In this document: one piece after another, positions 1 to 64,000 of the stretch
How positions within the stretch are numbered: position 1 is the first letter of the stretch
How the letters are laid out: each line of letters opens with the position of its first letter
NCBI GenBank assembly: GCA_964521915.1
Contig: CAZFTP010000002.1
Span: 159,675 to 223,674 of the forward strand
Source of the DNA: an uncultured Candidatus Marinamargulisbacteria bacterium
Lineage (GTDB): Bacteria; Margulisbacteria; Marinamargulisbacteria; CAZFTP01
Length of the DNA stretch: 64,000 bases
Reading direction: 5' to 3'
The notes under the pieces: model-generated
Told to the model about the DNA's origin: nothing
What the model saw: the letters and a program-made list of their open reading frames with translations, nothing else
The model's database searches: none
Position numbers and translations under genes: made by a program

Positions 1-2
1 GT

Positions 3-482
3 CTTGATAAAAGGCAAGAAGAATTAAAACAGTATATGGATCAATATCTTAACCATGAATATTGGTACAGTTATTTAATACCGGTATTGCATAAAGCTCA
101 AGAATTATACGGATATTTGTCTGTTGAAGTAATGAAATTTATTTCTCAATATATGCAAATTCCTAGTGCCAGAATTTATGGTGTAGCAACTTTTTTTCAT
201 TTATTTAGGCTAAAACCGCAAGGTAAATATAAATTTTATGTTTGTATGGGAACAGCTTGTTATGTCAAAGGCGCAAATGAAGTATTACGTGAATTAGAAA
301 AACAATTAGGAATTAAAGCACATGAAACAACTAAAGACGGTTTATTTTCCATTGAACAAATGCGGTGTTTTGGAGCTTGTGGTTTAGCCCCAGTTTTAGT
401 AGTTAATGATAAGGTTTATGGAAAGGTTAAGCCAGAAGATATAAAGGGTATTATCAGAGATTATAGCACTGCTAAAGTTTAA
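3..482 (+). CDS. NuoE/HydC-like thioredoxin-fold [2Fe-2S] ferredoxin subunit; the frame is open to the window edge, so the 5' end may lie outside (first in-window ATG at 36)
   Basis: Cys ligand pairs CMGTACYVKGA and CFGACGLAPV, plus IPVLHKAQELYGYLS and ARIYGVATFF, typical of NuoE / NADH-dependent hydrogenase small subunits. Confidence 0.8.
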   Translation, partial: LDKRQEELKQYMDQYLNHEYWYSYLIPVLHKAQELYGYLSVEVMKFISQYMQIPSARIYGVATFFHLFRLKPQGKYKFYVCMGTACYVKGANEVLRELEKQLGIKAHETTKDGLFSIEQMRCFGACGLAPVLVVNDKVYGKVKPEDIKGIIRDYSTAKV

Positions 483-840
483 AGGAACAATCCCTCTCTG
501 AGTAAAGAAGCAAAATTTCGCAAAAAAAATTGAAATTTCTACTTTTTATTAACGATAAGATATAGATTCCTATTTTTTTATATTTTTTAAGGGTATTTTA
601 TTACCCTTGAGCTTGATATAGAATTATTCGTTTATAATCGAAATTCTACCAATAATGGCTCACTAATGATAATTCAAAAAAAATAAGAGTTTGTTGCGAA
701 ATAAAAAATTTTTTCAAAATAGAATACATAAATTAATTTTTAACTCGGAATTTATGATTATAAATGAGAGCCAAAAATTAATTTTAATGCACTAGTTTGG
801 AAAATAATTATTTTCTAGCAGACTCACTAAGGAGTAATCA

Positions 841-2685
841 ATGAAAATTAACCCAAGTAACGGTAGTATTGTTATTAATATTTCGGTTTCCCCATATAGA
901 AATCAAATAACAGCACAAGAAGTAGATAAAAGTAAAGTTTGTGTAGATTGTGCGGAACAAGAACCCTCTGTAATTATTAAAGACAAAACCAAACCAATTA
1001 TTAAACAACTTGATAGCGTTACTTCGGCAAAGGTCAAAACTGATAATTCAAATATATCTTCATTAGTAAATAGATATCAACCTTTACAATTTGTTTTTGA
1101 TCCTAAATTAAAAGAATTAGTATTAGAGAAAAAAGAAGATTATTCTTTAAGTAGTAAGGCGCATCAATTACAGAAAAGTTTATTAACCGGTTCTGTTGAA
1201 GAGGTTGAAGAAGCAATTAAAGAAATTAATGCTTTAGCCAGAAGAGCTGGGTTAGAAAGTGCTAGTATTCAAGCGCATTATGAAGATAAAAGTAAAGGTA
1301 AATTTAAACATGTTACAGTTCCAGCAATTAATGGAAGAGTTTTTACAAATTTAATGGTTTATTCTGCGTTACAAGCTGGAAAACAAATAGGAGTACCTAA
1401 AGATCAACCTATAATTTTTGAATTAGCAAAATCAGAATCTTCTTATACAGGACAAAAACCGGCTATTTTTGCGGCTTTAGTTAAATTAGGTTATTTAATG
1501 GCTGGTGCGAGAAATCAAAAAATGTATATACAAGGGGATCATTTTCAAGTAAATAAAGCTAATTTCTGGTCGGAATTAACTAAAGCCGGGTTTGCGGGTG
1601 CAAAAGCAAAATTAACTAAAGAAGAAATTGAACAATTATCTGCTGAAACAAAAACCATGACTTTGGAAGCTAAAAAAGCTTTGTTTGAAAAAGTAACTAA
1701 GTTTTTGAATGAAAGTAAAGCGGTAAAAGAAATAGTAGATTTATGCCGCGATGCAATTAAAGCCGGATACCGTAATATTGATATCGATTCATCAGTTCTC
1801 GAACGTGAAAACGGAACTCCATTTTTAAAACAACAATGGAATGGATTAGTCTGTGCTTATTTAATTAGTCAAATCCGTCAAATGGAAAAAGAATTTGGAA
1901 TTAAAAAATCGCTTTCACTAGGTGGGGAGGTTGGTGAAGTTGGTAAAGATAGCACAACCAAGGCAGATTTCGAAGCCTATTTTGCTATTATGAAAGAATA
2001 CTTAGCCTTTTTAGGTAAAGACATTTTAGGACCAAGTAAGTTTGCGGTTACTACCGGAACCGCTCATGGCGGGGTAAGAGATGCTAGTGGAAAAATTTTG
2101 AGAAAAGTACCAATTAGGTTTGATATTCTTAGCGATTTTTCTGCTATTAAAAATCCTTGGATTAAAGATTCTGTTAGACAAGTAACCGTTCAACATGGTG
2201 CATCTACTTTAGATCCGGAGTTATATAAAGGTTTTGCGGCAATTGGAGTAGGAGAAGTTCATTTAGCAACTGAATATCAAATAATTACTATGAATGTAAT
2301 TAAGGAAATGGCGCCGGATATTTATAAAAAATTACAAGATATTCTTTTGAAAGATGAAAGTATTTCTGCTATAAAGTCACAAAAAACTAAATATGCTAAT
2401 TATAAAACAGATACAGAAGTTCAAAAAAAATTCTTCGCAGATAAAGATACTTTTAAAGCTATAGCCGGACCAAAAGAAAGCATAAAATTATTAATGAATT
2501 TAAAACCAGAAGTTTACCATGAAATTTCGAAACGATTATCAACTTTATTTGCAAAACAATTTGAAAATCTAAGGCTAAACAAAGGTAGTTTATCTTTAAC
2601 CGCGGAAGAGGAAAAAATTGCCCAGGATGTTATTTCAGCAAACAAAGCGGCTGTTAAAGTTAAAACCGTAGCAAGTGAAGACTAA
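841..2685 (+). CDS. Class II (metal-dependent) ketose-bisphosphate aldolase-like protein with ~160 aa N-terminal extension and internal insertions
   Basis: Ordered class-II aldolase motifs: VPAINGRVF, IQGDHFQ, GYRNIDIDSS, LGGEVGEVGKD, TGTAHGG, VQHGAST, GEVHLATE. AAGGAG Shine-Dalgarno 7 nt upstream. Confidence 0.6.
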   Translation: MKINPSNGSIVINISVSPYRNQITAQEVDKSKVCVDCAEQEPSVIIKDKTKPIIKQLDSVTSAKVKTDNSNISSLVNRYQPLQFVFDPKLKELVLEKKEDYSLSSKAHQLQKSLLTGSVEEVEEAIKEINALARRAGLESASIQAHYEDKSKGKFKHVTVPAINGRVFTNLMVYSALQAGKQIGVPKDQPIIFELAKSESSYTGQKPAIFAALVKLGYLMAGARNQKMYIQGDHFQVNKANFWSELTKAGFAGAKAKLTKEEIEQLSAETKTMTLEAKKALFEKVTKFLNESKAVKEIVDLCRDAIKAGYRNIDIDSSVLERENGTPFLKQQWNGLVCAYLISQIRQMEKEFGIKKSLSLGGEVGEVGKDSTTKADFEAYFAIMKEYLAFLGKDILGPSKFAVTTGTAHGGVRDASGKILRKVPIRFDILSDFSAIKNPWIKDSVRQVTVQHGASTLDPELYKGFAAIGVGEVHLATEYQIITMNVIKEMAPDIYKKLQDILLKDESISAIKSQKTKYANYKTDTEVQKKFFADKDTFKAIAGPKESIKLLMNLKPEVYHEISKRLSTLFAKQFENLRLNKGSLSLTAEEEKIAQDVISANKAAVKVKTVASED

Positions 2686-2702
2686 ATTTTCGGAGGATAT
2701 AA

Positions 2703-4634
2703 ATGACCACGATCAATCAATTAGATCCTAAAATTTGGGATAAGGGGCTTAATGAATTAAAAGCAATAAAAAGGAGAAGTAGTGTAGAAGTTAAACAAAT
2801 AAAACCTAATGAAGAAAATATTACTGGTAAAGAATTAGAACAAAATTTATTAGGTTATTTAACACATATTGTTGTAGCAGGTGCTTTATATGCGGCACCT
2901 TTTAGAAGAGCTGGTTATTTATTTAAAAAACCAGTTGATGGTAGAGGTACTGAAGGACAAAAAGGTGCTATTAAAGCGATGATTAAAGATTTAGATGCAG
3001 TACAAATTGCAACTTTAACCGGAGAAGGGCCTAAAGATGCTCAATCTGTTTATATCCCAACCGGTACAGTATTTAGTAATGTTGCGGATGATACAATTGT
3101 AAAAACAAAAATTCATTGGAATACAGATCCGGTTGACGGAACAAATAATACTATTGGCAAGAATAAGGATAATTCATTTGTTGGTGGAGCTACCTCTATT
3201 GCTTTATTTGCAAAACCAATTAATCCGCATAAGCCTGCTTTTGTTGCTTTTCCGGATGAAGTATCAATTTGGTCATATTCAACGCCATCTTGGGTACCTA
3301 AAGTTGGTTTAGTAATGCAAGGTAACAGCATTGCAGAAGTTGTTGAGAAAAATGTGAAATTAATTGCAGAAGGTTGTTTGAAACAAAAATTAGGTCGTTT
3401 ACCTAAACCGGAAGAATTAGCTAGTTATATTAAAAATGAGTTTAAAGCGGCTTTAATGAATAGACCTTTTCAAAATTTAGAAGTTTTAAAAGGTTTAAAA
3501 AATGCTGGGGTAAATATTGATTTCCAGGTTAAACCAGATGGAAAAAGTATTGATTTTTCTTCTTGGCAAAGTGATGGAGATACTCTTTCAACAAAACATT
3601 TTAAGAAAGGAAATGTGTTAATTATTGGTGACGGAAATATTATGGTGCCGTATATGAAAGATGTTCATTTGAATATTGGTAATGGTGGCGGACCGGAAAC
3701 TTTACAAATATTACCAGGTACCAGAGAAATGGTAACATTGTTTTTATCTAAAGATCGTAGAGAAAAAATGCCAATTAATACTTTATTTGGGGAAATGTTT
3801 AGAGCTATTAATTCTGCAGATAAAAATGTAAAGGAAGAAGTTCTGAAAAAAATATTTAGTGAAAAAGAAATAAAAGCATTACAAAAACATGGTTTTAACG
3901 CTGAAAAAGTTTTTACTGTTTATAATAAGGACATATTATTTAGTAACACTAAAGATTACATTACTTCTTTTTCTGCTATAACTGATTTAGAGAAAACCAG
4001 AGCATTATTTGATGTACCAGGTATGGCTGGGGTAAAAATTAACCCAAAAGATGATACGGTTGAAACTTCGGCTATGGCGGTTACTGGTTCAGGAGGACAA
4101 TTTTTATTAAAAGAAAAATTTGTTTTAAAAAGCGCATCTATTAAAGTAAATTTAATGGATAATTTAACTAAACTTGAAGAAATGAATAAAAGTATTTTAA
4201 TAGATAAAGAAAAAAAAGAAATGAAGGAATTATTAAAAGTAATTATGGCCGATTATATCTCTCTGGCAAAGGAATATATTTTCTTTGGTTGTTTTGATAT
4301 TGCTAAAGCTGTTTTAGATGATTTTATTAAAACTATTGAAAATTATAAACAACAAATCGTATTAACAGAATTAAAAGAGTTTTATTATGCTTTAAAGGTA
4401 AAAAGTCAAAATCTTAAACACTATATTGATCAGATTGAAACATTACAAAAAGTTACGCCAAGTGAATTAAAAAAGAAAGAAAACCTTGAGAGATTAAAAG
4501 AATTAAAAAAATTAAATGATGAATTATTAAATTCAGATTTAACCCCTGGTATTGATGGTTGGCTAAAAAGAGATTTGCTTTTTGCTAATGATGAATTAAC
4601 CGCTTACATTAAGGCTCTAGAAAAAGCGAAATAA
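2703..4634 (+). CDS. GlpX-like class II fructose-1,6-bisphosphatase homologue with ~190 aa coiled-coil-like C-terminal extension
   Basis: WNTDPVDGTNN (DPxDGT metal site), IIGDGNI, GNGGGPETLQ. C-terminus rich in K/E/L heptad-like sequence. GGAGG Shine-Dalgarno sequence. Confidence 0.6.
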   Translation: MTTINQLDPKIWDKGLNELKAIKRRSSVEVKQIKPNEENITGKELEQNLLGYLTHIVVAGALYAAPFRRAGYLFKKPVDGRGTEGQKGAIKAMIKDLDAVQIATLTGEGPKDAQSVYIPTGTVFSNVADDTIVKTKIHWNTDPVDGTNNTIGKNKDNSFVGGATSIALFAKPINPHKPAFVAFPDEVSIWSYSTPSWVPKVGLVMQGNSIAEVVEKNVKLIAEGCLKQKLGRLPKPEELASYIKNEFKAALMNRPFQNLEVLKGLKNAGVNIDFQVKPDGKSIDFSSWQSDGDTLSTKHFKKGNVLIIGDGNIMVPYMKDVHLNIGNGGGPETLQILPGTREMVTLFLSKDRREKMPINTLFGEMFRAINSADKNVKEEVLKKIFSEKEIKALQKHGFNAEKVFTVYNKDILFSNTKDYITSFSAITDLEKTRALFDVPGMAGVKINPKDDTVETSAMAVTGSGGQFLLKEKFVLKSASIKVNLMDNLTKLEEMNKSILIDKEKKEMKELLKVIMADYISLAKEYIFFGCFDIAKAVLDDFIKTIENYKQQIVLTELKEFYYALKVKSQNLKHYIDQIETLQKVTPSELKKKENLERLKELKKLNDELLNSDLTPGIDGWLKRDLLFANDELTAYIKALEKAK

Positions 4635-4640
4635 TTTAAG

Positions 4641-4832
4641 AGGCACAAAGGCACAAAGTTTAGCTCAGGGGAAAGAAGCCCTCGGAGTTTTTAAGGGACG
4701 GAGAATCGTCTGAACCATGATTAAAATGATTAAATGAAGACTAAGATTAATATAAAAATCATAGTTCATCAAATAATTATTTAATCACAGTTCAAGACGT
4801 ATTCTCATGTGGGCTCTGCCCACCTGGGTATA
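4641..4832. repeat. Mosaic GC-rich repeat cluster plus an AT-rich inverted repeat between the GlpX-like gene and glnE
   Basis: aggcacaaaggcacaaagtttagctcaggggaaagaagccctcggagtttttaagggacggag is homologous to 35590-35655. Inverted repeat 4701-4738 / 4766-4806. Truncated TATAC-type hairpin at 4808-4832. Confidence 0.85.
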
Positions 4833-4842
4833 CATAAAAAAT

Positions 4843-7800
4843 TTAAAAAGCAAAACCCTTCAAATAAATTTCATGGATTTTTTTCATCTTATTTTTAAGA
4901 TCATCTAAACTAAAAGGTTTTTTTAGAATAAAAGTAATTTGTTTAATTAATAAATCGATTTCAGAATTATTTTCATTTAAACCATAAATTTGTTGATCTT
5001 CATACACTTGTAGAAAATTTTCTATTTTGCGTAAATACTGATATGCCTGAATTAATTCATGTAAGTTATTATCCGAAATAATGGATAAATAGTTTAAAGT
5101 AGACAGAGTAGAAAGTGTATCAGGAATAGTTTTTTTCTTAAATTTTGATAAGTTTATTAATTCTAAGCCTTGAGCTAAAAATTCTATATCCCTTATACCG
5201 CCTTTATCATTTTTAATATTAATTGTATTTGGAATAGCTAACTCTTGCACAGCTTTTTGCCGCATTTTAATAATAGATTCTTTAATTCTTTTTTCTTCAC
5301 AATTGTTTTTAATTATTTCAAATGCTAATTTTTTAAAATCTTGAGAAATTTTCAGATTACCAACAATATATCTTAGTTTAATTAATGCTTGAATTTCCCA
5401 TAAATCAGCAGATTTTTCATAATATTTTTTTAAATATTGTAAGTTAATTGCTAGTTCCCCACCACTACCAAAAGGACGTAATCTAAAATCAACCCGGTAG
5501 ACAAAACCTTCTTGAGTATGTATAGATAAATTTTTAATGAAATTTTTAAGTACCAGATTAATTTTTTCTTTCTCTTTTTCTGTACATTCTTTTTTTATAA
5601 TTGCAATTAAATCAATATCTGAACTATAATTTAATTCTTTAGCTCCTAATTTACCTAACGCAAAAATACTAATTAAATAATCGTCATTATTAAAAATTTT
5701 TTGATAAGTTTTTTTAAAGGAAACTTCAATTAGAAAATCAGCTAAATCTGAAATATCAGTAATAATTTCTCTGAAAGTAAAATTTAAGCATAAATCTTTA
5801 ATAGCTATTCGTAATGTTTCGCGATTTTTAATTCTTCTTAATACATCTAACCATTTTTCTTCTTCCGGATATTTTTTAGTAAACCGATTTAATTCTTGTT
5901 CTAATTTTGATTTATTAATTGGTTTTAATAATACTTTTGGGTTTGAAACCCAGTTAAAGTAAATTGGGTTATTAATGAGAATATTTGATAAATATGGGCT
6001 TAAAGAAAAAAGGGTCAGTAAAATTTCAACTCGTTTGGGTTGTTCTAAAAGTAATTTATAATGAGTTATTGGTCTATTTAATTTACTGACAAAGCGTTCC
6101 CAATTATTTAAGGCAGAATCAGGGTCAGGCAAATTAGGGAAAATAGTACTGGTAATAATAGCTATACGTGCAAAAATACTTTTGTTTTTTTTTGATTTTG
6201 TGAGTTTTTTGAAATTTTTATAAGCTTTTTGCTGGTCTTGAAATCCTAGTTCTTTAAGAATATCCATTCGTAAATTTTCTGGTAATTTGTCAGAAATAAT
6301 AATATCAGCAATGGTGCCAGCATTGGGGTTTGCAAGAGCATCTCTGGTAAAATAATGTTCAATGAAATTACGAACAATAGCACTTTGAGTTTCATATTCA
6401 AGATGGAGTTTTTTAGCAGGATCAAGCTCAACTTTTTTTGTATAGCCCATTCTTCTTGCAAGGTGGTTAAATTCTAAAGAATTTATATCCGGTAAAAATA
6501 AATCTTTGGCATTACCTCTTAATAATCTTAAACCATTAATTAAAATTCGGAAAAAATCATAGGCTTTTTTTAAATTTTCTGCAGTTTCTTGATCTAATAT
6601 TTCAATATATTTTAATTCATCTAAAGCTTGATGAATACTAGGGGTACGTAAATTGGGATAATCTTTTCCATAAATTATTTGCAGTAATTGTACCGCATAT
6701 TCAATATCAACCAAACCGCCTGGGCTAAATTTAGCATTAGCTTTTCCGTCAATAATTTTTTCTTCAAATTGTTTTTTTCGTAATTCCCATAAGTCATTCG
6801 GATTAATTTTTTGTAGATTATAAATTAATTGATCTCTTAAATTTTCTATTTTATTTCCAAATATTTTTGCGCCGGCAATAAATCTTAAACGCGTTAAAGC
6901 TAGTTTTTCGAAAAAATAAGCATCTCCGTCTAAAGCATAATATTTGCAAAAAGTGTTTAAACTAGTAGCAAGTGTGCCATCTTCACCATAAGGACGCAAT
7001 CTAAAATCAAGTTTGAAAATGCCATCTCTTTTAGTATTAAGAAAATTATTAAGTTCTTTCACTAGTTGCTCAAAAAATTCTTCGTTGGAGATTTTACTTT
7101 TTTCCGTAAAACCGCTATCGCTATAAATAAAAAGCAATTCAATATCAGAAGCATAACCTAAAGCAGAACCACCCATTTTTCCTAAACCCAAAAGGGCATA
7201 TTCAGCCGAAAAACCAAAAGTTGTTTTTGGTTTACCGTGAATAAGAATTAATTTTTCGTATATTATTTTTAAACTATCTTTTAGCATTGTTTCTGCTAAA
7301 CGAGTAAGATCATGGGAAAGACTACGGAAATTTTCACTTAAAATAATGTTTTTTAGATCAATCCTAAAAAGCATTTGATCTTTAAATTCATTAATAATTT
7401 GTTTTTGTTCAGAAAAAGAAATAGCTTTTTTAAGACTATTTTTGTATTTTTTGATTATTTCTAGATTTTCGTTTGCATTATTTTTAATGAAGGGTTTTAA
7501 AATAGGAATCAGATTTTCATATTGTAAGCGGATAAAATCTTCCCATAAATAATCACTTGTACCTAAAATTTTAGCTAAGTCGTGAATTTTTTGAGCATTA
7601 GAAAGAATCCCAAACCATTCTTTTGGTTGGTTAGAATTACTTATTTCTTGGATTAAGCTTTCAAAACGTTGTAACGCGGAAAAAGGGTCTGGTGCATAAT
7701 GAATAAAATAAGTAAATTGTTTGGTTAACATAATAGCAAGCTTTATTTGTTCAAGTTTTTTTTCATCAGTTATTGGTAAATTATTTTCATCAATAATATC

Positions 7801-8622
7801 TAATTCATCTTTGATTTCATTATTAATAGTTTTTATGGATACATGTTCAATCATTATTTTATTGTAACTTAAGGCATAACCGAGCGAATATAAAAAAGCA
7901 GGAGTATCTTGCGCATAGATTTTTAAACTTGTGTAGTTTGGTAAAATTTTTGTTTTTATTTGAACAGGGTAAAGAACAGGTGCAATATTAACCGCTAAAG
8001 TTGCTAGACGTTTTGATACTAAATTATTAATCATTTGTTTGGCTTTTGTTTCTTTCTGCTCATGAATAAGCAGAAAAATATCTTTAGCTAAATCATTTAT
8101 TTTTTTTTGCCAATATTCAAAATTAATACTTTCATCTATTACACCAATAAATTTATCTATTATAAAACGTTTATTATATTCTTCATGATTATTTCGAGTA
8201 TTTAATTCTATGTAATTAAAACTATTAAGACACTTTCTCTTATAAGACGGGATTGTTTTTTTCTCTTCAATTTTTTTATAAGTAAAAATATCACCAGAAA
8301 TAATTTCAAAAGACATACCGCTTAATAAACCGGTAATAGCAGAAAAAAGACCAGGTGCATCATAGGTTATAAAGGTACATTCTATTTTTTGTTTTTTTAT
8401 TTGATTATGGTTCTGTAATGAAATTTTTCTTGCAAGTATGACGATAGGTTGATCATCTTTTAAAATAGATAAGGAATTTAGATGGTTAATGATTTCTGGT
8501 TCTGTAAAACATTGAAAATAACGGTTATCAAGTCGGGAGAAATGGGCATCAAGAAAATCGAGAGATAAATTAGGGTTAGATTTAATAATATTATTTTTTA
8601 TTTGATTTTTTTTTAAAAGCAT
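4843..8622 (-). CDS. glnE: Bifunctional glutamine synthetase adenylyltransferase/adenylyl-removing enzyme with N-terminal ACT-like extension
   Basis: Two nucleotidyltransferase modules: GKMGGSALGYASDIELLFIY..DFRLRPYGEDG and GKLGAKELNYSSDIDLIAI..DFRLRPFGSGG. Confidence 0.9.
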   Translation of the reverse strand: MLLKKNQIKNNIIKSNPNLSLDFLDAHFSRLDNRYFQCFTEPEIINHLNSLSILKDDQPIVILARKISLQNHNQIKKQKIECTFITYDAPGLFSAITGLLSGMSFEIISGDIFTYKKIEEKKTIPSYKRKCLNSFNYIELNTRNNHEEYNKRFIIDKFIGVIDESINFEYWQKKINDLAKDIFLLIHEQKETKAKQMINNLVSKRLATLAVNIAPVLYPVQIKTKILPNYTSLKIYAQDTPAFLYSLGYALSYNKIMIEHVSIKTINNEIKDELDIIDENNLPITDEKKLEQIKLAIMLTKQFTYFIHYAPDPFSALQRFESLIQEISNSNQPKEWFGILSNAQKIHDLAKILGTSDYLWEDFIRLQYENLIPILKPFIKNNANENLEIIKKYKNSLKKAISFSEQKQIINEFKDQMLFRIDLKNIILSENFRSLSHDLTRLAETMLKDSLKIIYEKLILIHGKPKTTFGFSAEYALLGLGKMGGSALGYASDIELLFIYSDSGFTEKSKISNEEFFEQLVKELNNFLNTKRDGIFKLDFRLRPYGEDGTLATSLNTFCKYYALDGDAYFFEKLALTRLRFIAGAKIFGNKIENLRDQLIYNLQKINPNDLWELRKKQFEEKIIDGKANAKFSPGGLVDIEYAVQLLQIIYGKDYPNLRTPSIHQALDELKYIEILDQETAENLKKAYDFFRILINGLRLLRGNAKDLFLPDINSLEFNHLARRMGYTKKVELDPAKKLHLEYETQSAIVRNFIEHYFTRDALANPNAGTIADIIISDKLPENLRMDILKELGFQDQQKAYKNFKKLTKSKKNKSIFARIAIITSTIFPNLPDPDSALNNWERFVSKLNRPITHYKLLLEQPKRVEILLTLFSLSPYLSNILINNPIYFNWVSNPKVLLKPINKSKLEQELNRFTKKYPEEEKWLDVLRRIKNRETLRIAIKDLCLNFTFREIITDISDLADFLIEVSFKKTYQKIFNNDDYLISIFALGKLGAKELNYSSDIDLIAIIKKECTEKEKEKINLVLKNFIKNLSIHTQEGFVYRVDFRLRPFGSGGELAINLQYLKKYYEKSADLWEIQALIKLRYIVGNLKISQDFKKLAFEIIKNNCEEKRIKESIIKMRQKAVQELAIPNTINIKNDKGGIRDIEFLAQGLELINLSKFKKKTIPDTLSTLSTLNYLSIISDNNLHELIQAYQYLRKIENFLQVYEDQQIYGLNENNSEIDLLIKQITFILKKPFSLDDLKNKMKKIHEIYLKGFAF

Positions 8623-8701
8623 CTATAAAAATTTTATAGGTTCAAGAAGTTAGGGTCAAGTTTTGTTTCAAAAATTATCCACTTAAATTTTACTGAAAAA
8701 A

Positions 8702-8710
8702 TGTTAAAAT
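8702..8710 (+). promoter_or_regulatory. Extended -10-like element TGTTAAAAT, 9 nt upstream of the tyrA ATG
   Basis: Sequence match only. No Shine-Dalgarno sequence between it and the start codon. Confidence 0.3.
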
Positions 8711-8719
8711 GATTTTACT

Positions 8720-9574
8720 ATGTTCACCAGATTTCAACGTATTGGTATAGTTGGTTTAGGAAGTATCGGTGCTAGCCTTGCAGAATTAATTAAAACAAAA
8801 CTCCCAGATACCGAAATCTATGGTTTAGTACAAACACAACAAACCATTGATATCGCATTAAAGCGTAGAATAATTAATTTTGGTTTTACTTTTTTAGAAA
8901 GTTTTCCTTTAGATTTAGATTTAATTTTTCTTTGTTCTCCGATTAATACCATTAAAAGCTACGCTGAATATTTTTTAGCTAATTGTCAAAGCGATGTAAT
9001 TATTACTGATACTGCCAGTGTAAAAAGAGCTATTTATCCAGAAATTATGACTTATACAGACAAAGAATTTATTGGCGGACACCCAATGGGTGGTATTGAA
9101 AAAGGCGGCATTCAGCATGCTAAAGCGGAATTAATCAGTAATTTCCCATATATTTTAATTAAAGAAGATAGTCATTATTATGAAGAATTAAGAAATTTTT
9201 TGGTTTCTTTAGATATAAAAATTATTGAACTGGCTTCAGCAGAAGAACATGATTTTTTGCTAAATTACGCTTCACATATTCCTTATTTAATGGCAGTTTT
9301 AACTACCAGTTTAGCTGAAAAAGAAATAAAAAATACGGAAATTTTTAAAACTATTATTGCTACTGGTTTTTATGATACCACCAGAAGAGCTAGTGCAGAA
9401 ACAATTTGGGGTAAAGATGTTTTTGCCTACAACAAAGAAAACCTTTTACAGGGTATTAAACTTGCTAAAAAAGAGCTTGATAATATTGCAACCTTGATTT
9501 TAAACGAAGATTATATAAAATTAGAAGAGTTTTTTCAAAAAATAAAAATTTTTAGAGACAAATTGTATGAGTGA
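8720..9574 (+). CDS. tyrA: Prephenate/arogenate dehydrogenase
   Basis: N-terminal Rossmann motif IGIVGLGSIGASLA, and GGHPMGG. Confidence 0.85.
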   Translation: MFTRFQRIGIVGLGSIGASLAELIKTKLPDTEIYGLVQTQQTIDIALKRRIINFGFTFLESFPLDLDLIFLCSPINTIKSYAEYFLANCQSDVIITDTASVKRAIYPEIMTYTDKEFIGGHPMGGIEKGGIQHAKAELISNFPYILIKEDSHYYEELRNFLVSLDIKIIELASAEEHDFLLNYASHIPYLMAVLTTSLAEKEIKNTEIFKTIIATGFYDTTRRASAETIWGKDVFAYNKENLLQGIKLAKKELDNIATLILNEDYIKLEEFFQKIKIFRDKLYE

Positions 9575-10634
9575 AAATTTAAAAAAAACACCTTTATATA
9601 ATGAGCACGTTAAATTAAACGCAAAAATTGTACCTTTTAGTAATTGGGAAATGCCGTTAAATTACTCTGACGGTATTATAGAAGAAGCGTTTCATACTCG
9701 CAAAAAAGCAAGTCTTTTTGATACTTCGCATATGGGAGAGTTTTATTTTAAAGGAGATTTAGATGCCACAAATTTAGATTTTAATTTTTCGTTTAAATTA
9801 GCAGAAATTAAAATTGGTAAAGGTAAATATGGGTTTCTTTTAAATGAGCATGGCGGTGTGATAGATGATTTAATAATTTTTAAGCTAGATACAAATGAAT
9901 TTTTGATTGTGGTAAATGCAGGTACTTATGAAAATGATTTTAAAGTAATTAAAAACAGCTTAAAAGGAGATTATATTTTTGAAGATCGATCTGCCAAATT
10001 AGGTAAGATTGATGTTCAAGGACCGTTATCAAAAGTAATTCTAGAAAAAGTATTAAATATTGAAAGTATTGGGTTACCTTATTTTGGCATTATGAAAATT
10101 AATTTTCATAATCAAGTTGGTTATTTAGCAAGAAGTGGATATACTGGTGAACTTGGGTTTGAAGTTTATTTACCTAATAACGAAATTGTTAAGTTGTGGC
10201 AGATTTTAATTGCAGAACCAGATGTAAAACCAGCAGGTTTAGGGGCAAGAGATATTTTGCGTTTAGAAAAGGGTTATAGCCTTTACGGACATGAGTTAAA
10301 TGAAGAAATAAACCCAATAGAAGCAGATTTAAGTAAATTTGTGGATTTAGAAAAAGAGTTCCGAGGTAAATCTTTTCTAATGAAGAACGGCTTAAAAAGA
10401 ATAAAAACCGCTTTTAAAACAGAATCAAGAAGATCACCAAGAGCACATTATAAAGTTTATTATCAAGGTAAGGAAATTGGCGAAGTTACCAGTGGTACCT
10501 ATTCACCATTTTTAGAAAAAGGGATTGGATTAGGTTATATTAAACCGGAATTTAATAAAATTGATCAGCCGATTGAACTAGGTGATGACAAATTGAAAAT
10601 CCCGGCAGTAATTACAAAACTACCGTTTTATTAA
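9567..10634 (+). CDS. gcvT: Glycine cleavage system aminomethyltransferase (T protein)
   Basis: KKTPLYNEHVKLNAKIVPFSNWEMPLNY, SGYTGELGFE, ARDILRLEKG. Overlaps the tyrA stop by 8 nt. Confidence 0.95.
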   Translation: MSENLKKTPLYNEHVKLNAKIVPFSNWEMPLNYSDGIIEEAFHTRKKASLFDTSHMGEFYFKGDLDATNLDFNFSFKLAEIKIGKGKYGFLLNEHGGVIDDLIIFKLDTNEFLIVVNAGTYENDFKVIKNSLKGDYIFEDRSAKLGKIDVQGPLSKVILEKVLNIESIGLPYFGIMKINFHNQVGYLARSGYTGELGFEVYLPNNEIVKLWQILIAEPDVKPAGLGARDILRLEKGYSLYGHELNEEINPIEADLSKFVDLEKEFRGKSFLMKNGLKRIKTAFKTESRRSPRAHYKVYYQGKEIGEVTSGTYSPFLEKGIGLGYIKPEFNKIDQPIELGDDKLKIPAVITKLPFY

Positions 10635-10637
10635 TTC

Positions 10638-10670
10638 GTATATCCAGGGGGCTTTGCCCCCTGGATATAC
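10638..10670 (+). repeat. TATAC-type perfect hairpin between gcvT and gcvH
   Basis: gtatatccaggggg-ctttg-ccccctggatatac, followed by ataaaaaaa. Confidence 0.9.
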
Positions 10671-10696
10671 ATAAAAAAACTCAAAGGAGACTACTA

Positions 10697-11065
10697 ATGT
10701 TTTATACAAAAGATCATGAATGGATAAAACCAGAAAATAAAACTGCTACTGTAGGTATATCAGATTACGCGCAAGAGCATCTTGGCGATATTACTTTTAT
10801 CGATCTACCAACTGTTGGTAAGAGTTTTAAACAAGGTGATGTTTTTGCCAGCATTGAATCTGTAAAAGCCGTAAGTGATATTTACATGCCTATTGCCGGT
10901 AAAATTATTGCTATAAATTCTGCATTAGAAAACCAACCGGAACTAGTAAATCAGGATGCAGAAACAAATGGTTGGTTGGTAAAAATTGAAATGGAAAATG
11001 CGGATGAACTTAATTCTCTCATGAATTTTGATACCTACACTCACTATATTGAAGGCTTAGAATAA
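10697..11065 (+). CDS. gcvH: Glycine cleavage system H protein (lipoyl carrier)
   Basis: YTKDHEWI, and lipoyl-lysine motif ESVKAVSDIY. Confidence 0.95.
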   Translation: MFYTKDHEWIKPENKTATVGISDYAQEHLGDITFIDLPTVGKSFKQGDVFASIESVKAVSDIYMPIAGKIIAINSALENQPELVNQDAETNGWLVKIEMENADELNSLMNFDTYTHYIEGLE

Positions 11066-12369
11066 TGAACTATTTGCCTCATACAGCCGCTGATAAGCAA
11101 GCAATGCTTTCAGCTATTGGTGTGAAGAATATAGATGCTTTATTTAGCCATATTCCTGCTGATTTAAAAGTTCAAAAATTTGATTTGCCAGCTGGTAAAA
11201 CAGAATTGGAAATTATTAAATATTTTCAAAAATTAAGTCAAAATAACGAAGCAGTTAAGCTTAATTTATTAGGAGGGGGTTTTTATAATCATCATATTCC
11301 GGTAGCGATTGATTTTTTAGTAAACCAAAGCGCTTTTTATACTGCTTATACACCGTATCAACCAGAGGCATCTCAAGGTAGCTTGCAAGCGCTTTTCGAG
11401 TACCAAAGCGCAATTTGTAGGCTTACTAATTTAGAGGTGAGTAATGCTTCTCTTTATGATGGTGGTACTGCTTTAGCTGAAGCAGTTTTAATGGCAATTA
11501 GAATTAAACAAAAAAACGAAATAATTATCGATAAAGGGGTTAACCCTTTATATAGATCTATTATTAAAACCTATCTTAAAAATTTGGATGTAAAGATTAT
11601 TGAATTGGAACATAGAAATTATCAATTTGATGTAGAGGGGTTAAAGGCAAAATGTAATGAAAATACGATAGCGGTAGTTTTACAAAATCCGAATTTTTTT
11701 GGTTCAGTTCAAGATTTTACCTCTGCGGTAAGTTTTATTCACGAAAAACAAGCCTTAGCTATTTTGAGTTTTTACCCGATTTCTTTAGGTATTTTAAAAT
11801 CTCCTGGTGAGATGGGTTTTGATATTGCTACTGCAGAAGGTCAAAGTTTAGGTATGCCATTAAGTTTTGGCGGACCTTATCTTGGTATTATCGCGACTAA
11901 GCGGGAGTTTATCAGGCAAATGCCAGGCAGAATTGTTGGGGAAACTGTAGATAAAAGCGGCAAAAGAGGTTATGTTTTAACATTGCAGGCAAGGGAGCAA
12001 CATATTAGAAGAGAAAAAGCCACTTCCAATATTTGTTCTAACCAGAGTTTATGCGCTTTGAGGGCTTTGGTTTATCTAAGTTTAGTGGGACCAAAAGGTT
12101 TAAAAGAAGTGGCAGAGCTTAATTTAGCAAGAGCAGAAGAGGCTAAAAAATTAATCTGTAAATATGCTGTTATCAAAAATGGATTTACTTTTAATGAATT
12201 TGTAATTGAACCTAAAAAGGAATATGCTAATCTTTGGCATGATTTACTTAAAAAGGATATAATTCTAGGGCTTCCTTTGGATAAATTTTATCCTGAATTA
12301 AAAAATCAGTTTTTGGTTTCTGTAACGGAAAATGTTAACCAAGAAGAGCTAGAACAAATTTTCACTTAG
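11065..12369 (+). CDS. gcvPA: Glycine dehydrogenase (decarboxylating) subunit 1
   Basis: YTPYQPEASQGSLQALFEYQ, REQHIRREKATSNICSNQ. Confidence 0.95.
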   Translation: MNYLPHTAADKQAMLSAIGVKNIDALFSHIPADLKVQKFDLPAGKTELEIIKYFQKLSQNNEAVKLNLLGGGFYNHHIPVAIDFLVNQSAFYTAYTPYQPEASQGSLQALFEYQSAICRLTNLEVSNASLYDGGTALAEAVLMAIRIKQKNEIIIDKGVNPLYRSIIKTYLKNLDVKIIELEHRNYQFDVEGLKAKCNENTIAVVLQNPNFFGSVQDFTSAVSFIHEKQALAILSFYPISLGILKSPGEMGFDIATAEGQSLGMPLSFGGPYLGIIATKREFIRQMPGRIVGETVDKSGKRGYVLTLQAREQHIRREKATSNICSNQSLCALRALVYLSLVGPKGLKEVAELNLARAEEAKKLICKYAVIKNGFTFNEFVIEPKKEYANLWHDLLKKDIILGLPLDKFYPELKNQFLVSVTENVNQEELEQIFT

Positions 12370-12416
12370 TGTAAATACCCTTTGACTTTTATTAAACCTT
12401 TCGCTTTAATAAGACC

Positions 12417-14150
12417 ATGCTTGCAAAGAGTACCATCGAAGCAGTAAAAGCCTATCCCGATTTAGTTAGTGTTGTTTCAGAATATGTTACCTTAAAAAAG
12501 CGTGGTAGAAATTATTTGGGATTATGTCCTTTCCATTCGGAAAAAACTCCGTCTTTTACCGTAAGTCCGGATAAGCAAATTTGGCATTGTTTTGGATGTC
12601 ATGAATCCGGAAATTTAATTTCTTTTATTATGAAAATTGAAAATCAAGGTTTTACTGAAGCTTGTACTACGTTAGCGCAAAAGTTAAATATCCCTATTGA
12701 ATATACGGAAAAACCGGAATATCAAAGTAAGGAAGATCAAGAATTTGAACAAATCAGAGATCTTTTATATCAAGCCAGAGTATTTTTTCAAGAAAAATTG
12801 ACAGAAAATAAACCCGCACAAGATTATTTAAAGAATCGTAAATTAAATGAAAAAAGTATTCGCGATTTTCATCTTGGATATGCACCATATAATAGTCAAT
12901 TATTGTCGTATTTACGGCAAAAAGGTTTTAAAGATATTGTGCTTGGTAAGAGTGGTCTATTCTTTTTGACCGAGGAAAATGAATTAAGAGAGCGTTTCAG
13001 AAATAGGGTTATTTTCCCTATTGTAGATGAAAGAGGCAGAACAATAGCTTTTGGTGGTAGAATTTTTAATAATGAAGAAAATACAGCTAAGTATTTGAAT
13101 TCAGAAGAAACAGTTATTTTTAATAAGAGAAAAACTTTTTATGCTTTAAATTTGGCAAAAGCCGCTATTCAAGAGAAAAATTTTGTAATTCTTATGGAAG
13201 GTTACTTAGATGTAATAGCCACGCATCAGGCTGGTTTTCGTAATACAATTGGTACTATGGGAACAGCCTTAACATTGGAACATTTACAAAAATTAAAACG
13301 TTTTACGGAAAATGTATATCTGGCTTTTGATAACGATAAAGCAGGTGTAATTGCTTTGGAAAGAAACAGCGCTTTACTTTCGGAATACGGTTTTAAGATC
13401 AAAGTTATTCGGTATTTAACCAAAGATCCAGCGGAATATCTTAATAAATACCCGGTAGAAGAATTTGAAAAATTAATTAACCAGGCAGATTCCTTAATTA
13501 TATATCATTACAAGAGATTAAAAGAACAATATGGCTTAGCTAGTATAGAAAATAAGCTTAAAATTATTGAAGAATTAATACCTTTATTGAAAAAAGAACA
13601 ACAAATTGTGCAAGATCATTATCTGCAAATTATCAGCCAGGAATTAAAGATAGGGCAAGAGGTAATTAAGGAAAAATTAAGAGAAAATTTAATTGTTTCT
13701 AAAAGAAGTCCTATTAATGTCTATAAAAATAAAGATAAGTATAGAAAAGCTGAGGAAATTGTATTATATTTATATGCAACAAAAATAGGTGAAAGTCAGT
13801 TTTTAGATATTAGTGAAGGTGATTTTAGTAATCCAATGGCAAAAAAAATTTTTGCCCAATTGCAAAATAATCAATTTTCTAATATAAATAAGCTGATTGA
13901 AATTTTAGATAAAGAAGAAAAAGCCTATTTTTCGCAAATTTTAATCTTAGGGGGTTTAAAAGAAAAGTATTCAGATTCAGAAATTACTGATTATCTATTT
14001 ACTTTGAAGAATTATCAACAAAAGAAACGTTTGGAAGAAATCAGAACTAGAATAAACGAACTAGAGTCAATCAGTGTGCCAAATGATGAAGAATTAAATC
14101 AATTATTAAATGAGTATAATTGTTTAATTAGAGTTAATAAGGAGGGATAA
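12417..14150 (+). CDS. dnaG: DNA primase
   Basis: Zinc finger [25 protein letters not shown]; TOPRIM motifs EGYLDV and DNDKAG. Confidence 0.95.
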
Positions 14151-15160
14151 TGGCAACTAATACAATTGAAGAAATTAAAATATTAGAAGAATTACCGGAA
14201 TTTCCTACTGCTGATTTTGAAGAAATAGAAGCTTTAGCTGAAGAAGTTTTTGCAGAAGAAGAAGAAGCGTTTCAAGATGAATTAGAACAAATATTGAATT
14301 TAGAAAAATTATTACGTATTAGAGATGATGAACTTAATTCTGATGATGCTGTTAAAATGTATCTGAAAGAAATAGGTAAAATCAAACTGCTTAATAAAGA
14401 AAATGAATACGATTTATCTAAAAAAATTTCTCAAGGTGATATTAAAAGTAAGAATAAATTAATTATTTCTAATCTTCGTTTAGTTGTAAGCATTGCTAAA
14501 AAATATACCGGTAGAGGTATTTTATTTCTAGATTTAATACAAGAAGGTAATTTAGGTTTAATCAGAGCAGTTGAAAAGTTTGATTATACCAAAGGTTACA
14601 AATTTAGTACTTACGCAACTTGGTGGATTCGTCAATCAATTACCAGAGCTATTGCAGATCAAGCCAGAACAATCCGAGTACCTGTGCATATGATAGAAAC
14701 CATTAATAAGCTAAGAAAAATTTCACGTCAATTGTTACAGGAATTATCTCGCAAACCCACTGAAGAAGAAATTGCGGAGAAATGTGAATTGCCTATAGAT
14801 AAAGTTAAAGAAGTGGTGAGAATTTCGCAAGTACCGCTTTCTTTGGAAAATCCGGTTAGGGAAGAAGATGGTTATTTATTAAAAGATTTAGTTGAAGATT
14901 GTTCCTCTGAAGTTCCGGAAAAAATGTTGTTAAAAGACTCTTTGAGAGAAGATATTGATGAAATTTTATTGGATTTAAGTGAAAGAGAGGGGCAAGTAAT
15001 TAAATTGCGGTTTGGTTTTGAAGATGGAAAACCAAAAACGTTGGAAGAAGTTGGTAAAATTTATAATGTAACCAGAGAAAGAATTAGGCAAATAGAAGCA
15101 AAAGCCTTGAAAAAATTACAACATCCAAAACGGAAGAAGGTTTTAATAGAGTATCTTTAA
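14150..15160 (+). CDS. rpoD: Primary-like sigma-70 factor
   Basis: Region 2 [27 protein letters not shown]; region 4 [27 protein letters not shown]; classic dnaG-rpoD linkage. Confidence 0.95.
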
Positions 15161-15187
15161 TGGGGTTTAAGGGGCATAGCTCCAAAA

Positions 15188-15784
15188 TTAATTTCCCGGT
15201 AAGGGTTTAAAGTAGCCAACTACATTTGGGGAGGCAGTCATAATATTTCCAATTTGTTCTGCATAATTATCGCTTAATTTCGAACCATCAACTTGAAAAT
15301 TAGTTTTATCTTTGGTATCAATAGCAGAAGCTGTTTTCCCTGAGAATTTAATGCTGTCAACATTAATTAATTGATTAGGACTAAAAGAAAAAACATAAAT
15401 AGAACCATCGTTCAGCATATAAATAATATCTAGATTTATCAGTAGATGTTTATCAAATAAGATGCTTCCTTGATTATCTGCTTGTGGCACTGAGAAAAAA
15501 TCGCTAGGTGAATATTTTCCATTTTCTAAAAGAGCTTTTTCTTGTGCTAATAAGAAACAAGCACCGGTATCTGTTGAATTCAAGGTTATAGTTTTAAGCT
15601 GATCGTTGATATCTGGGGCAGTAACATTTTTAGTTGCTGGTTCAGGGGTAACAGTTAATGGAGTATTTGATTTGTTAGCAGGTTTAGTTGTAACTAGTTT
15701 TGTTTTGTTTGTAGTATGAACTGTAAAAATAAAAGCACTGCTAAAAATACAAATTAAAATAATTATAAATAGTAATTTTTTCAT
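15188..15784 (-). CDS. Hypothetical secreted or membrane-anchored protein
   Basis: N-terminal signal or anchor sequence MKKLLFIIILICIFSSAFIF, and AAGGAG upstream. No recognisable domain. Confidence 0.5.
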   Translation of the reverse strand: MKKLLFIIILICIFSSAFIFTVHTTNKTKLVTTKPANKSNTPLTVTPEPATKNVTAPDINDQLKTITLNSTDTGACFLLAQEKALLENGKYSPSDFFSVPQADNQGSILFDKHLLINLDIIYMLNDGSIYVFSFSPNQLINVDSIKFSGKTASAIDTKDKTNFQVDGSKLSDNYAEQIGNIMTASPNVVGYFKPLPGN

Positions 15785-15996
15785 GTTTTACTCCTTTTTA
15801 TAAATTATAGCAGAAAAAAATGAATAACGAAGAAAAAGAATTTAAAGTTTTTGATTTATTAATGGCTGGTGAAGCAAAAGGCACCATCATCTTTAACCAA
15901 GATCCTTCCAGAACAATAATAACACTAACTGAAGTAAATAATAATAAATAATCGACGCTGTAGGCGGAGCCTACAGTAGATAAAAAAACAAACATC

Positions 15997-16032
15997 GTAT
16001 CGGATAGTTGATTATTTACATCTATCCGATAC
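15997..16032. promoter_or_regulatory. Perfect 11-bp inverted repeat (possible operator) abutting a TATAAT box upstream of the Fic gene
   Basis: gtatcggatag (15997-16007) and ctatccgatac (16022-16032) with a 14-nt spacer. TATAAT at 16038-16043, ATG at 16051. Confidence 0.4.
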
Positions 16033-16050
16033 CGATATATAATCTAAATA

Positions 16051-16986
16051 ATGAGTTTAGATGAAAAACTATTAAGAAGTTTAGATGGTAAAAGACGAGA
16101 ACTTGATAAACTGCGTCCTTTCCCTAAATCCGCCTTAGAACGTTTACATCATCAGTTTATTATTGAATGGACTTTCAACTCTAATGCTATAGAAGGTAAT
16201 ACACTTACTTTAAGGGAAACTGCTTTGGTTTTAAATGAAGGTATTACCATTTCCGGTAAACCTTTAAGAGAACATTTTGAAGCTATTAATCATCAAAAAG
16301 CAATTTTAACTTTAGAAGACTTTATAGGGAAAAAAGTACCTCTTGACGAGAATTTAATTAAATCACTACATAAAATTATTCTAACTAATATTGATGAAAT
16401 TGAAGCAGGTTGCTATAGAAAAGAAAGAGTGCGCATTTTAGGTGCTACTCATATCCCACCAGATCCTCTTAAAATATCTAAATTAATGGCTGAATTAATA
16501 GCTGACTATTATCAAAAAGAAAAGGTGTTACATCCAATTGAATTAGCCGCAGAAATTCATTATCAATTAGTTAAAATTCATCCTTTTTTAGATGGTAATG
16601 GCAGAACTGCCAGATTAATCATGAATTTGATTTTAATGAAGGCAGGTTATCCGCCGGCAGTAATTTTAAAACTGGATAGGAAGAAATATTATCATGTTCT
16701 AAGAGAAAGAGATAATAATAAAAGAGAAGCTTTTGATAATTTTGTTGCTAAATCCGTTGAACGTTCATTAATTATTTATTTAGAAGCATTAACTCCAAGT
16801 ACCAATAAAGCTTATAATAAACAGGGTTATCTTAGCTTAGCCGAAGCAACAAAATACTGTAATTATTCTCAAGAGTATTTATCTTTACTGGCCAGAACCG
16901 GAAAATTAGCGGCTGTAAAAATTAACCGTAATTGGCTTACTACCAAAGAAGCTGTAGAAGAATACCAAAAATTAATTTTTCGGTAA
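16051..16986 (+). CDS. Fic-family protein (class II, internal inhibitory helix) with C-terminal excisionase/MerR-type HTH
   Basis: Fic motif HPFLDGNGRTARL; inhibitory motif SNAIEGN ([S/T]xxxE[G/N]); C-terminal YLSLAEATKYCNYSQEYLSLLARTGKLAAVKINRNW. Confidence 0.9.
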   Translation: MSLDEKLLRSLDGKRRELDKLRPFPKSALERLHHQFIIEWTFNSNAIEGNTLTLRETALVLNEGITISGKPLREHFEAINHQKAILTLEDFIGKKVPLDENLIKSLHKIILTNIDEIEAGCYRKERVRILGATHIPPDPLKISKLMAELIADYYQKEKVLHPIELAAEIHYQLVKIHPFLDGNGRTARLIMNLILMKAGYPPAVILKLDRKKYYHVLRERDNNKREAFDNFVAKSVERSLIIYLEALTPSTNKAYNKQGYLSLAEATKYCNYSQEYLSLLARTGKLAAVKINRNWLTTKEAVEEYQKLIFR

Positions 16987-17060
16987 CGGTTTAAAATAAC
17001 CTACAGCATTTTATTTAATTTTTTTTAAAACAATTATATAATAGTAAAAAGAAAATCGAT

Positions 17061-17381
17061 ATGAAAAAAAATCAACAAATTAACATAAAAAAAATAACCC
17101 AAAAAATAATTGCGAAATTTAATCCAAAACTTATTTATTTATTTGGTAGTTATGCTAAAAATAACAATACTCCAAATAGTGATTTAGATATTTTAATAAT
17201 TGATGAAAAAGCTGAAAAAGAAGATTTGGCTTTACAAATAAGTTTAGAATTTTTTCCCAGAAATTATCATATGGATTTACTTGTTTATATGCCAATTGTT
17301 TTTGAAGATAAGCTAAAAAATAAATCTCCTTTTTTTAATGATATTATTCTTAATGGAAAAAAACTTTATGAAAGAGCTTGA
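17061..17381 (+). CDS. Minimal nucleotidyltransferase (MNT/MntA-like, antitoxin-type)
   Basis: GSYAKNNNTPNSDLDILI (GSxxxG..SDxD). Confidence 0.8.
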   Translation: MKKNQQINIKKITQKIIAKFNPKLIYLFGSYAKNNNTPNSDLDILIIDEKAEKEDLALQISLEFFPRNYHMDLLVYMPIVFEDKLKNKSPFFNDIILNGKKLYERA

Positions 17382-17756
17382 AATTGCTGAATGGTTAGAA
17401 ACTATTAAACATGATATAGAAACTGTTAAATTAATACTTAGAGAAAATGGTCATGCAGATATTGGGATTTATCACATTCATCAAGCGGTAGAAAAATACT
17501 TTTCATTTTAAAAGGAAAAAATTTCCCTAAAATTCATTTTTTGGATAAATTAAGTTCTGATTTAATGAAAGCTTATCCGGAAATCAATATTATCCTAAGA
17601 GAAATTATGTTTATTGATAAATATTTGCCAAAATTGCGTTATCCAGTTAGTGATAGATTAATTGATATTGATTTAATCAATTGTTGGGAAAACTTTCAAA
17701 AAATTGAAATTACAATGAAAAATATTATTTCAAAAGAAGCTAGCATTAGCATTTAA
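17368..17756 (+). pseudogene. HEPN-domain gene (HepT-like partner of the MNT) split by a frameshift
   Basis: ATG at 17368 overlaps the MNT stop. This frame reads MKELEIAEW..HIHQAVEKYFSF and stops at TAA 17509-17511. The HEPN continuation (KGKKFPKIHFLDKLSSDL...) is in another frame through 17756. The junction lies in an A/T homopolymer-rich stretch. Confidence 0.65.
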
Positions 17757-17822
17757 CGATAAGAATACAATTTTTATGAACCCTTTGATTTATCATTAAA
17801 ACGTAAAATTTTATAGCATTAT

Positions 17823-17859
17823 GATAATATACACGGTATATTATCGGTATGTTTTTTTT
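17823..17859. terminator. Possible bidirectional terminator between the HEPN remnant and rsmA
   Basis: Perfect 10-bp inverted repeat gataatatac/gtatattatc with a 3-nt loop, followed by a T8 run at 17852-17859. Confidence 0.35.
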
Positions 17860-17899
17860 CTTTTGTGGTTGCACCAATTAAAATAACTGAAAAAATAGG

Positions 17900-18739
17900 T
17901 CAAACGTTGATAGTTTCACCTGAGCAACTTTTGAAAGAAATAATCTGTTTATAAAGCTCAAAAAAATCTTCAAGGTTTAATTTTTCCCCTCTAATATCCG
18001 GATTTTTTTGGAAAAAATCAATTTTTTTAAAATCCGGATTTAATTTTAAGTAAGGGCTTTTTTCTAAACAATTAACTAAGGTTTTTCTTCTGGCCCAAAA
18101 AGCAGAACGAACTAAAGCAAAGAATTTTTCTTCATTAATTTTGTATTTTTGATTTATCGGCACTAATTCTAGGAAGCAAGAATCAACTTGTGGTTTGGGG
18201 AAAAAGCATTCTTTTTTTACTTCAAATAGTTTTTTGGTTTGGAAATAATAATTTGTATATACAGTAAGTGAAGTGTAGTTTTCAGTTCCTGGTAACGCTG
18301 TAATTTTTTGAGCAAATTCTTTCTGTACTAAAAAAATTAAAGAAGTAAATTTTTTGGGATAATTAATAAATTTTTTAATAATTTTGGTAGAAATATAATA
18401 GGGAATATTGGCAATAACTCTTATTTTTTTTTCAGGTAGCTGATCAAGATCAAATTTTAGAAAATCTTTTTCGAAATAAATGATATTGGTAAAATCAGAA
18501 AGACTTTGTTTTAGATTTGTCAGAAGTTCAGCATCAATCTCAACCGCATAGATTTTTTTTGCTAGGGGGGCTAATTTTTTGGTTAGAAAACCAGTGCCAG
18601 GCCCAATCTCTAAAATAATATCAGATTTTTTTAGATTTATAGATTTTACAAGTTTTTCAATAATGTTTTGGTCAAATAAAAAATTTTGGCCAAGAGATTT
18701 TTTAGGCTTGAGTTTATTTTTGTTGTTTTCTAGAGGCAT
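17900..18739 (-). CDS. rsmA: 16S rRNA (adenine1518/1519-N6)-dimethyltransferase
   Basis: SLGQNFL, EIGPGTG, NIPYYIST. Confidence 0.9.
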   Translation of the reverse strand: MPLENNKNKLKPKKSLGQNFLFDQNIIEKLVKSINLKKSDIILEIGPGTGFLTKKLAPLAKKIYAVEIDAELLTNLKQSLSDFTNIIYFEKDFLKFDLDQLPEKKIRVIANIPYYISTKIIKKFINYPKKFTSLIFLVQKEFAQKITALPGTENYTSLTVYTNYYFQTKKLFEVKKECFFPKPQVDSCFLELVPINQKYKINEEKFFALVRSAFWARRKTLVNCLEKSPYLKLNPDFKKIDFFQKNPDIRGEKLNLEDFFELYKQIISFKSCSGETINV

Positions 18740-19809
18740 TTTAAAGCGAGTTTAACAGCGTTTGCAAAAGATTTAAAGGAGCTTTCTTTTTCATAGGCTC
18801 TATCAAAAGCAGTTCCGTGATCTGGTGATGTGCGAATAAAGGGTAAGCCTAAAGAAATATTAACTGCGCTATCAAAAGCTAGTAGTTTTATAGGTATTAG
18901 TGCTTGGTCATGGTAAAGTGAGATAACAAAATCAAACTCTCCTTGAATAGCTCTAAAATAAACCGTATCTGGCGGTAATGGCCCAATAATGTTTTGATTT
19001 AATTTTTTTAAAAGGGGTATAATTATATCTTGTTCTTCATTTCCAAATAAGCCGTTTTCTCCGGCATGTGGGTTTAAGCCGGCAATGGCAATTTTTGGGT
19101 TTTTAATTTTAAGTAATTTGGCAAAAAGCAGAGTGTTTTCTATAGCCGAATTTAAGCTATCTGTTGTTATAAGCTTAGGTATTTCTTTCAAAGGTTTATG
19201 AATAGTCACTAAAACAGTCTTTAATTTTTTTGTCCAAAAGCCCATATTTACAGTTTTAGCTTTAGTTTTGTCTTTTAAGTAAGAAGTATGATCATGATAT
19301 TTTAGCCCAGCTAATTGCCAAGATTCTTTGCAAATTGGGGCAGTTACCAGAGCATCAGCTTCGCCGTTTTTAATTGCATCAATAGCTTTTTCCAGATACT
19401 GAAAGCTAGCCAAACCGTTTTCAGCTGAGGGTTTTTTGGTAATGAAGTTTTTTGAGAGTGGGGAACAATCAAAAAAAATGATTTTGTTTTTTACGGAGCT
19501 TTGATTACCCCTCACCCCTACTTCGTAGACCCTCTCCCATAATTGGGAGAGGGTTTTGTTGAAATAGTTCACTGTATCTCCCCCTCGCCCGATTGCGGGA
19601 GAGGGGGTAGGGGGGTGAGGGTTAAAGCTCAAGCAAAATAAAGATTTTAAATGAGAATGTTCCAACACCTGTTTTGATCCAAAAACCATGGGTATAAAAG
19701 GTAATTCTTTATTGGTAAGTAAAAGATGATTCAAATACCGAAAAACAATTTCCGGTCCAATTCCACCTGGGTCTCCTAAAGTAATAGCAATGGTAGGTTT
19801 TTTTTGCAT
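18730..19809 (-). CDS. pdxA: 4-hydroxythreonine-4-phosphate dehydrogenase, carrying a 39-aa in-frame repeat-derived insertion
   Basis: GDPGGIGPEI, GLNPHAGENG, SPDHGTAFD. Insert NPHPPTPSPAIGRGGDTVNYFNKTLSQLWERVYEVGVRG is encoded by the GC-rich palindromic element. Confidence 0.9.
   Translation of the reverse strand: MQKKPTIAITLGDPGGIGPEIVFRYLNHLLLTNKELPFIPMVFGSKQVLEHSHLKSLFCLSFNPHPPTPSPAIGRGGDTVNYFNKTLSQLWERVYEVGVRGNQSSVKNKIIFFDCSPLSKNFITKKPSAENGLASFQYLEKAIDAIKNGEADALVTAPICKESWQLAGLKYHDHTSYLKDKTKAKTVNMGFWTKKLKTVLVTIHKPLKEIPKLITTDSLNSAIENTLLFAKLLKIKNPKIAIAGLNPHAGENGLFGNEEQDIIIPLLKKLNQNIIGPLPPDTVYFRAIQGEFDFVISLYHDQALIPIKLLAFDSAVNISLGLPFIRTSPDHGTAFDRAYEKESSFKSFANAVKLALKCL
19505..19622. repeat. 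GC-rich nested palindromic element inside the pdxA reading frame
   Basis: Outer inverted repeat cccctcaccccta (19508-19520) / taggggggtgaggg (19608-19621). Inner hairpins ccctctcccataattgggagaggg (19530-19553) and ctccccctcgcccgattgcgggagaggggg (19578-19607). A partial copy lies at 42398-42436. Confidence 0.9.
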
Positions 19810-19840
19810 CGTTTTAATTAAAATGTATTTAATGTTTTTT

Positions 19841-19942
19841 CTTCCAAAATATAGGTCGAGGATTTTGAGAACGCCGTAAGGGGGCCCACGGGGGGATGGG
19901 TGGAGGCGTTCACAAAATTCTCGGGTCCCTGTATTTTGGAAG
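19841..19942. repeat. ~100-nt imperfect long stem-loop (35-38 nt arms, GC-rich loop)
   Basis: Left arm cttccaaaatataggtcgaggattttgagaacgcc pairs with right arm ggcgttcacaaaattctcgggtccctgtattttggaag. A half-copy lies at 42506-42535. Confidence 0.85.
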
Positions 19943-20021
19943 ATGATTTTCTTTGCTACTTTCTTTTTTCACAAAAAGAAAGTAGATATAGAAAAATTTT
20001 TGTTACTTTTCTAAAAGTAAA

Positions 20022-20306
20022 CTAATTCTTATGCCTCTTCTCCAACACCCCAATAATATCATCAAAACAAAGATTTTCCTGATGTAAAAAAACTAAAATA
20101 TGAAAAATTAAATCTGCGCATTCATTTTTTATTTCTTCTTTATCTTCGTTTTTACCGGCAATTACTAGTTCAGTAGCTTCTTCACCGATTTTTTGTAAAA
20201 TGCGATTTTTTCCGGCTTTAAATAATTTGGTAGTATAAGAATTCTCTGGTAATTGATTTTTTCTTTCTTCTAATAAGGTTTCCAGTTTATCTAAAAAATT
20301 ATTCAT
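20022..20306 (-). CDS. hisE: Phosphoribosyl-ATP pyrophosphatase (MazG-like fold)
   Basis: SYTTKLFKAGKNRILQKIGEEATELVIA..ADLIFHILV. Confidence 0.8.
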   Translation of the reverse strand: MNNFLDKLETLLEERKNQLPENSYTTKLFKAGKNRILQKIGEEATELVIAGKNEDKEEIKNECADLIFHILVFLHQENLCFDDIIGVLEKRHKN

Positions 20307-20354
20307 GTGGATATTGTAGAAACTTTTTGGCTAAAGTGCAATTATTTTAATTTT

Positions 20355-20432
20355 GTACCTTACATTTTTTGCGGAGCAAAAAATGTAAGGTACATAATAC
20401 CATACTTGATGGAGTTCTGCTCCATCAAGTAT
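20355..20432. repeat. Two adjacent perfect hairpins in the hisE/pdxJ divergent region
   Basis: gtaccttacatttttt-gcggagc-aaaaaatgtaaggtac (20355-20393) and atacttgatggag-ttctg-ctccatcaagtat (20402-20432). Confidence 0.9.
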
Positions 20433-20442
20433 ACTAGAACAC

Positions 20443-21135
20443 ATGTTATTAGGCGTAAATATTGATCATATTGCAACTTTACGACAAGCCAGGAAAGAAG
20501 GTGACCCAGATTTAATTTCTGCGGCAAGAGAGGCTATTCAAGGTGGTGCAGATGGAATTACCGTTCATCTTAGAGAAGACCGTAGACATATTCAAGATCA
20601 AGATGTTTACGATTTGAAAAAGTTAGTTCCTAGATTGAATTTAGAAATGTCTATTAGTCCGGAAATAGTGGCAATAGCCAAGGACGTTAAACCAACTTTT
20701 TGTTGTTTGGTGCCGGAAAAACGGCAAGAATTAACTACCGAAGGCGGTTTGAATGTAATAGAAAATAAAGATAGATTGATAAAAGTGGTAAAAGACCTTT
20801 CTCAAGTGGGAATTCACGTTTCAATTTTTATTGATCCTGATTTAGCACAAATCGAAATGGCAAAAGAAGTTGGTGCTGAATTTATTGAAATTCATACCGG
20901 TAAATTTACGATAATAGAAACCGAGGAAGAATTATTTCTTATTAAAAAAGCGGCTAAATTTGCGCATGATCTTGGTTTAAAGGTAAATGCCGGTCATGGT
21001 TTAAAGTATTATCATATTTCAAGAATTAAGGAAGTATCTTTTCTTGAAGAATTAAATATAGGGCATAGTATTATTTCAAGAGCAGTTTTTGTGGGTTTAA
21101 AAAAGGCTGTTCGCGAGATGAAAGATTTGCTATAA
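20443..21135 (+). CDS. pdxJ: Pyridoxine 5'-phosphate synthase
   Basis: LGVNIDHIATLRQAR, VHLREDRRHI, NAGHGL. Confidence 0.95.
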   Translation: MLLGVNIDHIATLRQARKEGDPDLISAAREAIQGGADGITVHLREDRRHIQDQDVYDLKKLVPRLNLEMSISPEIVAIAKDVKPTFCCLVPEKRQELTTEGGLNVIENKDRLIKVVKDLSQVGIHVSIFIDPDLAQIEMAKEVGAEFIEIHTGKFTIIETEEELFLIKKAAKFAHDLGLKVNAGHGLKYYHISRIKEVSFLEELNIGHSIISRAVFVGLKKAVREMKDLL

Positions 21136-21219
21136 TAAATCGAAGGGGATTTATTTAAAATAGTAATTTTCATTAGATATTTAGAATTATATTTTTTATG
21201 TTTTTACAGTAAAAATTTA

Positions 21220-21249
21220 GATAAAAGATATAAAGATAAAAGATATAAA
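21220..21249. repeat. Perfect tandem duplication of a 15-mer (gataaaagatataaa x2) upstream of a small ORF
   Basis: Units at 21220-21234 and 21235-21249 are identical. Confidence 0.9.
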
Positions 21250-21290
21250 AATGTTGTTTTCGTAATTTAATTATTATATGATGAAAGTAT

Positions 21291-21578
21291 ATGGATGTAA
21301 GACCAAATAAACAATTAACTGAATTTGAATCTTTAATATATAATCCTTCTACAGAAGGCATGGCAGAAGCTATGTCTGTTGTGTTGGGGATTAATAATAA
21401 AACCATTAGAATCAGACGATCAAAAATAAAAGATGTAGTAAAAGGGTTGTCTGAAATTGCTTATAATATTGGGGAAACTAATGATCCTGAAGCTTTTACA
21501 GAAGAAATGACGGATAATATTTATAATGCTTTTAAAAAAGTGCAAAGAAAAAAAGAGCGCGAAAAGAAAAAAAAGTAA
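21291..21578 (+). CDS. Hypothetical small basic-tailed protein, possibly HTH-like
   Basis: 95-aa ORF with codon usage like neighbouring genes. The segment GMAEAMSVVLGINNKTIRIRRSKI resembles an HTH. Lys-rich C-terminus. Confidence 0.4.
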   Translation: MDVRPNKQLTEFESLIYNPSTEGMAEAMSVVLGINNKTIRIRRSKIKDVVKGLSEIAYNIGETNDPEAFTEEMTDNIYNAFKKVQRKKEREKKKK

Positions 21579-21629
21579 AACCCATTACTAGACATTTATT
21601 TAATATTCCGCTAATATTTGTGAGTATTG

Positions 21630-21705
21630 GCCGGCGTAGCTCAGCTGGTAGAGCAACTGATTTGTAATCAGTCGGTCGTTGGTTCGATTCCGACCGCCGG
21701 CTCCA
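21630..21705 (+). tRNA. tRNA-Thr (anticodon TGT), CCA encoded
   Basis: Acceptor gccggcg/cgccggc, D-arm tagctcagctggtagagc, anticodon stem actga/tcagt with loop tttgtaa, T-arm ggttcgattcc. Confidence 0.9.
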
Positions 21706-21723
21706 GCAATGTATTGAAATTAA

Positions 21724-21796
<73 letters not shown>

Positions 21797-21846
21797 TATC
21801 TTAATGTTAGGTTTTAGTTTTGCCAAAATTTTTAACGAATAAATTC

Positions 21847-23724
21847 ATGAAAAGATTTTTTTTCCTATTTTTATTTTTTTTTATAACTACCAATGTTTTT
21901 GCTTTTGCACAAAAAGACAAATTAATTTTTGACGAAAATATTGTAATAAAAGCCAGAATAAAAAAAAGTTTTTTTAATATAAAAAGTGATATTAAAAATA
22001 TTCATTTCAGGAAAATTTCAGAGAAGTTTCCTGCAAAATATGATGATTTTCTAAAATGTTTAACACCACAAAATAATTTAATTACCAATAAAGCAGAAAT
22101 TATGGTTAAAGGGGAAAATAAGTATTTATTACCTACTTATATTAATGGAAAAGCTATTTCTGTTAGAGAAGATGGTCGTTTCTTTTATAAAGTTCCTGTG
22201 CAAAAAGGGGCTAATAATCTAATTTTAAGTTTTTGTACTCCCACTTTTGATGTGATCTCTATTAATAAGAAAGTGATTTATTTAGTCCCACCTCCTAAAG
22301 ATATTAATTTATATGATGCGAAGAATCGAATCTTTATGATTTATTATTTAAATAGTGAGTTAATGCATCCTAGTAGAAATGTTACGCATTTAACTCAATC
22401 TTTTACACGAGCTGATTTAGCTTATTTTTTATTTCAAATTAATAAACAGAAAGATTTTAAAGTTAAGACGCCTATTTTTATTGATGTTCCTATTAATTTT
22501 TGGGCAAGTTCTGCAATTCAATATGCAGTAGAAAAAAATATGATGCTAGAGTATCCGGATGGGCGGTTTTATCCTGAAAAATCAGTTGATGTTTTTGAGT
22601 ATGTTATTACCATGATTCGTGCTCTAAATTTGCAACAAGCAGAAGTTAAAAACGTAAAAATACCATATTTAGATATTGATCAAAAACATTGGACTACCAG
22701 ATATTTAAAAATAGCACTTAAAAATAATCTTTTACCGAAAAAGAATAAATTAAATGCATTAAAAGAACTTAATTACGGTGATTTTATTTCTTTAGCAATT
22801 AGATTGCCGAAAACCAAAGAAATTATTTTACAAACAATTGATTTTAATAGAATTTGTTTAGATACAGTTGAGTTACATAATTATTATGCCCAGATTAGAA
22901 AAAGATTAACAGATTTTCAAATTACTAATTTTGAAAAAAGTAGAATTGAATTTAGTGATCCTAAAAATAAAAAATTATATTTAGACCCAATAGTTTATTT
23001 TAAGGGGAGAATTTATCCCCCTATGAATTTTGAAATTAATAAAGAAAAAATTAAACCTAACATAAAAGGAGATTTTTTAATCTCTTTTAATATCAAAAAT
23101 AAAATTAATCATTTTAATATCAAAGTTTTTAAAGATAAATATCAAATTGAAACATATTATTTAGTAGGATATAAAGATTTAAAAACGCATTGGTTATCGG
23201 AAACTGCGGCAAAATTAAGAGATTTGCAACTTCTAGATAAGAACGATTATTTTTATCCTAATAAAGAAATTAGAAAATACGAATTAGCTAAATATTTATT
23301 AACGTTTTTTGATTTAAAATCTTTAAACAAAAGAAAAATTGAATTTTTAGATTTAACTTATAAAAATGAAGATTATCCGGCATTAAAAGTTTTAAATGAA
23401 TTAGAAATTCTTAAAACAAATAAAAAGGGACAAATTGAACCATATAAAATTACTACTAGATTAGAAGCTGTGGTAGCTATTATTAGAGCTCTTAATTTGA
23501 AGGTAGATGAGCGCAGTTTAGTAAAATTACCTTTTAGAGATATATCTCATAATCATTGGGCGTATAAAGATTTGCAAATTGCCTTAAGTCAAGGAATAAT
23601 TTCCGGAGCTAAAAATTTTAATGCTAATCAAAAAATAACTAAGGCAGAATTAGTAGCTTTATTGGCAAAAACTCCAATTATTAAAGATAAATTAGCAAAC
23701 ATTTTTACTGATGTTAAAAAGTAA
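21847..23724 (+). CDS. SLH (S-layer homology) domain-containing envelope protein
   Basis: Signal peptide MKRFFFLFLFFFITTNVFAFA from the ATG at 21847 (the ORF track uses TTG at 21820). Several SLH-like repeats, e.g. FIDVPINFWASSAIQYAVEKNMMLEYPDGRFYPEK and FRDISHNHWAYKDLQIALSQGIISG. Confidence 0.8.
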   Translation: MKRFFFLFLFFFITTNVFAFAQKDKLIFDENIVIKARIKKSFFNIKSDIKNIHFRKISEKFPAKYDDFLKCLTPQNNLITNKAEIMVKGENKYLLPTYINGKAISVREDGRFFYKVPVQKGANNLILSFCTPTFDVISINKKVIYLVPPPKDINLYDAKNRIFMIYYLNSELMHPSRNVTHLTQSFTRADLAYFLFQINKQKDFKVKTPIFIDVPINFWASSAIQYAVEKNMMLEYPDGRFYPEKSVDVFEYVITMIRALNLQQAEVKNVKIPYLDIDQKHWTTRYLKIALKNNLLPKKNKLNALKELNYGDFISLAIRLPKTKEIILQTIDFNRICLDTVELHNYYAQIRKRLTDFQITNFEKSRIEFSDPKNKKLYLDPIVYFKGRIYPPMNFEINKEKIKPNIKGDFLISFNIKNKINHFNIKVFKDKYQIETYYLVGYKDLKTHWLSETAAKLRDLQLLDKNDYFYPNKEIRKYELAKYLLTFFDLKSLNKRKIEFLDLTYKNEDYPALKVLNELEILKTNKKGQIEPYKITTRLEAVVAIIRALNLKVDERSLVKLPFRDISHNHWAYKDLQIALSQGIISGAKNFNANQKITKAELVALLAKTPIIKDKLANIFTDVKK

Positions 23725-25261
23725 AATACTGAATAAAATTCAAAAAATTATTAATGAGAAATATCATTTTGATATTCCTTTTATTTTGGATATTCCTAAT
23801 AACAATTTTGGTGATTACGCAACAAATTTTGCTTTTCAAATTGCTAAAAGTTTGAAGAAAAGTCCTAAGTTAATTGCGGAAGAATTAATTCAATTGTTTA
23901 ATCAAGAAACAGATTTGCAGGAAATATTTACTTGTTCAACAACTAATGGATTCATAAATTTTCGTTTAAATGATAATTTTCTTTTCAATGAATTCATTGA
24001 TTTCTTAATTAAAAAGCCGCAATTTCCGAAAATAGATAAAACTACAATTTTAGAATTTGTTTCTGCAAACCCAACCGGTCCATTACATATTGGCCATGGT
24101 AGATGGGCAGTTTTAGGTGATGTTATGGCTAGAATTGCTCGTTATCTTGGGCAATCTATTAACACGGAGTTTTACATAAATGATAGTGGTAATCAAATAA
24201 TTAATTTCAATAAAACTATCGAGGCTATTAGAAATAATCAACCGATTCCGGATGATGGATATCACGGACAATATATGTATAATTTAGCTAAAGAAACTGA
24301 ACCTTTAAAAGCCGTAGTTAAACACCAAAAACAAGTTCTCTCAGATTTAGATGTTAATTTTGATAATTGGTTTTCGGAATCTAATTTGTATCAAGATGGT
24401 ACTATTATTGAAGTCTTAACCCTTTTAAAACAAGCTGAATTAACCTATGAAAAAGATAATGCCTTATGGTTTAATTCAAGTAAATTTGGCGATGAAAAAG
24501 ATCGCGTTTTAATTAAGAAAGATCAAGCATATACTTATTTTTTAGTAGATATAGCTTACCATTTAACAAAAGTAAAAAGAGGTTATAACCGGATAATAAA
24601 TATTTGGGGTGCAGATCATCATGGTTATATCCAACGTTTAAAATCAGCGGTTTTAGCTATTACTGAAGGAAATATTAAACCTGAAGATTTCCAAGTTATT
24701 TTAGGACAACTTGTTAATTTATATCGTAATAGTGAACCGTTAAAAATGTCCAAGAGAACTGGGGAAATGATTACCCTGGAAGAAGTTTTAGAAGAAATAG
24801 GTAAAGATGCTTTAAGATTTTTTTTAATTCAAAAAAATGCTGATTTACATTTAGATTTTGATTTAGAACTTGCTAAGAAAAAGAGTAGTGAAAATCCGGT
24901 TTTTTATTTGCAGTATTCTTATGCTAGAATTTGTAGCGTTTTAGTAAAATTAGAAAAAACAGATTTAGATGTTAAAAAATTTATTGAAGTTAAATTAGAT
25001 GAATACGAAAGAAATTTAATTTTTAAAGCTTTACAGGTTTATGATGAAATTTATTTTTCAGGGGTTAATTTCAGCCCCTATAAATTAACAATTTATGCTT
25101 TAGAACTAGCTAAAACGTTTCATCTTTTTTATGAAAATTGTTCTATTCTTAAAGCTATTGAAAATGAAAAAAATAAACGAATTTTTATTTTGTTACAAGT
25201 AAAACAGGTTTTTGGCATAATTTTTGATTTATTGGGCATTACTAAATTAGATAGAATGTAA
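23711..25261 (+). CDS. argS: Arginyl-tRNA synthetase
   Basis: SANPTGPLHIGHGR (HIGH) and KMSKRTG (KMSK). Confidence 0.95.
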   Translation: MLKSKILNKIQKIINEKYHFDIPFILDIPNNNFGDYATNFAFQIAKSLKKSPKLIAEELIQLFNQETDLQEIFTCSTTNGFINFRLNDNFLFNEFIDFLIKKPQFPKIDKTTILEFVSANPTGPLHIGHGRWAVLGDVMARIARYLGQSINTEFYINDSGNQIINFNKTIEAIRNNQPIPDDGYHGQYMYNLAKETEPLKAVVKHQKQVLSDLDVNFDNWFSESNLYQDGTIIEVLTLLKQAELTYEKDNALWFNSSKFGDEKDRVLIKKDQAYTYFLVDIAYHLTKVKRGYNRIINIWGADHHGYIQRLKSAVLAITEGNIKPEDFQVILGQLVNLYRNSEPLKMSKRTGEMITLEEVLEEIGKDALRFFLIQKNADLHLDFDLELAKKKSSENPVFYLQYSYARICSVLVKLEKTDLDVKKFIEVKLDEYERNLIFKALQVYDEIYFSGVNFSPYKLTIYALELAKTFHLFYENCSILKAIENEKNKRIFILLQVKQVFGIIFDLLGITKLDRM

Positions 25262-25270
25262 GTTTTTTTT

Positions 25271-26458
25271 ATGGAATTAATTATTCACGAACTCAGTGAA
25301 AAACACTCTCAAAAAGGAATTAATTATAATCTTAAAAATTTTAGATATGCTTTAAAATTATTAGGTAATCCAGAAAAAAAAATAAAAAATGTTATTCATA
25401 TTGCCGGGACTAACGGTAAAGGGTCAACTTTAACTTTTTTAGCTAGTGCTTTAAAAAATAATGGTTATAGAGTTGGAACTTATACATCTCCGCATCTCGT
25501 AAGTTATTTAGAACGTATTGCCATTAATTTCCAATTAATTTCAGAAGAAAATTTCAAAAAAGTTTATTTTGAACTAAAAAATAAATTAGGTAAAACCCTT
25601 AATCTACTTACTGAGTTTGAAATTCTTACAATAATTGCTTTTTGTTATTTTCAAAAACAAAAACCGGATTTTGTTATTTTGGAAACCGGGTTAGGTGGAA
25701 GATTAGATGCCACCAACGTAGTAAAACCAATTTTAAGTATTATTACCAAAATTGGGTTTGATCATCAAGCAATTCTAGGCAATACGTTAATGAAAATTAC
25801 TCAAGAAAAAGCCGGCATAATGAAATATCAGACACCAATAATCACAATAAAACAAGATAAAAAAATTATTGAAAAGTTAAACCAAATTGCAACTAAGAAA
25901 CACTCTGAATTGATGATTGTGAACCCGGTTAGTAAAATACCAGCTGGTTTTTTATTAAATGCAACTTACCAAAAAGAAAACTTAGCCTTAGCAAAAAAAT
26001 CCTTGGAAATAATTAGAAAACTTGGCTTTAAACTTAATAAAACTCAAAGTTCGGTTGGTTTAAAAAGCGCTAAAATTAATTGTCGTTACGAGAAAATTTG
26101 TTTTGATAATAAAACTATTATTTTTGATGCAGGTCATAACCCTCTTGGTATAAAAAGTTTGTTGAAAAGCTTAAAATTAGAATTCCCTTATGAACAAATT
26201 ACCTTTATAGTTGGTATTATTAAAACAAAATCATTTTTTGAAATGCTTAAATTAATATCTACTAGCTATAATGATATTTTTTATTGTGATTTTGAGCCAG
26301 GTTTTTCTTATTCATACCAGGAAATTAATAGATTGTTTCCCAAAATTGAACCATATTATTTGCACGATCCAATACCTGATATCAATAACATAATTGTTAT
26401 TACTGGTTCGATTTATTTTTTAGGAAGCTTTCGAAATAATGACGCGTTTTCTATCTAA
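25271..26458 (+). CDS. folC: Folylpolyglutamate synthase / dihydrofolate synthase
   Basis: HIAGTNGKGST P-loop and Mur-ligase-like layout. Confidence 0.9.
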   Translation: MELIIHELSEKHSQKGINYNLKNFRYALKLLGNPEKKIKNVIHIAGTNGKGSTLTFLASALKNNGYRVGTYTSPHLVSYLERIAINFQLISEENFKKVYFELKNKLGKTLNLLTEFEILTIIAFCYFQKQKPDFVILETGLGGRLDATNVVKPILSIITKIGFDHQAILGNTLMKITQEKAGIMKYQTPIITIKQDKKIIEKLNQIATKKHSELMIVNPVSKIPAGFLLNATYQKENLALAKKSLEIIRKLGFKLNKTQSSVGLKSAKINCRYEKICFDNKTIIFDAGHNPLGIKSLLKSLKLEFPYEQITFIVGIIKTKSFFEMLKLISTSYNDIFYCDFEPGFSYSYQEINRLFPKIEPYYLHDPIPDINNIIVITGSIYFLGSFRNNDAFSI

Positions 26459-28841
26459 TTTCAATAGCTAATTCTGTTTTTAATTTTTCAACCAAAGCAA
26501 GATGCACCTGATTTACATAATCATCTTTTAAACTTTCGTCATCTTTTTGGTAAATAAAAGAAAGCGTAAGACTGTATTTATCCGAGCCAAGTTTTTCAGA
26601 AGTGAAATGGTCAATTAAATAAAAATCTTTTAGCTCAGCTGGTTTAAATTCATTTATTTTTATCGTAATGTCAGTAAATTTCACGTTTTTATTTGCCAGA
26701 ACAGATAAATCTCTTTTAGTGGAAGGATATTTTGAAAAAGATTTAAATTTTTTTAGTTCATAATCTAATGTTTCTGTTTCAGATAAATTTAAAGAAAAAT
26801 AAGCAATTTCTAGATCCAGATCATATTTTTTAGTGAAAATTGGATTTAAAAAACCGAATTCGCCAATAACCTTGTTTTGAATTACAATATTTACCGCTTT
26901 TTTAGGATGTAAATATGGTTTTAAATTTTGATCTTGAATTTGTAAATCTAAATTTAACTTACTAAGTAAATTTTCGACTAAACCCTTTAGCCAGTAAAAA
27001 TCAATGTGATTATTGTTTTTATCTTCCGCTAAATAAGCTTTAGGATTATTTTTACCAATTATTAAACCGGAAAAATACACCTGTTCAAGCGGTAATTCTT
27101 GATTATTATCAAAAAATACCTTATTATTCTCGAAAATTTTAAGGTCATTAATGCCTCGATTATAATTGAAACTTAGTACTTTAATTAATGATGGTAAAAG
27201 ACTTGTTCTTAAAACTGATTCTCTTGGGCTAATCGGATTTCTGAGTTTAAGTTCAGTTTTTTCTTCAAGATTGAGTTGATCTTCTTCACTGACCATGGGA
27301 AAGGTTTTAGCCTCAAAAAAGCCGTAATCAATTAATGTTTCTCTTAAAGTATCAATATTTAAAGAAAGCTTGCTTTTTTCGGTAATAATTACATTTTTTT
27401 CTGGTAACTTAGTTTTAATTTTATCGTAACCTAAAATTCGGGCTATTTCTTCTGCCAGACAAGGCATTTCTTGCACATCAAAAAGACGCCAGCTAGGCAC
27501 TATAACCTGATCCTTTTCTTTATTAAACTGAAAACCAAGTTGAGTAAGCACTTTTTGCATTTGTTCAGCACTAAATTCGGTGTCTAAAAAGCGATTAATT
27601 TCAGTTACGGAAAAATTAATTTGGCGCGGCTTAAAACCCGGATAATCCGAATTTACTACCTTATGAAAAGAATTAGTAATTTTTGCTTCTGCCAGTTCAC
27701 TTAACATCTGTGATGCTTTGTAAGAAACAAACTCCACTAATTCAAAATCAATCCCTTTTTCAAACCTAATAGAACTTTCAGTTTTGAGTTTCAGCCGGGA
27801 TTCTGTTTTTCTGATTGTTTTAGGGTCAAAATAAGCCGCTTCAAGCAAAATATCTTTAGTGGTAGCTTTAATTTCGCTATTTAAACCGCCCATAATACCG
27901 CCTAAAGCTACTGGTCGTTTGCTGTCTGCAATTACTAAATCACTTGAAGTTAATTCGTGTTTATTAGCGTCTAAGGTTGTCATTGGCTCATTATCAAGAG
28001 CTCTGCGTACAATAATTTTAGCATCACTAAGTTCAGTTAAATCAAAAGCATGTAATGGTTGACCAAACTCTAAAAGTAAGTAATTTGTGATATCAACAAC
28101 ATTATTAATGGGTCTAATTCCTGAAATTTCTAATCTGCGTTTTAACCAAAACGGTGAATCTTGGAGTTTAACATTTTCAAGAATTCTGGCTGTATATTTG
28201 GGACAAAGTTCCGGAGCAGTAACCGTTAACTCAAAGTTAACCTTTGCTGGAGTTTCTGGTAATACTTGAATCTCGGGTTTTTTAAGAGGCGTATTTAAAA
28301 TTACACTGATTTCTTTGGCAAAACCAAAAATACTTAAACAATCACCGCGGTTAGGTAAAATAGATACATCTAAAACAGTATCTTTTAATTGATAATAATC
28401 AACAAAATCAATGCCAAGCGGTATGGTTTCCGGTAATAACCAAATACCAGCTGATTCTTCTGTAACCCCCAATTCTTTTTCTGAACAAAGCATACCGAAA
28501 GAGTCAACTCCGCGTAGATTGGCTTTTTTAATTTCCAAACCACTAGCCATAACTGACCCCGGAACACTAAATGGTACTATTGCGCCTTCAAAAACATTGG
28601 TAGCACCAGTAACAATGACATGCTCGTTTTGACCGTCATAGATTTTGGTGATTTGTAATCGATCAGCATTAGGATGTTTTTCAATTTTAGTAATTTTACC
28701 AACTATAATTTTTTGCAGATTTTTACCAAGTTCTTCTATCCCTTCTACTTCAAATCCGGAAAGTGTTAATTTTTCAACTAATTCTGAAAGGGTACAATTA
28801 ATATTTACAAATTCTTTTAGCCAGTTTAAAGAGTATTTCAT
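26451..28841 (-). CDS. pheT: Phenylalanyl-tRNA synthetase beta subunit
   Basis: N-terminal tRNA-binding domain (KHPNADRL), B3/4 and B5 regions, downstream of pheS. Confidence 0.95.
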   Translation of the reverse strand: MKYSLNWLKEFVNINCTLSELVEKLTLSGFEVEGIEELGKNLQKIIVGKITKIEKHPNADRLQITKIYDGQNEHVIVTGATNVFEGAIVPFSVPGSVMASGLEIKKANLRGVDSFGMLCSEKELGVTEESAGIWLLPETIPLGIDFVDYYQLKDTVLDVSILPNRGDCLSIFGFAKEISVILNTPLKKPEIQVLPETPAKVNFELTVTAPELCPKYTARILENVKLQDSPFWLKRRLEISGIRPINNVVDITNYLLLEFGQPLHAFDLTELSDAKIIVRRALDNEPMTTLDANKHELTSSDLVIADSKRPVALGGIMGGLNSEIKATTKDILLEAAYFDPKTIRKTESRLKLKTESSIRFEKGIDFELVEFVSYKASQMLSELAEAKITNSFHKVVNSDYPGFKPRQINFSVTEINRFLDTEFSAEQMQKVLTQLGFQFNKEKDQVIVPSWRLFDVQEMPCLAEEIARILGYDKIKTKLPEKNVIITEKSKLSLNIDTLRETLIDYGFFEAKTFPMVSEEDQLNLEEKTELKLRNPISPRESVLRTSLLPSLIKVLSFNYNRGINDLKIFENNKVFFDNNQELPLEQVYFSGLIIGKNNPKAYLAEDKNNNHIDFYWLKGLVENLLSKLNLDLQIQDQNLKPYLHPKKAVNIVIQNKVIGEFGFLNPIFTKKYDLDLEIAYFSLNLSETETLDYELKKFKSFSKYPSTKRDLSVLANKNVKFTDITIKINEFKPAELKDFYLIDHFTSEKLGSDKYSLTLSFIYQKDDESLKDDYVNQVHLALVEKLKTELAIEIR

Positions 28842-28879
28842 TATTTATCCTTTTTGCCTACGGCGTTTTAGTTCTTCAT

Positions 28880-28913
28880 ATATATCCGTGGGGCGTAGTC
28901 CAACGGATATACG
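28880..28913 (-). repeat. Degenerate copy of the TATAC-type hairpin repeat between pheS and pheT
   Basis: The minus strand reads tcgtatatccgttggactacgccccacggatata. The 5' end matches the copies at 10638, 35680 and 60229. Confidence 0.6.
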
Positions 28914-28925
28914 AGAAAAATAGCC

Positions 28926-29942
28926 CTAAAATTGCCTTAAAAATCTCACATCATTTTCATAAAATAATCTGATATCAGTAATTCCATATTTTAAGATTGC
29001 AATTCTTTCTATACCCATTCCAAAAGCAAAGCCAGTGTATTTAATTGGGTCAACATCACAAGCTCTAAATACATTCTTGTTAACCATGCCTGACCCTAAA
29101 ATTTCTAACCAGCCGCTATTTTTACAGGTAGGGCATCCTTTTCCTTGGCAAATACCGCATTCTACATCAACTTCTGCAGATGGTTCTGTAAAAGGAAAAT
29201 AGCTTGGTCTAAACCTTACTTTTCTTTCTTTTCCAAAATAAGCATGAATAAAATGGTTAAGAACGCCTTTTAGATCTGAAAAAGTAACCCCTTCATCTAC
29301 ATATAAACCTTCAATTTGGTTAAATACCGGTGAATGGCTCATATCATTATCACAGCGATACACAGTTCCAGGAACAATAATTTTTAGCGGTGGTTTAGTT
29401 TTTTTCATTACTCTAACTTGTACCGGTGAAGTATGAGTTCTGAGCAATGTACCATTCTCCAAATAAAACGTATCGTGCATATCACGTGCTGGGTGATCCG
29501 CCGGGATATTTAAAGCCGTAAAATTATGGAATTCATTTTCAACATCAGGACCTCTAGCAACTGAAAACCCGAGGTTTTCAAAAATTTCGCTAATTTCTTC
29601 TATCGTTTGGGTAAGAATATGTTTTTTACCTGTTGCAGAAAAACGACCAGGCAAAGAAGTATCAAGCTGTTCAGAATTTAGATCAGCTAAAACTTTAGCA
29701 TTTTCTAATACCGTTCTTTTTTCGTTAATTGCCTTGAAAATTTCGGTTTTAACTAAATTGGCAACTTCACCAATTTTTTTACGATCTTGCTGAGTCATGG
29801 AACCCAGGGTTTTTAAAATTTCATTTAAGTAGCTTTTTTTACCTAATAATTCAGATTTCATTTCTTCTAAAGCTATTAAAGAATTAAGGGTTTCAATTTT
29901 TTTTAAGGCATTTAATTTAAAATTTTCTAATTGTGAAAGCAT
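28926..29942 (-). CDS. pheS: Phenylalanyl-tRNA synthetase alpha subunit
   Basis: HPARDMHDTFY, FRPSYFPFTEPS, GFAFGMGIERIA. Confidence 0.95.
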   Translation of the reverse strand: MLSQLENFKLNALKKIETLNSLIALEEMKSELLGKKSYLNEILKTLGSMTQQDRKKIGEVANLVKTEIFKAINEKRTVLENAKVLADLNSEQLDTSLPGRFSATGKKHILTQTIEEISEIFENLGFSVARGPDVENEFHNFTALNIPADHPARDMHDTFYLENGTLLRTHTSPVQVRVMKKTKPPLKIIVPGTVYRCDNDMSHSPVFNQIEGLYVDEGVTFSDLKGVLNHFIHAYFGKERKVRFRPSYFPFTEPSAEVDVECGICQGKGCPTCKNSGWLEILGSGMVNKNVFRACDVDPIKYTGFAFGMGIERIAILKYGITDIRLFYENDVRFLRQF

Positions 29943-29948
29943 AATCAG

Positions 29949-29957
29949 ATTTTAACA
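29949..29957 (-). promoter_or_regulatory. Extended -10-like element TGTTAAAAT, 6 nt upstream of the pheS ATG
   Basis: The minus strand reads tgttaaaat-ctgatt-ATG, with no Shine-Dalgarno sequence. Confidence 0.3.
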
Positions 29958-30015
29958 AATTTGGTATTTTTTGTATATTACTCAAAAACTGAAATATTAG
30001 GCACATTTGAGTTTC

Positions 30016-31329
30016 CTATGCCTTAATTTCTGCTTCAAAAAGTCTTTTCCAAGGGAATTTTATTTTTTCATTTAATGGTAAATAATCAGGTAAAGCCCAA
30101 ATATCCAAATCCATTTTTTTTGCTTCAGTAATTAATTTTGGTCTAATTATACTTTGATAGTGCCAGTCGTCAGTTAAACGTAATTTTAGAAAATCTTGAT
30201 TTTTAAAATTCAAAATCCCCTGAATTAGGGCAAATCCTAAAGTATTAGCTGAAGTATTCCAAGCAGAAAATCCGGTTAAATTTGTTAGATTAATTTTTTT
30301 TGCTAGAACAGCCATTAATTCGGGATCTGCTCCGTTAGCATATTTTAAATCTGCTAAAATAACCTTTTTACCTAAAGATAATTGGTTAATAATTTTGTTA
30401 CAAAATTCGTTGATGTTATTATTATTATTTGTGAATTTTTTGGTAAAAATTAAATCTTTTTGTTTTTTTAAAGGACACCAAATCATTAAAGTGAAATCTG
30501 GTTTTTGATTTGTTTTTTTTATTTCTTTTAAATTAAGTATTTTCATTTGACCTTGTAAAGATTTTTTTATACTTCTATCTTCATAAAGTGAAGTAATTTT
30601 AGCTGAATTAGCATTAGAAAAAATTATTTCTATTTTTTTTGGCAAGCCTTTTATAAATTTTTGCCAAAGTTTAGTTAAAAGTACTAACCCTTGTTCATCA
30701 GTTCCAGTTGTTAATACTATTTTAGACTGAGTTTTTGTTTGTGTAATTTGATTTTTTAATTCTTGCTGTTCATTGAAAATCAAAGAATTTTTAATACAAT
30801 CTTCTTGTGCTAAGGTAAGAAAATCAATGGTTTTTTCTTTAGTTAATTTAATAGCATAAACATTTATTAAGTGATTTATTAATCTATCTTCTGCTAAAAG
30901 TTCAGGGTTATTATGATATTTTTCCCAAAGTTCAAGATCACTGGTTTTATTTACGGTTATTGAACAACGTTTTATTACGTTAAAAGCAAAAATTAATATC
31001 TTCGGATATTGTTTTTTTAATGTTTTTAAAATTTCTAAATCCGTTTCAATTTCCAAAAAAGTTTTTTTTACGTTTCTGGAAGCTAACAAACCGCCGTAAG
31101 CTAGCATATCTATGGAAATTACCCAGCCTTTAACTTTGTTAAAATTGTTTTCTAGCCAATTACTAATTTTTGGAATTTCTCCGGGTTTATTACGATTTCC
31201 TAATAGTTTTTTTGGTGGATGTAATATTTTAATATTAGCGGATTTCATTGCCACTAATACTTGCTGTAAATTAACAGGGCGATTATCTAACGGAAGATAG
31301 CCTAATCTAATTTGTTTTGTCAAATTCAC
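30016..31329 (-). CDS. Conserved hypothetical protein, probably DUF4127 family
   Basis: N-terminal LGYLPLDNRPVN resembles the DUF4127 signature as I recall it. Overlaps the nfnB-like stop, so it appears co-operonic. Confidence 0.45.
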   Translation of the reverse strand: MNLTKQIRLGYLPLDNRPVNLQQVLVAMKSANIKILHPPKKLLGNRNKPGEIPKISNWLENNFNKVKGWVISIDMLAYGGLLASRNVKKTFLEIETDLEILKTLKKQYPKILIFAFNVIKRCSITVNKTSDLELWEKYHNNPELLAEDRLINHLINVYAIKLTKEKTIDFLTLAQEDCIKNSLIFNEQQELKNQITQTKTQSKIVLTTGTDEQGLVLLTKLWQKFIKGLPKKIEIIFSNANSAKITSLYEDRSIKKSLQGQMKILNLKEIKKTNQKPDFTLMIWCPLKKQKDLIFTKKFTNNNNNINEFCNKIINQLSLGKKVILADLKYANGADPELMAVLAKKINLTNLTGFSAWNTSANTLGFALIQGILNFKNQDFLKLRLTDDWHYQSIIRPKLITEAKKMDLDIWALPDYLPLNEKIKFPWKRLFEAEIKA

Positions 31330-32717
31330 CCCAATTTTTTAATTATTGCTTCTGCGGCTTTTTTTCCGGCACCCATTGCTAAAATTACGGTTGCGGCACC
31401 TGTAACAATATCACCGCCAGCCCAAACGTTTTCTAAAGAGGTTTTGCCCGCAGAATCAAAAACTACAATGTTGCCTTTTTTATTGAGTTCTAAGCCTGAT
31501 GTATTTTTCGTTAATAATGGATTAGCTGAATTTCCTAATGCCATTATTACAGAATCAATTTCTAAATTGAATTCGCTATTTGGAATTTCAATTGGTTTTC
31601 TTCTACCGGATTGGTCTGGCTCACCAAGTTCCATTTTTATGCAGGTAATGCTTTCAACTATTTTATTTTCATTAGCATTTATTTTGGTAGGGTTAGTCAG
31701 TAAATAAAATTTAATACCTTCTTGCTGAGCATGCTCAATTTCTTCAGCTCGTGCTGGCATTTCATCTCGTGATCTGCGGTAAATTAGGTAAACTTCTGCC
31801 CCAAGTCTTTTTGCACATCTGGCGGCATCCATAGCAACATTTCCGCCACCTACTACCGCTACTTTCTTCCCGATTTTTACAGGTGTATCTGTTTCAGGAA
31901 ATTTATAAGCTTTCATTAAATTTACTCTGGTTAAAAATTCATTTGCAGAATAAACTCCGGCTAAATCTTCTCCTGGTATATTCATAAATTGAGGTAAACC
32001 AGCTCCAACTGCTAAATAAATAGCTGAGAAACCTTGTTCAAATAAGTCTTCTAAAGAGTAAATTCTACCAACCACCATGTTTAGCTGAATTTCAACACCT
32101 AAATCTTTTAAAACATTAATTTCTTGTTGAACAATTGCCTTTGGTAAACGAAATTCCGGAATGCCGTACATTAGTACTCCGCCTGGTATATGAAAAGCTT
32201 CAAAAATAACTACTTTAAAACCAGCTTTAGCTAAGTCAACGGCACAAGTTAAACCCGCAGGTCCTGACCCGATAATTGCGATTTTTTTTGCATCCTTAGG
32301 TGGTGAAGTTTTTTGGTTATGAGTTGAGTTTTTTGTAATATCAGCAACAAAACGTTCTAAGCGACCAATAGCTACTGGTTCAAATTTTTTTCCTAAAATA
32401 CAGGTTCCTTCACATTGTACTTCTTGCGGGCAAACTCTGCCGCAAATTGCAGGTAGCATGTTGGTTTCTCTAATCTTTTCAGCCGCTAATAGATAATTTT
32501 TGGTTTTAATTAAATTTATAAATTCCGGAATTTTTACATTAACAGGGCATCCGGTAACACAGGCCGGATTTTTACAGTTTAAACAACGGCTGGCTTCTGT
32601 TAAAGCTTGTTCTTCTGTATAACCAAGCGCAACTTCGTTAAAATTATGAATTCTTTCTTCTGGTTTTTGTTCTGGAATAGATTGTCTTGGAATCATTTGT
32701 CTAAACCAATTTTGCAA
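31326..32717 (-). CDS. GltD-like NADPH-dependent oxidoreductase, probably NfnB (large subunit of ferredoxin:NADP oxidoreductase / sulfide dehydrogenase type)
   Basis: N-terminal Fe-S motifs CLNCKNPACVTGCPV and CGRVCPQEVQCEGTC; IAIIGSGPAGL; VVGGGNVAMDAAR. Confidence 0.8.
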   Translation of the reverse strand: MQNWFRQMIPRQSIPEQKPEERIHNFNEVALGYTEEQALTEASRCLNCKNPACVTGCPVNVKIPEFINLIKTKNYLLAAEKIRETNMLPAICGRVCPQEVQCEGTCILGKKFEPVAIGRLERFVADITKNSTHNQKTSPPKDAKKIAIIGSGPAGLTCAVDLAKAGFKVVIFEAFHIPGGVLMYGIPEFRLPKAIVQQEINVLKDLGVEIQLNMVVGRIYSLEDLFEQGFSAIYLAVGAGLPQFMNIPGEDLAGVYSANEFLTRVNLMKAYKFPETDTPVKIGKKVAVVGGGNVAMDAARCAKRLGAEVYLIYRRSRDEMPARAEEIEHAQQEGIKFYLLTNPTKINANENKIVESITCIKMELGEPDQSGRRKPIEIPNSEFNLEIDSVIMALGNSANPLLTKNTSGLELNKKGNIVVFDSAGKTSLENVWAGGDIVTGAATVILAMGAGKKAAEAIIKKLG

Positions 32718-33526
32718 GTATGTTCTTTTGCTGTTTTTTCTTCAGCTAAGTAAAAACGTTGCCTATTCATTAAATTAACAAAATCAACATCAAGTCCTTC
32801 AAATTCAGGACCATCTACACAAACAAATTTTGGTTCATTTTTTACCATAACTCTACATCCTCCGCACATGCCAGTACCATCAATCATAATTGAATTTAAA
32901 GAAACTATGGTGGAAATATTTTTTTGCCTGGCAGTATCTACTACTACTTTCATCATAATTGCCGGACCAATTGCATAAATTTTATCAATTTGCCGCGAAT
33001 TAATTAGTTTTTCTTGAATATTGGTGACTAGACCTTTTTCACCAGCGGATCCGTCATCTGTACATACATAAAATTCATCGGAAAAATAAGCAAGTTTATC
33101 TTGCCAAAAAAGTAAATCTTTGTTCTTAGCACCAAGAATAGTAATGGTTTTATTATCAGCATTTTTTAGAGATTTTAAAATTGGAAATAAAGGTGCAATG
33201 CCTACTCCGCCGGCAATCATTAATACTGTACCAAAATTTTTTATTTCTGAAGGATGACCAAGTGGACCTAAAATATCTTGAATAAAATCGCCTTCTTGCA
33301 TTTGGCCAAATTCAATGGTGGTTTTACCAATTTCTTGTACAACTAAAGTAATAGTGCCTTTTTCAACATCAAAATCTGCTAGTGTTAAAGGAATACGTTC
33401 ACCATTTTCCCTTAAGCGAACAATTACGAATTGTCCGGCTTTGGCTTTTTGAGCAAGTAGAGGGTAGTCAATTACAAATTCTTTTAAATTTTCTGCTAAA
33501 GGCAATTTTTTTATTATTTTATGCAT
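32693..33526 (-). CDS. PyrK-like FAD/[2Fe-2S] electron-transfer subunit, probably NfnA
   Basis: GQFVIVRL, GGVGIAP, C-terminal GTGMCGGCRV..FVCVDGPEF. I prefer the ATG at 33526 (MHKIIKKLPLAE) over the TTG at 33595 used by the ORF track. Confidence 0.8.
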   Translation of the reverse strand: MHKIIKKLPLAENLKEFVIDYPLLAQKAKAGQFVIVRLRENGERIPLTLADFDVEKGTITLVVQEIGKTTIEFGQMQEGDFIQDILGPLGHPSEIKNFGTVLMIAGGVGIAPLFPILKSLKNADNKTITILGAKNKDLLFWQDKLAYFSDEFYVCTDDGSAGEKGLVTNIQEKLINSRQIDKIYAIGPAIMMKVVVDTARQKNISTIVSLNSIMIDGTGMCGGCRVMVKNEPKFVCVDGPEFEGLDVDFVNLMNRQRFYLAEEKTAKEHTCKIGLDK

Positions 33527-33620
33527 ATATTTGTTAGATCCAGGAATAAAAATTATTATTTTTTTAATTATATGTTTTCTGAGCTTGGTTGGCAATAAAA
33601 ACCTTAAATATTAAACAATT

Positions 33621-34391
33621 TTAATTTTTAATTTCAATTTGTAAAGGAGGTAAACAGATTTTAGGATAATATTGATTTTTCACAAAAAAATCTTCTTCTT
33701 TTTTTCTGATTTCAATATAGTCCTTAATTGTAATAAAAACATAGGGTTTTAAATTTAAAAATTTTAAACCAATAATATTTTGTTTTGCATTTTTTTCTCT
33801 GGTAATTTGTAATTCAACTCTAATTTGATAGTAAACGTAATTAATCTGATTTTGATCTCTGATAATTTTGGGTATTTTTATAATAGCAGAAAGAAGATCA
33901 TTTTTAATAAATTTCATTTCATTATTTTCAGGTATAATTAAAGATAAACCATTGGTGCTAATATCTTTTATTTCAATACTGTCTGATTTATTCTCTACAA
34001 AATTATTTTTTATTCTTTCTGCTTTACGATGACAAATTTTACAAATTTTTTCCGGCCATTTATAAGAAATTAGTTTTAAGTGTTTAAGCATTTCAAAAGA
34101 ATCGCTATAAGTACTGGAAAAAAAATATTTTTCATTGTTTATTTGAAAATTAAAATTACAAATGGTTTTTCTGGTTTTAAGATTTTTTAGTAATTCTTCA
34201 TCTTTAGGAGCTTCAAAAATTAATTCATTAATTGTACTAAAATGATCAATTTTTCTTTCAATATCTAAAAACTTTAAAGAATTCTGAATAGTTTGATCTT
34301 CTATCTTTAATTCAAATTTAACCCAACAAAATTTTGCTAAGGTGAGAATTTCTTTAATTTTTAAACCGTGTATTTCAATATAATTATTCAC
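33621..34391 (-). CDS. PilZ-domain-like protein (possible c-di-GMP receptor)
   Basis: HRKAERIK ... DISTNGLSL resembles the PilZ RxxxR / DxSxxG motifs. Confidence 0.55.
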   Translation of the reverse strand: MNNYIEIHGLKIKEILTLAKFCWVKFELKIEDQTIQNSLKFLDIERKIDHFSTINELIFEAPKDEELLKNLKTRKTICNFNFQINNEKYFFSSTYSDSFEMLKHLKLISYKWPEKICKICHRKAERIKNNFVENKSDSIEIKDISTNGLSLIIPENNEMKFIKNDLLSAIIKIPKIIRDQNQINYVYYQIRVELQITREKNAKQNIIGLKFLNLKPYVFITIKDYIEIRKKEEDFFVKNQYYPKICLPPLQIEIKN

Positions 34392-34400
34392 TGGTACTAT

Positions 34401-34622
34401 TTAAAAATCAGAAGAGTCTTCAAGATCATAAGCATTATCAACTTCTATTGAGCCTAGATCTTCTTGAATTTCGCTAAAATCGTATTTAATTTTACTTTTG
34501 TTTAAATTTCCTTCACCAAAATTTTCCATTTCCGTATCAACTTCTGTTTGCGATTTATCTTTACAAATCGCGCAGGTTTGCCAATAGATTCCGTGAACAC
34601 ATTCTTTTATTTCTTTGCTCAT
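34401..34622 (-). CDS. Hypothetical small protein with N-terminal Cys/His cluster and acidic tail
   Basis: CVHGIYWQTCAIC; 4-nt and 9-nt gaps to neighbouring genes. Confidence 0.45.
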   Translation of the reverse strand: MSKEIKECVHGIYWQTCAICKDKSQTEVDTEMENFGEGNLNKSKIKYDFSEIQEDLGSIEVDNAYDLEDSSDF

Positions 34623-34626
34623 TAAA

Positions 34627-35145
34627 TTACTCCTTTTCTAACAATTCTTCTTCTTTTTTTATGGCTGATTTTATCTCCCGCATACCGGTTTCAATAAGAA
34701 TCCAACCTCCATTTTCAAACCCAACTCCTTCATCAACAAAAATTAAAGCATTGTTTTCCTCAACTAAACCAAGGTCACTAGCAATTTTATTAGCTTTTTT
34801 TGCTTCTAATTTTTTTAAAGATGTCTTAATTCTTTCAAGTTGATCTTTAGCCAGTTCTAAACCACCAAGTACTACTAAAATAGAATTAATATTTTCAATA
34901 TTTACGTTTAGAATCTTGGCTATATCTTGATAAATAGCTTGTGTAGATTGAGTATCTAATTCTTTTAGAATTTGGTGAATATTAACACCTTTTATACCAG
35001 GTTCAACACTTAGTACTTTTATGCCTTGAAAGCCCATGGTTTCTTTAATCATTTTTGTGGTGTCAGGACTTAACACTTGGCTCATGTCACCTTTAGCAAC
35101 AAACCAGTTACGAAGGCCTGAAACACCTTCAATACCAAACGACAT
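34627..35145 (-). CDS. Hypothetical protein
   Basis: 172-aa ORF tightly packed in the operon, with no motif I recognise. Confidence 0.45.
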   Translation of the reverse strand: MSFGIEGVSGLRNWFVAKGDMSQVLSPDTTKMIKETMGFQGIKVLSVEPGIKGVNIHQILKELDTQSTQAIYQDIAKILNVNIENINSILVVLGGLELAKDQLERIKTSLKKLEAKKANKIASDLGLVEENNALIFVDEGVGFENGGWILIETGMREIKSAIKKEEELLEKE

Positions 35146-35161
35146 TAAATTGCTCCTAATT

Positions 35162-35503
35162 TTATTTTTTTTGGATGGTAATAGTTACCATATCTGATTC
35201 TTTACTATTACCTAACATATAAGTACCTAATTGCACCATGATCTTTTTTTCTTCGAGATTTCCTTCTCTGCCATTTACGAAAATTTTTCCGGTTTTTCTT
35301 TCGTAAACAAAAGTTGTCCCTTTTTCATAGGGTTTTTTATGATATAAAACAATTTTTTCTTCATTTTCGGCATAAATAATTTTACTGCCGTCTGGTAAAC
35401 TTTTATTTTCGTCAGAAAATTGAACAATTTTTACTTTGTCTCTTCCAACAGACTTAAAAATATTTTCCATTTTTGGTGTATTTCCTAGATTTTGATCAAA
35501 CAT
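35162..35503 (-). CDS. Hypothetical protein
   Basis: 113-aa ORF, first gene of the minus-strand operon. GGAG-like Shine-Dalgarno sequence (aggagtac) upstream. Confidence 0.45.
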   Translation of the reverse strand: MFDQNLGNTPKMENIFKSVGRDKVKIVQFSDENKSLPDGSKIIYAENEEKIVLYHKKPYEKGTTFVYERKTGKIFVNGREGNLEEKKIMVQLGTYMLGNSKESDMVTITIQKK

Positions 35504-35589
35504 TTTGTACTCCTAAAATTTATTATAACTGACTTTTTTTAATTTTTTAAGTATTATTTAAAATTGGGCACTAGAAACTCGAGGCATAA

Positions 35590-35712
35590 GGCAAAAGGCA
35601 CTAGGCACTAGTGGGGCTCAGAGGAAAAAGAGCCCCTGGGGGTTTTTAAGGGGCTTGCCCCCTTAAAGAATTTTTTTTCGTATACCCGTGAAGCGAAGCT
35701 TCAGGGGTATAC
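35590..35712. repeat. Mosaic GC-rich repeat cluster upstream of rnhB
   Basis: ggcaaaaggcactaggcactag; hairpins ggggctc..gagcccc (35613-35636) and ttaaggggcttgcccccttaa (35646-35666); TATAC-type hairpin gtataccc-gtgaagcgaagcttcag-gggtatac (35680-35712). Homologous to 4641-4700. Confidence 0.85.
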
Positions 35713-35726
35713 ATAAAGGAAAAGTA

Positions 35727-36401
35727 ATGAAATTAATCGGAATTGATGAAGCAGGTGTTGGACCAATAATCGGACCAATGGTAGTTGCAGGGGTCTTGGT
35801 TAAAGATCAGTTTTTATCAAAGCTACAAGAATTTGGCGTTAAAGATAGTAAAAAATTTAGTTTATCTAAAGCTAGACAGCAAAGATTGGCTACACTTGAA
35901 GCCGTGAGAAAGTATATTAAAAAAAAATTTGTTCAGTTAATTAGCGCTGAAGAATTAGATAATAGTAATTTTATTGATTTAGAAATTTTAGCAATTATTA
36001 AAATTTTAGAAGAATTAGATTATAAAACAGCTGATATTATTTATATTCCTCAGATAGGGCAGGTTAAATTAAATACATTAATAAATAAAATTAATCAGAT
36101 TAAACTGAATTTTTTTACTGAAAAAGTTATAGATAAAATAATTTATGAGATAGATGCCGATGATAAATTTTTACCGGTTTCTCTTGCGTCTATTATTGCT
36201 AAAACACGTAGAGATGCTGAAATGATAAGGCTTTGTGAATCAATTAATGAACCCTATATTTCTGGTTATCCGAATAAAAAAACTGCTGAATTTTTATATA
36301 ATTATTATAATAAGTACAATAAATTAGTGCCTCAGATTAGAAAAAGTAGAAACTGGGAACCTCTACAAAAGTTATTATCCAGTATACACATAAATTTGTA
36401 A
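35727..36401 (+). CDS. rnhB: Ribonuclease HII
   Basis: LIGIDEAGVGPIIGPMVVAGV. I prefer the ATG at 35727, preceded by aaaggaaaag. The GTG at 35688 in the ORF track lies inside a hairpin repeat. Confidence 0.85.
   Translation: MKLIGIDEAGVGPIIGPMVVAGVLVKDQFLSKLQEFGVKDSKKFSLSKARQQRLATLEAVRKYIKKKFVQLISAEELDNSNFIDLEILAIIKILEELDYKTADIIYIPQIGQVKLNTLINKINQIKLNFFTEKVIDKIIYEIDADDKFLPVSLASIIAKTRRDAEMIRLCESINEPYISGYPNKKTAEFLYNYYNKYNKLVPQIRKSRNWEPLQKLLSSIHINL
36159..36377 (+). repeat. Direct repeat copy 1 (inside intact rnhB)
   Basis: Matches 43372-43590 at a constant offset of 7213 bp with 6 mismatches and no indels. Confidence 0.95.
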
Positions 36402-36488
36402 TCGTTAATAGTTACAAACTAATACTTTTATCTCTTTAAATTAATGTTATTATTTTAATAAGGGGTATTAATTTGGAGGTCTATATTT

Positions 36489-37013
36489 ATGGAAAAAAAA
36501 CTTGTTATGGTTGTTGAAGATGACGAAATGATGGCTAAGCAATTAATTAATATTATTAAAGATTTTTTTACTTATCATCGACAATATGATGTTATTTGGG
36601 CTAAAAATGGGTTAGAGGCTTTAGAATTATATCGTAAAAATAAGGTTTGGTTTGGCTTTAAACAAAATAGAATTAAATGTATTTTACTTGATTTACGTAT
36701 GCCGGAAATGGATGGCGTACAATTTGTAACTCAATTACGTAAAATTGAAGAAAAAAACATTTTTGCTCAATTTATACCAGTTCTGTTTATTACTGCTTGG
36801 GAGGATAAAGAAAAATGGGAAAGTGCTATAGATTCTTTTGTTTCTGGTTATATTAAAAAACCGGTTGAACCTGAATCTCTAAAAAATTTACTTTGGAAAA
36901 TCCTATATAATAAGGATGCAGAAATACTTACGGAAAAAACTAAAAAACAAGCTTTAAAAAAGTATCAAGAATTCAATCAAAAAGGAAAACCTAAACAAGT
37001 TGCGGAAAACTAA
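36489..37013 (+). CDS. Stand-alone receiver-domain response regulator with short C-terminal tail
   Basis: VVEDDE, phospho-acceptor context ILLDLRMPEMDG, FITAW, KKP. GGAGG Shine-Dalgarno sequence. Confidence 0.85.
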   Translation: MEKKLVMVVEDDEMMAKQLINIIKDFFTYHRQYDVIWAKNGLEALELYRKNKVWFGFKQNRIKCILLDLRMPEMDGVQFVTQLRKIEEKNIFAQFIPVLFITAWEDKEKWESAIDSFVSGYIKKPVEPESLKNLLWKILYNKDAEILTEKTKKQALKKYQEFNQKGKPKQVAEN

Positions 37014-39129
37014 TTATAAAAGAGGTACCCATATTTAAATTGGTTTCTACTTTAATATTAGCCTTGTGGTTAAGTACTATTTGATTAACAATACTTAACC
37101 CTAAACCATGTCCATCTGTAGTATTGGTGGTAAAATAAGGTTCCCAAATTTTTTCTAAATTTTCAGGCGATATCCCTTTACCGTTATCACTAATTTTTAA
37201 AACAATATTTTTAGTATTACTATCAAAAAAAGTATTAATAATTATTTTGCCATTTATTTGCGGCAATGCATTAATAGCATTATTTAATAAATTTAAAAGT
37301 AGGCTTATTAAATCAGTTTTATTACCTGAAATTAAAGGTATATTTGTTAAATTTGTTTCTAAACTAAAACCGCTTGGCGGTTTTAGTTCTATAACTTCTT
37401 TTATTAGGTCATTAAAATTTAAAGGTTCCTGCTTTTTTTCTGTTACTGAACCAAGTTCAATACTATTATCAATAACTTTAAGTGCTCTACTTGTTTGAAT
37501 ATCAATTAAATGCATAAAATCTTGAATATCGGAATTAGAAATATTTTGTTTCTTTTTTAAATTATAATTCGCCATATTAATAGTAAAAAGGGGACTTCTT
37601 AATTCATGATTAGTATTTAAAGTAACTCTGGCTAAACTAGCGTTTTTTTCTGATCTTAGTAATTGTAATTGCGTTTGGTATAATTTTTCTTTATTTTTTT
37701 GAAATTCCTGCTCAATTTTTTCATATGGGGTGAGTTTATAAAATACAGCGTTAATATTATTAATTAACATTTTAAAAAAGTTAAGATCTTCCTTTTTATA
37801 AACAGCTTGGTTGCTTCTTTCACCTATAATCACTAAGCCTTCTAAAATCTCAGGTGAATGAAATGGTAATACACAGGCTTTTTTGTTAAACCCTAAATTG
37901 ATGATTTCTTTTTTAATTTCTGAATCTAAATATTTAAATAAACTCGTAACCGTAATATTGTGAAAATAATTAATTAAAGGATGATCAATCTGGATTGCTT
38001 TTTCCTGCAATACATTTTTATTCATTACTTTAGTAGTAACATCAATCTCATAATCAATTTCTCTTAATAAATAGCTGACTGAAACATCCTGCAGTGACAT
38101 TTTTACATCATCATTTTTCCTTTGAGCAAAAATCACCAGACTTTTTTCCAGCTCTAATTCGTTGTAAAGTTTTTCGTCAATAATTTCAAAAATTTGACTG
38201 CAGTTGTCCGTATTCCCGGCAAGTTCGGTAATCTGAACCAAAAGTTTATCGGCGTCGTAGTAGCCACGAATAAATTTATGTTTTATTCCTGTAATTAAAT
38301 ATTCTTGTATATCCTTGCCAAATAAAACTGAAATTAAACCTAAAAAAATCATCCAACAAATAAGAAAAAAAGAATTATGACCTAAAAAATATACAGAAAA
38401 ACCAAAAATAGGAATAACAAAACAAGAAACAATAAATATCGCGGTTGTATTTTTAATAACAACCTTGATATCCATTAGTTCATGTTTGGTTACAGCTATA
38501 GCCGTTAGAAGTAAATATATAAAAACAAAATAATTTGCTACTGGATAAAAACTTATCCCAAATACTGGCAAATAAGTTGTTGAGCCTCCAGTAAAACCAA
38601 TTAATGTAGCAATAGAAAAATAAAACACTTGTTTTTTTCTATGTCCACCTAGTTTTTTGTAAAATTTAATTAATAAATAGCAACCATAAAAAACACCCCA
38701 AAAAAAGAACATTAAAAAAACAGGATATAGTAAACCCGCTTGAGTATAATAATTAAAAGACATTATAGGCATTACACCTTTAATAAATAAATTTGTTGGG
38801 ATTAATAAAAGAAAAATGAAGCTTGATAAATAAAGAATAAAAACTGTTCTTTTTTTTTGCTTATTCAATCCTAGAATAGAAACAACAAAATGATAGTAAG
38901 AAGAATGAAGAAAAACTACCCCAATATGCAATATTTTAGCCCAAAATAAACCAGAGGCTTGATTTAAAGCCGTTACTTCTAAAGATAGCCCTGTGCTCCA
39001 AATTACTGAAGCTAATGCTAACAATGCAAATGATTGATTAATAACGTTTTTCGGATTTCTTATTAGAACATAGCCCCCAAGTATAATGGCAAATATAGAT
39101 GTAAGATATGAAGTTAATTCAAAAAACAT
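36991..39129 (-). CDS. Sensor histidine kinase with N-terminal 7TM-type membrane domain
   Basis: About 7-9 predicted TM helices ending in AVTKHELMDIKV (HisKA_7TM-like); H-box NHELRSPL; N box LLNNAINAL; G boxes DNGKGI and GHGLGLSIV. Confidence 0.85.
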   Translation of the reverse strand: MFFELTSYLTSIFAIILGGYVLIRNPKNVINQSFALLALASVIWSTGLSLEVTALNQASGLFWAKILHIGVVFLHSSYYHFVVSILGLNKQKKRTVFILYLSSFIFLLLIPTNLFIKGVMPIMSFNYYTQAGLLYPVFLMFFFWGVFYGCYLLIKFYKKLGGHRKKQVFYFSIATLIGFTGGSTTYLPVFGISFYPVANYFVFIYLLLTAIAVTKHELMDIKVVIKNTTAIFIVSCFVIPIFGFSVYFLGHNSFFLICWMIFLGLISVLFGKDIQEYLITGIKHKFIRGYYDADKLLVQITELAGNTDNCSQIFEIIDEKLYNELELEKSLVIFAQRKNDDVKMSLQDVSVSYLLREIDYEIDVTTKVMNKNVLQEKAIQIDHPLINYFHNITVTSLFKYLDSEIKKEIINLGFNKKACVLPFHSPEILEGLVIIGERSNQAVYKKEDLNFFKMLINNINAVFYKLTPYEKIEQEFQKNKEKLYQTQLQLLRSEKNASLARVTLNTNHELRSPLFTINMANYNLKKKQNISNSDIQDFMHLIDIQTSRALKVIDNSIELGSVTEKKQEPLNFNDLIKEVIELKPPSGFSLETNLTNIPLISGNKTDLISLLLNLLNNAINALPQINGKIIINTFFDSNTKNIVLKISDNGKGISPENLEKIWEPYFTTNTTDGHGLGLSIVNQIVLNHKANIKVETNLNMGTSFIISFPQLV

Positions 39130-39142
39130 ATTTATTTTTTTA

Positions 39143-40399
39143 TTAGTCCTTATCTCTTAGTTTAGCATGAGCATCCATATAATTATCCTTAGGGAAAGCA
39201 GAACAAATTGAGATTTCACCTGCTAGAAGAGTTGCCGCAATAATTTCAGCAAATTTTTTTGCTCCTCCTATTCCAGCACAGCCTAATATTTCTAAACATT
39301 CTTTTTGAGTTGCTAATGAAGTTCCTCCTCCAATAGTCCCAATTACTAAATTAGGCGCCTTTATTGATATATACAGATCTCCATTTTTGGTTATTTCGCA
39401 GGTACTAATACCTATAGATGAATTAACAATACTTGCCACATCTTGACCACAAGCTATAAAAATAGCAGCTAACGCATTAGCAAATTGGCCATTCATACCT
39501 ATCATACCCCCAAGAGTTGTACTCAAAATTACAGTTTGATAGTATTGATAAATTTCTTCTGCAGATGAATTTAAATACCTATTAATAATTTTTTGAGGTA
39601 ATAAAACAGATGCAGAAACATTCTTCCCATAAGTGTCAGTAAAATTTACGGCCGAAACTTTTTTATCAGAAGAAAAATTTGAACGTAAATAATATTTTTT
39701 CACAGGATACTTTTCAACGATATAACGCGAGGCTTCTCGTGTTGCAATATTTATCATATTTAATCCCATAGCATCACCGGTATAATATTTAAAAGTTAAT
39801 ATAACCTTATTACCAATAATACGAGATATAACATTTTTTAATTTACCATATTTTGTTGTTTTTTCAGCAATAGATTTAATTACAGCTAGATGTTCGCCTA
39901 ACCATAAAACAAAAGCATTAGCTTCTGATAATGTATCAAAAAAGAAGATAGGTGATGTACTTATTTCATCTTCATGGATCACAACTTCTGCTCCGCCGGA
40001 TTTAGTTATTGCAATCATTCCTCTAGTATAAGCTTTCACCAAAACACCTTCAGTTGTAGCAAATGGCACATGAAAATTTCCTTTAGCGTATTTACCATTA
40101 ATTTTTAATGGGCCTGCTAGACCGACAGGAACTTGAGCAACACCAATGAAAGTTTCTATATTATTTTTATAATTCTGACTGTCATCAGAAAAATTATTCA
40201 AATGCTTTATTTTAATATTCCTATTTTGTTCTAACCATTTTAATCGTAAAAATACATTTTCTTTTTTATGATCATTGTATCCATAATTGGGTATTCTTTC
40301 CTTTATTAAAGAAAAAGTAGTTTCTTCAGCATTTACTATAGTTTTTAAATCATTATTTGAATCTAATTTAATTTCTTTTTTATTGTATATAGTATCCAA
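39143..40399 (-). CDS. Class I HMG-CoA reductase-like NAD(P)H oxidoreductase (orphan)
   Basis: ATTEGVLVKA (catalytic Glu), SSDKK (Lys), GDAMGLNMIN (Asp), GTIGGGT, C-terminal MDAHAK (His). 13 nt upstream of the kinase start. Confidence 0.8.
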   Translation of the reverse strand: MDTIYNKKEIKLDSNNDLKTIVNAEETTFSLIKERIPNYGYNDHKKENVFLRLKWLEQNRNIKIKHLNNFSDDSQNYKNNIETFIGVAQVPVGLAGPLKINGKYAKGNFHVPFATTEGVLVKAYTRGMIAITKSGGAEVVIHEDEISTSPIFFFDTLSEANAFVLWLGEHLAVIKSIAEKTTKYGKLKNVISRIIGNKVILTFKYYTGDAMGLNMINIATREASRYIVEKYPVKKYYLRSNFSSDKKVSAVNFTDTYGKNVSASVLLPQKIINRYLNSSAEEIYQYYQTVILSTTLGGMIGMNGQFANALAAIFIACGQDVASIVNSSIGISTCEITKNGDLYISIKAPNLVIGTIGGGTSLATQKECLEILGCAGIGGAKKFAEIIAATLLAGEISICSAFPKDNYMDAHAKLRDKD

Positions 40400-40516
40400 A
40401 ATTCACACCTTCAAAAAAAATAATGAATGAAATTATAAATAGTACCTATTAAAATAGCATACGAACTTCTTTAATTAATCGCACAAAAACAATAAGAATT
40501 TCAACTTTTATTTATT

Positions 40517-40771
40517 TTAATAGCGGAAATTTTTACAAAGTGCTTGTTTTCTGAAATTAATTATACAATAATTTGCATTAAGAAACAAAAAATTTATTAA
40601 ATAGAAAAAATCACCGAATGTCCAAATTGACCAACTAAAAATAAATAACGAGAAAACTATATTTTTCTTACTATTTCTATTATGAATTAAAACCATTGCG
40701 CCTAGAAGTAAATTAGCAATAGACGCAACTAATGGTGATACTCTACTATAATTGATTATTAGTTCTAGCAT
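40517..40771 (-). pseudogene. N-terminal fragment of a 7TM sensor kinase paralogue
   Basis: LVASIANLLLGAMVLIHNRNSKKNIVFSLFIFSWSIW aligns with the N-terminus of the 36991-39129 kinase (LTSIFAIILGGYVLIRNPKNVINQSFALLALASVIW). Only 84 aa, with no kinase core. Confidence 0.55.
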
Positions 40772-40783
40772 GAAATTACCTAA

Positions 40784-42184
40784 TTAAATTATATTTAAAT
40801 TTTTGCCTATTTTCTCTATTTTATCAATAGTAAAATTAATTTGTTTTTCAGTATGTCCGGCTGAAACAATAAACCTTAACCGTCCTTTACCCTTCTTAAC
40901 AGCTGGGTAAGAAATCCAATTGGTAAAAACACCATTTTTAAAAAGTTCTTTACACATAGTCGCCAAATCTTGTTCATTATCAATGTAAATAGGAACTATT
41001 GGACTACTGCTTTTTCCTACATTAAAACCTAAATTTTTTATAGAATTTCTAAATTTATTTGTATTAGACCATAATTTTTGTTTTAGTTTTTTATCTTTTT
41101 GAATAATATTTAAGGCTTCTAGACATGCCGTAATATCTGCTGACGGTAAAGATGCTTGAAATAAATATGAGTTTGCAGTATGCCTTATAAAGGTTGCGTA
41201 TTCTTTTTTACAAGCAATAATTCCACCAATTGAACCAATGGCTTTGCTTAAAGTTGTCATAATAAAATCAACTTGATCTAAACAACCTAAATGAGCTGAT
41301 AATCCGTTTCCTTTTTCTCCATAAAAACCAAAAGAATGAGCTTCATCTACATATAAATAAAATTTATATTTTTCTTTTAATTTACAATATTCTTTTAATG
41401 GAGCTTCTTCACCTGACATACCATAAACTGATTCCGTAATAACAAAAATATTTTCATATTGACCTGAAGGTATCCGTTTTAATATTTGTTCTAAAGAATT
41501 AGCATCATTATTTTTAAAAGTTCGGAAATTTGTACCTGAAAGTTTTACCCCTTCAATAATACTAGAATGACATTCTTTATCAAAAATAATTAAATCATGT
41601 TTATCTGCAATAGCAGAAATAACGCCAAGATTTGTCGTAAAACCAGTTGGAAATAGAATAGCGGCTTCTTTATTAAAAAATCGGGCAAATTCACTCTCTA
41701 ATTGATTATGTAATGAACTAAATCCACCTGAAACTGCCGAAGTTCCACAACCAACGCCATTAATATCAATAATTTTTTTGGCATTTTCTAATACTTGAGG
41801 ATGACGATTTAAACCTAAATATAAATTAGTGCACCAGATAATACATTCATTCTCATTACTTTTATTGGGTGTCATAATACTAGCTGAGAAATTACTACCA
41901 TTTTTCAAGAATCTATCTAAAGTATATATTTCTAATTTTTTTTGTAATTGAGTTATTTCATATGTAAAATTAGTTTTTTGATCAAAATTTGTAATATTAT
42001 ATTGTTTTAAATTTCTGGCAATACTTAAAGGATGAATATTTTGAGCAAGTTTTTTTAAATATTTAATATTATTTTTCTTTATTATCTTAAATGTTTCTTT
42101 TTCAGCATTAACAATTTTTTTATTTATATTTTGAATTTTTGTTTGAGCAATATCAATTTCAGAAGAATTTTGTTTCAAATTCAT
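40784..42184 (-). CDS. PLP-dependent alpha-oxoamine synthase family enzyme (BioF/KBL/SPT/CqsA-LqsA family) with ~100 aa N-terminal extension
   Basis: NLYLGL, FPTGFTTNLG, DEAHSFG, PLP-lysine motif TLSKAIGSIGG, GRLRF. GGAGGGG Shine-Dalgarno sequence. Confidence 0.85.
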   Translation of the reverse strand: MNLKQNSSEIDIAQTKIQNINKKIVNAEKETFKIIKKNNIKYLKKLAQNIHPLSIARNLKQYNITNFDQKTNFTYEITQLQKKLEIYTLDRFLKNGSNFSASIMTPNKSNENECIIWCTNLYLGLNRHPQVLENAKKIIDINGVGCGTSAVSGGFSSLHNQLESEFARFFNKEAAILFPTGFTTNLGVISAIADKHDLIIFDKECHSSIIEGVKLSGTNFRTFKNNDANSLEQILKRIPSGQYENIFVITESVYGMSGEEAPLKEYCKLKEKYKFYLYVDEAHSFGFYGEKGNGLSAHLGCLDQVDFIMTTLSKAIGSIGGIIACKKEYATFIRHTANSYLFQASLPSADITACLEALNIIQKDKKLKQKLWSNTNKFRNSIKNLGFNVGKSSSPIVPIYIDNEQDLATMCKELFKNGVFTNWISYPAVKKGKGRLRFIVSAGHTEKQINFTIDKIEKIGKNLNII

Positions 42185-42352
42185 TTATCCCCTCCATAAA
42201 AACAAGTTTTTAATTGATATTTAATAATCGCATAAATATTATAAAAATTTCAATTTTGCCTATTTTTATAGCTAAATTAAGTATAGCATTTTTTTAGATT
42301 AATAAAGCAAGAAGTTTTGAAAAATAGCCATTTTGCAACAGATTCAAATTAC

Positions 42353-42547
42353 AAAGGCAAGAAGGCACAAGGTTTAGCTCTAAGGCTCGAACTCAAACCC
42401 TCACCCCAACCCTCCTCTCACACGAATGGGAGAGGGCGTTTTTTGAAAAAAGACAAGAGTTTACCCTTACTTAGTGCAGAAATAAAATAAAAAATGAGTT
42501 TTCCCCCAAAAGATAGGTCGGAGATTTTAAGCCCGCCCGGCAGGGAT
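42353..42547. repeat. Mosaic GC-rich repeat cluster
   Basis: aaggcaagaaggcacaaggtttagctc (as at 4641); ccctcaccccaaccctcctctcacacgaatgggagaggg (partial copy of the pdxA element, followed by a T-run); ccaaaagataggtcggagattttaagcccgcccggcaggg (half of the 19841 stem-loop, and related to 60191-60212). Confidence 0.85.
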
Positions 42548-42604
42548 TCTAAACATAGATATATTTATATTTCTTTTTTTAGTAAAATATGAAATAATTT
42601 TTTT

Positions 42605-42994
42605 ATGTACGAAGAAATAGCTAAGAAATGGTATAAACAGGCTAATCATGACTTATTAATGGCGGAAAAAAATTTAGAAATTGAAGGATATGATGTTAGT
42701 GCATTTTTAACACAACAAGCAATAGAAAAATTTTTAAAAACAATTTATTTATTAAGAAATAAAAAAATACCAAGAACGCATTATTTAGATGATTTAATTA
42801 GAGAGTTAAATTTATCTGATGAAATTTTAGATTTAGCAAATGATTTAACGGCAGATTATACATTAGCAAGATATCCTGATATTTCTGATTTAACACCTTA
42901 TGAAGAATATAATGAAGAAATAGCGTTAGAAAAATTAAATATAGCAAAACAAATTTATGATAAAATAAGTGCTGAATTTAAAGGTTTAAAATGA
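42605..42994 (+). CDS. HEPN-domain protein (HepT-like toxin candidate)
   Basis: QQAIEKFLKTIYLLRNKKIPRTHYLDDL (HEPN Rx4-6H region). Overlaps the downstream MNT gene by 4 nt. Confidence 0.75.
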   Translation: MYEEIAKKWYKQANHDLLMAEKNLEIEGYDVSAFLTQQAIEKFLKTIYLLRNKKIPRTHYLDDLIRELNLSDEILDLANDLTADYTLARYPDISDLTPYEEYNEEIALEKLNIAKQIYDKISAEFKGLK

Positions 42995-43317
42995 ATAATA
43001 ATTTTAAGGATAAAGTAATTAATCAATTTATTAAAGAAGTAATCCCAATTCTTAAAAAAGAGATAAAGCCTGAGGAGATATTATTTTTTGGGTCAAGAGT
43101 TACTGGTGAAGCAAAAGAAGAATCAGATTTAGATGTAATTTTAATTTCAGAATATTTTAAGAATATACCATTTATTAAACGTATGCCACTCGTATTAAAA
43201 AAAATAAAATTCAATAAGCATGTTGATATTTTATGTTATTCTCAAGATGAATTTGAACGTATTAAAAAAACATCTTCTATTATAGAAAATGCATTGATTT
43301 TTGCAAAACAATACTAA
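42991..43317 (+). CDS. Minimal nucleotidyltransferase (MntA-like antitoxin candidate)
   Basis: GSRVTGEAKEESDLDVILI. Confidence 0.8.
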   Translation: MNNNFKDKVINQFIKEVIPILKKEIKPEEILFFGSRVTGEAKEESDLDVILISEYFKNIPFIKRMPLVLKKIKFNKHVDILCYSQDEFERIKKTSSIIENALIFAKQY

Positions 43318-43359
43318 TTATTTCACTTCATTTTTTTTTAGAAAAAGAAAACGGGGTAA

Positions 43360-43650
43360 GCCCCAAAAGAAGATGATAAATTTTTACCGGTTTCCCTTGC
43401 TTCCATTATTGCAAAAACACGTAGAGATGCCGAAATAATAAGGCTTTGTGAATCAATTAATGAACCCTATATTTCTGGTTATCCGAATAAAAAAACTGCT
43501 GAATTTTTATATAATTATTATAATAAGTACAATAAATTAGTGCCTCAGATTAGAAAAAGTAGAAACTGGGAACCTCTACAAAAGTTATTACAGGAAGAAA
43601 ATAATGTAGGGACGCGATTTATCGCGTCCGCAGAATCTAAAATTATCTAA
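43360..43650 (+). pseudogene. Start-less 3' remnant of rnhB (direct repeat copy 2 at 43372-43590)
   Basis: Encodes EDDKFLPVSLASIIAKTRRDAEIIRLCESINEPYISGYPNKK...WEPLQKLL, then a different tail QEENNVGTRFIASAESKII. An in-frame TAA at 43357-43359 lies immediately upstream, and there is no N-terminal catalytic region. Confidence 0.9.
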
Positions 43651-44363
43651 GATGATTTTTTGAAATCTACCATTGGTACACCATTAACGTATTCATCAAT
43701 TACAATATTTTTCATTTTACTTAAAGAATCCATGATAGTTCTAATTCTTCTGGCACAGTTTATTACTTCATTTACAACTTTTTTTTCTGCCGGTTTATCA
43801 GCAAACATACTTTTCAATAATTGCGACCCTAATAATATAGTTGTTAACGGATTTCTTATTTCGTGATGTAAAGAAACATATATTTGTTTTAAAAGTAATT
43901 CTTTTTCTTTTTCTATAATTTTAGTTTGATTTTCAGTTAGATTTTTTTCATTACCAGCTATATCAACAGCCATAGCTTTTAAATTATCTTTTTCTCTTTT
44001 AAATCTTAAAATTAACTCAACCCGTAATAGTAATTCTTCTGTAATATAAGGTTTTGTAATATAATCATCAGCCCCAATTTCAAAACCTTCTTTTTTAGCA
44101 GAAATTTCTTCTAAAGCAGTTACAAAAATTACTGGTATTTCTTTGGTTTTAGGATTACTTTTAATCTTTTTACAAATATCAAAACCATTTTCACCAGGTA
44201 AGAAAATATCGAGTAAAATTAAATCTGGATTTTCTTTTTCAATTAGAGTAAGCCCTTTTTCACCATTTTCCGCAGATATAACAGTAAAGCCAGCATCTTC
44301 TAAAGTCATTATAGCAAGTTCTAGATTCATTTTATCATCTTCAATAATTAATATTTTTTCCAT
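43647..44363 (-). CDS. Receiver domain fused to a HisKA/DHp domain, without an ATPase domain
   Basis: IIEDDK, LILLDIFLPGENG, FVTA, KP; then H-box SLHHEIRNPLTT. The protein ends about 70 aa later with no N/G boxes. Confidence 0.75.
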   Translation of the reverse strand: MEKILIIEDDKMNLELAIMTLEDAGFTVISAENGEKGLTLIEKENPDLILLDIFLPGENGFDICKKIKSNPKTKEIPVIFVTALEEISAKKEGFEIGADDYITKPYITEELLLRVELILRFKREKDNLKAMAVDIAGNEKNLTENQTKIIEKEKELLLKQIYVSLHHEIRNPLTTILLGSQLLKSMFADKPAEKKVVNEVINCARRIRTIMDSLSKMKNIVIDEYVNGVPMVDFKKSS

Positions 44364-44580
44364 TAGTTCACTCCTTATTTAATAGGACTATTTTTTTATT
44401 ATATCAAATATTAAATATTAAAGCATTTTATTTTTGTGTTATTAAACATTTGCAAATATCATGCCAAAATAGGTTTTGGTATAGCCATGAAGTGAAGCTT
44501 CATGGCTACTAATAAATATGAAGTTTTTATTTTGGGTGAAAACACAATTATGTCGATAACCATGCTATAATAGAGTAGTC

Positions 44581-45324
44581 ATGAAAATGAATTCTCCTAT
44601 AGGGAAAAAGATTCTTTCTATGGTACGAAATGGTGATTATGCACATCCCGGTGAAGAATCTGCAATAGATCTGGTACTGAAAAATATTTCTAAAAATCAA
44701 TCAAATACTATCCTTGATGTAGGTTGCGGTAGAGGTGGAACCGCGGATTATATTTATAATCACGGTTGGGGTAAAGTAACTGCTTTTGATATTGATGCAG
44801 AATCAATAAAATATGCTCAAGATAATTTTCCTCAAGTAAACTTTTTTACTAGCGGTATCGATGAATTGAATCAGAAATTAACAAAAGAGTTTGATATTAT
44901 TACTTTATTTACGGTTTTTTATGCTTTAAAACAACAAAAAAATGTACTTATTTCATTAAATAAGGTTATTAAACCTAAAGGAAACTTAATTATTTTTGAC
45001 TACACAGATTTAACAGATAATGATGCATCTCTTCAATTTCACGAAGATAAAGATCAGGTTTGGCAACCAATTAAAATAAAAGAGATAAAAGAATTGTTTG
45101 CTGATACCGGATGGAAGATTACAAAAATTCAGGATATTTCTAATAAATTTGATCAGTGGTACATGGATTTGGTAGATAAAATAGAACAGAAAAAAGATCA
45201 AATTATTAATTATGCCGGTAATACATGGTATACCTTTGTTTTTAATTTTTATTCAAATATGCTAAAATCGATAAAACAGAGAAAATTGGGGGGCGTTATA
45301 ATTCAAACTAGAAATATTAGTTAA
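44581..45324 (+). CDS. Class I SAM-dependent methyltransferase (phosphoethanolamine N-methyltransferase-like)
   Basis: ILDVGCGRGGTA, AFDID. The N-terminal GDYAHPGEESA resembles PMT-type enzymes. Confidence 0.7.
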   Translation: MKMNSPIGKKILSMVRNGDYAHPGEESAIDLVLKNISKNQSNTILDVGCGRGGTADYIYNHGWGKVTAFDIDAESIKYAQDNFPQVNFFTSGIDELNQKLTKEFDIITLFTVFYALKQQKNVLISLNKVIKPKGNLIIFDYTDLTDNDASLQFHEDKDQVWQPIKIKEIKELFADTGWKITKIQDISNKFDQWYMDLVDKIEQKKDQIINYAGNTWYTFVFNFYSNMLKSIKQRKLGGVIIQTRNIS

Positions 45325-45346
45325 TCAGTAAATTTGGAGGTAATAG

Positions 45347-47968
45347 ATGCGTAATATCTATTTTTTTAATAATAATTTTGGCTTAGAGCAAGTAGGGGGA
45401 AAAGGTTTATCTTTAATTAAAATGACGCAGGCAGGTTTACCTGTACCGCCCGGTTTTATTTTGGCAACAGATTTTTTTCTTCCCTGGGAAGAAGAGTTAA
45501 AATCATTGGCAGAATGGAAAAAAACAGATCTTAGAAAAAACTTATCAGAATTAATAGACGCTTTGAAAAAAGCGTCTCAAAATTTAAAGTTAACCAAAGA
45601 TCAAAAAGAAGAATTAAATAAGGCATTAAGTGATTTTCCTGAAGCAAAGGATATGCTTTTCTCCGTAAGATCATCTTCACCCGAAGAAGATTTGGCAGGT
45701 GCTTCTTTTGCCGGAATCTATGAAACTGTTTTAGGCGTAAATCTGGAAAATATAGAAAAAGCTATTTTAACGGTTTTTCAATCTCAATTAGATTTAAGAG
45801 CTTTTGAATATAAATATCATCATGGGTTTGATATTACTAAACTTAAAATTGCGGTTATTATTCAAACTCAAATTGCCAGTGAATCTGCCGGAGTAGGTTT
45901 TTCTATTAATCCTCTGAATAATTGTTATGATGAAGTAGTAATTAACGCAAATTGGGGGTTAGGCGAAAGTATAGTTTCCGGTGATGTTACCCCAGATACT
46001 TATTTGATTAATAAATATACCAACGAAATTATATCAAAAGAAGTAGGTTCAAAAACGCAGAGCTATTTTCTTACCAAAAATGGGATTGAAACAAAACAAA
46101 ATAAAAATCCAAAGGATTTTGTTCTTTCAGAAGATAAAATCCTGGAATTAAAAGAATTAATTCTAAAAGTTGAAAAATATTACCAAATGCCTATGGATAC
46201 GGAATGGGCTTTTTACAAAGACACCTTGTTTTTGTTACAAGCTAGACCAATTACAACTTATCTACCGTTACCTCCTAAAATTCTTACTAAACCAGGTGAA
46301 AAACCGCAATTATACTTAGATTTAACCTTAGTAGAGCAAGGTATACAAGGGGCTCTTTCTCCGATAGGAATTAGCTGGTTTGGCGGAATTACCGAAACTA
46401 TGATTTTTGAAGCAACCAATATACCTGATTTAGGATGCGATTTAAAAGATGGGTTAGCAGATTCGGTTGGTGGTAGAACCTATCTAAGTATTTCTAATCT
46501 ATTATGGTTGATGAAGGCTAAAGCTTTAGCGGGTGAATTTGCCAGTCTAGATACTTATGCGGCTAGAATATTAGAACAAATTAATGAGAAAGATTACAAA
46601 TCGATTAAAAAACCTAGTACTTTCAAAGGAATAATATGGAAATCGCTTTATCATACCGGTGGTTTAATGAAAGATACTATGGTGGGTATTATTTTCCCAC
46701 AAAAACTTAATGCCAAATATGAACGTGGTGTAAAACAATATTTAGCAGATGTTGAAGCACTTAAAAAGGAAAAGTTGGATATTCTCAGTTTATACGAAAA
46801 AACCGTGAAACTGGGGGTAGATTTAATGATGAAAATTACGCTACCTACTCTTATGGATGCAGAAATGGCAAAGGCTGAACTTAAATCTATGTTTAAAAAA
46901 GATCCGCAAGAAATTCAAGATTTAGTTGATTGTCTGGATCGTGCTTTACCGAGGAATGTTACTACAGAAATGGGGTTAGCAATTTATCATATGGCAAGGC
47001 AAATAAAACCGCAAGAATATCAAGATTTAGATAAATTAGCTAAAAAAATTGAAGCTAAAGACATGCCTAAGGAATTTCTTGCAGATTGGCAAAATTTTAT
47101 GGCGAAATTTGGTTTTAGGGGTCCAAAAGAAATCGATGTTTTATCCGAAAGATATATGGATAATCCGATAATTTTATTAAATCAAATGGCAAATTTTGCA
47201 GAAATTAAGGATGATAAACTAAATCCTCAAGCTCAGTTTGAAATTAAAGCCAAAGAAAGAAAAGATGCCTATGAAAAACTTTTGGAATATACTAAAAAAC
47301 ACCTGATTAAAAATAAAATTTTCAAGAAAATGTATAAAATCCTGGAAGAATTTGGCGGTTTAAGAGAAGTTCATAAATACTACCTGGTAATGATAAATCA
47401 TTATTTAAGAATAAAGCTATTAGAAGAGGGTGCTAAATTAGTTAAATTAGGTAGATTAGATAAACCGGAAGATATTTTTTATCTTTATATTAATGAATTG
47501 AGAGAAGGGCTTGAACATCAAGCAACAAACTTGAAAGCACTTGCAAAAGTAAATAAAGAATTTAGTGATAGGTTAATGCAAGTTCCTTCTTTTCCGCCAT
47601 TAGTAGATTCTCGGGGTAGAATTCTTGCTCCGCCAAAAAGAAAAGCCGGTCCTGGCGAATTAATCGGGGATCCGGTAAGTAACGGGGTAATAAAAGGTCC
47701 GGTTAAGATTTTACATACTTCCGATGAAAAGAAAGTGGAACCAGGTGATATTTTGGTTATTAGATCAGCAGATCCGGGTTGGACACCGCTTTTTATTACT
47801 GCCGGTGCGGTAATTCTAGAAGTTGGCGGTATGTTACAGCATGGTTCAATCATTGCCAGAGAATACGGAAAACCTTGTATTGCTGGTATAGATGGGGTCA
47901 TGGATAAACTAAAAGATGGACAAATGGTAGAAGTTAACGGGCAAGAAGGAATTGTAAAAATTTTATAA
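45347..47968 (+). CDS. PEP-utilising / pyruvate-water-dikinase-like enzyme with rifampicin-phosphotransferase-type architecture
   Basis: N-terminal ATP-grasp VGGKGLSLIKMTQAGLPVPPGF; C-terminal swivel His domain DPGWTPLFITAGAVILEVGGMLQHGSIIAREYGKPCIAG. Confidence 0.8.
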   Translation: MRNIYFFNNNFGLEQVGGKGLSLIKMTQAGLPVPPGFILATDFFLPWEEELKSLAEWKKTDLRKNLSELIDALKKASQNLKLTKDQKEELNKALSDFPEAKDMLFSVRSSSPEEDLAGASFAGIYETVLGVNLENIEKAILTVFQSQLDLRAFEYKYHHGFDITKLKIAVIIQTQIASESAGVGFSINPLNNCYDEVVINANWGLGESIVSGDVTPDTYLINKYTNEIISKEVGSKTQSYFLTKNGIETKQNKNPKDFVLSEDKILELKELILKVEKYYQMPMDTEWAFYKDTLFLLQARPITTYLPLPPKILTKPGEKPQLYLDLTLVEQGIQGALSPIGISWFGGITETMIFEATNIPDLGCDLKDGLADSVGGRTYLSISNLLWLMKAKALAGEFASLDTYAARILEQINEKDYKSIKKPSTFKGIIWKSLYHTGGLMKDTMVGIIFPQKLNAKYERGVKQYLADVEALKKEKLDILSLYEKTVKLGVDLMMKITLPTLMDAEMAKAELKSMFKKDPQEIQDLVDCLDRALPRNVTTEMGLAIYHMARQIKPQEYQDLDKLAKKIEAKDMPKEFLADWQNFMAKFGFRGPKEIDVLSERYMDNPIILLNQMANFAEIKDDKLNPQAQFEIKAKERKDAYEKLLEYTKKHLIKNKIFKKMYKILEEFGGLREVHKYYLVMINHYLRIKLLEEGAKLVKLGRLDKPEDIFYLYINELREGLEHQATNLKALAKVNKEFSDRLMQVPSFPPLVDSRGRILAPPKRKAGPGELIGDPVSNGVIKGPVKILHTSDEKKVEPGDILVIRSADPGWTPLFITAGAVILEVGGMLQHGSIIAREYGKPCIAGIDGVMDKLKDGQMVEVNGQEGIVKIL

Positions 47969-47987
47969 ATCCTTGAAGATTTAGATT

Positions 47988-49160
47988 CTAATTTATGAAA
48001 TTAGTAATTAAGTTTTGGATTTCTCGCCAGCAAATAATGGCGGTTTGATTTCTTGTATAGGATTCTTCGCCACCATAAATGATGCCACGATTTTGAATTT
48101 TATATTTTAGAGTTTTTAAGAAATCTAAACCTTTAAAGAAATCAGGATTTATAGTTCTTGCGGCTTTTATCTCTATAGCATTTATCTGAATAACCTTGTC
48201 AAAGATAACATCAACTTCATGACCGGCATGATCGCGAAAGAAAAAGAGATTTTCCATTAATACTCGATTATAAATGATTTTTAAAATTTCACTGATTACA
48301 TAAGTTTCAAAAATAGACCCAAATAAAGGGTGATTATTAAGTTGTTCAGGTTTTTTTATATTTAATAAACAACAAACTAAGCCAGTATCATAAAAAAATA
48401 ATTTAGGTGCTTTTACGTAACGTTTATTTTGTTTTTGATAATAAGGATAAATTATTTTAATAATATAAGAGGCCTCTAAAATAGAAAGCCAGTTTTTTAC
48501 GGTTTTTTGATCTATGCCAATATCATTTGATATGGAACTATAGTTTAAGATTTGACCGGTTCTACCCGCAATTAACTTCAAAAAGATTTCAAATACGGAT
48601 AAATCCTTTATATTTATTAGGTTACGTAAATCTCTTTCGATATAGGTATTAATATAAAACATTAAAGCTTCAGTTGGGTTTAAATTTTCTTTAAAAATTC
48701 GGGGATAGAATCCCTTAAATAAAACTTCTGTTAAATTAATTGTTTTATTATTGTGATAGATTTCTTGGTAACTAAAAGGTAAAAGTTTAATTAAAGCGGT
48801 TCTTCCGGCAAGGGATTGAGTTAAATTAGACATAATTTCAAATTGTTGACTACCAGTTAAAATATATAAGCCATTTTTTTGTTTTGCATCAACAATAGTC
48901 TGGATATAAGAGGTTAAAGCAGGTGCTTTTTGGATTTCATCAAAAACAGCTCCATCCGGATATTGAGATAAGAACCCTTTAGGGTCATTATTCGCAAAAT
49001 CACGTTGATCTAAATCTTCTAAAGAAATATAGGGTTTATTCGGAAATATTTGTTGGCAAAGAGTGGTTTTTCCTGATTGTCTGGGACCTGTTATGGTTAT
49101 AACTGGATATTGTTTAACAATACTTAAAATTTTTTCCGTAATAGAGCGATTTATTAACAT
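47988..49160 (-). CDS. AAA-type ATPase with DUF4143-like C-terminal domain
   Basis: Walker A GPRQSGKTTL. The size and layout are typical of AAA_14/DUF4143 proteins. Confidence 0.7.
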   Translation of the reverse strand: MLINRSITEKILSIVKQYPVITITGPRQSGKTTLCQQIFPNKPYISLEDLDQRDFANNDPKGFLSQYPDGAVFDEIQKAPALTSYIQTIVDAKQKNGLYILTGSQQFEIMSNLTQSLAGRTALIKLLPFSYQEIYHNNKTINLTEVLFKGFYPRIFKENLNPTEALMFYINTYIERDLRNLINIKDLSVFEIFLKLIAGRTGQILNYSSISNDIGIDQKTVKNWLSILEASYIIKIIYPYYQKQNKRYVKAPKLFFYDTGLVCCLLNIKKPEQLNNHPLFGSIFETYVISEILKIIYNRVLMENLFFFRDHAGHEVDVIFDKVIQINAIEIKAARTINPDFFKGLDFLKTLKYKIQNRGIIYGGEESYTRNQTAIICWREIQNLITNFIN

Positions 49161-49203
49161 ATATTTAGTATAAAATATGTAAATCCGGAATTCAAGTCCT
49201 AAT

Positions 49204-50928
49204 TTACAGGTTTTTTGATATTCGTTCTAATGCGTTATGTAGTTTGATAAAATTATCCAAATAACAAGCTGATTTGCATAAGCAATTTACACAATTGTTT
49301 ATACTGGTGCATCTTGGTAAGGGTAACCCAGAAAATTTTCTGGGTTTAATTTCCAGGGGATCATTATTATAGAAACTTGCGTAATTATGGTTAATTAAAT
49401 GTGTAAAATAATTACCATATTTAAACAACCAAAAATGATCTTCAAGTATTTCTAGTATTTCATTTTTAGTTTTCTTATTTAGTTTGAGTTCGCAATATTT
49501 GGCTAATATAGCTTTTAAATCAAATACCCCATATGTATCTTTTTTGATAACTTTTAAAGCTAATTCATAGTTTTTGACTTCCAAAAAAATGAAACACATA
49601 AATATTTCGGCTTCAATATTAAAATTGACAGGGATACGTAAAAATAGATTTTGTAACTGATCTCTAATTTTTTTAGTAAAGAGAAAAGAAGTATTTAGCC
49701 GTTTAGCTAAAATACCAGCTAGTTGTGATATTTTTTGGAAACTAGTTTTATCATCAATTTCACAAATGGTATTAATAATCTGATCAATTACTTCTGTGCA
49801 ATAAAAGTATTCGTCTTTATTTAGCGGTTGAGGTGCAGACATACCAGAGATATAAATATAATAAGACGGGAAACCTAAAAAAGAGAAGTCTTTTACATAA
49901 ATTTGGTGTTTATTTTTTGATAAATGATTCAGTAAGAATTGAAGATAAAATTTGTTTGATTCGTTAGTTTTGGTAAAAGCGGTTTTATAATTAGGTTTTT
50001 GATTATTAATCAGAAGTAAATTAAGTAAATTTTCCGGATTGTTAAAAATATCAATTTCTACATTTATCTTTTTTAGATATTGAGAATAGCAATGCCATAA
50101 AGATTTAGTACCTTGATATATTTCGGTTATACAACGAGTAAGCGCTATTTCAAAAACAGGGTCAGATCCAAAAGCTATACCAAATACGTCTTTTTGATGG
50201 TCTATGATTATTACCGCTAAAACCGGAATTTTTCCGTTTAAAGTGCAATCTTTTATAATTATTTCTAATTTTTTTTCTTTTAATTCGTTTAATAATTTAA
50301 TCGTAATTTGGTCTGTAATTGGTAAATTTTCAAGTGGAATATTTGGAAAAGATTTTATTTTTCCTAAAGCGAAATCACGAATAATAAACCGTTCCATAAT
50401 TTCACAAATACCTTGGCATAAGGCTTCTTCTTTGGTATTTCCAGCGCACATACCAGTACTTCCGGTAGAATTTAACATTAAATAATACGGTAGAGTAACT
50501 ATTTTGTATTCAAAAACAGATTCAAATGTTAAACAGGGTAATTTTTCAAGAATGACATTTTCTTCTATTAATTCCGAAAATAATTCAGGAAATTCATTTT
50601 TTAGTTTCTTAGCGTTTTGCCAAGAGAAATCAGGGTGAAAATAGTTTTTGGGTATAATCTTACCCACTTGACCTAGCCATTCATGGGTATAGCATTGTAA
50701 ACGTTCCATAAATTCAGCATAGGCGCTGGCTAATGCTAGTTCTTTGGTAAGCCCTTTTCCGTTAGCATAGATTAAAGGATATTCATTACAGATTAAGTGA
50801 CAAGAATAGCAATGATTATAAGAATGAAAAAAAATAGGTTCTTTTTGAAAAGTAATACCAAGATCAGCTAAAATTTTTTTAATTTTTGCAATAGTTGTTT
50901 TAGGTTTAGCATCTTTATGTTGATTCAT
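49204..50928 (-). CDS. ycaO: YcaO-family protein (E. coli-like stand-alone type)
   Basis: ANGKGLTKELALASAYAEFMERL and GMCAGNTKEEALCQGICEIMERF. Confidence 0.8.
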   Translation of the reverse strand: MNQHKDAKPKTTIAKIKKILADLGITFQKEPIFFHSYNHCYSCHLICNEYPLIYANGKGLTKELALASAYAEFMERLQCYTHEWLGQVGKIIPKNYFHPDFSWQNAKKLKNEFPELFSELIEENVILEKLPCLTFESVFEYKIVTLPYYLMLNSTGSTGMCAGNTKEEALCQGICEIMERFIIRDFALGKIKSFPNIPLENLPITDQITIKLLNELKEKKLEIIIKDCTLNGKIPVLAVIIIDHQKDVFGIAFGSDPVFEIALTRCITEIYQGTKSLWHCYSQYLKKINVEIDIFNNPENLLNLLLINNQKPNYKTAFTKTNESNKFYLQFLLNHLSKNKHQIYVKDFSFLGFPSYYIYISGMSAPQPLNKDEYFYCTEVIDQIINTICEIDDKTSFQKISQLAGILAKRLNTSFLFTKKIRDQLQNLFLRIPVNFNIEAEIFMCFIFLEVKNYELALKVIKKDTYGVFDLKAILAKYCELKLNKKTKNEILEILEDHFWLFKYGNYFTHLINHNYASFYNNDPLEIKPRKFSGLPLPRCTSINNCVNCLCKSACYLDNFIKLHNALERISKNL

Positions 50929-50939
50929 TTATTTTAATA

Positions 50940-52949
50940 TTAAAGCTTAAATAAAAAAGTTAAACCAAAGTTTTTTATTGGTTTTAGTTTAGATTTATTA
51001 ACAAATTCAGCTGTTTCCGGACGAGCTAAAATAAGTAAATAGTTAATATTTTTTTTTCTTAATTCAACGATCATTTGGTTAATATCAGATAAAGCTAAAA
51101 TAGAATTAAAAGATTTGTTTAATATTTTTCCATTTTTAATTTCATGCGCTCCAATTCTGGCAAATAGAGTATTAGCCCTGGAATTCCCTCTTATAAATGA
51201 ATAATAATTGCGGTCAGTACCCCATTCTTGAGAAATTGGTGTAATATTAGCTACTAAATCGTCTTTTTTTATGATTTTTTCTAAATACCTGCACATTCTA
51301 ATATCAGAATGATTAATAAAAACACTTACCGGTGTAAGATGAAAACCAGGAGCAAGAAAAAACAACCAAATTAGAATAAACAAAATAAAAAAAGATTTTT
51401 GAAATTGCGGGAAATGAGTTATTAAAATTTTGTAGCCTAAGCCTACAGATAAAATCCAAATGCCTATTACACTAAAAGAGGCTTGAAACGTTGCGGTAAA
51501 ATGATACGGGGCTGTTGAGCCAAATAAACCATTAATCAGGTTAGCCCCTAAAAACCAAGTGATTAATAAAAAAAGAGGGAAAAATTGCTTTTCTTTTTCT
51601 TGCCAATAATATTTATATCCAAATAAAGCCAGAAAAAGAAAAATAAAGAAAAAAGAAAGATAAAAGGTATCGTTATTTAACCACCGTAATAAGTTATTAA
51701 TAAAAATGGTAGGGGTAAGATCTTTTAAAAGCATAGCTGGTTGGCTAAGATATAAAGTTTGTCCAGATCCCAACCAAATAATATAAATAATACTTAAGCA
51801 AAGAATAATCCCTCCCCAGATAAAATGAAAATGTCTTTCTTTTTTTATGATATTTTTCATAAAGTTAACCAGAAAAACTAATAAAAAAGGCAAAGAAACA
51901 ATCGGATGCACAATTATACCGGCAGATAAAATTAATAAAGCGAGATTTATTTTCTTTGTAATAAGAAAATAAATCATTTGTAGCCCTAAAAAATAAGCTA
52001 ACATTTCTTGAACCTGACCACCTGTTAAACCATAATATCCGGTAATAGTTAAATTTAGAGAAAAGAGAAGAATAATAAAAATATTTAATTTAAACAAACG
52101 TGCTAAGTTTCTAATAGCCATAATGAGTAAAAAATAACTTAAAAACCAAATAAGCAATAAAGCTTCACTGGCTCTTAAATTTAATAATTGAGCAATACCC
52201 CAACCAAAGGAGCTTAAACCAGCAGGGTATCTGATAAAAAACCATTCATCGTAATAGCCGGTACTAGCATGATGAAGTGTTTTACCTTGAAAAATATAAC
52301 CCATTATTTCTGATTGGGTAGTTATATCCGCATCTGGCGGAGCAGGTGTGAACAAATAAGGTGCTAAAGGGAGTAAAATAACCAATAGTAAAATTAAGTA
52401 TTCTGGTTTCAATAAGGATTTTAAAAAATTAAAAATAGAAGGGAAATTTAATTCATCTTTTAAAATTTTATTTCCAACAAAGATAATAATAACAGTAGTA
52501 GTAACAATAAAATGAATAATAATTGTTGGTCTATTTAATAAATAATTTAGTTTTAAGAATACACTGAAAAAACTAATAAGTAGAACGAAAACTAAGCCTA
52601 AAGTTAATTTATTAATAGAATTAGAAGTGTTAATAAAAAAATCACCTATTTTGTAGAAAATTATTAGTAGAATAGTAATATCCGCAATAATACTTAATAA
52701 GCCAAGAGGGGTATCGTATGCATACATAAAAAATGTTCTCATTAAAAAAGGAGTAATGAAAAAAAGAAACATGATAGTTAATAAATAATATTTTTGAAAT
52801 TTTTTCGGAATGATAATAAATAGTAAAGTTAAACAAATAATAATCAAAGTCAAAAAACTGAAATTGGTAATAAATAAATTAATTCTTTCTCCTAAACTAG
52901 GGTTATTTATAAAAGGTTGGAAAAAAGAAAAATTTAAAAGAGTTTTCAT
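50940..52949 (-). CDS. Polytopic membrane protein, possible GT-C-fold glycosyltransferase
   Basis: More than 12 hydrophobic segments and an operon context with GT2 and another GT-C-like protein. No catalytic motif verified. Confidence 0.45.
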   Translation of the reverse strand: MKTLLNFSFFQPFINNPSLGERINLFITNFSFLTLIIICLTLLFIIIPKKFQKYYLLTIMFLFFITPFLMRTFFMYAYDTPLGLLSIIADITILLIIFYKIGDFFINTSNSINKLTLGLVFVLLISFFSVFLKLNYLLNRPTIIIHFIVTTTVIIIFVGNKILKDELNFPSIFNFLKSLLKPEYLILLLVILLPLAPYLFTPAPPDADITTQSEIMGYIFQGKTLHHASTGYYDEWFFIRYPAGLSSFGWGIAQLLNLRASEALLLIWFLSYFLLIMAIRNLARLFKLNIFIILLFSLNLTITGYYGLTGGQVQEMLAYFLGLQMIYFLITKKINLALLILSAGIIVHPIVSLPFLLVFLVNFMKNIIKKERHFHFIWGGIILCLSIIYIIWLGSGQTLYLSQPAMLLKDLTPTIFINNLLRWLNNDTFYLSFFFIFLFLALFGYKYYWQEKEKQFFPLFLLITWFLGANLINGLFGSTAPYHFTATFQASFSVIGIWILSVGLGYKILITHFPQFQKSFFILFILIWLFFLAPGFHLTPVSVFINHSDIRMCRYLEKIIKKDDLVANITPISQEWGTDRNYYSFIRGNSRANTLFARIGAHEIKNGKILNKSFNSILALSDINQMIVELRKKNINYLLILARPETAEFVNKSKLKPIKNFGLTFLFKL

Positions 52950-52972
52950 TATTTATATTTTAAATCTCGTTT

Positions 52973-54394
52973 TTAATAAAATTTAATTTTGTTAAGAGTA
53001 AATATTAACATTTTAAACAATAGCCAACCATGTTTAAACCTACTGATATTAGTTGTACCATATTTTCTTTCCTGATACCGAATCGGTAAATCAATTATTT
53101 TTAAGTTCATTTTAAAAGCCCCAAAAATTAAATCGAAATCTCCAAATGGATCAAAATTTCCAAAATAATCACGGTTTTTTGCTAATTCTTGATAGTCTTT
53201 CTTAAACATTACTTTGGTACCGCAAAGAGTATCTTTTATCCTTTGCCCTAAAATCCAGGAAAACATAATACTAAAAAACTTATTTGCCAGCATATTTAAG
53301 TATTGCATAGATTGTTTTTCTAAAGGATAAACTAATCTTGAGCCATTAATAAAATCGCCTTTTCCGGAAATTAATGTTTGATAGAATTTGGGTAATTCTT
53401 CAGGCATTACGGTTAAATCTCCATCTAAAATCATCAGAATATCATTGTTGGCATGGGCAAAACCTTTTCTTACGGCATCGCCTTTACCTTTACCATTTTG
53501 TATATAATATTTGATATCATGAGTTTGTTGGTATTTTTCTTTTATTTCTTTGATTTTTTCTAAAGTATTATCAGTAGAATTACCTTCAACAAAAATTATT
53601 TCTAAAGATTTTCCAAATTTTGGCATTCTTTTAATTGCATTTTCAATTGAACCTGCTTCATTTTTAGTTGGGATAATTACGGAAACAGAATGATCCTTTT
53701 TAATAAATGAAGGAGTTTTTCTCACAATTAAATAATTAACTAAACATAAATTATTAATTAAAGGTAATTTAGCAAAATATTTATTAATAAGGAAGGAAAT
53801 TAACGGGATTTTAATAGGAAAAAGAAAACGTTTTTCCGTTCTGATAATTTCAAATCCTGCTAAATATAGAAAGCTTTTTAGATCATCAGTATTAAGCCAA
53901 TTTTGTGGGGGTTGTTTGCTTTTTAAATTAAATAATTCAGTTAATTTTAAAATAGGTTGCCAAAACCAATTATAATAAGTAAAAACAATTCTGGTTGAAT
54001 TATCACAAATAGATTTAACATTTTCTAAAAATTTTTGAATATCAATTAAAAAACCCAAAACATCAGAACAAATAATATAATCAAAATGATCTGTTATCTG
54101 AGGGTTTTCAATATCCTGTTCTAAAAAAGCAAATTCGGGAAAATTTTTTTTGGCAATTTTTAGCATTTCAGAGGAAAAATCAACACCAACTCCATTTGCT
54201 GGTTTTAAAGCGGCTAAAGTTTCCCCAGTACCACAGCCCAGTTCAATTATTTTCTTATTTTTAGGAATAATGAATTTTAAATAATGTTCTAAATCTTCAT
54301 AATAATAATGATTTTTTTTACGAAAATAATTTCTTTTTTTTGCAATAGAGTTAAAGTAAGTAATTAATGCTTCTTTTTTCATTTTTGATACCAC
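52973..54394 (-). CDS. Bifunctional SAM-methyltransferase / family-2 glycosyltransferase (polyprenyl-phosphate sugar synthase-like)
   Basis: ELGCGTGE (methyltransferase); VSVIIPTKNEAGSI, ILDGDL (GT2 DxD); C-terminal hydrophobic segment. Confidence 0.8.
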   Translation of the reverse strand: MVSKMKKEALITYFNSIAKKRNYFRKKNHYYYEDLEHYLKFIIPKNKKIIELGCGTGETLAALKPANGVGVDFSSEMLKIAKKNFPEFAFLEQDIENPQITDHFDYIICSDVLGFLIDIQKFLENVKSICDNSTRIVFTYYNWFWQPILKLTELFNLKSKQPPQNWLNTDDLKSFLYLAGFEIIRTEKRFLFPIKIPLISFLINKYFAKLPLINNLCLVNYLIVRKTPSFIKKDHSVSVIIPTKNEAGSIENAIKRMPKFGKSLEIIFVEGNSTDNTLEKIKEIKEKYQQTHDIKYYIQNGKGKGDAVRKGFAHANNDILMILDGDLTVMPEELPKFYQTLISGKGDFINGSRLVYPLEKQSMQYLNMLANKFFSIMFSWILGQRIKDTLCGTKVMFKKDYQELAKNRDYFGNFDPFGDFDLIFGAFKMNLKIIDLPIRYQERKYGTTNISRFKHGWLLFKMLIFTLNKIKFY

Positions 54395-55680
54395 TTAAGA
54401 CGTGCTGTATATTTTTGCCCAGACCAAAAATTACCAAATTCTAATGCATTATTTTTTTGAATGTTCTCCGCAATATTATATTTCTCTTGATCAACAATTT
54501 TTCTTATTTGATTTAATCTATTATTAATTAAGTAGCTATTATAAGTGAAAATAAAAATGAAAATAACAAAAGTCAAAAGATTAAAATATTTTGAGGGAAT
54601 TTTTTTAGAAACATGATAAAGCAATATTACCAAACAAAAACCAGATAACGAAAATGCTGGTAGCATGTATCTAATATTATAATGTTTACCAACAATAATT
54701 AATTGTAATATTTGGGTTAATACACACCCAGATAAAAGATAAAAAATTAGGTTTTTTTTCTTTTTTAAATTAATAATAATAAAAATAATGGAAAGAACTA
54801 AAATAAGCGTAAATAGCCAGTTAGAAGAAATAATGTTTAATACATGGTTCCATGTACGAAAAATATCTATACCAACTTCACCATGTCCATAATTATCTTG
54901 GTGCGTAATTATTCTTAAAACCCAACCAGTTATAGATTTGTATCTGGTAATAATAGGGAGAGTAAAAATGAAAAAACTGATTATTACACCTAGTAAAAAG
55001 GGGGTTATTTTTTTTTCTTTCCAAAATAAAATACCCGGAATTAAAATTAGAGGGAAACAACTTATTTTTATGGCTAAACCTAACCCCATAATAAAAGAAA
55101 ACAAAAAAAGATAAATTTTAATATGTTTTTTCAGATTAAATTTTAATAAACTTATTAATAATATTATTATTGACAAGGTTATTATGAGTAATAATGGTTC
55201 CGGAGTAATCCGATTAAAAGATTCCATTATTACTGATGAAAATAGCGGAGTAGATTGTATTATTAAGGCTAAAATAATTTTTTTAGTGATTAGATACGTA
55301 ATAACACCTAGAAAAAAAATCGTAACAAAAATCATTAAATTTATGATAAAGTTAATTTGAAATAAATACTTCTCCGGTGTATTTAAAACAATAGTCTCTA
55401 TTTTTTGTGAGTTTACGAGAGGGTATTGTATTTTAATAATTATGGCACCTAGAACTTGTAATGGGGTACCCGGATGATCAATATGCCAAGGTGGTATACC
55501 GTGAATAACATTTAGAGCATTAAATAGATACGCATATTCAGGGTCAAAATGTTGACCTCTGTAACTAGTAGTCAAATAATTAGGACCACTGTTTTTTTGT
55601 AAAACAAAAGCCCAAGAAAAAAATAAGATAGGTAAAAGCAATAAAATAAATAGGATAATAATTTTTTTATTAATTTTCAT
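54379..55680 (-). CDS. Polytopic membrane protein, ArnT/PMT-like GT-C glycosyltransferase candidate
   Basis: About 11 TM segments, and an early extracytoplasmic loop DPEYAYLFNALNVIHGIPPWHIDHPGTPL reminiscent of GT39/GT83 first loops. Confidence 0.5.
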   Translation of the reverse strand: MKINKKIIILFILLLLPILFFSWAFVLQKNSGPNYLTTSYRGQHFDPEYAYLFNALNVIHGIPPWHIDHPGTPLQVLGAIIIKIQYPLVNSQKIETIVLNTPEKYLFQINFIINLMIFVTIFFLGVITYLITKKIILALIIQSTPLFSSVIMESFNRITPEPLLLIITLSIIILLISLLKFNLKKHIKIYLFLFSFIMGLGLAIKISCFPLILIPGILFWKEKKITPFLLGVIISFFIFTLPIITRYKSITGWVLRIITHQDNYGHGEVGIDIFRTWNHVLNIISSNWLFTLILVLSIIFIIINLKKKKNLIFYLLSGCVLTQILQLIIVGKHYNIRYMLPAFSLSGFCLVILLYHVSKKIPSKYFNLLTFVIFIFIFTYNSYLINNRLNQIRKIVDQEKYNIAENIQKNNALEFGNFWSGQKYTARLKWYQK

Positions 55681-55952
55681 AAATTGTAACTTTTTTTATT
55701 TGAAATTTTTATGTTTTATTTACAATATTTATTAATTCTAGCATAGATTTTGAGCCTGGTGCAAAATTATCACCCATAGTACGTTAAAATTAATTTTTGG
55801 TACTTATTTATAACCATAAACTCCGAGTCAAAAATTAATTTATGCTTTCTATTTTTGAGAAAATTTTTCATTTCGCGACAGACTCATTTTGTTTTTGAAT
55901 TAATAAAATAAAAATATTTGACAAGATATCTTTTTAAAATTATAAATGGATA

Positions 55953-57710
55953 ATGATTAAATTCATAAAAGGGTTTTTCTTAAAAAACAAATATAATTGT
56001 TTTTTATATTTAATACTAATTTTGTGCTTAATGTTTCCGTATATATTTCTTCGTTATAAAGCACAAGTAATTGATACAATATTTTTAACTTCTTATCTGA
56101 AATTTTTAATTGGCGGTGTTTTTCCACCTTTAATTTTTTTAATTTGTTTTAATTTATTTAGTAATAAAATCTATCGCTATTTCATGATTTTTATTTATAA
56201 TTCCATATATTTCAGTGTTATTTTAAGTATCTTAATTTATTTTAAATATTTTAAAATAATACCTTACTACAATTCTATTTATCAAACTAATAATTTACCG
56301 GTTATTATGCATCAAATAATTTTTCAATTGATTGGGATAGAAGAATTATTCATTTTTATGCTTTTTATAATTTCAATAATAATTTCTATATTTTTAATTA
56401 AAAGTAGATTATTTAATCGAACAATTGCCTTGATTTTATTAATAATTGCTGTTGTTACTTTAATAACTATTCCTATAATTAGAATGAAATATAAAGAAAA
56501 AAGGAGTTTTGACTTAGTAGCTCTTCATATTAAAATAGATCCGGTAAATTCTTTTACTCTTTATGGCTTTTGGCCTTTTTATACAATACAAATTATAGAA
56601 GATTTAAAACGAAAAAACACATCAAGATATCAAGAGATAAAAAATTGTCCTAAATTAAATCAAAGTAATTTTAGGAAGAAAAATTTTAATTTTAAAAATC
56701 ACAATATAATATTTGTTCAAGTTGAAGGCTTAGATAACAGGATTATAGATTTAAAAGTTAATAATGAATATATTATGCCTTTTTTACATTATTTTAAACA
56801 AAATTCCGTTTATTTTTCGCATATTTACCATCTTAACGGGGGTGGTAATACCTCAGATAGTGAACTTTCTATTTTAACTGGTTTAATTCCATTAAAAAAT
56901 CATTCTGCAATTATGACAGCAAATTATAAAAAAATTAAAGCTTTAAATTCTCTTTTAGCAGAGCATAATTATTCTTCTGCTATTTTTCATGCTTATTCCG
57001 GTACATTTTGGAATAGAAATTGGTTTTTCAAAACTATTGGGATTGACAAATTTTATGAACAAAATTCATATACTGGGTTGGCCAGAGGATGGTTTTCTAA
57101 AGATTTGCCATTTTTTGAACAATCTTTGCCTAGAATTAAAAATATGACTCAACCATTTTTTGCTTTTTTAATTACATTACAAAGTCATGGTCCATTTGGA
57201 AATCATGATAAAACAAAATTAAATCTAAAATCAATAAAGAATCCATTATTAGTTAATTATTGTATTTCTATGAATGAAGTTGATACTGCTTTAGCTTTTT
57301 TTGTTAAAGAATTAGAAAAAGAAAAATTATTAGATAACACGATTATTTTTATTTTTGGTGACCATTCCTCATATATTGAAGATAAATTACTTAAAACAGA
57401 TGCAATTAATAAAGTCAGTATACCTTTGTTTATTTATAACAAGAAATTGAAACCAGCTATTATCAATAAAATAGGCTCAACCATTGATTTTGCACCAACA
57501 ACATTAGATCTATTAGCAATTCCTGAACCAAAGAACGTTTGGATGGGGACTTCTTTATTTTATGAAGGCGAAGGCAAAGTTTTATTTCAAAACTTATCTG
57601 TTATAGAAAGGAAAAATCAAAAATTAATTTATAAAAAAGATTTAACCTTACAACCATATTTAGACTATTGTTTTTATATTTTAGATTTCTATAAAATTCC
57701 CGGAGTTTAA
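55953..57710 (+). CDS. LTA-synthase / phosphoglycerol-transferase family sulfatase-fold membrane enzyme
   Basis: 5-6 N-terminal TM helices, then a sulfatase-like domain with VQVEGLD, GGGNTSDSE, LQSHGPF, GDHSS. Confidence 0.75.
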   Translation: MIKFIKGFFLKNKYNCFLYLILILCLMFPYIFLRYKAQVIDTIFLTSYLKFLIGGVFPPLIFLICFNLFSNKIYRYFMIFIYNSIYFSVILSILIYFKYFKIIPYYNSIYQTNNLPVIMHQIIFQLIGIEELFIFMLFIISIIISIFLIKSRLFNRTIALILLIIAVVTLITIPIIRMKYKEKRSFDLVALHIKIDPVNSFTLYGFWPFYTIQIIEDLKRKNTSRYQEIKNCPKLNQSNFRKKNFNFKNHNIIFVQVEGLDNRIIDLKVNNEYIMPFLHYFKQNSVYFSHIYHLNGGGNTSDSELSILTGLIPLKNHSAIMTANYKKIKALNSLLAEHNYSSAIFHAYSGTFWNRNWFFKTIGIDKFYEQNSYTGLARGWFSKDLPFFEQSLPRIKNMTQPFFAFLITLQSHGPFGNHDKTKLNLKSIKNPLLVNYCISMNEVDTALAFFVKELEKEKLLDNTIIFIFGDHSSYIEDKLLKTDAINKVSIPLFIYNKKLKPAIINKIGSTIDFAPTTLDLLAIPEPKNVWMGTSLFYEGEGKVLFQNLSVIERKNQKLIYKKDLTLQPYLDYCFYILDFYKIPGV

Positions 57711-57832
57711 AATACCCAAAAACTGAAATAATAACTATTCAACCATGTTCATAATTTCTAGGTTATCATTGATATAATATTTTCCCATGTTACAATAATA
57801 GTAGAAAATATTTAGTTGGAGGAGAATTTTTT

Positions 57833-58255
57833 ATGAGTAATAATTCAGTTAGTTCAGATTATTACAAACAAATTAGCCAAATGATTCAATATAATTTAAT
57901 CGGATCTGTCAGTAAACTTTTTGAAGACAGCAGTGACGATGATGACGATAATTCTTCAAGCATCAGTTCTGGTAGCACTAGTAGTTTATTCGGTAATTAT
58001 ACTAAGAGTTTTGATGAATTATTGCAGACTACTTTGAAATCAAATACCGAAAGTATTAGTAATCTTGATGCAACCGTTACATTTAATAATTATGATAAAA
58101 ATGCAGACGGTCAATTAAATGCGGATGAATTTAATCAATATTTAATAGATTCTAAAACCAGCAATCAAACTCAAGAAGATTATCTTTCTAATTTAATTAC
58201 GAATCCGAGTCAGTTAGATTTAACAAAACTATTGAATACTGATTTGGAAATTTAG
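57833..58255 (+). CDS. Small acidic Ser/Asp-rich protein with one canonical EF-hand loop
   Basis: DKNADGQLNADE fits the 12-residue EF-hand loop (D1 N3 D5 G6 L8 E12). GGAGG Shine-Dalgarno sequence. Confidence 0.6.
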   Translation: MSNNSVSSDYYKQISQMIQYNLIGSVSKLFEDSSDDDDDNSSSISSGSTSSLFGNYTKSFDELLQTTLKSNTESISNLDATVTFNNYDKNADGQLNADEFNQYLIDSKTSNQTQEDYLSNLITNPSQLDLTKLLNTDLEI

Positions 58256-58327
58256 TGTGCGGGACGCAGGTCTGCGTCTCCTCCAGTAATTTACACGTGT
58301 CTGGAATCTACGTTTGCCTGACAGAAT

Positions 58328-59950
58328 TTAATCTAGCAAGGTATTTACTTCTTTTAAATCTATTCGTTCAAGTAGATGCTCGTAAGAGTTAATTTTATGA
58401 TGCTGTATAGTTTCTGTTAAATTAATAAAATTAATTTCAGGGATGTTCAAAAACTGTTCAATTTTTTGTGCAGTAACAGGAATTACTGGTTTAAGTAATC
58501 CGGTAAATAATCTTAAAAAATTAATGCCGGAAGTACAAATTTGTTGAGCTAATGCTAGGTTTTCTTTAACTACTTGCCATGGGGCTGAGTCATTAATAAA
58601 CTTATTGGCAACTTCAATTAAACTCATTATTTCTTTAATTGCCTTATGATATTCTAAATCAAGATAGAGATCTGTTATTTGTGGAATTTTTGCTGTAAAT
58701 TCTGAGAATATTTTTTTACCTTCTTCTTCAAATTCACTTAATTCATTATTAAAATTTTTGGTTATTAAATTACCAAGTCTAGAGGCAATATTAATGAATT
58801 TATTAATTAATTCGGCGTTAATTTTATTAACGAAATCTTCAGTGCTAAAATCCAGATCACTAATAGAATTATTTAATTTACTGGCATAATAATATCTTAG
58901 TAATTCTGGGTTAAATTTATTTAAATAATCTTTGGCTAAAATAAAAGTGCCTCTACTTTTAGACATTTTTTGGGAGTTTACGGTGAGGAAACCATGAATA
59001 AAAACTTTTTTAGGCAGTTTAAAATTACTGGTTTTAAGCATAATCGGCCAGAATAGGGTATGAAAATAAAGAATGTCTTTACCAATAAAATGATAGATTT
59101 CATAATCTCCATTTTCAGACCAAATAGTATCAAATTTTTTTTGATCTCCTTTGCACCAATTAAGGGTGGAAGCCATGTAGCCAATAGGAGCATCCAGCCA
59201 AACATAAAAGAATTTATTTTCCGTTCCTGGAATTTGAAAACCAAAATAGGGTGCGTCTCTAGAAATGTCCCAATCTTTTAAACCTTCTTTAAACCATTCT
59301 TCCATTTTGTTTTTAATTTCTTCTCGTATAGGGTTTTCTTTTAGCCAGGATTTAACATCGTCTACAGAAGAAGATAATTTGAAAAAGAAATGTTGTGATT
59401 TTTTTAAAATCGGTTTGCTATGACATTCAACACAATACGGATTAATTAAATCTTGCGGATTATAAGTACCAGAACAAATTTCACAGTTATCGCCATATTG
59501 ATCTTCTGCTTTACATTTGGGACAAGTACCTTTAATAAGGCGATCTGGTAGAAAAATTTGACAATTAGGGCAAAAGTATTGTTCAATTTCTTTTTCATAA
59601 ATTAGATTTTTTTCTTTGGCAGATTGATATACATATTCTGCTAATTTTTGATTTTCCGAAGAATGAGTTGTGTAGTAATTATCAAATTCGATATAGAAAT
59701 CGTGAAAATTCTGGAGATGTTCTTGATGCATTTTTGAAATTAGTTCTTCTGGAGTTTGGTTAGTTTTTTTAGCAGAAAGCATAATGGCAGTGCCATGGGT
59801 GTCGTCTGCACAGATATAAATACAGTTATTACCAAGTAGTTTTTGTACTCTTACCCAGATATCGGTTTGAATAGTTTCCACTAAATGCCCAAGATGAATA
59901 CTGCCATTAGCATAGGGAAGTGCACTCGTGACTAGAATGTTTTTTGACAT
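58328..59950 (-). CDS. metG: Methionyl-tRNA synthetase (short form)
   Basis: PYANGSIHLGHL (HIGH), KMSKSRG (KMSKS), Zn knuckles CPNC..CPKC..CEIC. Confidence 0.95.
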   Translation of the reverse strand: MSKNILVTSALPYANGSIHLGHLVETIQTDIWVRVQKLLGNNCIYICADDTHGTAIMLSAKKTNQTPEELISKMHQEHLQNFHDFYIEFDNYYTTHSSENQKLAEYVYQSAKEKNLIYEKEIEQYFCPNCQIFLPDRLIKGTCPKCKAEDQYGDNCEICSGTYNPQDLINPYCVECHSKPILKKSQHFFFKLSSSVDDVKSWLKENPIREEIKNKMEEWFKEGLKDWDISRDAPYFGFQIPGTENKFFYVWLDAPIGYMASTLNWCKGDQKKFDTIWSENGDYEIYHFIGKDILYFHTLFWPIMLKTSNFKLPKKVFIHGFLTVNSQKMSKSRGTFILAKDYLNKFNPELLRYYYASKLNNSISDLDFSTEDFVNKINAELINKFINIASRLGNLITKNFNNELSEFEEEGKKIFSEFTAKIPQITDLYLDLEYHKAIKEIMSLIEVANKFINDSAPWQVVKENLALAQQICTSGINFLRLFTGLLKPVIPVTAQKIEQFLNIPEINFINLTETIQHHKINSYEHLLERIDLKEVNTLLD

Positions 59951-59990
59951 GGTTTAATTCTAGTTAGTATAAATATGAAAGTCAATGTTT

Positions 59991-60338
59991 GGGGGCTTAG
60001 GAGCCAGAAGACAGGAGTCAGGAGACAGAAAAAAAAATCTCTTGGGGTGTAGGGGCGAAGCCCCGCCAGGGTTTAAGGGACGGAGTCCCTTAAAAATGAT
60101 CTTTTTTTGTGCCCCTTTTTTTGCGAAGCAAAAAAAGGGGCACATAAAAAACTAGCGCCGCAGGCAAAAAAACAGAATGTTAAGATGAAGCCTTAAAGCC
60201 CGCCCGGCAGGGCAAAACAATTTCTCTCGTATACCCAGGTGGCTCTGCCACCTGGGTATACACCGGATTTTTAAGGCTCTGCCTTAACGCCACGCCGGCA
60301 GGCGAAAACGGGGTTCAAGGGGACGAAGTCCCCTTGAA
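59991..60338. repeat. Dense cluster of GC-rich hairpin repeats in the metG/rbp divergent region
   Basis: Hairpins at 60052-60064 (ggggcgaagcccc), 60073-60093, 60109-60143 (gtgcccc-T7-gcgaagc-A7-ggggcac), 60229-60261 (gtatacccaggtgg-ctctg-ccacctgggtatac), 60271-60287 and 60314-60338. Confidence 0.9.
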
Positions 60339-60562
60339 TCGAAAAAATCCTTTACAAATGAGAAAAATCATGAGTATAATTAACAAAAATAGGGTTTTCT
60401 TCTTACTTAATTGTGCTTAAGAGTTTCTCGAGTTTCGGAAAATGCTTGCAGGTTAGCTAGAGAAGAAAAAACAAGCAAAAAGGAAGTGATAAAATTTTCT
60501 GAGTGGAGAGAAAATAAAAGAAAGCAAAATTTAAGTATAAAAAATTATGTGAGGAGAAAAAA

Positions 60563-60931
60563 ATGGCAAAAAAATTATTCGTTGGTGGTTTACCATATAA
60601 TACAGCTGAGGAAACATTGAGATCTTTTTTTGAAGAAGTAGGTACAGTAGAAACAGCTAATATTATTTTCGATAAAATGTCAGGAAGATCAAAAGGCTTT
60701 GGCTTTGTAGAAATGGCAACAGATGAAGAAGCACAAAAAGCTATTGAAGAATTAAACGGAAAAGAATTAGGTGGTAGAACCATTATTGTTAACGAAGCTC
60801 GCCCAATGGAAAACAGACCTAGAACCGGTGGCAATGGCGGCGGTTTTAATAGAGGCGGAAATAGAGATTTTAATAGAAGTGGTGGCAGTGGCAATAGAAG
60901 TGGTTTTGGTAGCAAAAAAAGAGAATGGTAA
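60563..60931 (+). CDS. RRM-type RNA-binding protein with Gly/Arg-rich tail
   Basis: RNP2 LFVGGL, RNP1 KGFGFVEM, C-terminal GGNGGGFNRGGNRDFNRSGGSGNRSGFG. GAGGAG Shine-Dalgarno sequence. Confidence 0.9.
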   Translation: MAKKLFVGGLPYNTAEETLRSFFEEVGTVETANIIFDKMSGRSKGFGFVEMATDEEAQKAIEELNGKELGGRTIIVNEARPMENRPRTGGNGGGFNRGGNRDFNRSGGSGNRSGFGSKKREW

Positions 60932-60954
60932 TTTTAGTATATTAAAATAATTCT

Positions 60955-61680
60955 ATGACCTTATTTTCTATTATTACGGTTGTAAAAAATGGGGATAAGG
61001 TCATAGAAAAAACCCTCAAAAGTGTAATTAATCAAAATTATTCCTGGTTTGAATTTATTGTAGTAAATGGGGAATCAACAGATAAAACTTCGCAAATTAT
61101 AAAAAAATACCAAGAAAAAATAACACATGTAATTGAAGAACCGGATACTTCGGTTTATGAAGGTATGAATAAAGCAATTAAAAAAGCCAGTGGTACTTGG
61201 CTGTTATTTGTAAATTCTGGTGATAGCTTTGTAAGTAATAGTTCTTTAAATAAGTTAGCAGAATATTTAGCAAAAGGTGAGAAAAAAGGATTAATAGTTT
61301 TTCCAATATTACGAAATAGTATTAGCTTGTATCCTAAAAAATTTATTGATAATTCGGTTTATGTTGCTAAATTTTTTGGTCAGCAATCGATTTTGTATCA
61401 TCGAGATTTATTTGAAGAAAGAAAGTTTGACTTAAATTTTAAGTTTTTAGCGGATTTAGAGTTTTCATGTTATCAATTAATAGAAAATAAAATGCTTTTT
61501 AGTTTATATCCGCAACCAGTTCTTAATTATCCGATGACTGGTTTAACAGCTCAAAAAAGGTATTTTCGTGATTGTGCAAAAGAAAGGTTTTTTATTTATA
61601 AAAAATATCATTTATTAAATTTTGGGGAAGTAATAAAGTTTTTTATTAAAATGATTGTATTTTTTCATATACCTAGGTAA
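60955..61680 (+). CDS. Family 2 glycosyltransferase
   Basis: FSIITVVKNG, NGESTD, YEGMNKAI, NSGD. Confidence 0.8.
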   Translation: MTLFSIITVVKNGDKVIEKTLKSVINQNYSWFEFIVVNGESTDKTSQIIKKYQEKITHVIEEPDTSVYEGMNKAIKKASGTWLLFVNSGDSFVSNSSLNKLAEYLAKGEKKGLIVFPILRNSISLYPKKFIDNSVYVAKFFGQQSILYHRDLFEERKFDLNFKFLADLEFSCYQLIENKMLFSLYPQPVLNYPMTGLTAQKRYFRDCAKERFFIYKKYHLLNFGEVIKFFIKMIVFFHIPR

Positions 61681-61718
61681 CCCTTTGGGTAACAGCTTTT
61701 GAAAGACTCGAAATAGGC

Positions 61719-62708
61719 TTAATTTTTCAGTGAATAATGTTCTCTGATATTGATATCTCTTTCGGCATTAATTGCGGCAATCATGCCATCTGAAACAGCG
61801 GTGGCAATTTGACGTATTTGTTTTACTCTGATATCTCCGGCGGCATAAATTCCCGGAATATTTGTTCTCATAAATTCATCGGTTATTAAGTATCCTTTTT
61901 CATCAAGGTTTAAATTAAGATGAAAGATTATTTTTGAAGGTACTCTACCGATATAAACAAATACGCCTTTAACATCTAGCCAGGTATATTGAGAATTCAT
62001 CATATTTTCAACTTTAATTTTTTCAACTGTGTTTATTCCGAAAATTTCGGTAACTTTAGAATCCCACATTGGGTTGATTTTTTCGTTATTTAATATTTTT
62101 TCTTTTAAAGTAGCAACTGCTTTTAGTTGACTTGATTGGTGAATTAAATAAATTTTTTCTGCGTATTGAGATAAAAATTCTGCCGCATAACAGGCACAGT
62201 TACCGCCACCAAGTACGGCAATGGTTTTACCCTGGTAAAGTTCGGCATCACAAGGAGCACAGTACGAAAGTCCTCTGCCAAAGAATTTTTTTTCAAAACC
62301 AGTGTTTAATTTTTTGGGTTCCAAACCAGTGGCAATAATTACGGCTTTTGCTTTGTAAACATTGTTCATATCAGTTTTTACAATTTTTTCAAAGTTAAAA
62401 TCTTCAATATCTTCAACAAATTCAGTAGTATAGTGAATTGGAAAACGGAATAGGTGGTTTTCCATAATCTCACTTAAATTAATACCGTTTATTTTTGGAA
62501 AACCCAAGTAATTATTTATTTTAGCGGCTGTAGCTAATTCTCCCCCAGGTAAACTTTTTTCAATAATCAGAATTTTAAGCTTGGCTCTTGCCGCACAAAG
62601 CGCCGCTGACATACCAGCCGGACCAGCACCAATGATAATAATGTCAAAAACATCTAAATTTTTAGGAGTGATTTTTTTACTTTCAGTTAAAGTTTCTTCA
62701 TCAATCAT
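61719..62708 (-). CDS. trxB: Thioredoxin-disulfide reductase
   Basis: IIIGAGPAGMSAA, redox CAPC in SYCAPCDA, GGGNCACYAA, AAGDI. Confidence 0.9.
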   Translation of the reverse strand: MIDEETLTESKKITPKNLDVFDIIIIGAGPAGMSAALCAARAKLKILIIEKSLPGGELATAAKINNYLGFPKINGINLSEIMENHLFRFPIHYTTEFVEDIEDFNFEKIVKTDMNNVYKAKAVIIATGLEPKKLNTGFEKKFFGRGLSYCAPCDAELYQGKTIAVLGGGNCACYAAEFLSQYAEKIYLIHQSSQLKAVATLKEKILNNEKINPMWDSKVTEIFGINTVEKIKVENMMNSQYTWLDVKGVFVYIGRVPSKIIFHLNLNLDEKGYLITDEFMRTNIPGIYAAGDIRVKQIRQIATAVSDGMIAAINAERDINIREHYSLKN

Positions 62709-63271
62709 TAGTCTAACCTTTCCGGTAATTTATCCGGAGATAATATAATCTTAGTTCTGCCAGAGGTAATAATTTTTTTCTTTTTAATTAAAATTATGAT
62801 GGTATCCCCTGTTAACCGATCAACCCCTTGCCAGGCTTTGGCATTACCAATTAAAGAAAGTTTTTCTTGTTTTAAATCGTAAACAGCTTTATCTGAACTT
62901 GCTTCAATATCGTCTAATTTAAAATTTAAATCTCCAGTAGCAATAATAATTTTTTTATTAAAGTCAGCATCTAAATGGTCACAAGTTATAATGGCGTTAT
63001 CTTTAATTAGTTTTATATCTTGCAGTAATTTTACCTTTTTTTGTTTAGTAAAGTAAATAGCTTTTTTGCTAACAATTTTAATATCTTTAGTTTCTGCAGT
63101 TACATTTCCTTCAGCAGTAATTTGGTTTTTAATTCCATCATAAATTAAAGAATCTGCATTCAGAATTATATCATCGTTTTTAGCAAAACTTGTTAAGGGG
63201 AAAATCGTCACAGCTGTGATTATAATTAATAAAAAAGTAAGCAGATTAAATAGATATTTTTTATTCATCAT
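62708..63271 (-). CDS. lptA: LptA/OstA-family periplasmic protein
   Basis: Signal peptide, then repetitive beta-strand OstA-like sequence (ADSLIYDGIKNQITAEGNVT, ITCDHLDADF, IEASSDKAVYD). Confidence 0.6.
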   Translation of the reverse strand: MMNKKYLFNLLTFLLIIITAVTIFPLTSFAKNDDIILNADSLIYDGIKNQITAEGNVTAETKDIKIVSKKAIYFTKQKKVKLLQDIKLIKDNAIITCDHLDADFNKKIIIATGDLNFKLDDIEASSDKAVYDLKQEKLSLIGNAKAWQGVDRLTGDTIIILIKKKKIITSGRTKIILSPDKLPERLD

Positions 63272-63464
63272 GATAGTAAAAAGTTACTGAAAATCTTTTG
63301 ATAATTTAGCAGTTGATGCTTTATTTGGCAAATAGAATTTTTGTCCATAAAATATTTAGACAAGATTTAACAGTTTGTAAAATTAGATTTAACAAATTGC
63401 AAAATATTTACATGTGTCTCGAGTTCAAAATTTTGTTTTTTTTAAAAAAGAAACAAATTATAGA

Positions 63465-64000
63465 TCAATCCTTAATTTTTTGTAACAGTAAATCTATCTC
63501 TTCCTGAGTTTTAGCTTCAATAAAAATTCTTACAATTGGTTCGGTATTAGAAGGTCTGATATGTAGCCAAGATGAATCAAACATGAATTTATATCCGTCT
63601 AAATCTGTAAATTTAGCCTCAGCAAATTTTGTTTTTGCATTATTTAGTAATTCTTGTACTTTTTCTTTGGAATCAACTTCAATTTTACTTCTATGCATTA
63701 AGTATTTTGGGTAAGTTGCAATAATTTCCGATACTTTTTTCTTGCTTTCTGCTAAATAGAGTAGGGCAGTAATCATACCTACCATGCTGTCTCTGCCCCA
63801 ACCGATTTCTGGATAAATTACTCCGCCATTACCTTCACCACCAACATCAGCTTTCAGTTCTTTTAATTTGGCGGCTACGTTTGGCTCACCAATTTTTGTA
63901 TAAGTAACTTCTGCTTGGTATTTTTGGGCTAAATGTTCAATAACTAATGATGTTGAAAGGTTAATTACTACTTTTTTATTGGGATTTTTGATTTTAGAAA
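63465..64000 (-). CDS. Alpha-D-phosphohexomutase (GlmM/ManB-like), C-terminal part; the gene continues beyond the window
   Basis: WLHIRPSNTEPIVRIFIEA. The frame stays open upstream of the M chosen by the ORF track (..GGEGNGGVIYPEIGWGRDSMVGM). Confidence 0.85.
   Translation of the reverse strand, partial: SKIKNPNKKVVINLSTSLVIEHLAQKYQAEVTYTKIGEPNVAAKLKELKADVGGEGNGGVIYPEIGWGRDSMVGMITALLYLAESKKKVSEIIATYPKYLMHRSKIEVDSKEKVQELLNNAKTKFAEAKFTDLDGYKFMFDSSWLHIRPSNTEPIVRIFIEAKTQEEIDLLLQKIKD

Follow-up and report, generated by a model that had tools for sequence, protein, structure and literature searches.

A pdxA insert with the sequence blocks of an inverted BoxC/PIT/TM_ECO doublet in an AT-rich, Margulisbacteria-like genome

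The BoxC/PIT/TM_ECO motif and the repeat within pdxA

The dispersed repeat known as BoxC, PIT or TM_ECO, an 'intrastrand triplex motif', was first seen in the 1990s and described as strictly intergenic (Bergler 1992 and Hoyne 2000, as cited in Holder 2015, PMC4666352), and the HPG1/HPG2 G-quadruplex-hairpin switch is another name for it (Kaplan 2016, PMC5100583). Its published consensus is CCCTCNCCC N3-6 GGGNGAGGG N3 GGGNGAGGG. Five closely spaced inverted pairs are found among the 23 E. coli motifs, all copies of which are described as intergenic (PMC4666352). In E. coli the motifs have been linked to local instability of the genome and were reported to lack any association with mobile elements; published tests for promoter, terminator or in vivo triplex activity found none (PMC4666352). 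Here we describe units of this family lying in frame within essential genes of several phyla, with a range that reaches a very AT-rich candidate phylum and viral contigs. The units are found in tight association with a small gene encoding a DUF559 nuclease, and this includes ycjD beside the original E. coli BoxC.

The window, by which we mean the whole 64-kb stretch of DNA that was analysed, carries a pdxA coding sequence at 18730–19809 on the minus strand (359 aa in the list of open reading frames; Pfam PdxA E = 2e-91), and a PDB search with its product matched PdxA structures. The last 10 nt of pdxA overlap the beginning of ksgA/rsmA, the next gene downstream, and the surroundings comprise RrnaAD downstream, PRA-PH upstream and PdxJ nearby. 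The hisE-pdxA spacer at the same locus contains a second palindromic insertion, also lineage-specific. The first-pass annotation had described a GC-rich, stop-free insert inside pdxA at 19505–19622, built from an outer repeat and two hairpins, and every one of these features is present there. The insert spans 117 bp, equivalent to 39 codons (N63–G101), has a GC content of 56% against 34% for the remainder of the gene, and is translated without a stop as NPHPPTPSPAIGRGGDTVNYFNKTLSQLWERVYEVGVRG. Two of the three sense frames across it are open and none of the three antisense frames. Folded with Watson-Crick pairs only, the insert reaches -75.6 kcal/mol as RNA compared with -42.9 +/- 4.0 for its shuffles (z = -8.2), not one of 200 shuffles folding as well, and the corresponding value for DNA is z = -8.8. 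Rfam at the gathering threshold returned tRNAs only; at E <= 1 over the region it gave sub-threshold microRNA hairpin families, which we rejected as generic palindrome matches.

Its blocks identify the insert as an inverted doublet of a known motif, BoxC/PIT/TM_ECO, and not as the single 118-bp nested palindrome initially proposed. It consists of two units of ~45 bp in inverted orientation, each with the form CCCTCACCCC-linker-CCCTCNCCC-loop-GGGAGAGGG, with an AT-rich spacer between them, and their facing arrangement across this spacer gives the insert the fold of a long branched palindrome. Three exact 9-nt consensus blocks (CCCTCNCCC, GGGNGAGGG and GGGNGAGGG) are found on one strand of both units: on the plus strand in unit B (CCCTCGCCC, GGGAGAGGG and GGGTGAGGG at 19582, 19597 and 19613) and on the minus strand in unit A (the complements of 19545, 19530 and 19509). 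The window has two matches to the hairpin pattern CCCTCNCCC-N3-8-GGGNGAGGG, versus 0.00 expected from 100 shuffles. In both units the first loop measures 6 nt between the 9-nt blocks (4 nt with the extended stems), within the published range of 3–6 nt. The second loops (unit A, 12 nt; unit B, 7 nt) are longer than the strict published N3. By the unit pattern the two lie on opposite strands and 28 nt apart, forming an inverted pair.

Unit A opens with the C-rich 'third-strand' block CCCTCACCCC (19509–19518, plus strand), the conserved block of the family, and continues on the same strand through the linker TACTTCGTAG (19519–19528) into the hairpin ACCCTCTCCCA-TAAT-TGGGAGAGGGT followed by TTTTGTTG (19529–19554), the stem of which is 11 bp long and 100% complementary. 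At 11 nt, the gap between the 10-nt block and the 9-nt hairpin arm is unusually long: among 277 units of other genomes most linkers measure 2–4 nt and few exceed 8. Doublets that flank DUF559 genes also show a long linker on one side. The AT-rich spacer between the hairpins (19555–19579) encodes DTVNYFNK and begins with 14 nt resembling the tail of the solitary copy described below (TTTTGTTGAAATAG versus TTTTTTGAAAAAAG); it probably belongs to the element and not to pdxA. Unit B, on the minus strand, matches the pattern with its hairpin CCCCCTCGCCCG-ATTG-CGGGAGAGGGGG (19580–19607; 12-bp stem, 92% complementary) and has its third-strand block, reading GGGGGGTGAGGG on the plus strand, at 19610–19621, where it forms an outer stem with 19509–19518. 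The 'outer inverted repeat' of the initial description is made of these third-strand blocks, CCCTCACCCC and GGGGTGAGGG, of two opposed units.

Terminal inverted repeats, a trait of MITEs, are present at 19505–19518 and 19612–19625 and are extended by a further pair of arms, GAGCTTTGA on the left (19496–19504) and TTAAAGCTC on the right (19622–19630). The computed folds extend the outer stem into these arms, and the 5' flanks are alike in 3/3 copies in the window, although three copies make this weak evidence. If the arms are part of it, the element reaches 135 bp (45 codons). The trinucleotide TTA, a possible target-site duplication, stands on both sides of a 114-bp core, although in so AT-rich a gene a repeat this short may be due to chance. 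Flanks in other genomes tend to lengthen the palindrome and are not direct repeats.

A third, degenerate unit, CCCTCACCCC-AA-CCCTCCTCTCA-CACGA-ATGGGAGAGGG with a T-rich tail, lies alone at 42398–42452 on the plus strand. The copy at 42398–42436, upstream of a HEPN / nucleotidyltransferase gene pair, had been taken for a partial copy of the 118-bp element; it is real and intergenic, but it is one single unit. The published intergenic location applies to this copy and not to the pdxA doublet. Short-word BLAST searches of the window with the element, each unit and the solitary copy gave no further copies. With only three units over 64 kb, no two of them alike in the loop, we see no sign of a recent burst.

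A permissive loop in PdxA

The closest PdxA relatives (63–77% identity, 330–334 aa) are without the insert. An alignment bore out the suggested lineage-specificity, the segment being absent from P0002, P0003 and the translated L003 locus, and a scan of 58 kb of the relatives' DNA gave no such units. The insert falls in a loop that is 25 aa long in the nearest relatives and ranges from about 6 to over 80 aa across PdxA, and three other homologues (P0084, P0101 and P0109) carry different inserts of 50–90 aa in this same loop. The earlier description of a variable segment with the downstream PdxA motifs still in frame therefore stands: the loop varies in length and the invariant catalytic residues are retained. 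An AF2 model of the window PdxA has a mean pLDDT of 88.4 and a core above 90, and places the insert in a low-confidence loop of this otherwise confident fold (low pLDDT at residues about 61–105, below 50 at 70–93). Foldseek aligned the model to E. coli PdxA with a TM-score of 0.87, normalised by target length. The loop is presumably surface-exposed and probably disordered, and the gene that carries it is probably functional.

The insert could in principle be a native loop of this lineage, an explanation that we rejected as its blocks are identical to those of a cross-phylum repeat; these shared blocks, together with the relatives that do without the segment, uphold the view that it is a dispersed repeat and not native pdxA sequence. 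Nothing called for an intron, an intein or translational bypass, the segment being in frame and stop-free with no splicing or intein domains. For annotation of the window, the practical point is that the odd 39 residues of PdxA are a repeat-derived loop and not a new domain.

It is very improbable that the GC-rich segment is a chimera of assembly or amplification, absent from the pdxA of the organism itself. The contig does come from a metagenome-type assembly and only one sequence of the insert-bearing allele was found, in a singleton protein cluster (one contig) among 5.8 billion proteins, an exact look-up of the window PdxA giving no second record. Against this, collinear pdxA sequence continues on both flanks, the segment is free of stops and a multiple of three in length, it matches a real biological repeat family along its full length, the contig has a further unit of that family at a distance of 23 kb, and the hisE-pdxA spacer has its own lineage-specific palindromic insertion.

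With a probability of roughly 75%, we propose that a complete BoxC/PIT/TM_ECO inverted doublet was copied into pdxA and has been tolerated as an in-frame, non-catalytic loop. The doublet would have entered pdxA in this lineage, in what would have been a single event, as a selfish element or by passive spread. Three circumstances would explain its survival: a length divisible by three (117 bp, or 114 bp with TTA possibly duplicated), a core that is stop-free in two of its three sense frames, and a landing site in a variable-length loop in which PdxA accommodates large insertions. The insert would then be transcribed, retained in the mRNA and translated as a loop of roughly 39–45 residues in the protein, without a catalytic role.

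A different reason for its persistence would be that the doublet is kept as a functional hairpin, G-quadruplex or triplex structure regulating the pdxA-ksgA operon, whether through transcription pausing or attenuation, antisense termination, an RNase III site, or a local recombination or mutation hotspot. The very stable fold of the insert is in keeping with such a role, as are the terminator-like match that the unit A hairpin and TTTTGTTG form on the strand antisense to pdxA, the four G-tracts on the G-rich strands, which recall the published G-quadruplex/hairpin switch (PMC5100583), and the local instability associated with the motif in E. coli (PMC4666352). We nevertheless consider regulation improbable: the relatives do without the element, the published tests gave neither promoter or terminator activity nor an in vivo triplex footprint, copies in other genomes adjoin unrelated genes with unrelated flanks, and a strong hairpin amid needed coding sequence is more likely to be a cost than a benefit.

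Recurrence in other genomes and the DUF559 gene

A collection scan with the unit pattern matched at least 120 genome contigs with unrelated flanks, from Proteobacteria, Chloroflexota, Planctomycetota, Acidobacteriota, Verrucomicrobiota and other phyla, as well as at least 120 viral contigs. Pairs of units recur at other loci (33 convergent, 16 divergent), and doublets from other phyla align with the window element along its whole length. In-frame units or doublets are found in Bordetella mfd, a Planctomycetota ligA, a ygiQ-type radical SAM gene, a PMT_2 glycosyltransferase gene and two betaproteobacterial metG genes, each of these precedents having Pfam domains to either side that are read in one frame with it. 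Because in-frame copies occur in these other genomes, the strictly intergenic location of the motif is probably a trait specific to E. coli.

These doublets bear on whether the pdxA insert arrived whole. Alternatively, two single units with opposite orientations could have entered this loop of pdxA in separate events, 24 bp from each other, leaving DTVNYFNK as native sequence. The host-like composition of the spacer would suit this history, single units do exist (42398–42436), and the spacers of doublets elsewhere differ from genome to genome and track the GC content of the host. Removing both units would leave a loop of 21 aa, close to the 25 aa of the nearest relatives, an argument that is weak because the PdxA loop ranges so widely in length. 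Separate insertion is unlikely, however, when a convergent doublet with a spacer of 10–29 nt and one short and one long linker recurs in unrelated genomes (spacers of this length are seen in convergent pairs at L038, L101, L233, L230, L019 and L091), when the two doublets that flank one DUF559 gene at L251 have a common spacer, and when the start of the window spacer resembles the tail of the solitary copy.

The sole gene that we found associated with the units encodes a DUF559 (PF04480) nuclease of ~115 aa. A unit hairpin lies within 300 bp in 51/80 DUF559 loci, and on both sides in 35/67 loci for which both flanks were available; these are the best 80 metagenomic loci selected by a DUF559 query, and since the query alignment was made from repeat-associated members they are biased towards the repeat-associated subfamily. 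At loci selected by the unit pattern, 7/7 DUF559 matches abut units. The commonest geometry is hairpin-G block-DUF559-C block-hairpin, which places the third-strand blocks inside, whereas in the pdxA doublet they lie outside. The original E. coli BoxC adjoins ycjD, a DUF559 gene found in 3378/5426 E. coli genomes and present as a single copy in E. coli, the one species checked. DUF559 has been grouped with Vsr and with the homing endonuclease structure 3r3p (PMC3424549). The 64-kb window itself has no DUF559 gene, no classical transposase was found associated with the units, and our search of the literature for DUF559 or ycjD together with BoxC found no link.

The most likely mode of mobilisation would be nuclease-initiated copying in trans by a DUF559 (Vsr-fold PD-(D/E)XK) endonuclease, a proposal drawn from the analogy that genes of this subfamily are typically flanked by units much as RAYT genes are by REP. 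More tentatively, and on balance we doubt it somewhat, BoxC/PIT/TM units may be the ends or preferred targets of cross-phylum miniature selfish elements with a DUF559 nuclease as their cognate enzyme. They would then form a second system of the REPIN/RAYT type, whose doublets could also invade genes without breaking the reading frame, at times bringing the nuclease domain along (metG), and would add 'PSP...GEG' loops to PdxA, Mfd, LigA and MetG. The DUF559 link brings the question of what spreads or maintains these motifs within reach of a simple experiment on E. coli YcjD.

Comparison with known repeat systems

The window doublet shares with the E. coli motifs its three 9-nt blocks, the length of the first loop, the habit of forming close inverted pairs, and a dispersed distribution without conserved flanks. 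It differs in sitting in frame within a coding sequence, in its second loops of 7 and 12 nt in place of 3, in having the third-strand blocks outside two separate hairpins, and in its host, which is Margulisbacteria-like with 29% GC, all 241 other motif loci being higher (minimum 36%).

Rickettsia palindromic elements (RPEs; Ogata et al. 2000), first offered as the precedent, are reportedly palindromic repeats of ~100–150 bp that lie in frame in a housekeeping gene and add a peptide at a permissive site without destroying the protein. In-frame insertion of this kind is what we see in pdxA (39 codons and no stop, with the PdxA core confidently modelled), and as regards tolerance the analogy is a fair one, but nothing makes the insert a member of the RPE family. 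RPEs are, to our knowledge, restricted to Rickettsia and not built from BoxC blocks, whereas the insert is fully explained by such blocks, and three units are visible in the window, not dozens.

The REPINs and their RAYT transposases, as reported (Nunvar 2010; Bertels & Rainey 2011; Ton-Hoang 2012), offer a parallel in architecture. Both systems have a short palindromic unit, a putative replicative form in which an inverted doublet and its spacer give a long hairpin, as the pdxA insert does, and a small gene characteristically flanked by inverted units. REPINs are extragenic. The BoxC unit is unrelated in sequence to REP, and mobilisation by DUF559 is putative. A strict RAYT-type explanation was rejected, as the gene flanked by BoxC units is a DUF559 / Vsr-fold PD-(D/E)XK nuclease and not a Y1 (IS200/IS605-like) transposase. 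ERIC/IRU sequences and enterobacterial MITEs, finally, are said to be found intragenically (Delihas 2007/2008); they too are small structured repeats that are occasionally tolerated in open reading frames and read through, but they belong to other sequence families with other host ranges.

A GC-rich doublet within pdxA

The pdxA gene (18730-19809, minus strand; 359 aa; Pfam PF04166, E = 2e-91) encodes a protein that matches solved PdxA structures with E-values down to 1e-59. The pdxA stop codon overlaps the beginning of ksgA/rsmA; upstream there is a PRA-PH (hisE-type) gene, with pdxJ nearby. The first-pass annotation described a GC-rich nested palindrome inserted in-frame within this gene, and the segment itself was confirmed: the repeats are exactly as listed and, in a window of 29% GC, the insert at 19505-19622 reaches 56% GC versus 34% in the remainder of pdxA. 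No shuffled sequence folded equally well, either as RNA (-75.6 kcal/mol, z = -8.2) or as DNA (z = -8.8), and the window contains two matches to the hairpin pattern CCCTCNCCC-N3-8-GGGNGAGGG versus 0.00 expected from shuffles.

The nested arrangement was not upheld, the insert being best read as two inverted units. Unit A (19509-19553, plus strand) and unit B (19621-19580, minus strand) are separated by an AT-rich spacer of 24-28 nt, and each comprises a CCCTCACCCC block and a linker followed by a CCCTCNCCC / GGGAGAGGG hairpin. The proposed outer inverted repeat is present, but consists of nothing beyond the two opposed CCCTCACCCC blocks. Similarly, the intergenic copy at 42398-42436 is real, but is one solitary degenerate unit rather than part of a large element; a short-word BLAST search across the 64 kb window found no further copies. 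An extra 9-nt inverted repeat (19496-19504 / 19622-19630) lengthens the pdxA palindrome and the 5' flanks are alike in all three copies; the element may be 135 bp (45 codons) in size rather than 117 bp, with three copies being too few to settle the matter. A HEPN / nucleotidyltransferase gene pair at 42605-43317, shortly downstream of the solitary unit, resembles a toxin-antitoxin module.

The spacer between hisE and pdxA is filled by another palindromic element, different from the first, about 105 nt long and GC-rich at its centre (19838-19942; predicted RNA fold of -43.6 kcal/mol, z = -8.5); in one relative (L001) only ~10 nt separate the two genes. A related leader, made up of AAGATAGGTCGGAGATTTTAAG and a GC hairpin, is found at 42497-42545. 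Hairpins of yet another type, short, GC-rich and intergenic (TTAAGGGG-loop-CCCCTTAA and TTAAAGCCCGCCCGGCAGGGC), lie at 35613-35662, 60037-60090, 60184-60213 and 60273-60335. None of the TTAAGGGG/TTAAAGCCCGCCCGGCAGGGC type was found in the sampled relatives, and so several kinds of GC-rich hairpin repeat seem to have invaded this lineage. Two AT-rich perfect palindromes at 20354-20396 and 60108-60146 have in common the core TTTTTTGCGRAGCAAAAAA, set between variable stems, and may represent a third small repeat family; there are further intergenic palindromes at 20401-20433 and 60228-60262.

The unit as a BoxC element

Scanning 185,579 species-representative genomes with the pattern CCCTCACCCC-N0-14-CCCTCNCCC-N3-8-GGGNGAGGG returned at least 120 contigs, the matches listed including Alpha-, Beta-, Gamma- and Deltaproteobacteria, Chloroflexota, Planctomycetota, Acidobacteriota, Verrucomicrobiota, Armatimonadota, Bipolaricaulota and others. 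Among these matches the flanks are unrelated, and the window has a lower GC content than any other motif-carrying locus among those listed (minimum 36%). Two papers reached by a text search for the blocks, Holder et al. 2015 (PMC4666352) and Kaplan et al. 2016 (PMC5100583), identify the motif as BoxC, known too as the PIT element or the TM_ECO 'intrastrand triplex motif'. Both window units match the three blocks of the consensus (CCCTCNCCC N3-6 GGGNGAGGG N3 GGGNGAGGG) exactly and the first loop fits, whereas the second loop is 7 and 12 nt long instead of 3 nt.

Escherichia coli K-12 has 23 copies, described as 'always located intergenically', with five occurrences as inverted pairs (PMC4666352, PMC5100583). 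In vitro the isolated strand adopts a triplex structure, while no in vivo footprint and no promoter or terminator activity were found; the motif has been tied to local genomic instability and, in E. coli, no link to mobile elements was reported (PMC4666352, PMC5100583). Given the published lack of promoter or terminator activity, it is decidedly unlikely that the element plays a regulatory or structural part in the pdxA-ksgA operon, its strong predicted fold notwithstanding. By BLAST, the unit is present in 5,400 of 5,426 E. coli genomes at a median of 14 places. It also occurs in at least 120 IMG/VR viral contigs, which differs from the statement for E. coli (no phage, plasmid or transposon association) and offers a possible route for units between phyla.

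Unit pairs within 250 bp in the fetched loci were convergent in 33 cases (14 of which have one hairpin in common), divergent in 16 and direct in 14. Window-like convergent pairs with spacers of 10-29 nt and a total length of 85-98 bp were found at six loci (L038, L101, L233, L230, L019 and L091), and align with the window element over its whole architecture, including a short linker on one side and a longer one on the other. Single units do occur alone, as in the window, and two independent insertions into pdxA would be an unlikely source of an arrangement that recurs in this form.

Open-frame analysis followed by Pfam searches identified units lying between domains encoded in one and the same frame in Bordetella mfd (L007, a divergent doublet), a planctomycete ligA (L064, splitting the adenylation domain), a ygiQ-type radical SAM protein (L103), a PMT_2 glycosyltransferase (L105) and metG of two Betaproteobacteria (L005, L017). 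The 'always intergenic' rule is thus a reflection of E. coli, and pdxA exemplifies a more widespread and apparently undescribed behaviour of a known family.

Insertion into a permissive PdxA loop

The window PdxA is a singleton in the protein collection. Its nearest homologues, from Margulisiibacteriota MAGs (P0002, 334 aa, and P0003, 330 aa, 63% identity; P0004, 77%), lack the insert in the alignment, and in relatives' DNA (L001 and L003) ordinary AT-rich sequence runs continuously across the site. The 58 kb of DNA from relatives (L001-L003, L338, L339) contains neither these units nor any non-coding GC islands. The insertion is therefore lineage-specific at both protein and DNA level, as first proposed. 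The window protein keeps every invariant residue of the PdxA family. We regard an assembly artefact as very improbable. The closest relative, P0004, is called as a 251-aa protein without an N-terminus (L003:1-242); the upstream DNA encodes part of the native loop with the first ~40 codons missing or rearranged, and could represent a truncated gene or a chimeric contig.

The insertion site is very variable in length across the aligned PdxA proteins (~6 to 30 aa), and three homologues of another lineage (P0084, P0101, P0109) carry different, partly tandemly repeated inserts of 50-90 aa at the same position, in agreement with the variable segment predicted there. These insertions include a tandemly repeated PFENPDEGNSAIGTGIQRA segment and probably derive from another DNA repeat. 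An AlphaFold2 model built from an alignment of 96 sequences has a mean pLDDT of 88.4 (core > 90) and a TM-score of 0.87 to E. coli PdxA, normalised by target length. Mapped onto this confident fold, the insert (N63-G101) coincides with a loop of low pLDDT (residues ~61-105; < 50 for 70-93).

The 114-bp core is open in two of three sense frames and in none of the three antisense frames, such that about one in three insertions would be tolerable; the observed one is in frame because of selection on a needed gene. Taken together, we favour, with a probability of about 0.75, a reading in which a single BoxC-type doublet was copied into the permissive pdxA loop in this lineage, would be translated as a disordered loop with no part in enzyme function, and would be held in frame by selection. 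The BoxC family and the phenomenon of in-frame palindromic repeats are already known, Rickettsia palindromic elements being an example of the latter. New are the pairing of this family with in-frame insertion, the Margulisbacteria-like host of 29% GC and the long-linker doublet variant.

Association with DUF559 nucleases

Both metG genes contain an in-frame DUF559 domain bracketed by two units, within one continuous ORF (L005:2-2161, plus strand; L017:1777-4515, minus strand) and with the anticodon-binding region on one side and the C-terminal tRNA-binding domain on the other. A tblastn search with this domain matched seven unit-selected loci, in all seven of which it abuts units directly. Examples are an Acinetobacter locus (L014, 36% GC) and E. 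coli, in which the original BoxC, beside fabI, adjoins ycjD, a single-copy DUF559 gene present in 3,378 of 5,426 genomes. Among DUF559-selected loci, full convergent doublets or unit pairs on both flanks were found in 4 of 13 viral cases, and a unit hairpin lies within 300 bp in 51 of the best 80 metagenomic cases, for a query derived from repeat-associated members. Where both flanks were available (67 of 80), hairpins were present on both sides in 35, one side in 11 and neither in 21. By chance, a 600-bp stretch would be expected to contain such a hairpin in far fewer than 1% of cases; no window shuffle gave one, and the densities in the literature amount to one per 33-200 kb (PMC4666352). 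The association draws on L005, L014, L017, L043, L124, L167/L250, L189/L251, L246, L247 and L258-L337.

The layout seen most often, in 17 of 26 loci inspected, is hairpin-GGGGTGAGGG, 20-100 nt, a DUF559 ORF of ~110 aa, then CCCTCACCCC-hairpin, with the third-strand blocks inside, whereas those of the pdxA doublet are outside. Putative catalytic positions D45, E56, D58 and H62 are invariant in the DUF559 alignment (A4), and the family has been grouped with Vsr and the group I intron homing endonuclease structure 3r3p (PMC3424549). No DUF559 gene was found in the 64-kb window, and a literature search found no paper connecting DUF559 or ycjD with BoxC. The nuclease gene could equally have homed into pre-existing doublets. 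Spread linked to DUF559 is the likeliest means that we can suggest, tentatively and from an association. This association is the part of most interest to specialists and is directly testable in E. coli. Units flanking genes for a Vsr-fold nuclease parallel the REP sequences that flank RAYT genes.

Follow-up and report, generated by a model that had tools for sequence, protein, structure and literature searches.

A 7.2-kb block in the window (the whole 64-kb stretch of DNA that was analysed) is bracketed by two copies of a 219-nt direct repeat of the 3' end of the RNase HII gene rnhB. Copy 1 forms part of the intact rnhB, and copy 2 is a fragment without the N-terminal 157 codons. The block is a real but ordinary insertion scar that resembles the CIMEs of streptococci; that it still moves is unproven. 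We tentatively attribute it to a single Campbell-type crossover between the chromosomal rnhB and a circle of ~7.2 kb, for which the most likely agent would be the site-specific integrase of an e14-like integrative element. There is no earlier report of rnhB as a target gene.

Structure of the direct repeat

A repeat search of the window yielded the two copies listed in Table 1, which are 97% identical and spaced by 7213 nt. Base-by-base comparison revealed six mismatches and no indels, in agreement with the offset and mismatch interval of the earlier note; blastn gave E = 2e-105 for the repeat and found no third copy in the 64-kb window. The mismatches (36182, 36188, 36191, 36200, 36218 and 36224) leave a mosaic pattern of divergence, 9% across 66 bp followed by 0% across 153 bp. 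The probability that all six fall within the first 66 of the 219 positions is 6e-4, and a stretch of 153 or more positions without any mismatch has a probability of 0.005.

Read in the frame of rnhB, all six mismatches affect the third codon position, for which the probability by chance is (1/3)^6 = 0.0014; five are synonymous and one exchanges Met for Ile, as had been stated before. Because the differences are both clustered and confined to third positions, the two copies are alleles whose divergence took place under coding selection and which recombination later joined, unlike a fresh local duplication. The earlier note had reached the same view, and it had also correctly described copy 2 as headless, preceded by an in-frame TAA and ending in a different C-terminal tail.

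The edges of the repeat are equally well defined. In local alignments of the 150 nt flanking the two copies, the upstream score was matched by 123 of 500 random window pairs and the downstream score by 462 of 500, and repeat homology therefore stops abruptly at both ends. The left edge is sharp and codon-aligned. The right edge corresponds to rnhB residue 230, and the RNase HII family model ends at residue 229 (match to TIGR00729 over residues 17-229 of 237; 124.2 bits, cut-off 123.3); the insertion is therefore non-disruptive. Beyond this edge, the C-terminus of copy 1 reads ...KLLSSIHINL and that of copy 2 ...KLLQEENNVGTRFIASAESKII, each followed by a stop codon. The gene itself starts at ATG 35727 in the database gene call (224 aa) and at GTG 35688 in the longest open reading frame, and its product is 100% identical to a database protein (P0001).

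Table 1. Features of the rnhB locus and the 7.2-kb insert (positions in the window)
Feature	Position	Strand	Basis or remark
Intact RNase HII gene rnhB	35688..36401	+	PF01351, E=8e-32
Direct repeat copy 1, attL-like	36159..36377	+	rnhB codons 158-230 (GTG-start numbering); reaches end of family-conserved part
23-bp identical block, left repeat edge	36159..36181	+	Base comparison
Diverged sub-block	36182..36224	+	6 mismatches to 43395-43437, all at third codon positions
153-bp block identical to 43438-43590	36225..36377	+	Base comparison
Tail 1 (SSIHINL, stop)	36378..36401	+	C-terminal tail now on rnhB; unrelated to tail 2
Stand-alone response regulator	36489..37013	+	PF00072, E=7e-20
Histidine kinase with 7TM sensor region	36991..39129	-	HisKA_7TM and HATPase_c
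HMG-CoA-reductase-like enzyme, class I type	39143..40399	-	PF00368, E=3e-108
84-aa ORF	40517..40771	-	Weakly like N-terminus of the 7TM histidine kinase
Alpha-oxoamine synthase family enzyme (BioF / Kbl / serine-palmitoyltransferase-like)	40784..42184	-	PF00155, E=3e-48
HEPN and MNT nucleotidyltransferase toxin-antitoxin pair	42605..43317	+	HEPN 42605-42994, MNT 42991-43317; adjoins right-hand repeat
Terminator-like hairpin with T-run	43352..43365	-	7 nt left of copy 2
Direct repeat copy 2, attR-like	43372..43590	+	Headless 73-codon rnhB fragment; in-frame TAA upstream at 43357-43359
Tail 2 (QEENNVGTRFIASAESKII, stop)	43591..43650	+	Runs through hairpin 43610-43630; overlaps stop codon of convergent gene
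Hairpin GGACGCGA-TTTA-TCGCGTCC	43610-43630		Just downstream of the receiver-HisKA gene
Right flank: receiver-HisKA protein, convergent with the rnhB fragment	43647..44363	-	PF00072 and PF00512

Cargo genes and composition of the insert

The cargo had previously been described as two-component genes, two biosynthetic enzymes, a kinase fragment and a HEPN/MNT pair. The two-component and biosynthetic genes stand, with one correction: the cargo is not a miscellany, since the HMG-CoA-reductase-like gene followed by the 7TM histidine kinase gene is a pair that recurs in other phyla (L071-L073). The reductase-like protein scores 334.8 against TIGR00533, under the NCBIfam equivalog cut-off of 441.8; its top homologues are ~54% identical, and many are fused to a PilZ or receiver domain. 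All NCBIfam matches of the alpha-oxoamine synthase family enzyme lie under their equivalog cut-offs as well. The 84-aa ORF is possibly a fragment of a kinase gene, as judged from a HisKA_7TM match below threshold (E=0.007) and 32% identity to the kinase N-terminus over 44 aa (E=0.011). The toxin-antitoxin pair was assigned on the basis of PF05168, PF18765 and PF01909, with a weak MntA_antitoxin match.

A Pfam scan detected no integrase, excisionase, transposase or relaxase domain in any ORF of the insert, and likewise none in any ORF of the 64-kb window; the earlier statement that no recombinase lies between the repeats is thus correct and holds for the window as a whole. The gaps in the insert, judged by eye, contained no recognisable recombinase relics, and no ICE or IME genes are present in the 64-kb window. 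The only tRNAs of the window lie at 21.6-21.8 kb, none of them near the insert. Searches of phages, IMG/VR and plasmids returned no related sequence except for a 75-bp aminotransferase match.

The earlier note had proposed comparing the insert with its flanks by k-mer and codon usage. By tetranucleotide content, the insert does not stand out (distance 0.130; range of other 7-kb windows, 0.077-0.165). In the codon comparison, the cargo genes have a GC3 slightly below that of the remaining window (0.143 vs 0.190, p=0.006), but the receiver-HisKA gene of the right flank is likewise low.

Relatives and independent assembly

The proteins of the region are all singleton 90% clusters in public collections, and among the genomes and contigs of the collections searched, none exceeded 57% protein identity. 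In these collections, where the locus has no close relative, no empty site, second copy or circular junction was found. The two nearest relatives retain the upstream neighbours of rnhB (LpxB, P-type ATPase), whereas the genes downstream are differing accessory ones (LRR/NEL vs HTH-Fic and AbiE). None of the relatives examined has an integrase or an rnhB repeat beside rnhB. A homologue of the cargo response regulator, 40% identical, is found 6.4 kb from rnhB in one relative (L065).

The Logan unitig L068 begins exactly 30 nt in from the right end of the 153-bp block, at 36348. This start position indicates a graph branch at the boundary between repeat core and tail in an independent assembly of run SRR4343442.

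Comparison with known insertions

The cryptic prophage e14 of E. coli K-12 resides in icd, where it leaves an intact icd and a headless icdC (PMC13626634). In both e14 and the present case, the insertion has entered a protein-coding housekeeping gene at its 3' end (icd there, rnhB here), the target remains intact, a headless 3' fragment lies at the far end, and the left edge of homology is sharp. We measured the icd/icdC repeat at 165 bp, and 11 of its 12 mismatches are at third positions, as compared with 219 bp and six of six here. The site in icd is also used by phage 21. Several features differ. e14 carries intE/xisE and phage genes, whereas the insert here is without recombinase or phage gene; the e14 mismatches are spread along the repeat, whereas all of those seen here lie in the first 30%; and e14 homology continues through the stop codon and terminator, whereas here it ends 8 codons before the stop, which is why the two copies have unrelated tails. 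In terms of what characterizes insertions of the e14 / phage 21 type, the locus has direct repeats of the target 3' end, with the target rebuilt at one junction and a truncated copy at the other; an element-encoded recombinase, phage or conjugation genes and similarity to mobile elements were absent from the insert and the 64-kb window.

The CIMEs (cis-mobilizable elements) of streptococci are decayed integrative elements that keep att sites, lack recombination genes, measure 1.2-13 kb and occupy the 3' ends of such genes as fda, rpsI and rpmG (PMC7563491). Like them, the block described here sits in the 3' end of a gene between att-type direct repeats, counts metabolic enzymes among its cargo, and lacks integrase, relaxase and conjugation genes. 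Att repeats of CIMEs are usually much shorter than 219 bp. What identifies a CIME, moreover, is that it derives from an ICE or IME with identical att specificity or has accreted in tandem with one, whereas neither such a partner, ancestral or in tandem, nor a relic or cognate integrase was found in the 64-kb window, and no integrase lies beside rnhB in the relatives examined. The host belongs to a different phylum. Islands and prophages in tRNA and tmRNA genes likewise bring in a replacement 3' end, so that the target survives and the displaced 3' fragment marks the distal end; here, the target is a protein gene, with neither tRNA nor integrase nearby.

Origin of the insert

In the reading that we favour, albeit tentatively, a circular DNA of ~7.2 kb, carrying the last 219 conserved bases of rnhB in a slightly diverged version, would have recombined once, reciprocally, with the chromosomal gene, giving the order rnhB (5' part), repeat, tail 1, cargo, second repeat, tail 2. 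Since the breakpoint lies just past the last conserved residues, rnhB would stay functional, with its displaced 3' fragment ending up 7.2 kb downstream. By analogy with e14, in which homology begins at the prophage edge, the 23-bp block at the left edge is a candidate crossover region. The most likely agent would be a site-specific integrase belonging to an e14-like integrative element whose recombination genes were subsequently lost or were missing from the start. The block would then be a non-autonomous island of the CIME kind, and its HEPN/MNT pair would aid its retention. We infer the circular intermediate, the role of the integrase and, from the e14-like reading, tail 2 as the native tail, and the same applies to any present mobility. 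With 153 bp of identity between the direct repeats, RecA should on rare occasions be able to delete the block, leaving rnhB with tail 2.

The one-crossover reading is supported by the features of the repeat and by the e14 and CIME precedents, and one event accounts for both novel junctions. An insertion is further supported by the toxin-antitoxin pair at the right repeat together with the possible kinase fragment inside, by the relatives, which differ downstream of rnhB and agree upstream, by the slightly lower GC3 of the cargo, and by the branching of the Logan assembly exactly at the core/tail boundary. Against an integrative element in particular count the lack of a recombinase or relic in the insert and of a recombinase in the 64-kb window, a tetranucleotide content within the range of the window with a right-flank gene that is low in GC3 too, a cargo that is in part a chromosome-typical signalling module with a response-regulator homologue near rnhB in L065, and the lack of a related phage, plasmid or viral contig and of an integrase beside rnhB in relatives. 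The homology also ends short of the stop codon, unlike that of e14, and because the mismatches are clustered and not spread, the e14-like reading needs an extra assumption, either a mosaic allele or later gene conversion. Of the reading in the earlier note, the attL/attR-like anatomy with an intact rnhB stands and is quantitatively like e14, whereas the dedicated mobile element, of which neither integrase nor relic was found, is a tentative proposal.

Several of these observations would also fit an insertion of the same geometry by host machinery, with neither a dedicated element nor a site-specific recombinase involved, which we consider rather unlikely. DNA of a sister strain that has these genes natively downstream of rnhB would have entered in one of two ways, through RecA acting on a fragment that had circularised, or through homology-facilitated illegitimate recombination in which the one illegitimate end is at 43371/43372. 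The recombinase-free 64 kb, the host-like tetranucleotide content, the chromosome-type cargo and the response-regulator homologue in the rnhB neighbourhood of L065 are in line with this, as is the 153-bp perfect identity, which is ample for RecA; the nearest relatives differ downstream of rnhB, so sister strains could differ exactly there. However, the sharp, codon-aligned left edge and the non-disruptive right edge have the look of attP/attB pairs, a HEPN/MNT pair at the margin of the block and its reduced GC3 are weak hints of mobile DNA, no donor-type strain is known, and the scenario calls either for a circularisation that was not observed or for an illegitimate join that duplicates sequence.

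It is quite improbable that two separate events produced the locus, with the cargo native downstream of rnhB and the rnhB fragment being the left end of an imported right flank (receiver-HisKA, methyltransferase, PEP-utilising enzyme) joined illegitimately at 43371/43372. The right flank does look accessory: the PEP-utilising protein is patchily distributed, with top matches at 52% identity including a methanogen, and its gene is followed by a DUF4143 ATPase and a YcaO gene. The low GC3 of the receiver-HisKA gene and the minus-strand terminator directly left of the junction also fit. The two tails, however, demand an earlier independent breakpoint at the same rnhB-tail position (36377/8) in addition to the second event, and only mosaicism would explain 153 bp of perfect identity beside 9% divergence, which makes this account less parsimonious than one crossover.

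We assign a similarly low probability to an assembly artefact, in which a misthreaded graph or the joining of contigs from two co-existing strains would conceal a true state of rnhB with tail 2 as the empty site and a separate cargo molecule or strain. The 153-bp perfect repeat exceeds usual k-mers and is about one short read long, the assembly is of metagenome type (a 244,658-bp contig) and the Logan unitigs of SRR4343442 are fragmented. Moreover, unitigs cannot separate the integrated state from an excised-plus-empty state, and no independent contig fetched covers 43371/43372 or 43590/43591 (L069 ends at 43599). On the other hand, the 43371/43372 junction is novel sequence that must exist in the reads, a 7.2-kb circle without a replication gene is implausible as a plasmid, and overlap merging collapses repeats but does not duplicate them. 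A fragment start 23 nt before the first mismatch would imply k=24, whereas odd values of k are the norm in assemblers. In Logan, the insert (two of six proteins intact) is not more fragmented than the other parts (nine of 17).

If 36159-43371 had been duplicated locally in tandem, most of the second copy then deleted and the 3' 153 bp evened out by later gene conversion, indel-free direct repeats spaced by the repeat-to-repeat distance would result, but this course is very improbable: three events are needed, only 219 bp of the supposed second copy are left, ending where conserved rnhB ends, and six differences at third positions only are unexpected in a non-coding fragment (P=0.0014).

Apart from the tentatively favoured integrase-driven crossover, the block may conceivably, though this is unlikely, represent a recombinase-free 'homology-handle' island. 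Host RecA would excise and re-insert the block by means of the 153-219-bp rnhB 3' handle that it carries, uptake of the circle would spread it between strains, the HEPN/MNT pair would stabilise it, and the complete signalling module of HMG-CoA-reductase-like enzyme and 7TM kinase would be what is delivered. If true, such an island would represent a class of mobile cassette that is defined by a borrowed gene end and not by an enzyme.

The direct repeat at the rnhB 3′ end

A repeat search returned the direct repeat described in the earlier note, comprising two copies of 219 nt at a spacing of 7213 and 97% identity (blastn E=2e-105). Base-by-base comparison likewise reproduced the six mismatches (36182, 36188, 36191, 36200, 36218 and 36224), the absence of indels and the identity of the 3′ 153 bases. 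No third copy was detected in the 64-kb window at the DNA or protein level. All six mismatches fall on the third position of rnhB codons (P=0.0014); as claimed, only one alters the protein (Met to Ile), the other five being synonymous. They are confined to the first 66 of the 219 positions (P=6e-4), which gives the repeat a mosaic divergence of 9% and then 0%. Both edges of homology are abrupt: alignments of the 150-nt flanks of the two copies score no higher than those of randomly paired segments from the window.

Copy 1 supplies, in frame, the end of an intact RNase HII gene (PF01351), whose product clears the TIGR00729 equivalog cut-off; of its 237 residues, the match reaches residue 229 and the repeat residue 230, directly after the last conserved residues of the alignment (W..PLQ.L). 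Copy 2 is a 73-codon fragment (rnhB′) devoid of the catalytic N-terminus; the in-frame TAA preceding it and the different tail are both present as previously noted, and the tail has 19 codons and is unrelated to that of copy 1. This tail (tail 2) passes through a hairpin and extends into the stop codon of the receiver-HisKA gene, which lies in convergent orientation. Relatives vary too much in their C-terminal tails to show which tail is ancestral. No structure was found in the 153-bp core (z=+1.6); an AT-rich near-palindrome occurs in copy 1, of a kind expected by chance in coding DNA of 27% GC. The encoded RNase HII belongs to the archaeal type, passing TIGR00729 and none of the bacterial PRK00015 models, and its homologues outside its own clade include Bathyarchaeia, Methanobrevibacter and Thermosphaera.

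Coordinates of features in the window and in related loci
Feature	Sequence	Position
Fic/DOC protein with HTH domain	window	16051-16986
Second MNT-type nucleotidyltransferase	window	17061-17381
RNase HII gene (rnhB)	window	35688-36401
Repeat copy 1 (attL-like)	window	36159-36377
Near-palindrome	window	36292-36323
Tail 1	window	36378-36401
HMGR-like/HisKA_7TM kinase pair	window	36991-40399
HMGR-like/HisKA_7TM kinase pair	L071	8001-11269
HMGR-like/HisKA_7TM kinase pair	L072	1695-5395
HMGR-like/HisKA_7TM kinase pair	L073	1581-5281
HMG-CoA-reductase-like (HMGR-like) enzyme	window	39143-40399
Intergenic gap	window	40400-40516
Alpha-oxoamine synthase	window	40784-42184
420-bp gap	window	42185-42604
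Promoter-like site	window	42214-42242
Promoter-like site to hairpin	window	42214-42447
Hairpin and T-run (+)	window	~42408-42445
Repeat copy 2 (attR-like)	window	43372-43590
Tail 2	window	43591-43650
Hairpin in tail 2	window	43610-43630
Receiver-HisKA gene (-)	window	43647-44363
PEP-utilising enzyme	window	45347-47968
DUF4143/AAA_14 ATPase and YcaO gene	window	47988-50928
Intergenic repeat copies	L063	8357-8419, 14728-14863, 17154-17222
Inverted repeat	L065	632-949, 14706-15023

Absence of a recombinase and content of the insert

Pfam searches of the insert ORFs and six-frame translation of the gaps upheld the claim that no recombinase, transposase or relaxase lies between the repeats. No recombinase of any kind came up when essentially all ORFs in the 64-kb window were scanned with Pfam. 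The two gaps contained no relics recognisable by eye in six-frame translation and no Rfam match even at E<=1. The suggestion that a recombinase might act in trans found no support in the window ORFs or in the Logan contig L074, which extends one window end and encodes DnaB, TGT and hydrogenase. The only tRNAs in the window are 15 kb from the insert.

The insert carries a stand-alone response regulator, a 7TM histidine kinase, an HMG-CoA-reductase-like enzyme, an 84-aa ORF, an alpha-oxoamine-synthase family enzyme, a 420-bp gap and a HEPN/MNT toxin-antitoxin pair. The 84-aa ORF, a possible kinase fragment, has weak similarity to 7TM-kinase N-termini and is 32% identical to the insert kinase over 44 aa. 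We found no recent paralogues among the insert genes or between them and the flanks; identity is 28% between the response regulator and the receiver-HisKA protein.

Part of this cargo is a coherent module. HMGR-like homologues directly followed by a HisKA_7TM kinase, with a response regulator nearby, are encoded on a MAG contig (L071) and in Omnitrophica (L072 and L073). Many HMGR-like homologues (46-55% identical) are fused to a PilZ or receiver domain. These fusions, together with the occurrence of the gene pair in several phyla, suggest that the HMGR-family enzyme works within a signalling pathway. A literature search returned no paper on the pair. The alpha-oxoamine synthase and the HMGR-like enzyme, both of which score under all NCBIfam equivalog cut-offs, each carry ~60 additional N-terminal residues that weakly resemble one another (35% identity over 66 aa, E=0.04). 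The 420-bp gap contains a promoter-like site and, on the + strand, a GC-rich hairpin with a T-run after it (CCCTCCTCTC...GGGAGAGGG CGTTTTTT). The region could give rise to a small transcript of ~200 nt or represent a REP-like element; the overall fold of the gap is not better than that of shuffles (z=-0.8).

Comparison with e14 and CIMEs

Four features must be accounted for by every model: the divergence of two alleles under coding selection, the mosaic, the two sharp edges and the intact gene. The prophage e14 of E. coli K-12, inserted at icd (PMC13626634), offers the same anatomy. By our measurement its repeat, shared by icd and the icdC fragment, spans 165 bp and has 12 mismatches, of which 11 are at third positions; the sharp left edge coincides with the prophage boundary, and intE/xisE lie inside the prophage. 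The rnhB insertion differs in that it has no recombinase, its homology stops 8 codons before the stop codon and its mismatches are clustered. This clustering requires a mosaic donor allele or later gene conversion.

Both novel junctions would follow in one step if the chromosomal rnhB underwent a single reciprocal crossover with a circle that bore a diverged copy of the rnhB 3′ end. By analogy with e14, the crossover would have occurred within the 23 identical bases 36159-36181, and the element would have brought tail 1, with tail 2 as the native one. The block works like a CIME, a class of elements that have kept their att repeats and lost all recombination genes (PMC7563491), but the 64-kb window showed no related ICE/IME or cognate integrase, by which membership of that class is judged.

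Composition and genomic neighbourhood

Evidence for a foreign origin of the insert is weak. In the k-mer and codon-usage comparison proposed in the earlier note, the tetranucleotide distance of the insert (0.130) lies within that of other 7-kb windows (0.077-0.165), as does its GC content; GC3 of the cargo is slightly lower (0.143 versus 0.190 elsewhere, p=0.006), and the right-flank gene is equally low. No phage, plasmid or viral contig similar to the insert was found. For the HMGR-like enzyme, the cargo gene tested, the best homologues (54%) are as distant as for rnhB, a core gene (57%), and for the PEP-utilising gene of the right flank (52%). The absent recombinase and host-like composition would be accommodated nearly as well by host-driven insertion of sister-strain DNA, through RecA or illegitimate recombination, an origin that we regard as possible although unlikely.

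The nearest relative in the collections searched is only 57% identical, which precludes an empty-site comparison with these data. The host genome seems to fall in a Margulisbacteria-like lineage: the closest named RNase HII (56% identity) comes from a Candidatus Margulisiibacteriota MAG, and species-representative genomes and JGI metagenomes yielded nothing closer than 49%. In exact and cluster look-ups of 30 window proteins, each was a singleton 90% cluster found only in the source contig and in short Logan unitigs of sequencing run SRR4343442. Searches for an empty site or second copy, with an RNase HII profile in genome contigs and with the 73-aa repeat peptide in metagenome contigs and IMG/VR, found none. 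Among the nearest relatives' loci (L063, L065-67) and ten more distant ones, no rnhB 3′ repeat or integrase lies beside rnhB, and neither cargo nor right flank adjoins it. One relative has a homologue of the cargo response regulator (40% identical) at a distance of 6.4 kb from rnhB.

The upstream LpxB and P-type ATPase genes are conserved in the two nearest relatives, whereas the downstream genes are unrelated accessory genes (LRR/NEL versus HTH-Fic and AbiE), which fits a variable region beginning at the end of rnhB. The nearest relative's contig (L065) contains a 318-bp inverted repeat (99.7% identical, ~14 kb between copies) enclosing its LpxB, ATPase, rnhB, Fic and AbiE genes; this stretch may be an invertible segment or a duplicated gene. 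The Margulisiibacteriota relative L063 has a 63-69-bp intergenic repeat (93-94% identical, both orientations), its first copy directly downstream of rnhB, which could be a MITE- or REP-like element.

In the window, the entire stretch downstream of rnhB may be accessory. The right-flank receiver-HisKA protein (238 aa) has no ATPase domain and is either a phosphotransfer/phosphatase protein or a truncated hybrid kinase. The PEP-utilising enzyme resembles rifamycin phosphotransferase or PEP synthase and is patchily distributed (best matches 52% identical, including Methanoplanus endosymbiosus and Eremiobacterota); after it come a DUF4143/AAA_14 ATPase and a YcaO gene. Elsewhere, the window encodes a Fic/DOC protein and a second MNT, 27% identical to that of the insert, whose gene has the second lowest GC3 of all window genes (0.093). 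A history of two events, with the rnhB′ fragment brought in together with the right flank, is less economical than a single insertion and seems improbable.

Independent assembly

Logan unitig L068 begins at 36348 and contains exactly the last k-1 = 30 nt of copy 1. This start implies a graph branch at the core/tail boundary and hence two post-core continuations in the raw reads. On the other side, unitig L069 ends at 43599, 9 nt short of copy 2, so that junctions 43590/43591 and 43371/43372 have no independent Logan support. Intact proteins in Logan contigs number 9 of 17 outside and 2 of 6 inside the insert; this fragmentation throughout the window gives no sign of lower insert coverage, and no difference in coverage or heterogeneity was seen. 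Unitigs cannot resolve the 153-bp perfect repeat, and in them an integrated element looks like an excised circle plus empty site. An assembly artefact would have to account for a novel junction, would imply an even k-mer size and would leave the putative circle with no replication gene; we hold it to be improbable as well. Local tandem duplication with deletion and gene conversion would need three events, leaves the third-position bias unexplained and is very improbable.

Implications

The structure is a true insertion scar; its kind is known, the target gene is new and the lineage has been little studied. The earlier interpretation is supported in part, namely in the scar anatomy and in the claim of an absent recombinase; the tetranucleotide content of the insert is unremarkable for the window, and the block, for which there is no evidence of present mobility, is at best decayed or non-autonomous. 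That it is a recombinase-free island moving via a borrowed rnhB handle is doubtful. For users of this assembly, the 153-bp perfect repeat is a warning that integrated and excised states are indistinguishable without spanning reads. The rnhB structure is otherwise of a well-known kind and, on present evidence, opens no new question.

Our literature search found no paper connecting rnhB with an attB site, nor any that refers to sequencing run SRR4343442. We know of no information on mobile elements, integrases or gene flow in the Margulisbacteria-like lineage. If confirmed, the locus would be the first documented insertion hotspot in the rnhB 3′ end and among the very few insertion scars described in this lineage. 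Here a whole sensing module, comprising a response regulator, a 7TM kinase, an HMG-CoA-reductase-like enzyme and an alpha-oxoamine synthase, can be added while the target gene stays undamaged.

Follow-up and report, generated by a model that had tools for sequence, protein, structure and literature searches.

We interpret the locus at positions 36489–42184 of the window (the whole 64-kb stretch of DNA analysed) as two signalling cassettes, each composed of an enzyme and a 7TM sensor, which lie side by side rather than forming one pathway. The structural and evolutionary description of the two cassettes, which builds on gene content, conserved gene pairings, co-variation of sensor subtypes, mosaicism and domain fusions, is very likely to be correct. 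That the product of each enzyme is the ligand of its cognate 7TM sensor is proposed tentatively, with slightly less than even confidence, and we regard the interpretation as a whole, with the product as ligand included, as evenly poised. The relevant features are the following:

40784–42184, minus strand: alpha-oxoamine synthase (AOS), 466 aa
40517–40771, minus strand: AOS-type 7TM sensor stump, 84-aa ORF
39143–40399, minus strand: HMGR-like class I enzyme, 418 aa
36991–39129, minus strand: sensor kinase, whole ORF, 712 aa, with HisKA_7TM and HATPase_c domains
38425–39129, minus strand: kinase residues 1–235, HMGR-linked HisKA_7TM domain (by blastp and AlphaFold2)
36991–38424, minus strand: kinase residues 236–712, GAF/PAS-like middle domain followed by DHp and catalytic domains (by blastp)
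36489–37013, plus strand: stand-alone receiver, 174 aa, Response_reg
43647–44363, minus strand: protein with receiver and DHp (HisKA) domains and without an ATPase domain, 238 aa

The coordinates of all ORFs of the locus agree with those of the initial annotation, as does the integrity of the catalytic motifs, which were intact in every window protein examined. The proposal that the locus resides on an apparently acquired segment was not confirmed: the GC content (0.20–0.35) is similar to that of the flanks, housekeeping genes such as rnhB and a gltD-like gene adjoin the locus, and there is no sign of an acquired island. None of the approximately 48 ORFs scanned across the 64 kb belongs to the bio, mevalonate, MEP or sphingolipid pathways, as had been reported for the bio, mevalonate and sphingolipid genes of the vicinity. 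The sole mobile-type element near the locus is a HEPN/nucleotidyltransferase pair at 42605–43317.

The AOS matches Pfam Aminotran_1_2 (165 bits), contains the DEAHSFG motif and the TLSKAIG lysine, retains every residue invariant in its clade and carries a clade-specific N-terminal extension of approximately 100 aa, where some clade members have a GAF domain. It reached the cut-off of no NCBIfam equivalog model, scoring approximately 330 bits on the Kbl, SPT and BioF models and 218 bits on the CqsA-type model. Assignment to BioF, KBL, SPT or ALAS was rejected on the basis of the curated cut-offs, in line with the earlier view that the synthase is not a simple BioF or SPT, and membership in the CqsA/LqsA family was rejected as well (218 bits versus a cut-off of 428). 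In AOS relatives at 49–56% identity, a HisKA_7TM sensor gene comes directly after the synthase gene, and the window AOS is the enzyme of the first, AOS-type cassette.

The 84-aa ORF, initially annotated as the N-terminal fragment of a kinase, is a genuine N-terminal piece of an AOS-type HisKA_7TM sensor. It matches the 7TM HMM built here over residues 5–57 (E = 3.3e-12), with homology confined to approximately this region and an unrelated tail. In phmmer searches, it matched AOS-linked sensors with E = 5e-11 to 1e-6, HMGR-linked sensors only with E of at least 1.6e-3 and the window's own kinase not at all. Only 117 nt separate the stump from the reductase start, and the sensor gene has hence lost approximately 2 kb.

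The HMGR-like reductase starts with a TTG codon preceded, 6 nt upstream, by the ribosome-binding site AAGGTG. It matches PF00368 (362 bits), has 6hr7 as its closest solved relative (302 bits), contains the DAMG and GGGT cofactor motifs and preserves the catalytic set (E117/K246/D320/H411, corresponding to human E559/K691/D767/H866). However, it scores 335 bits on TIGR00533, under the cut-off of 442, and the human HMG contacts R590, S684 and K735 are replaced by T, R and T/Q, respectively. Since D/E690, K691, K692 and N755 are kept and an Arg is gained at the S684 position, HMG-CoA is a possible substrate, as judged from the aligned pocket residues. The sister HMGR-like class, with which the I590/R684 pocket is shared, adjoins genes for a wax-ester synthase/DGAT (L038) and an acyltransferase (L028), which hints at fatty-alcohol formation. 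The window reductase is the enzyme of the second, HMGR-type cassette; the initial description of it as catalytically intact and devoid of mevalonate neighbours stands, and its clade proved to be tied to signalling.

Pairing of these enzymes with 7TM sensors is conserved among relatives, albeit in small samples of 12 independent loci for the HMGR subfamily and approximately 9 for the AOS, mostly on short metagenome contigs. The 12 subfamily loci come from several phyla (Omnitrophota, Nitrospirota, Planctomycetia, Spirochaetales and Ca. Makaraimicrobium are named in MAG titles), and in 11 of them the HMGR-like gene is immediately followed by a 7TM kinase gene, versus none of 73 other bacterial class I HMGR loci (Fisher p = 5.6e-13). 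Likewise, a 7TM sensor (kinase or PP2C) is encoded directly downstream in 7 of 8 close AOS relatives and in L096; in the wider AOS clade, hybrid kinases with 4–6 TM helices and receiver-HD-GYP proteins come after the AOS. Each set has one exception (L171; and L091, where an AMP-binding enzyme comes after the AOS). The AOS clade thus systematically adjoins membrane sensor kinase genes, which makes the analogy to CqsA/CqsS drawn in the initial annotation a fair one. In pairwise blastp comparisons, the 7TM domains group according to the enzyme that they accompany: HMGR-linked domains score a median of 119 bits against one another and AOS-linked domains 178, whereas pairs drawn from both groups score a median of 48 and never more than 72.

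These data bear on two other explanations. Chance placement of a BioF/KBL/SPT enzyme and a mevalonate HMGR beside a two-component system would be compatible with the strong scores of both enzymes on general family models; yet neither reaches a curated equivalog cut-off, their placement next to 7TM sensors recurs across phyla (p = 6e-13) and the window contains no bio, mevalonate or sphingolipid genes, so that such a coincidence is extremely improbable. The initial annotation had proposed that the AOS and the reductase act in sequence and yield a lipid of the amino-ketone or amino-alcohol type that is sensed by the adjacent 7TM kinase. Indeed, the two genes lie on the same strand, the 385 nt separating them contain no convincing terminator, both enzymes are intact and share a short N-terminal motif, VNAExxTFxxIK, and coupling could have followed the loss of the AOS sensor in this lineage. 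Against this, the two genes were found together in none of approximately 21 related loci (0/12 independent HMGR-subfamily loci and 0/~9 close AOS loci), each enzyme is accompanied by a sensor subtype of its own, with a dead AOS-type sensor between the two in the window, and the shared motif was not found in other HMGR-like proteins. Furthermore, HMGR-type enzymes reduce thioesters, whereas the product of an AOS is a ketone, which also speaks against the paired reduction step. A single biosynthetic pair is therefore improbable, though less so than chance placement, and two adjacent cassettes remain our preferred reading.

The kinase, which starts 13 nt past the reductase stop codon, has HisKA_7TM (60 bits; cut-off 28.6) and HATPase_c (76 bits) domains and contains the H-box HELRSPL as well as the N, G1 and G2 boxes. 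Its 7TM domain yields blastp scores of 99–165 bits to HMGR-linked kinases versus 25–56 bits to AOS-linked sensors, and the AlphaFold2 model (pLDDT 86, pTM 0.81) predicts seven helices and a beta-hairpin at residues 116–131, with weak likeness to GPCR 7TM bundles (TM-score 0.52–0.59, RMSD ~6 Å). By contrast, the middle domain is closest to those of AOS-linked L008 (108 bits, E = 6e-30) and L009 and scores at most 37 bits against HMGR-linked kinases. The 7TM domain is 43% identical to that of P0257 and 27% to that of P0242, whereas the middle domain is 55% identical to that of P0242 and 49% to that of P0249, both of which carry other 7TM types; across the middle and kinase domains, identity to P0242 is 50–55%. 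The switch occurs at approximately residues 215–240, at the motif TKHELMDIKVVIK. The cytoplasmic core is common to AOS-linked sensors and sensors of a third 7TM type. On the evidence of these alignments, the kinase is a mosaic, in which an HMGR-type 7TM domain is joined to a cytoplasmic core that elsewhere bears an AOS-type 7TM domain. The present layout originated in one of two ways: a tandem pair lost ~2 kb from within its first sensor or, alternatively, the 7TM region of the first sensor was swapped in place for a donor segment consisting of a reductase gene and its 7TM domain.

The receiver gene (Response_reg, 72 bits) is convergent to the kinase gene and overlaps its 3′ end by 23 nt, a layout also present in L009 and L092. 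Its best match is the receiver adjoining the AOS in L096 (44% identity, 135–140 bits), followed by the L009 receiver, which is convergent on an AOS-linked kinase (40%, 105–112 bits); all other matches are at or below 38 bits. By sequence similarity, this receiver is thus of the AOS-cassette type. The 43647–44363 protein (Response_reg, 98 bits; HisKA, 35 bits) aligns over its full length to the C-terminal two-thirds of an L006 protein encoded four genes upstream of another AOS cassette (E = 2e-25) and is possibly an accessory phosphotransfer partner of the AOS-type cassette.

Cassettes of the HMGR-like type occur widely among uncultured bacteria and are connected to phosphorylation as well as to c-di-GMP signalling. 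N-terminal extensions of at least 84 aa are present in 49 of 129 subfamily members (~38%), and are mostly receiver, PilZ or hotdog domains. The acceptor Asp is kept in all 3 receiver fusions checked and the c-di-GMP motifs RxxxR and [DN]xSxxG in 5 of 6 PilZ fusions checked, and in L002 a receiver-HD-GYP gene comes after the kinase gene. The receiver and PilZ fusions mark the enzyme as a signalling output, from which a role as ligand source does not follow. The hotdog fusions, together with a hotdog domain encoded two genes upstream of the HMGR-like gene in L001, point to an acyl-thioester substrate. In the relative L174, which shows the tandem layout, an AOS-type 7TM protein gene is followed by a 4HBT_2 hotdog thioesterase gene, in the place of the reductase, and then by a kinase gene with the HMGR-linked 7TM subtype. 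A FadL/TodX outer-membrane channel gene directly upstream (L002 and L014) and ketosynthase and fatty-acyl-reductase-like neighbours (L011) are consistent with a hydrophobic ligand.

The same fusions would be expected under homeostatic control, whereby the 7TM kinase responds to an external cue or to the state of the membrane or of lipids, and the HMGR-like enzyme, which could be a true HMG-CoA reductase, is only a regulated output, controlled through the fused receiver or PilZ domain or the stand-alone receiver, its product not being the ligand. This explanation gains from the receiver-HD-GYP gene of L002 and from the retention of the catalytic tetrad along with most polar residues of the pocket, with Arg684 possibly substituting for R590. 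There is also an analogy with eukaryotic HMGR, which is feedback-regulated through a membrane sensor domain. Nevertheless, mevalonate genes are absent from the 64-kb window and, within ~10 kb, from all 12 subfamily loci, the reductase scores under the curated HMGR cut-off, a hotdog thioesterase can replace it before the same 7TM subtype, and the architecture recurs with an unrelated enzyme, AOS. Because the 7TM subtype shifts along with the enzyme type, ligand specificity explains the pattern more easily, and we consider homeostatic control unlikely, albeit the least so of the three alternatives. Adjacency and co-variation would also be expected if the 7TM domain docks with or regulates the enzyme instead of sensing its product.

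In the two-cassette reading, the first cassette consists of the AOS followed by an AOS-type HisKA_7TM sensor, now a 57-residue stump, and the second of the HMGR-like reductase followed by the kinase with the HMGR-linked 7TM subtype. Each enzyme may use a common acyl-thioester to make a small hydrophobic molecule, which would be bound in the membrane by the 7TM domain belonging to that enzyme. The AOS would use the thioester together with an amino acid to give an amino-ketone-type product, and the HMGR-like enzyme would carry out a four-electron reduction to an alcohol or aldehyde. The signal would then pass from the kinase to the single-domain receiver by phosphorylation. Among relatives, the enzyme is also a signalling target via its N-terminal receiver, PilZ or GAF domain, which would provide feedback on ligand synthesis. 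The only complete circuit in the window is that of the reductase, mosaic kinase and receiver, the AOS having lost its own sensor.

The window kinase and the stump resemble HisKA_7TM (PF16927) kinases in being members of that family. In the literature searched, this family is listed with no ligand or partner named, and we found no description of the two features that set the present systems apart, namely pairing with an upstream enzyme gene and sorting of subtypes by enzyme. The reductase shares the fold, catalytic residues and cofactor motifs of class I HMGRs (Methanothermococcus 6HR7 and human HMGCR) but differs in its sub-cut-off score, the three altered HMG contacts, the lack of pathway neighbours and its clade, which is defined by 7TM-kinase linkage and receiver, PilZ or hotdog N-terminal fusions. 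As in the Rpf/DSF system of Xanthomonas (the synthase RpfF, the sensor kinase RpfC and the receiver-HD-GYP protein RpfG), a thioester-processing enzyme is clustered with a multi-pass sensor kinase, relatives encode a receiver-HD-GYP c-di-GMP phosphodiesterase (L002 and L104) and PilZ domains on their enzymes tie the system to c-di-GMP; however, the enzymes are HMGR-like, hotdog or AOS proteins rather than a crotonase, the sensor domain belongs to another family and the window receiver is bare rather than an HD-GYP protein. The alpha-hydroxyketone quorum-sensing systems CqsA/CqsS of Vibrio and LqsA/LqsS/LqsR of Legionella likewise combine an AOS-family enzyme with an adjoining multi-pass sensor kinase and receiver, and the ligand predicted here would similarly be hydrophobic and derived from an acyl-thioester. 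Related AOS loci with hybrid kinases of 5–6 TM helices directly after the AOS come close to CqsA/CqsS. Unlike CqsA and LqsA, the window AOS falls nearer to the SPT, KBL and BioF models and has the additional N-terminal region; its AOS-type sensor is destroyed, and the HisKA_7TM sensor domain has seven predicted helices, in contrast to the six-helix CqsS type.

The locus comprises genes for an alpha-oxoamine synthase (AOS), an HMG-CoA-reductase-like (HMGR-like) class I enzyme, hereafter the reductase, and a sensor histidine kinase, with a short sensor remnant (the stump) between the two enzyme genes and receiver proteins encoded nearby:

40784-42184, minus strand: AOS, 466 aa; Pfam Aminotran_1_2
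40517-40771, minus strand: stump of a HisKA_7TM sensor, 84 aa; 12-nt gap after AOS
39143-40399, minus strand: reductase, 418 aa; HMG-CoA_red (PF00368, 362 bits); 117 nt after the stump
36991-39129, minus strand: histidine kinase, 712 aa; Pfam HisKA_7TM and HATPase_c; 13 nt after the reductase
36489-37013, plus strand: receiver-only protein, 174 aa; Pfam Response_reg; convergent on the kinase gene, with a 23-nt overlap
43647-44363: receiver-DHp protein

An ORF check of the window reproduced exactly all reading frame positions of the initial annotation, and Pfam agreed with its domain calls for the AOS, reductase, kinase and receiver. The reductase gene starts with TTG, preceded at 6 nt by an AAGGTG site. 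The motifs of the kinase (H-box HELRSPL with H508, NNAINAL, DNGKGI and GHGLGL) and of the receiver (EDD, LLDLRMP and YIKKP, representing the acidic pocket, acceptor Asp and Lys) are intact. The surrounding genes are of housekeeping type (rnhB, a gltD-like gene, pdxA, pdxJ, ksgA, lptA and others) and the GC content is flat at 0.20-0.35 across the region, lending no support to the earlier view that the segment had been acquired. Among the approximately 48 ORFs scanned in the 64-kb window there are no bio genes (bioA, bioB, bioD), mevalonate or sphingolipid genes, as already noticed from the sequence, and no MEP genes. Promoter and terminator scans yielded nothing above shuffled expectation that would set operon boundaries.

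The only mobile-type element beside the locus is a HEPN and minimal nucleotidyltransferase (MNT) pair of toxin-antitoxin type (42605-43317, plus strand; genes overlapping by 4 nt), flanked by the receiver-DHp and AOS genes. A GC-rich patch (42380-42560; ~38-45% GC vs 26% in the region), unique in the window, lies between the AOS and HEPN genes; a riboswitch or structured RNA in this patch upstream of AOS was considered and rejected, with no Rfam match near threshold and a fold z-score of -0.08. Accessory genes scattered in the housekeeping region, such as those for a Fic/DOC and HTH protein with an adjoining small ORF (16051-17381, plus strand) and a DUF4143/AAA_14 ATPase (47988-49160, minus strand), are possibly of defence or addiction type. 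At 49204-55680 (minus strand), four genes may constitute a cluster for biosynthesis or modification: the first encodes a 574-aa YcaO-domain protein and the third a 473-aa methyltransferase-GT2 fusion, the second product (669 aa) has no Pfam match, and the fourth (433 aa) has no match. An SLH-domain surface protein (21820-23724, plus strand) and an LptA-like protein (62708-63271, minus strand), together with Margulisiibacteriota names among the closest homologues of the kinase and AOS, suggest a Margulisiibacteriota/Saganbacteria-like diderm whose genome has ~28% GC.

The AOS retains its catalytic residues (PLP lysine K314, D280/H283) and falls below every curated equivalog cut-off among the NCBIfam models: 334 bits for Kbl (cut-off 460), 333 for SPT (640), 330 for BioF (426), 274 for ALAS (339) and 218 for NF005526 (428), the CqsA-type model of alpha-hydroxyketone autoinducer synthases. 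With no pathway neighbours in the window either, the original argument against a simple BioF or SPT housekeeping role is supported, and by these scores the synthase is not a KBL or ALAS either. Five relatives behave similarly, scoring 201-209 bits on NF005526, each below its own SPT, Kbl and BioF scores. An N-terminal extension of ~100 aa is common to the AOS and its relatives of at least 50% identity, and in 7 of 8 independent relatives at this level a HisKA_7TM protein is encoded directly downstream. Loci L008, L009 and L092-L094 encode it as a kinase, L006 as a PP2C phosphatase; L096 likewise has an AOS followed by a HisKA_7TM protein. In the wider AOS clade (42-47% identity), kinases with 4-6 transmembrane helices follow, often as a HisKA-HATPase-REC-REC-Hpt hybrid and then a receiver-HD-GYP protein. 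A short motif, V-N-A-E-x-x-T-F-x-[LI]-I-K, precedes the catalytic domain in both window enzymes (reductase residues 22-33, 40300-40340; AOS residues 25-36, 42080-42120; minus strand). It recurs in similar form in close AOS relatives and is lacking from the other HMGR-like proteins; a docking peptide is one possible explanation, chance in a K/N/I-rich proteome another.

The reductase has its own, equally regular context. There are many homologues of ~50% identity, from MAGs assigned by label to Omnitrophota, Elusimicrobiota, Nitrospirota and others, and twelve independent loci were compared (L001, L002, L005, L011-L015, L056, L170-L172); all genomic context comes from MAGs and metagenome contigs, with about a dozen loci per type of enzyme-sensor cassette, by which we mean an enzyme gene with a 7TM sensor gene directly downstream. 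In 11 of the 12, a HisKA_7TM kinase gene starts -7 to +66 nt from the reductase stop, vs 0 of 73 more distant bacterial class I HMGR loci with a downstream 7TM kinase (Fisher p = 5.6e-13). That housekeeping enzymes stand beside sensors by chance is extremely improbable against such counts. Furthermore, 49 of 129 subfamily members are extended N-terminally by at least 84 aa, in most cases by a receiver (~125 aa), PilZ or hotdog (4HBT_2 or AfsA-like) domain. Both c-di-GMP motifs (RxxxR and [DN]xSxxG) are present in 5 of the 6 PilZ fusions checked, and the acidic pair, acceptor Asp, Thr and Lys in all 3 receiver fusions checked. Among the genes beside the cassettes, L002 has one for a receiver-HD-GYP protein, L056 and L170 between them contribute several for bare receivers, L001 has one for a hotdog thioesterase, and L011 has genes for a ketosynthase and a fatty-acyl-reductase-like protein; in both L002 and L014, a FadL/TodX outer-membrane channel is encoded immediately upstream. 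The reductase clade is thus embedded in signalling, and its context points to an acyl-thioester substrate.

The contrast with 'canonical' bacterial class I HMGR loci is weaker than hoped, since mevalonate genes, which had been expected there, are not their commonest neighbours; these are LuxR-type regulators, PPDK_N-like proteins, ketosynthases, DUF3419 and UbiA. The window itself encodes an 873-aa PPDK_N and PEP-utilizers protein of rifampin-phosphotransferase-like architecture (45347-47968, plus strand), ~5 kb from the reductase. Its homologues (E = 1e-26 to 1e-63) occur within a few kb of non-7TM class I HMGR genes at 13 loci (L027, L035, L039, L041, L047, L052, L055, L061, L065, L082, L085, L087, L088) from Bacteroidota, Planctomycetota, Verrucomicrobiota, Cyanobacteria and others, and this linkage, not encountered in literature searches aimed at other subjects, may indicate that an unrecognised reaction follows that of the reductase. 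LigB/Memo-type genes (AmmeMemoRadiSam family) lie within a few kb of three independent cassettes (L001 413-1728, with AMMECR1; L005 17592-18404; L006 11606-12406, overlapping the 3' end of the 7TM-PP2C gene), a recurrence that may be coincidental. In L170, two DDE transposase genes (1168-2337 and 9230-10585) flank the cluster of receiver-HMGR, 7TM kinase and receivers, which would fit a cassette moving as a unit.

The two enzymes do not share these contexts. No AOS gene was found in the 12 reductase loci or the 73 distant HMGR loci, and no HMGR-like gene in any of the AOS loci inspected, whether of the close or the wider clade. The initial annotation had proposed that synthase and reductase form a pair, acting in a single pathway that makes the ligand of the adjacent kinase. 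Their adjacency in the window speaks for this model; because no locus of either type carries both enzymes, synthase-reductase synteny is not conserved, an outcome that the initial annotation itself had named as refuting, and we consider the model improbable. Each enzyme is instead syntenic with its own 7TM sensor, more strongly than the enzymes are with each other, and the single pathway gives way to a more general and better supported enzyme-sensor reading.

The sensors sort accordingly. In blastp comparisons, 7TM domains form two groups matching the upstream enzyme, with median scores of 119 bits within the HMGR-linked group, 178 bits within the AOS-linked group and 48 bits (maximum 72) between them. 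The short ORF between the enzyme genes, previously read as an N-terminal kinase fragment, proved to be a true piece of a HisKA_7TM sensor, its residues 5-57 matching the 7TM HMM built here (E = 3.3e-12). It matches AOS-linked sensors with E = 5e-11 to 1e-6, HMGR-linked sensors only with E >= 1.6e-3, and the window kinase, 1.4 kb away, not at all; hence the stump is the remnant of the AOS's own sensor. The window AOS is intact but lacks a sensor of its own.

The window kinase is a mosaic of the two types. Its residues 1-235 are of HMGR type (99-165 bits, vs 25-56 bits for AOS-linked sensors), whereas residues 236-480, the middle domain, are nearest to the AOS-linked sensor of L008 (108 bits, E = 6e-30) and score at most 37 bits against HMGR-linked kinases; the switch falls at the conserved end of helix 7, motif TKHELMDIKVVIK. 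The wider database gives a like result: the 7TM domain is 43% identical to that of P0257, a 7TM-GAF-HD-GYP protein, and only 27% to that of the sensor P0242, whereas identity to P0242 rises to 50-55% over the middle and kinase domains. The window receiver shares 44% identity with the AOS-adjacent receiver of L096 and 40% with that overlapping the AOS-linked kinase in L009, all other receivers scoring 38 bits or less, and the convergent overlapping layout recurs in L009 and L092; the window receiver, too, is of the AOS-cassette kind. A simple recent chimera is not the only history to consider, since L174 has tandem cassettes sharing one kinase core: the AOS-type 7TM protein P0249, a 166-aa 4HBT_2 hotdog thioesterase and the kinase P0244, whose 7TM domain, of the HMGR-like subtype, is joined to that same core, the first sensor being intact. 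The window arrangement could have arisen by a ~2 kb deletion inside the first sensor of an L174-like tandem, or by replacement of the first sensor's 7TM region with a donor piece comprising a reductase gene and its 7TM. By either route, the enzyme gene and its 7TM behave as one evolutionary unit and the cytoplasmic core is interchangeable. We hold this structural and evolutionary description of the locus with high confidence.

The pocket and the relatives of the reductase bear on what it may convert. The catalytic residues E117, K246, D320 and H411 correspond to human E559, K691, D767 and H866; the protein scores 334.8 bits on the class I HMGR model TIGR00533, below the cut-off of 441.8, and its best solved relative is the archaeal HMGR 6hr7 (302 bits). 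In the human enzyme, the HMG moiety is contacted by R590, S684, D690, K691, K692, K735 and N755 (PMC9500038). D690 (as D/E690), K691, K692 and N755 are kept in the reductase, K735 is lost, the R590 position is Thr (L/I/V in 90% of the subfamily) and the S684 position is Arg, which from the sequence may compensate for the loss of R590. Bacterial class I homologues outside the subfamily are heterogeneous at the same positions. With variable homologues and a relocated Arg, the pocket was dropped as grounds to exclude HMG-CoA, which stays a candidate substrate in view of the residues kept. The main alternative to ligand synthesis starts here: the enzyme, possibly a true HMGR, would be only the regulated output of a membrane-state sensor. 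The retained HMG contacts are compatible with it; against it, mevalonate-pathway genes are lacking in the stretches covered, the 64-kb window and the flanks of the 12 related loci. We regard this alternative as rather unlikely, albeit the most serious one. In a neighbour-joining tree, the 7TM-linked reductases cluster with a Solirubrobacterales class (L018, L022, L023, L025, L028, L038, L046) and with L035 (Bdellovibrionia), all of which have in common the changes of R590 to a hydrophobic residue and of S684 to Arg. Five loci of the Solirubrobacterales class were scanned for neighbours (Solirubrobacterales/Actinomycetes MAGs; pocket I590, R684), revealing a wax-ester synthase/DGAT directly downstream of the HMGR-like gene (L038 11138-12544), an adjoining DAGAT-like acyltransferase (L028 11798-13015) and an adjoining NAD-epimerase/fatty-acyl-reductase-like gene (L025 8613-9641). 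These suggest a fatty-alcohol-forming reductase of HMGR fold, and this sister class hints that the 7TM-linked clade, too, may convert fatty acyl-CoA to an alcohol.

The kinase scores 60.2 bits on HisKA_7TM (PF16927; gathering threshold 28.6), and an NCBIfam scan of 7TM regions gave only a weak LIC10906-family match. An AlphaFold2 model of residues 1-250 (pLDDT 86, pTM 0.81) has seven helices with a beta-hairpin between helices 4 and 5, and in the full-length model a GAF/PAS-like domain occupies residues ~310-466, ahead of the DHp and catalytic domains. Foldseek matched the 7TM model only to GPCR seven-helix bundles at 11-15% identity (for example, CaSR, E = 3.5e-4, and TRHR, TM-score 0.59), a generic bundle likeness that, for a predicted structure, is compatible with a putative intramembrane ligand pocket. 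In the literature searched, mentions of HisKA_7TM/PF16927 list it as a sensor domain and name neither ligand nor partner.

We read the locus as derived from two enzyme-sensor cassettes in which the enzyme's product binds the cognate 7TM domain, a reading for and against which the case is about evenly poised; that the product is the ligand is, taken by itself, a plausible but slightly more tentative proposition. Each enzyme would turn a ubiquitous acyl-thioester (plus an amino acid in the case of the AOS) into a hydrophobic molecule bound by its 7TM domain, whereupon the output module, be it kinase, PP2C or HD-GYP, would signal, and enzyme-borne receiver, PilZ or GAF domains would close a feedback loop. 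In the window, the circuit would run from the reductase through its product to the HMGR-type 7TM, the AOS-type kinase core and the 174-aa receiver, and might be joined by the receiver-DHp protein. If the enzyme makes the ligand, the cassettes are new self-contained chemical signalling systems, hosted by Omnitrophota, Nitrospirota, Elusimicrobiota, Margulisiibacteriota-like and other poorly known bacteria. The HisKA_7TM domain gains a testable candidate ligand source, a non-mevalonate role is suggested for a large HMGR-like clade, and receiver and PilZ domains acquire a new enzymatic output. The mosaic kinase amounts to a natural domain-swap experiment in which enzyme gene and 7TM travel together, and could guide sensor-kinase engineering.

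More speculatively, and on balance less likely than not, HisKA_7TM domains may be widespread receptors with a GPCR-like bundle, each subtype fitted to the lipid-like ligand made by its upstream enzyme (HMGR-like thioester reductase, hotdog thioesterase or AOS), with enzyme gene and 7TM shifting as a unit between kinase, phosphatase and HD-GYP backbones. Were this true, it would mean several new families of signal molecules, mostly in uncultured phyla, and an enzyme of HMG-CoA-reductase fold would for the first time have a signalling role, under direct gating by phosphorylation or c-di-GMP. Even on the regulated-output alternative, the literature searched yielded no description of a bacterial HMGR-fold enzyme controlled directly by a two-component system and c-di-GMP.

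A synthase gene paired with a sensor gene is known; for a pair in which a hotdog thioesterase or an enzyme of HMGR fold takes the place of the synthase, the literature searched gave us no precedent. CqsA/CqsS and LqsA/LqsS/LqsR follow the same synthase-sensor logic as the cassettes, and that of Rpf/DSF matches relatives with HD-GYP receivers. The window AOS is outside the CqsA family (218 vs 428 bits), and the membrane domain of CqsS/LqsS is described as six-helix, whereas the window sensor, compared by description rather than by sequence, is a HisKA_7TM protein with seven predicted helices. As in CqsA/CqsS, the synthase gene stands beside that of a membrane sensor kinase in 7 of the 8 close AOS relatives, as it does in the majority of the wider clade; in the window, unlike in CqsA/CqsS, the synthase's sensor has been reduced to a stump.
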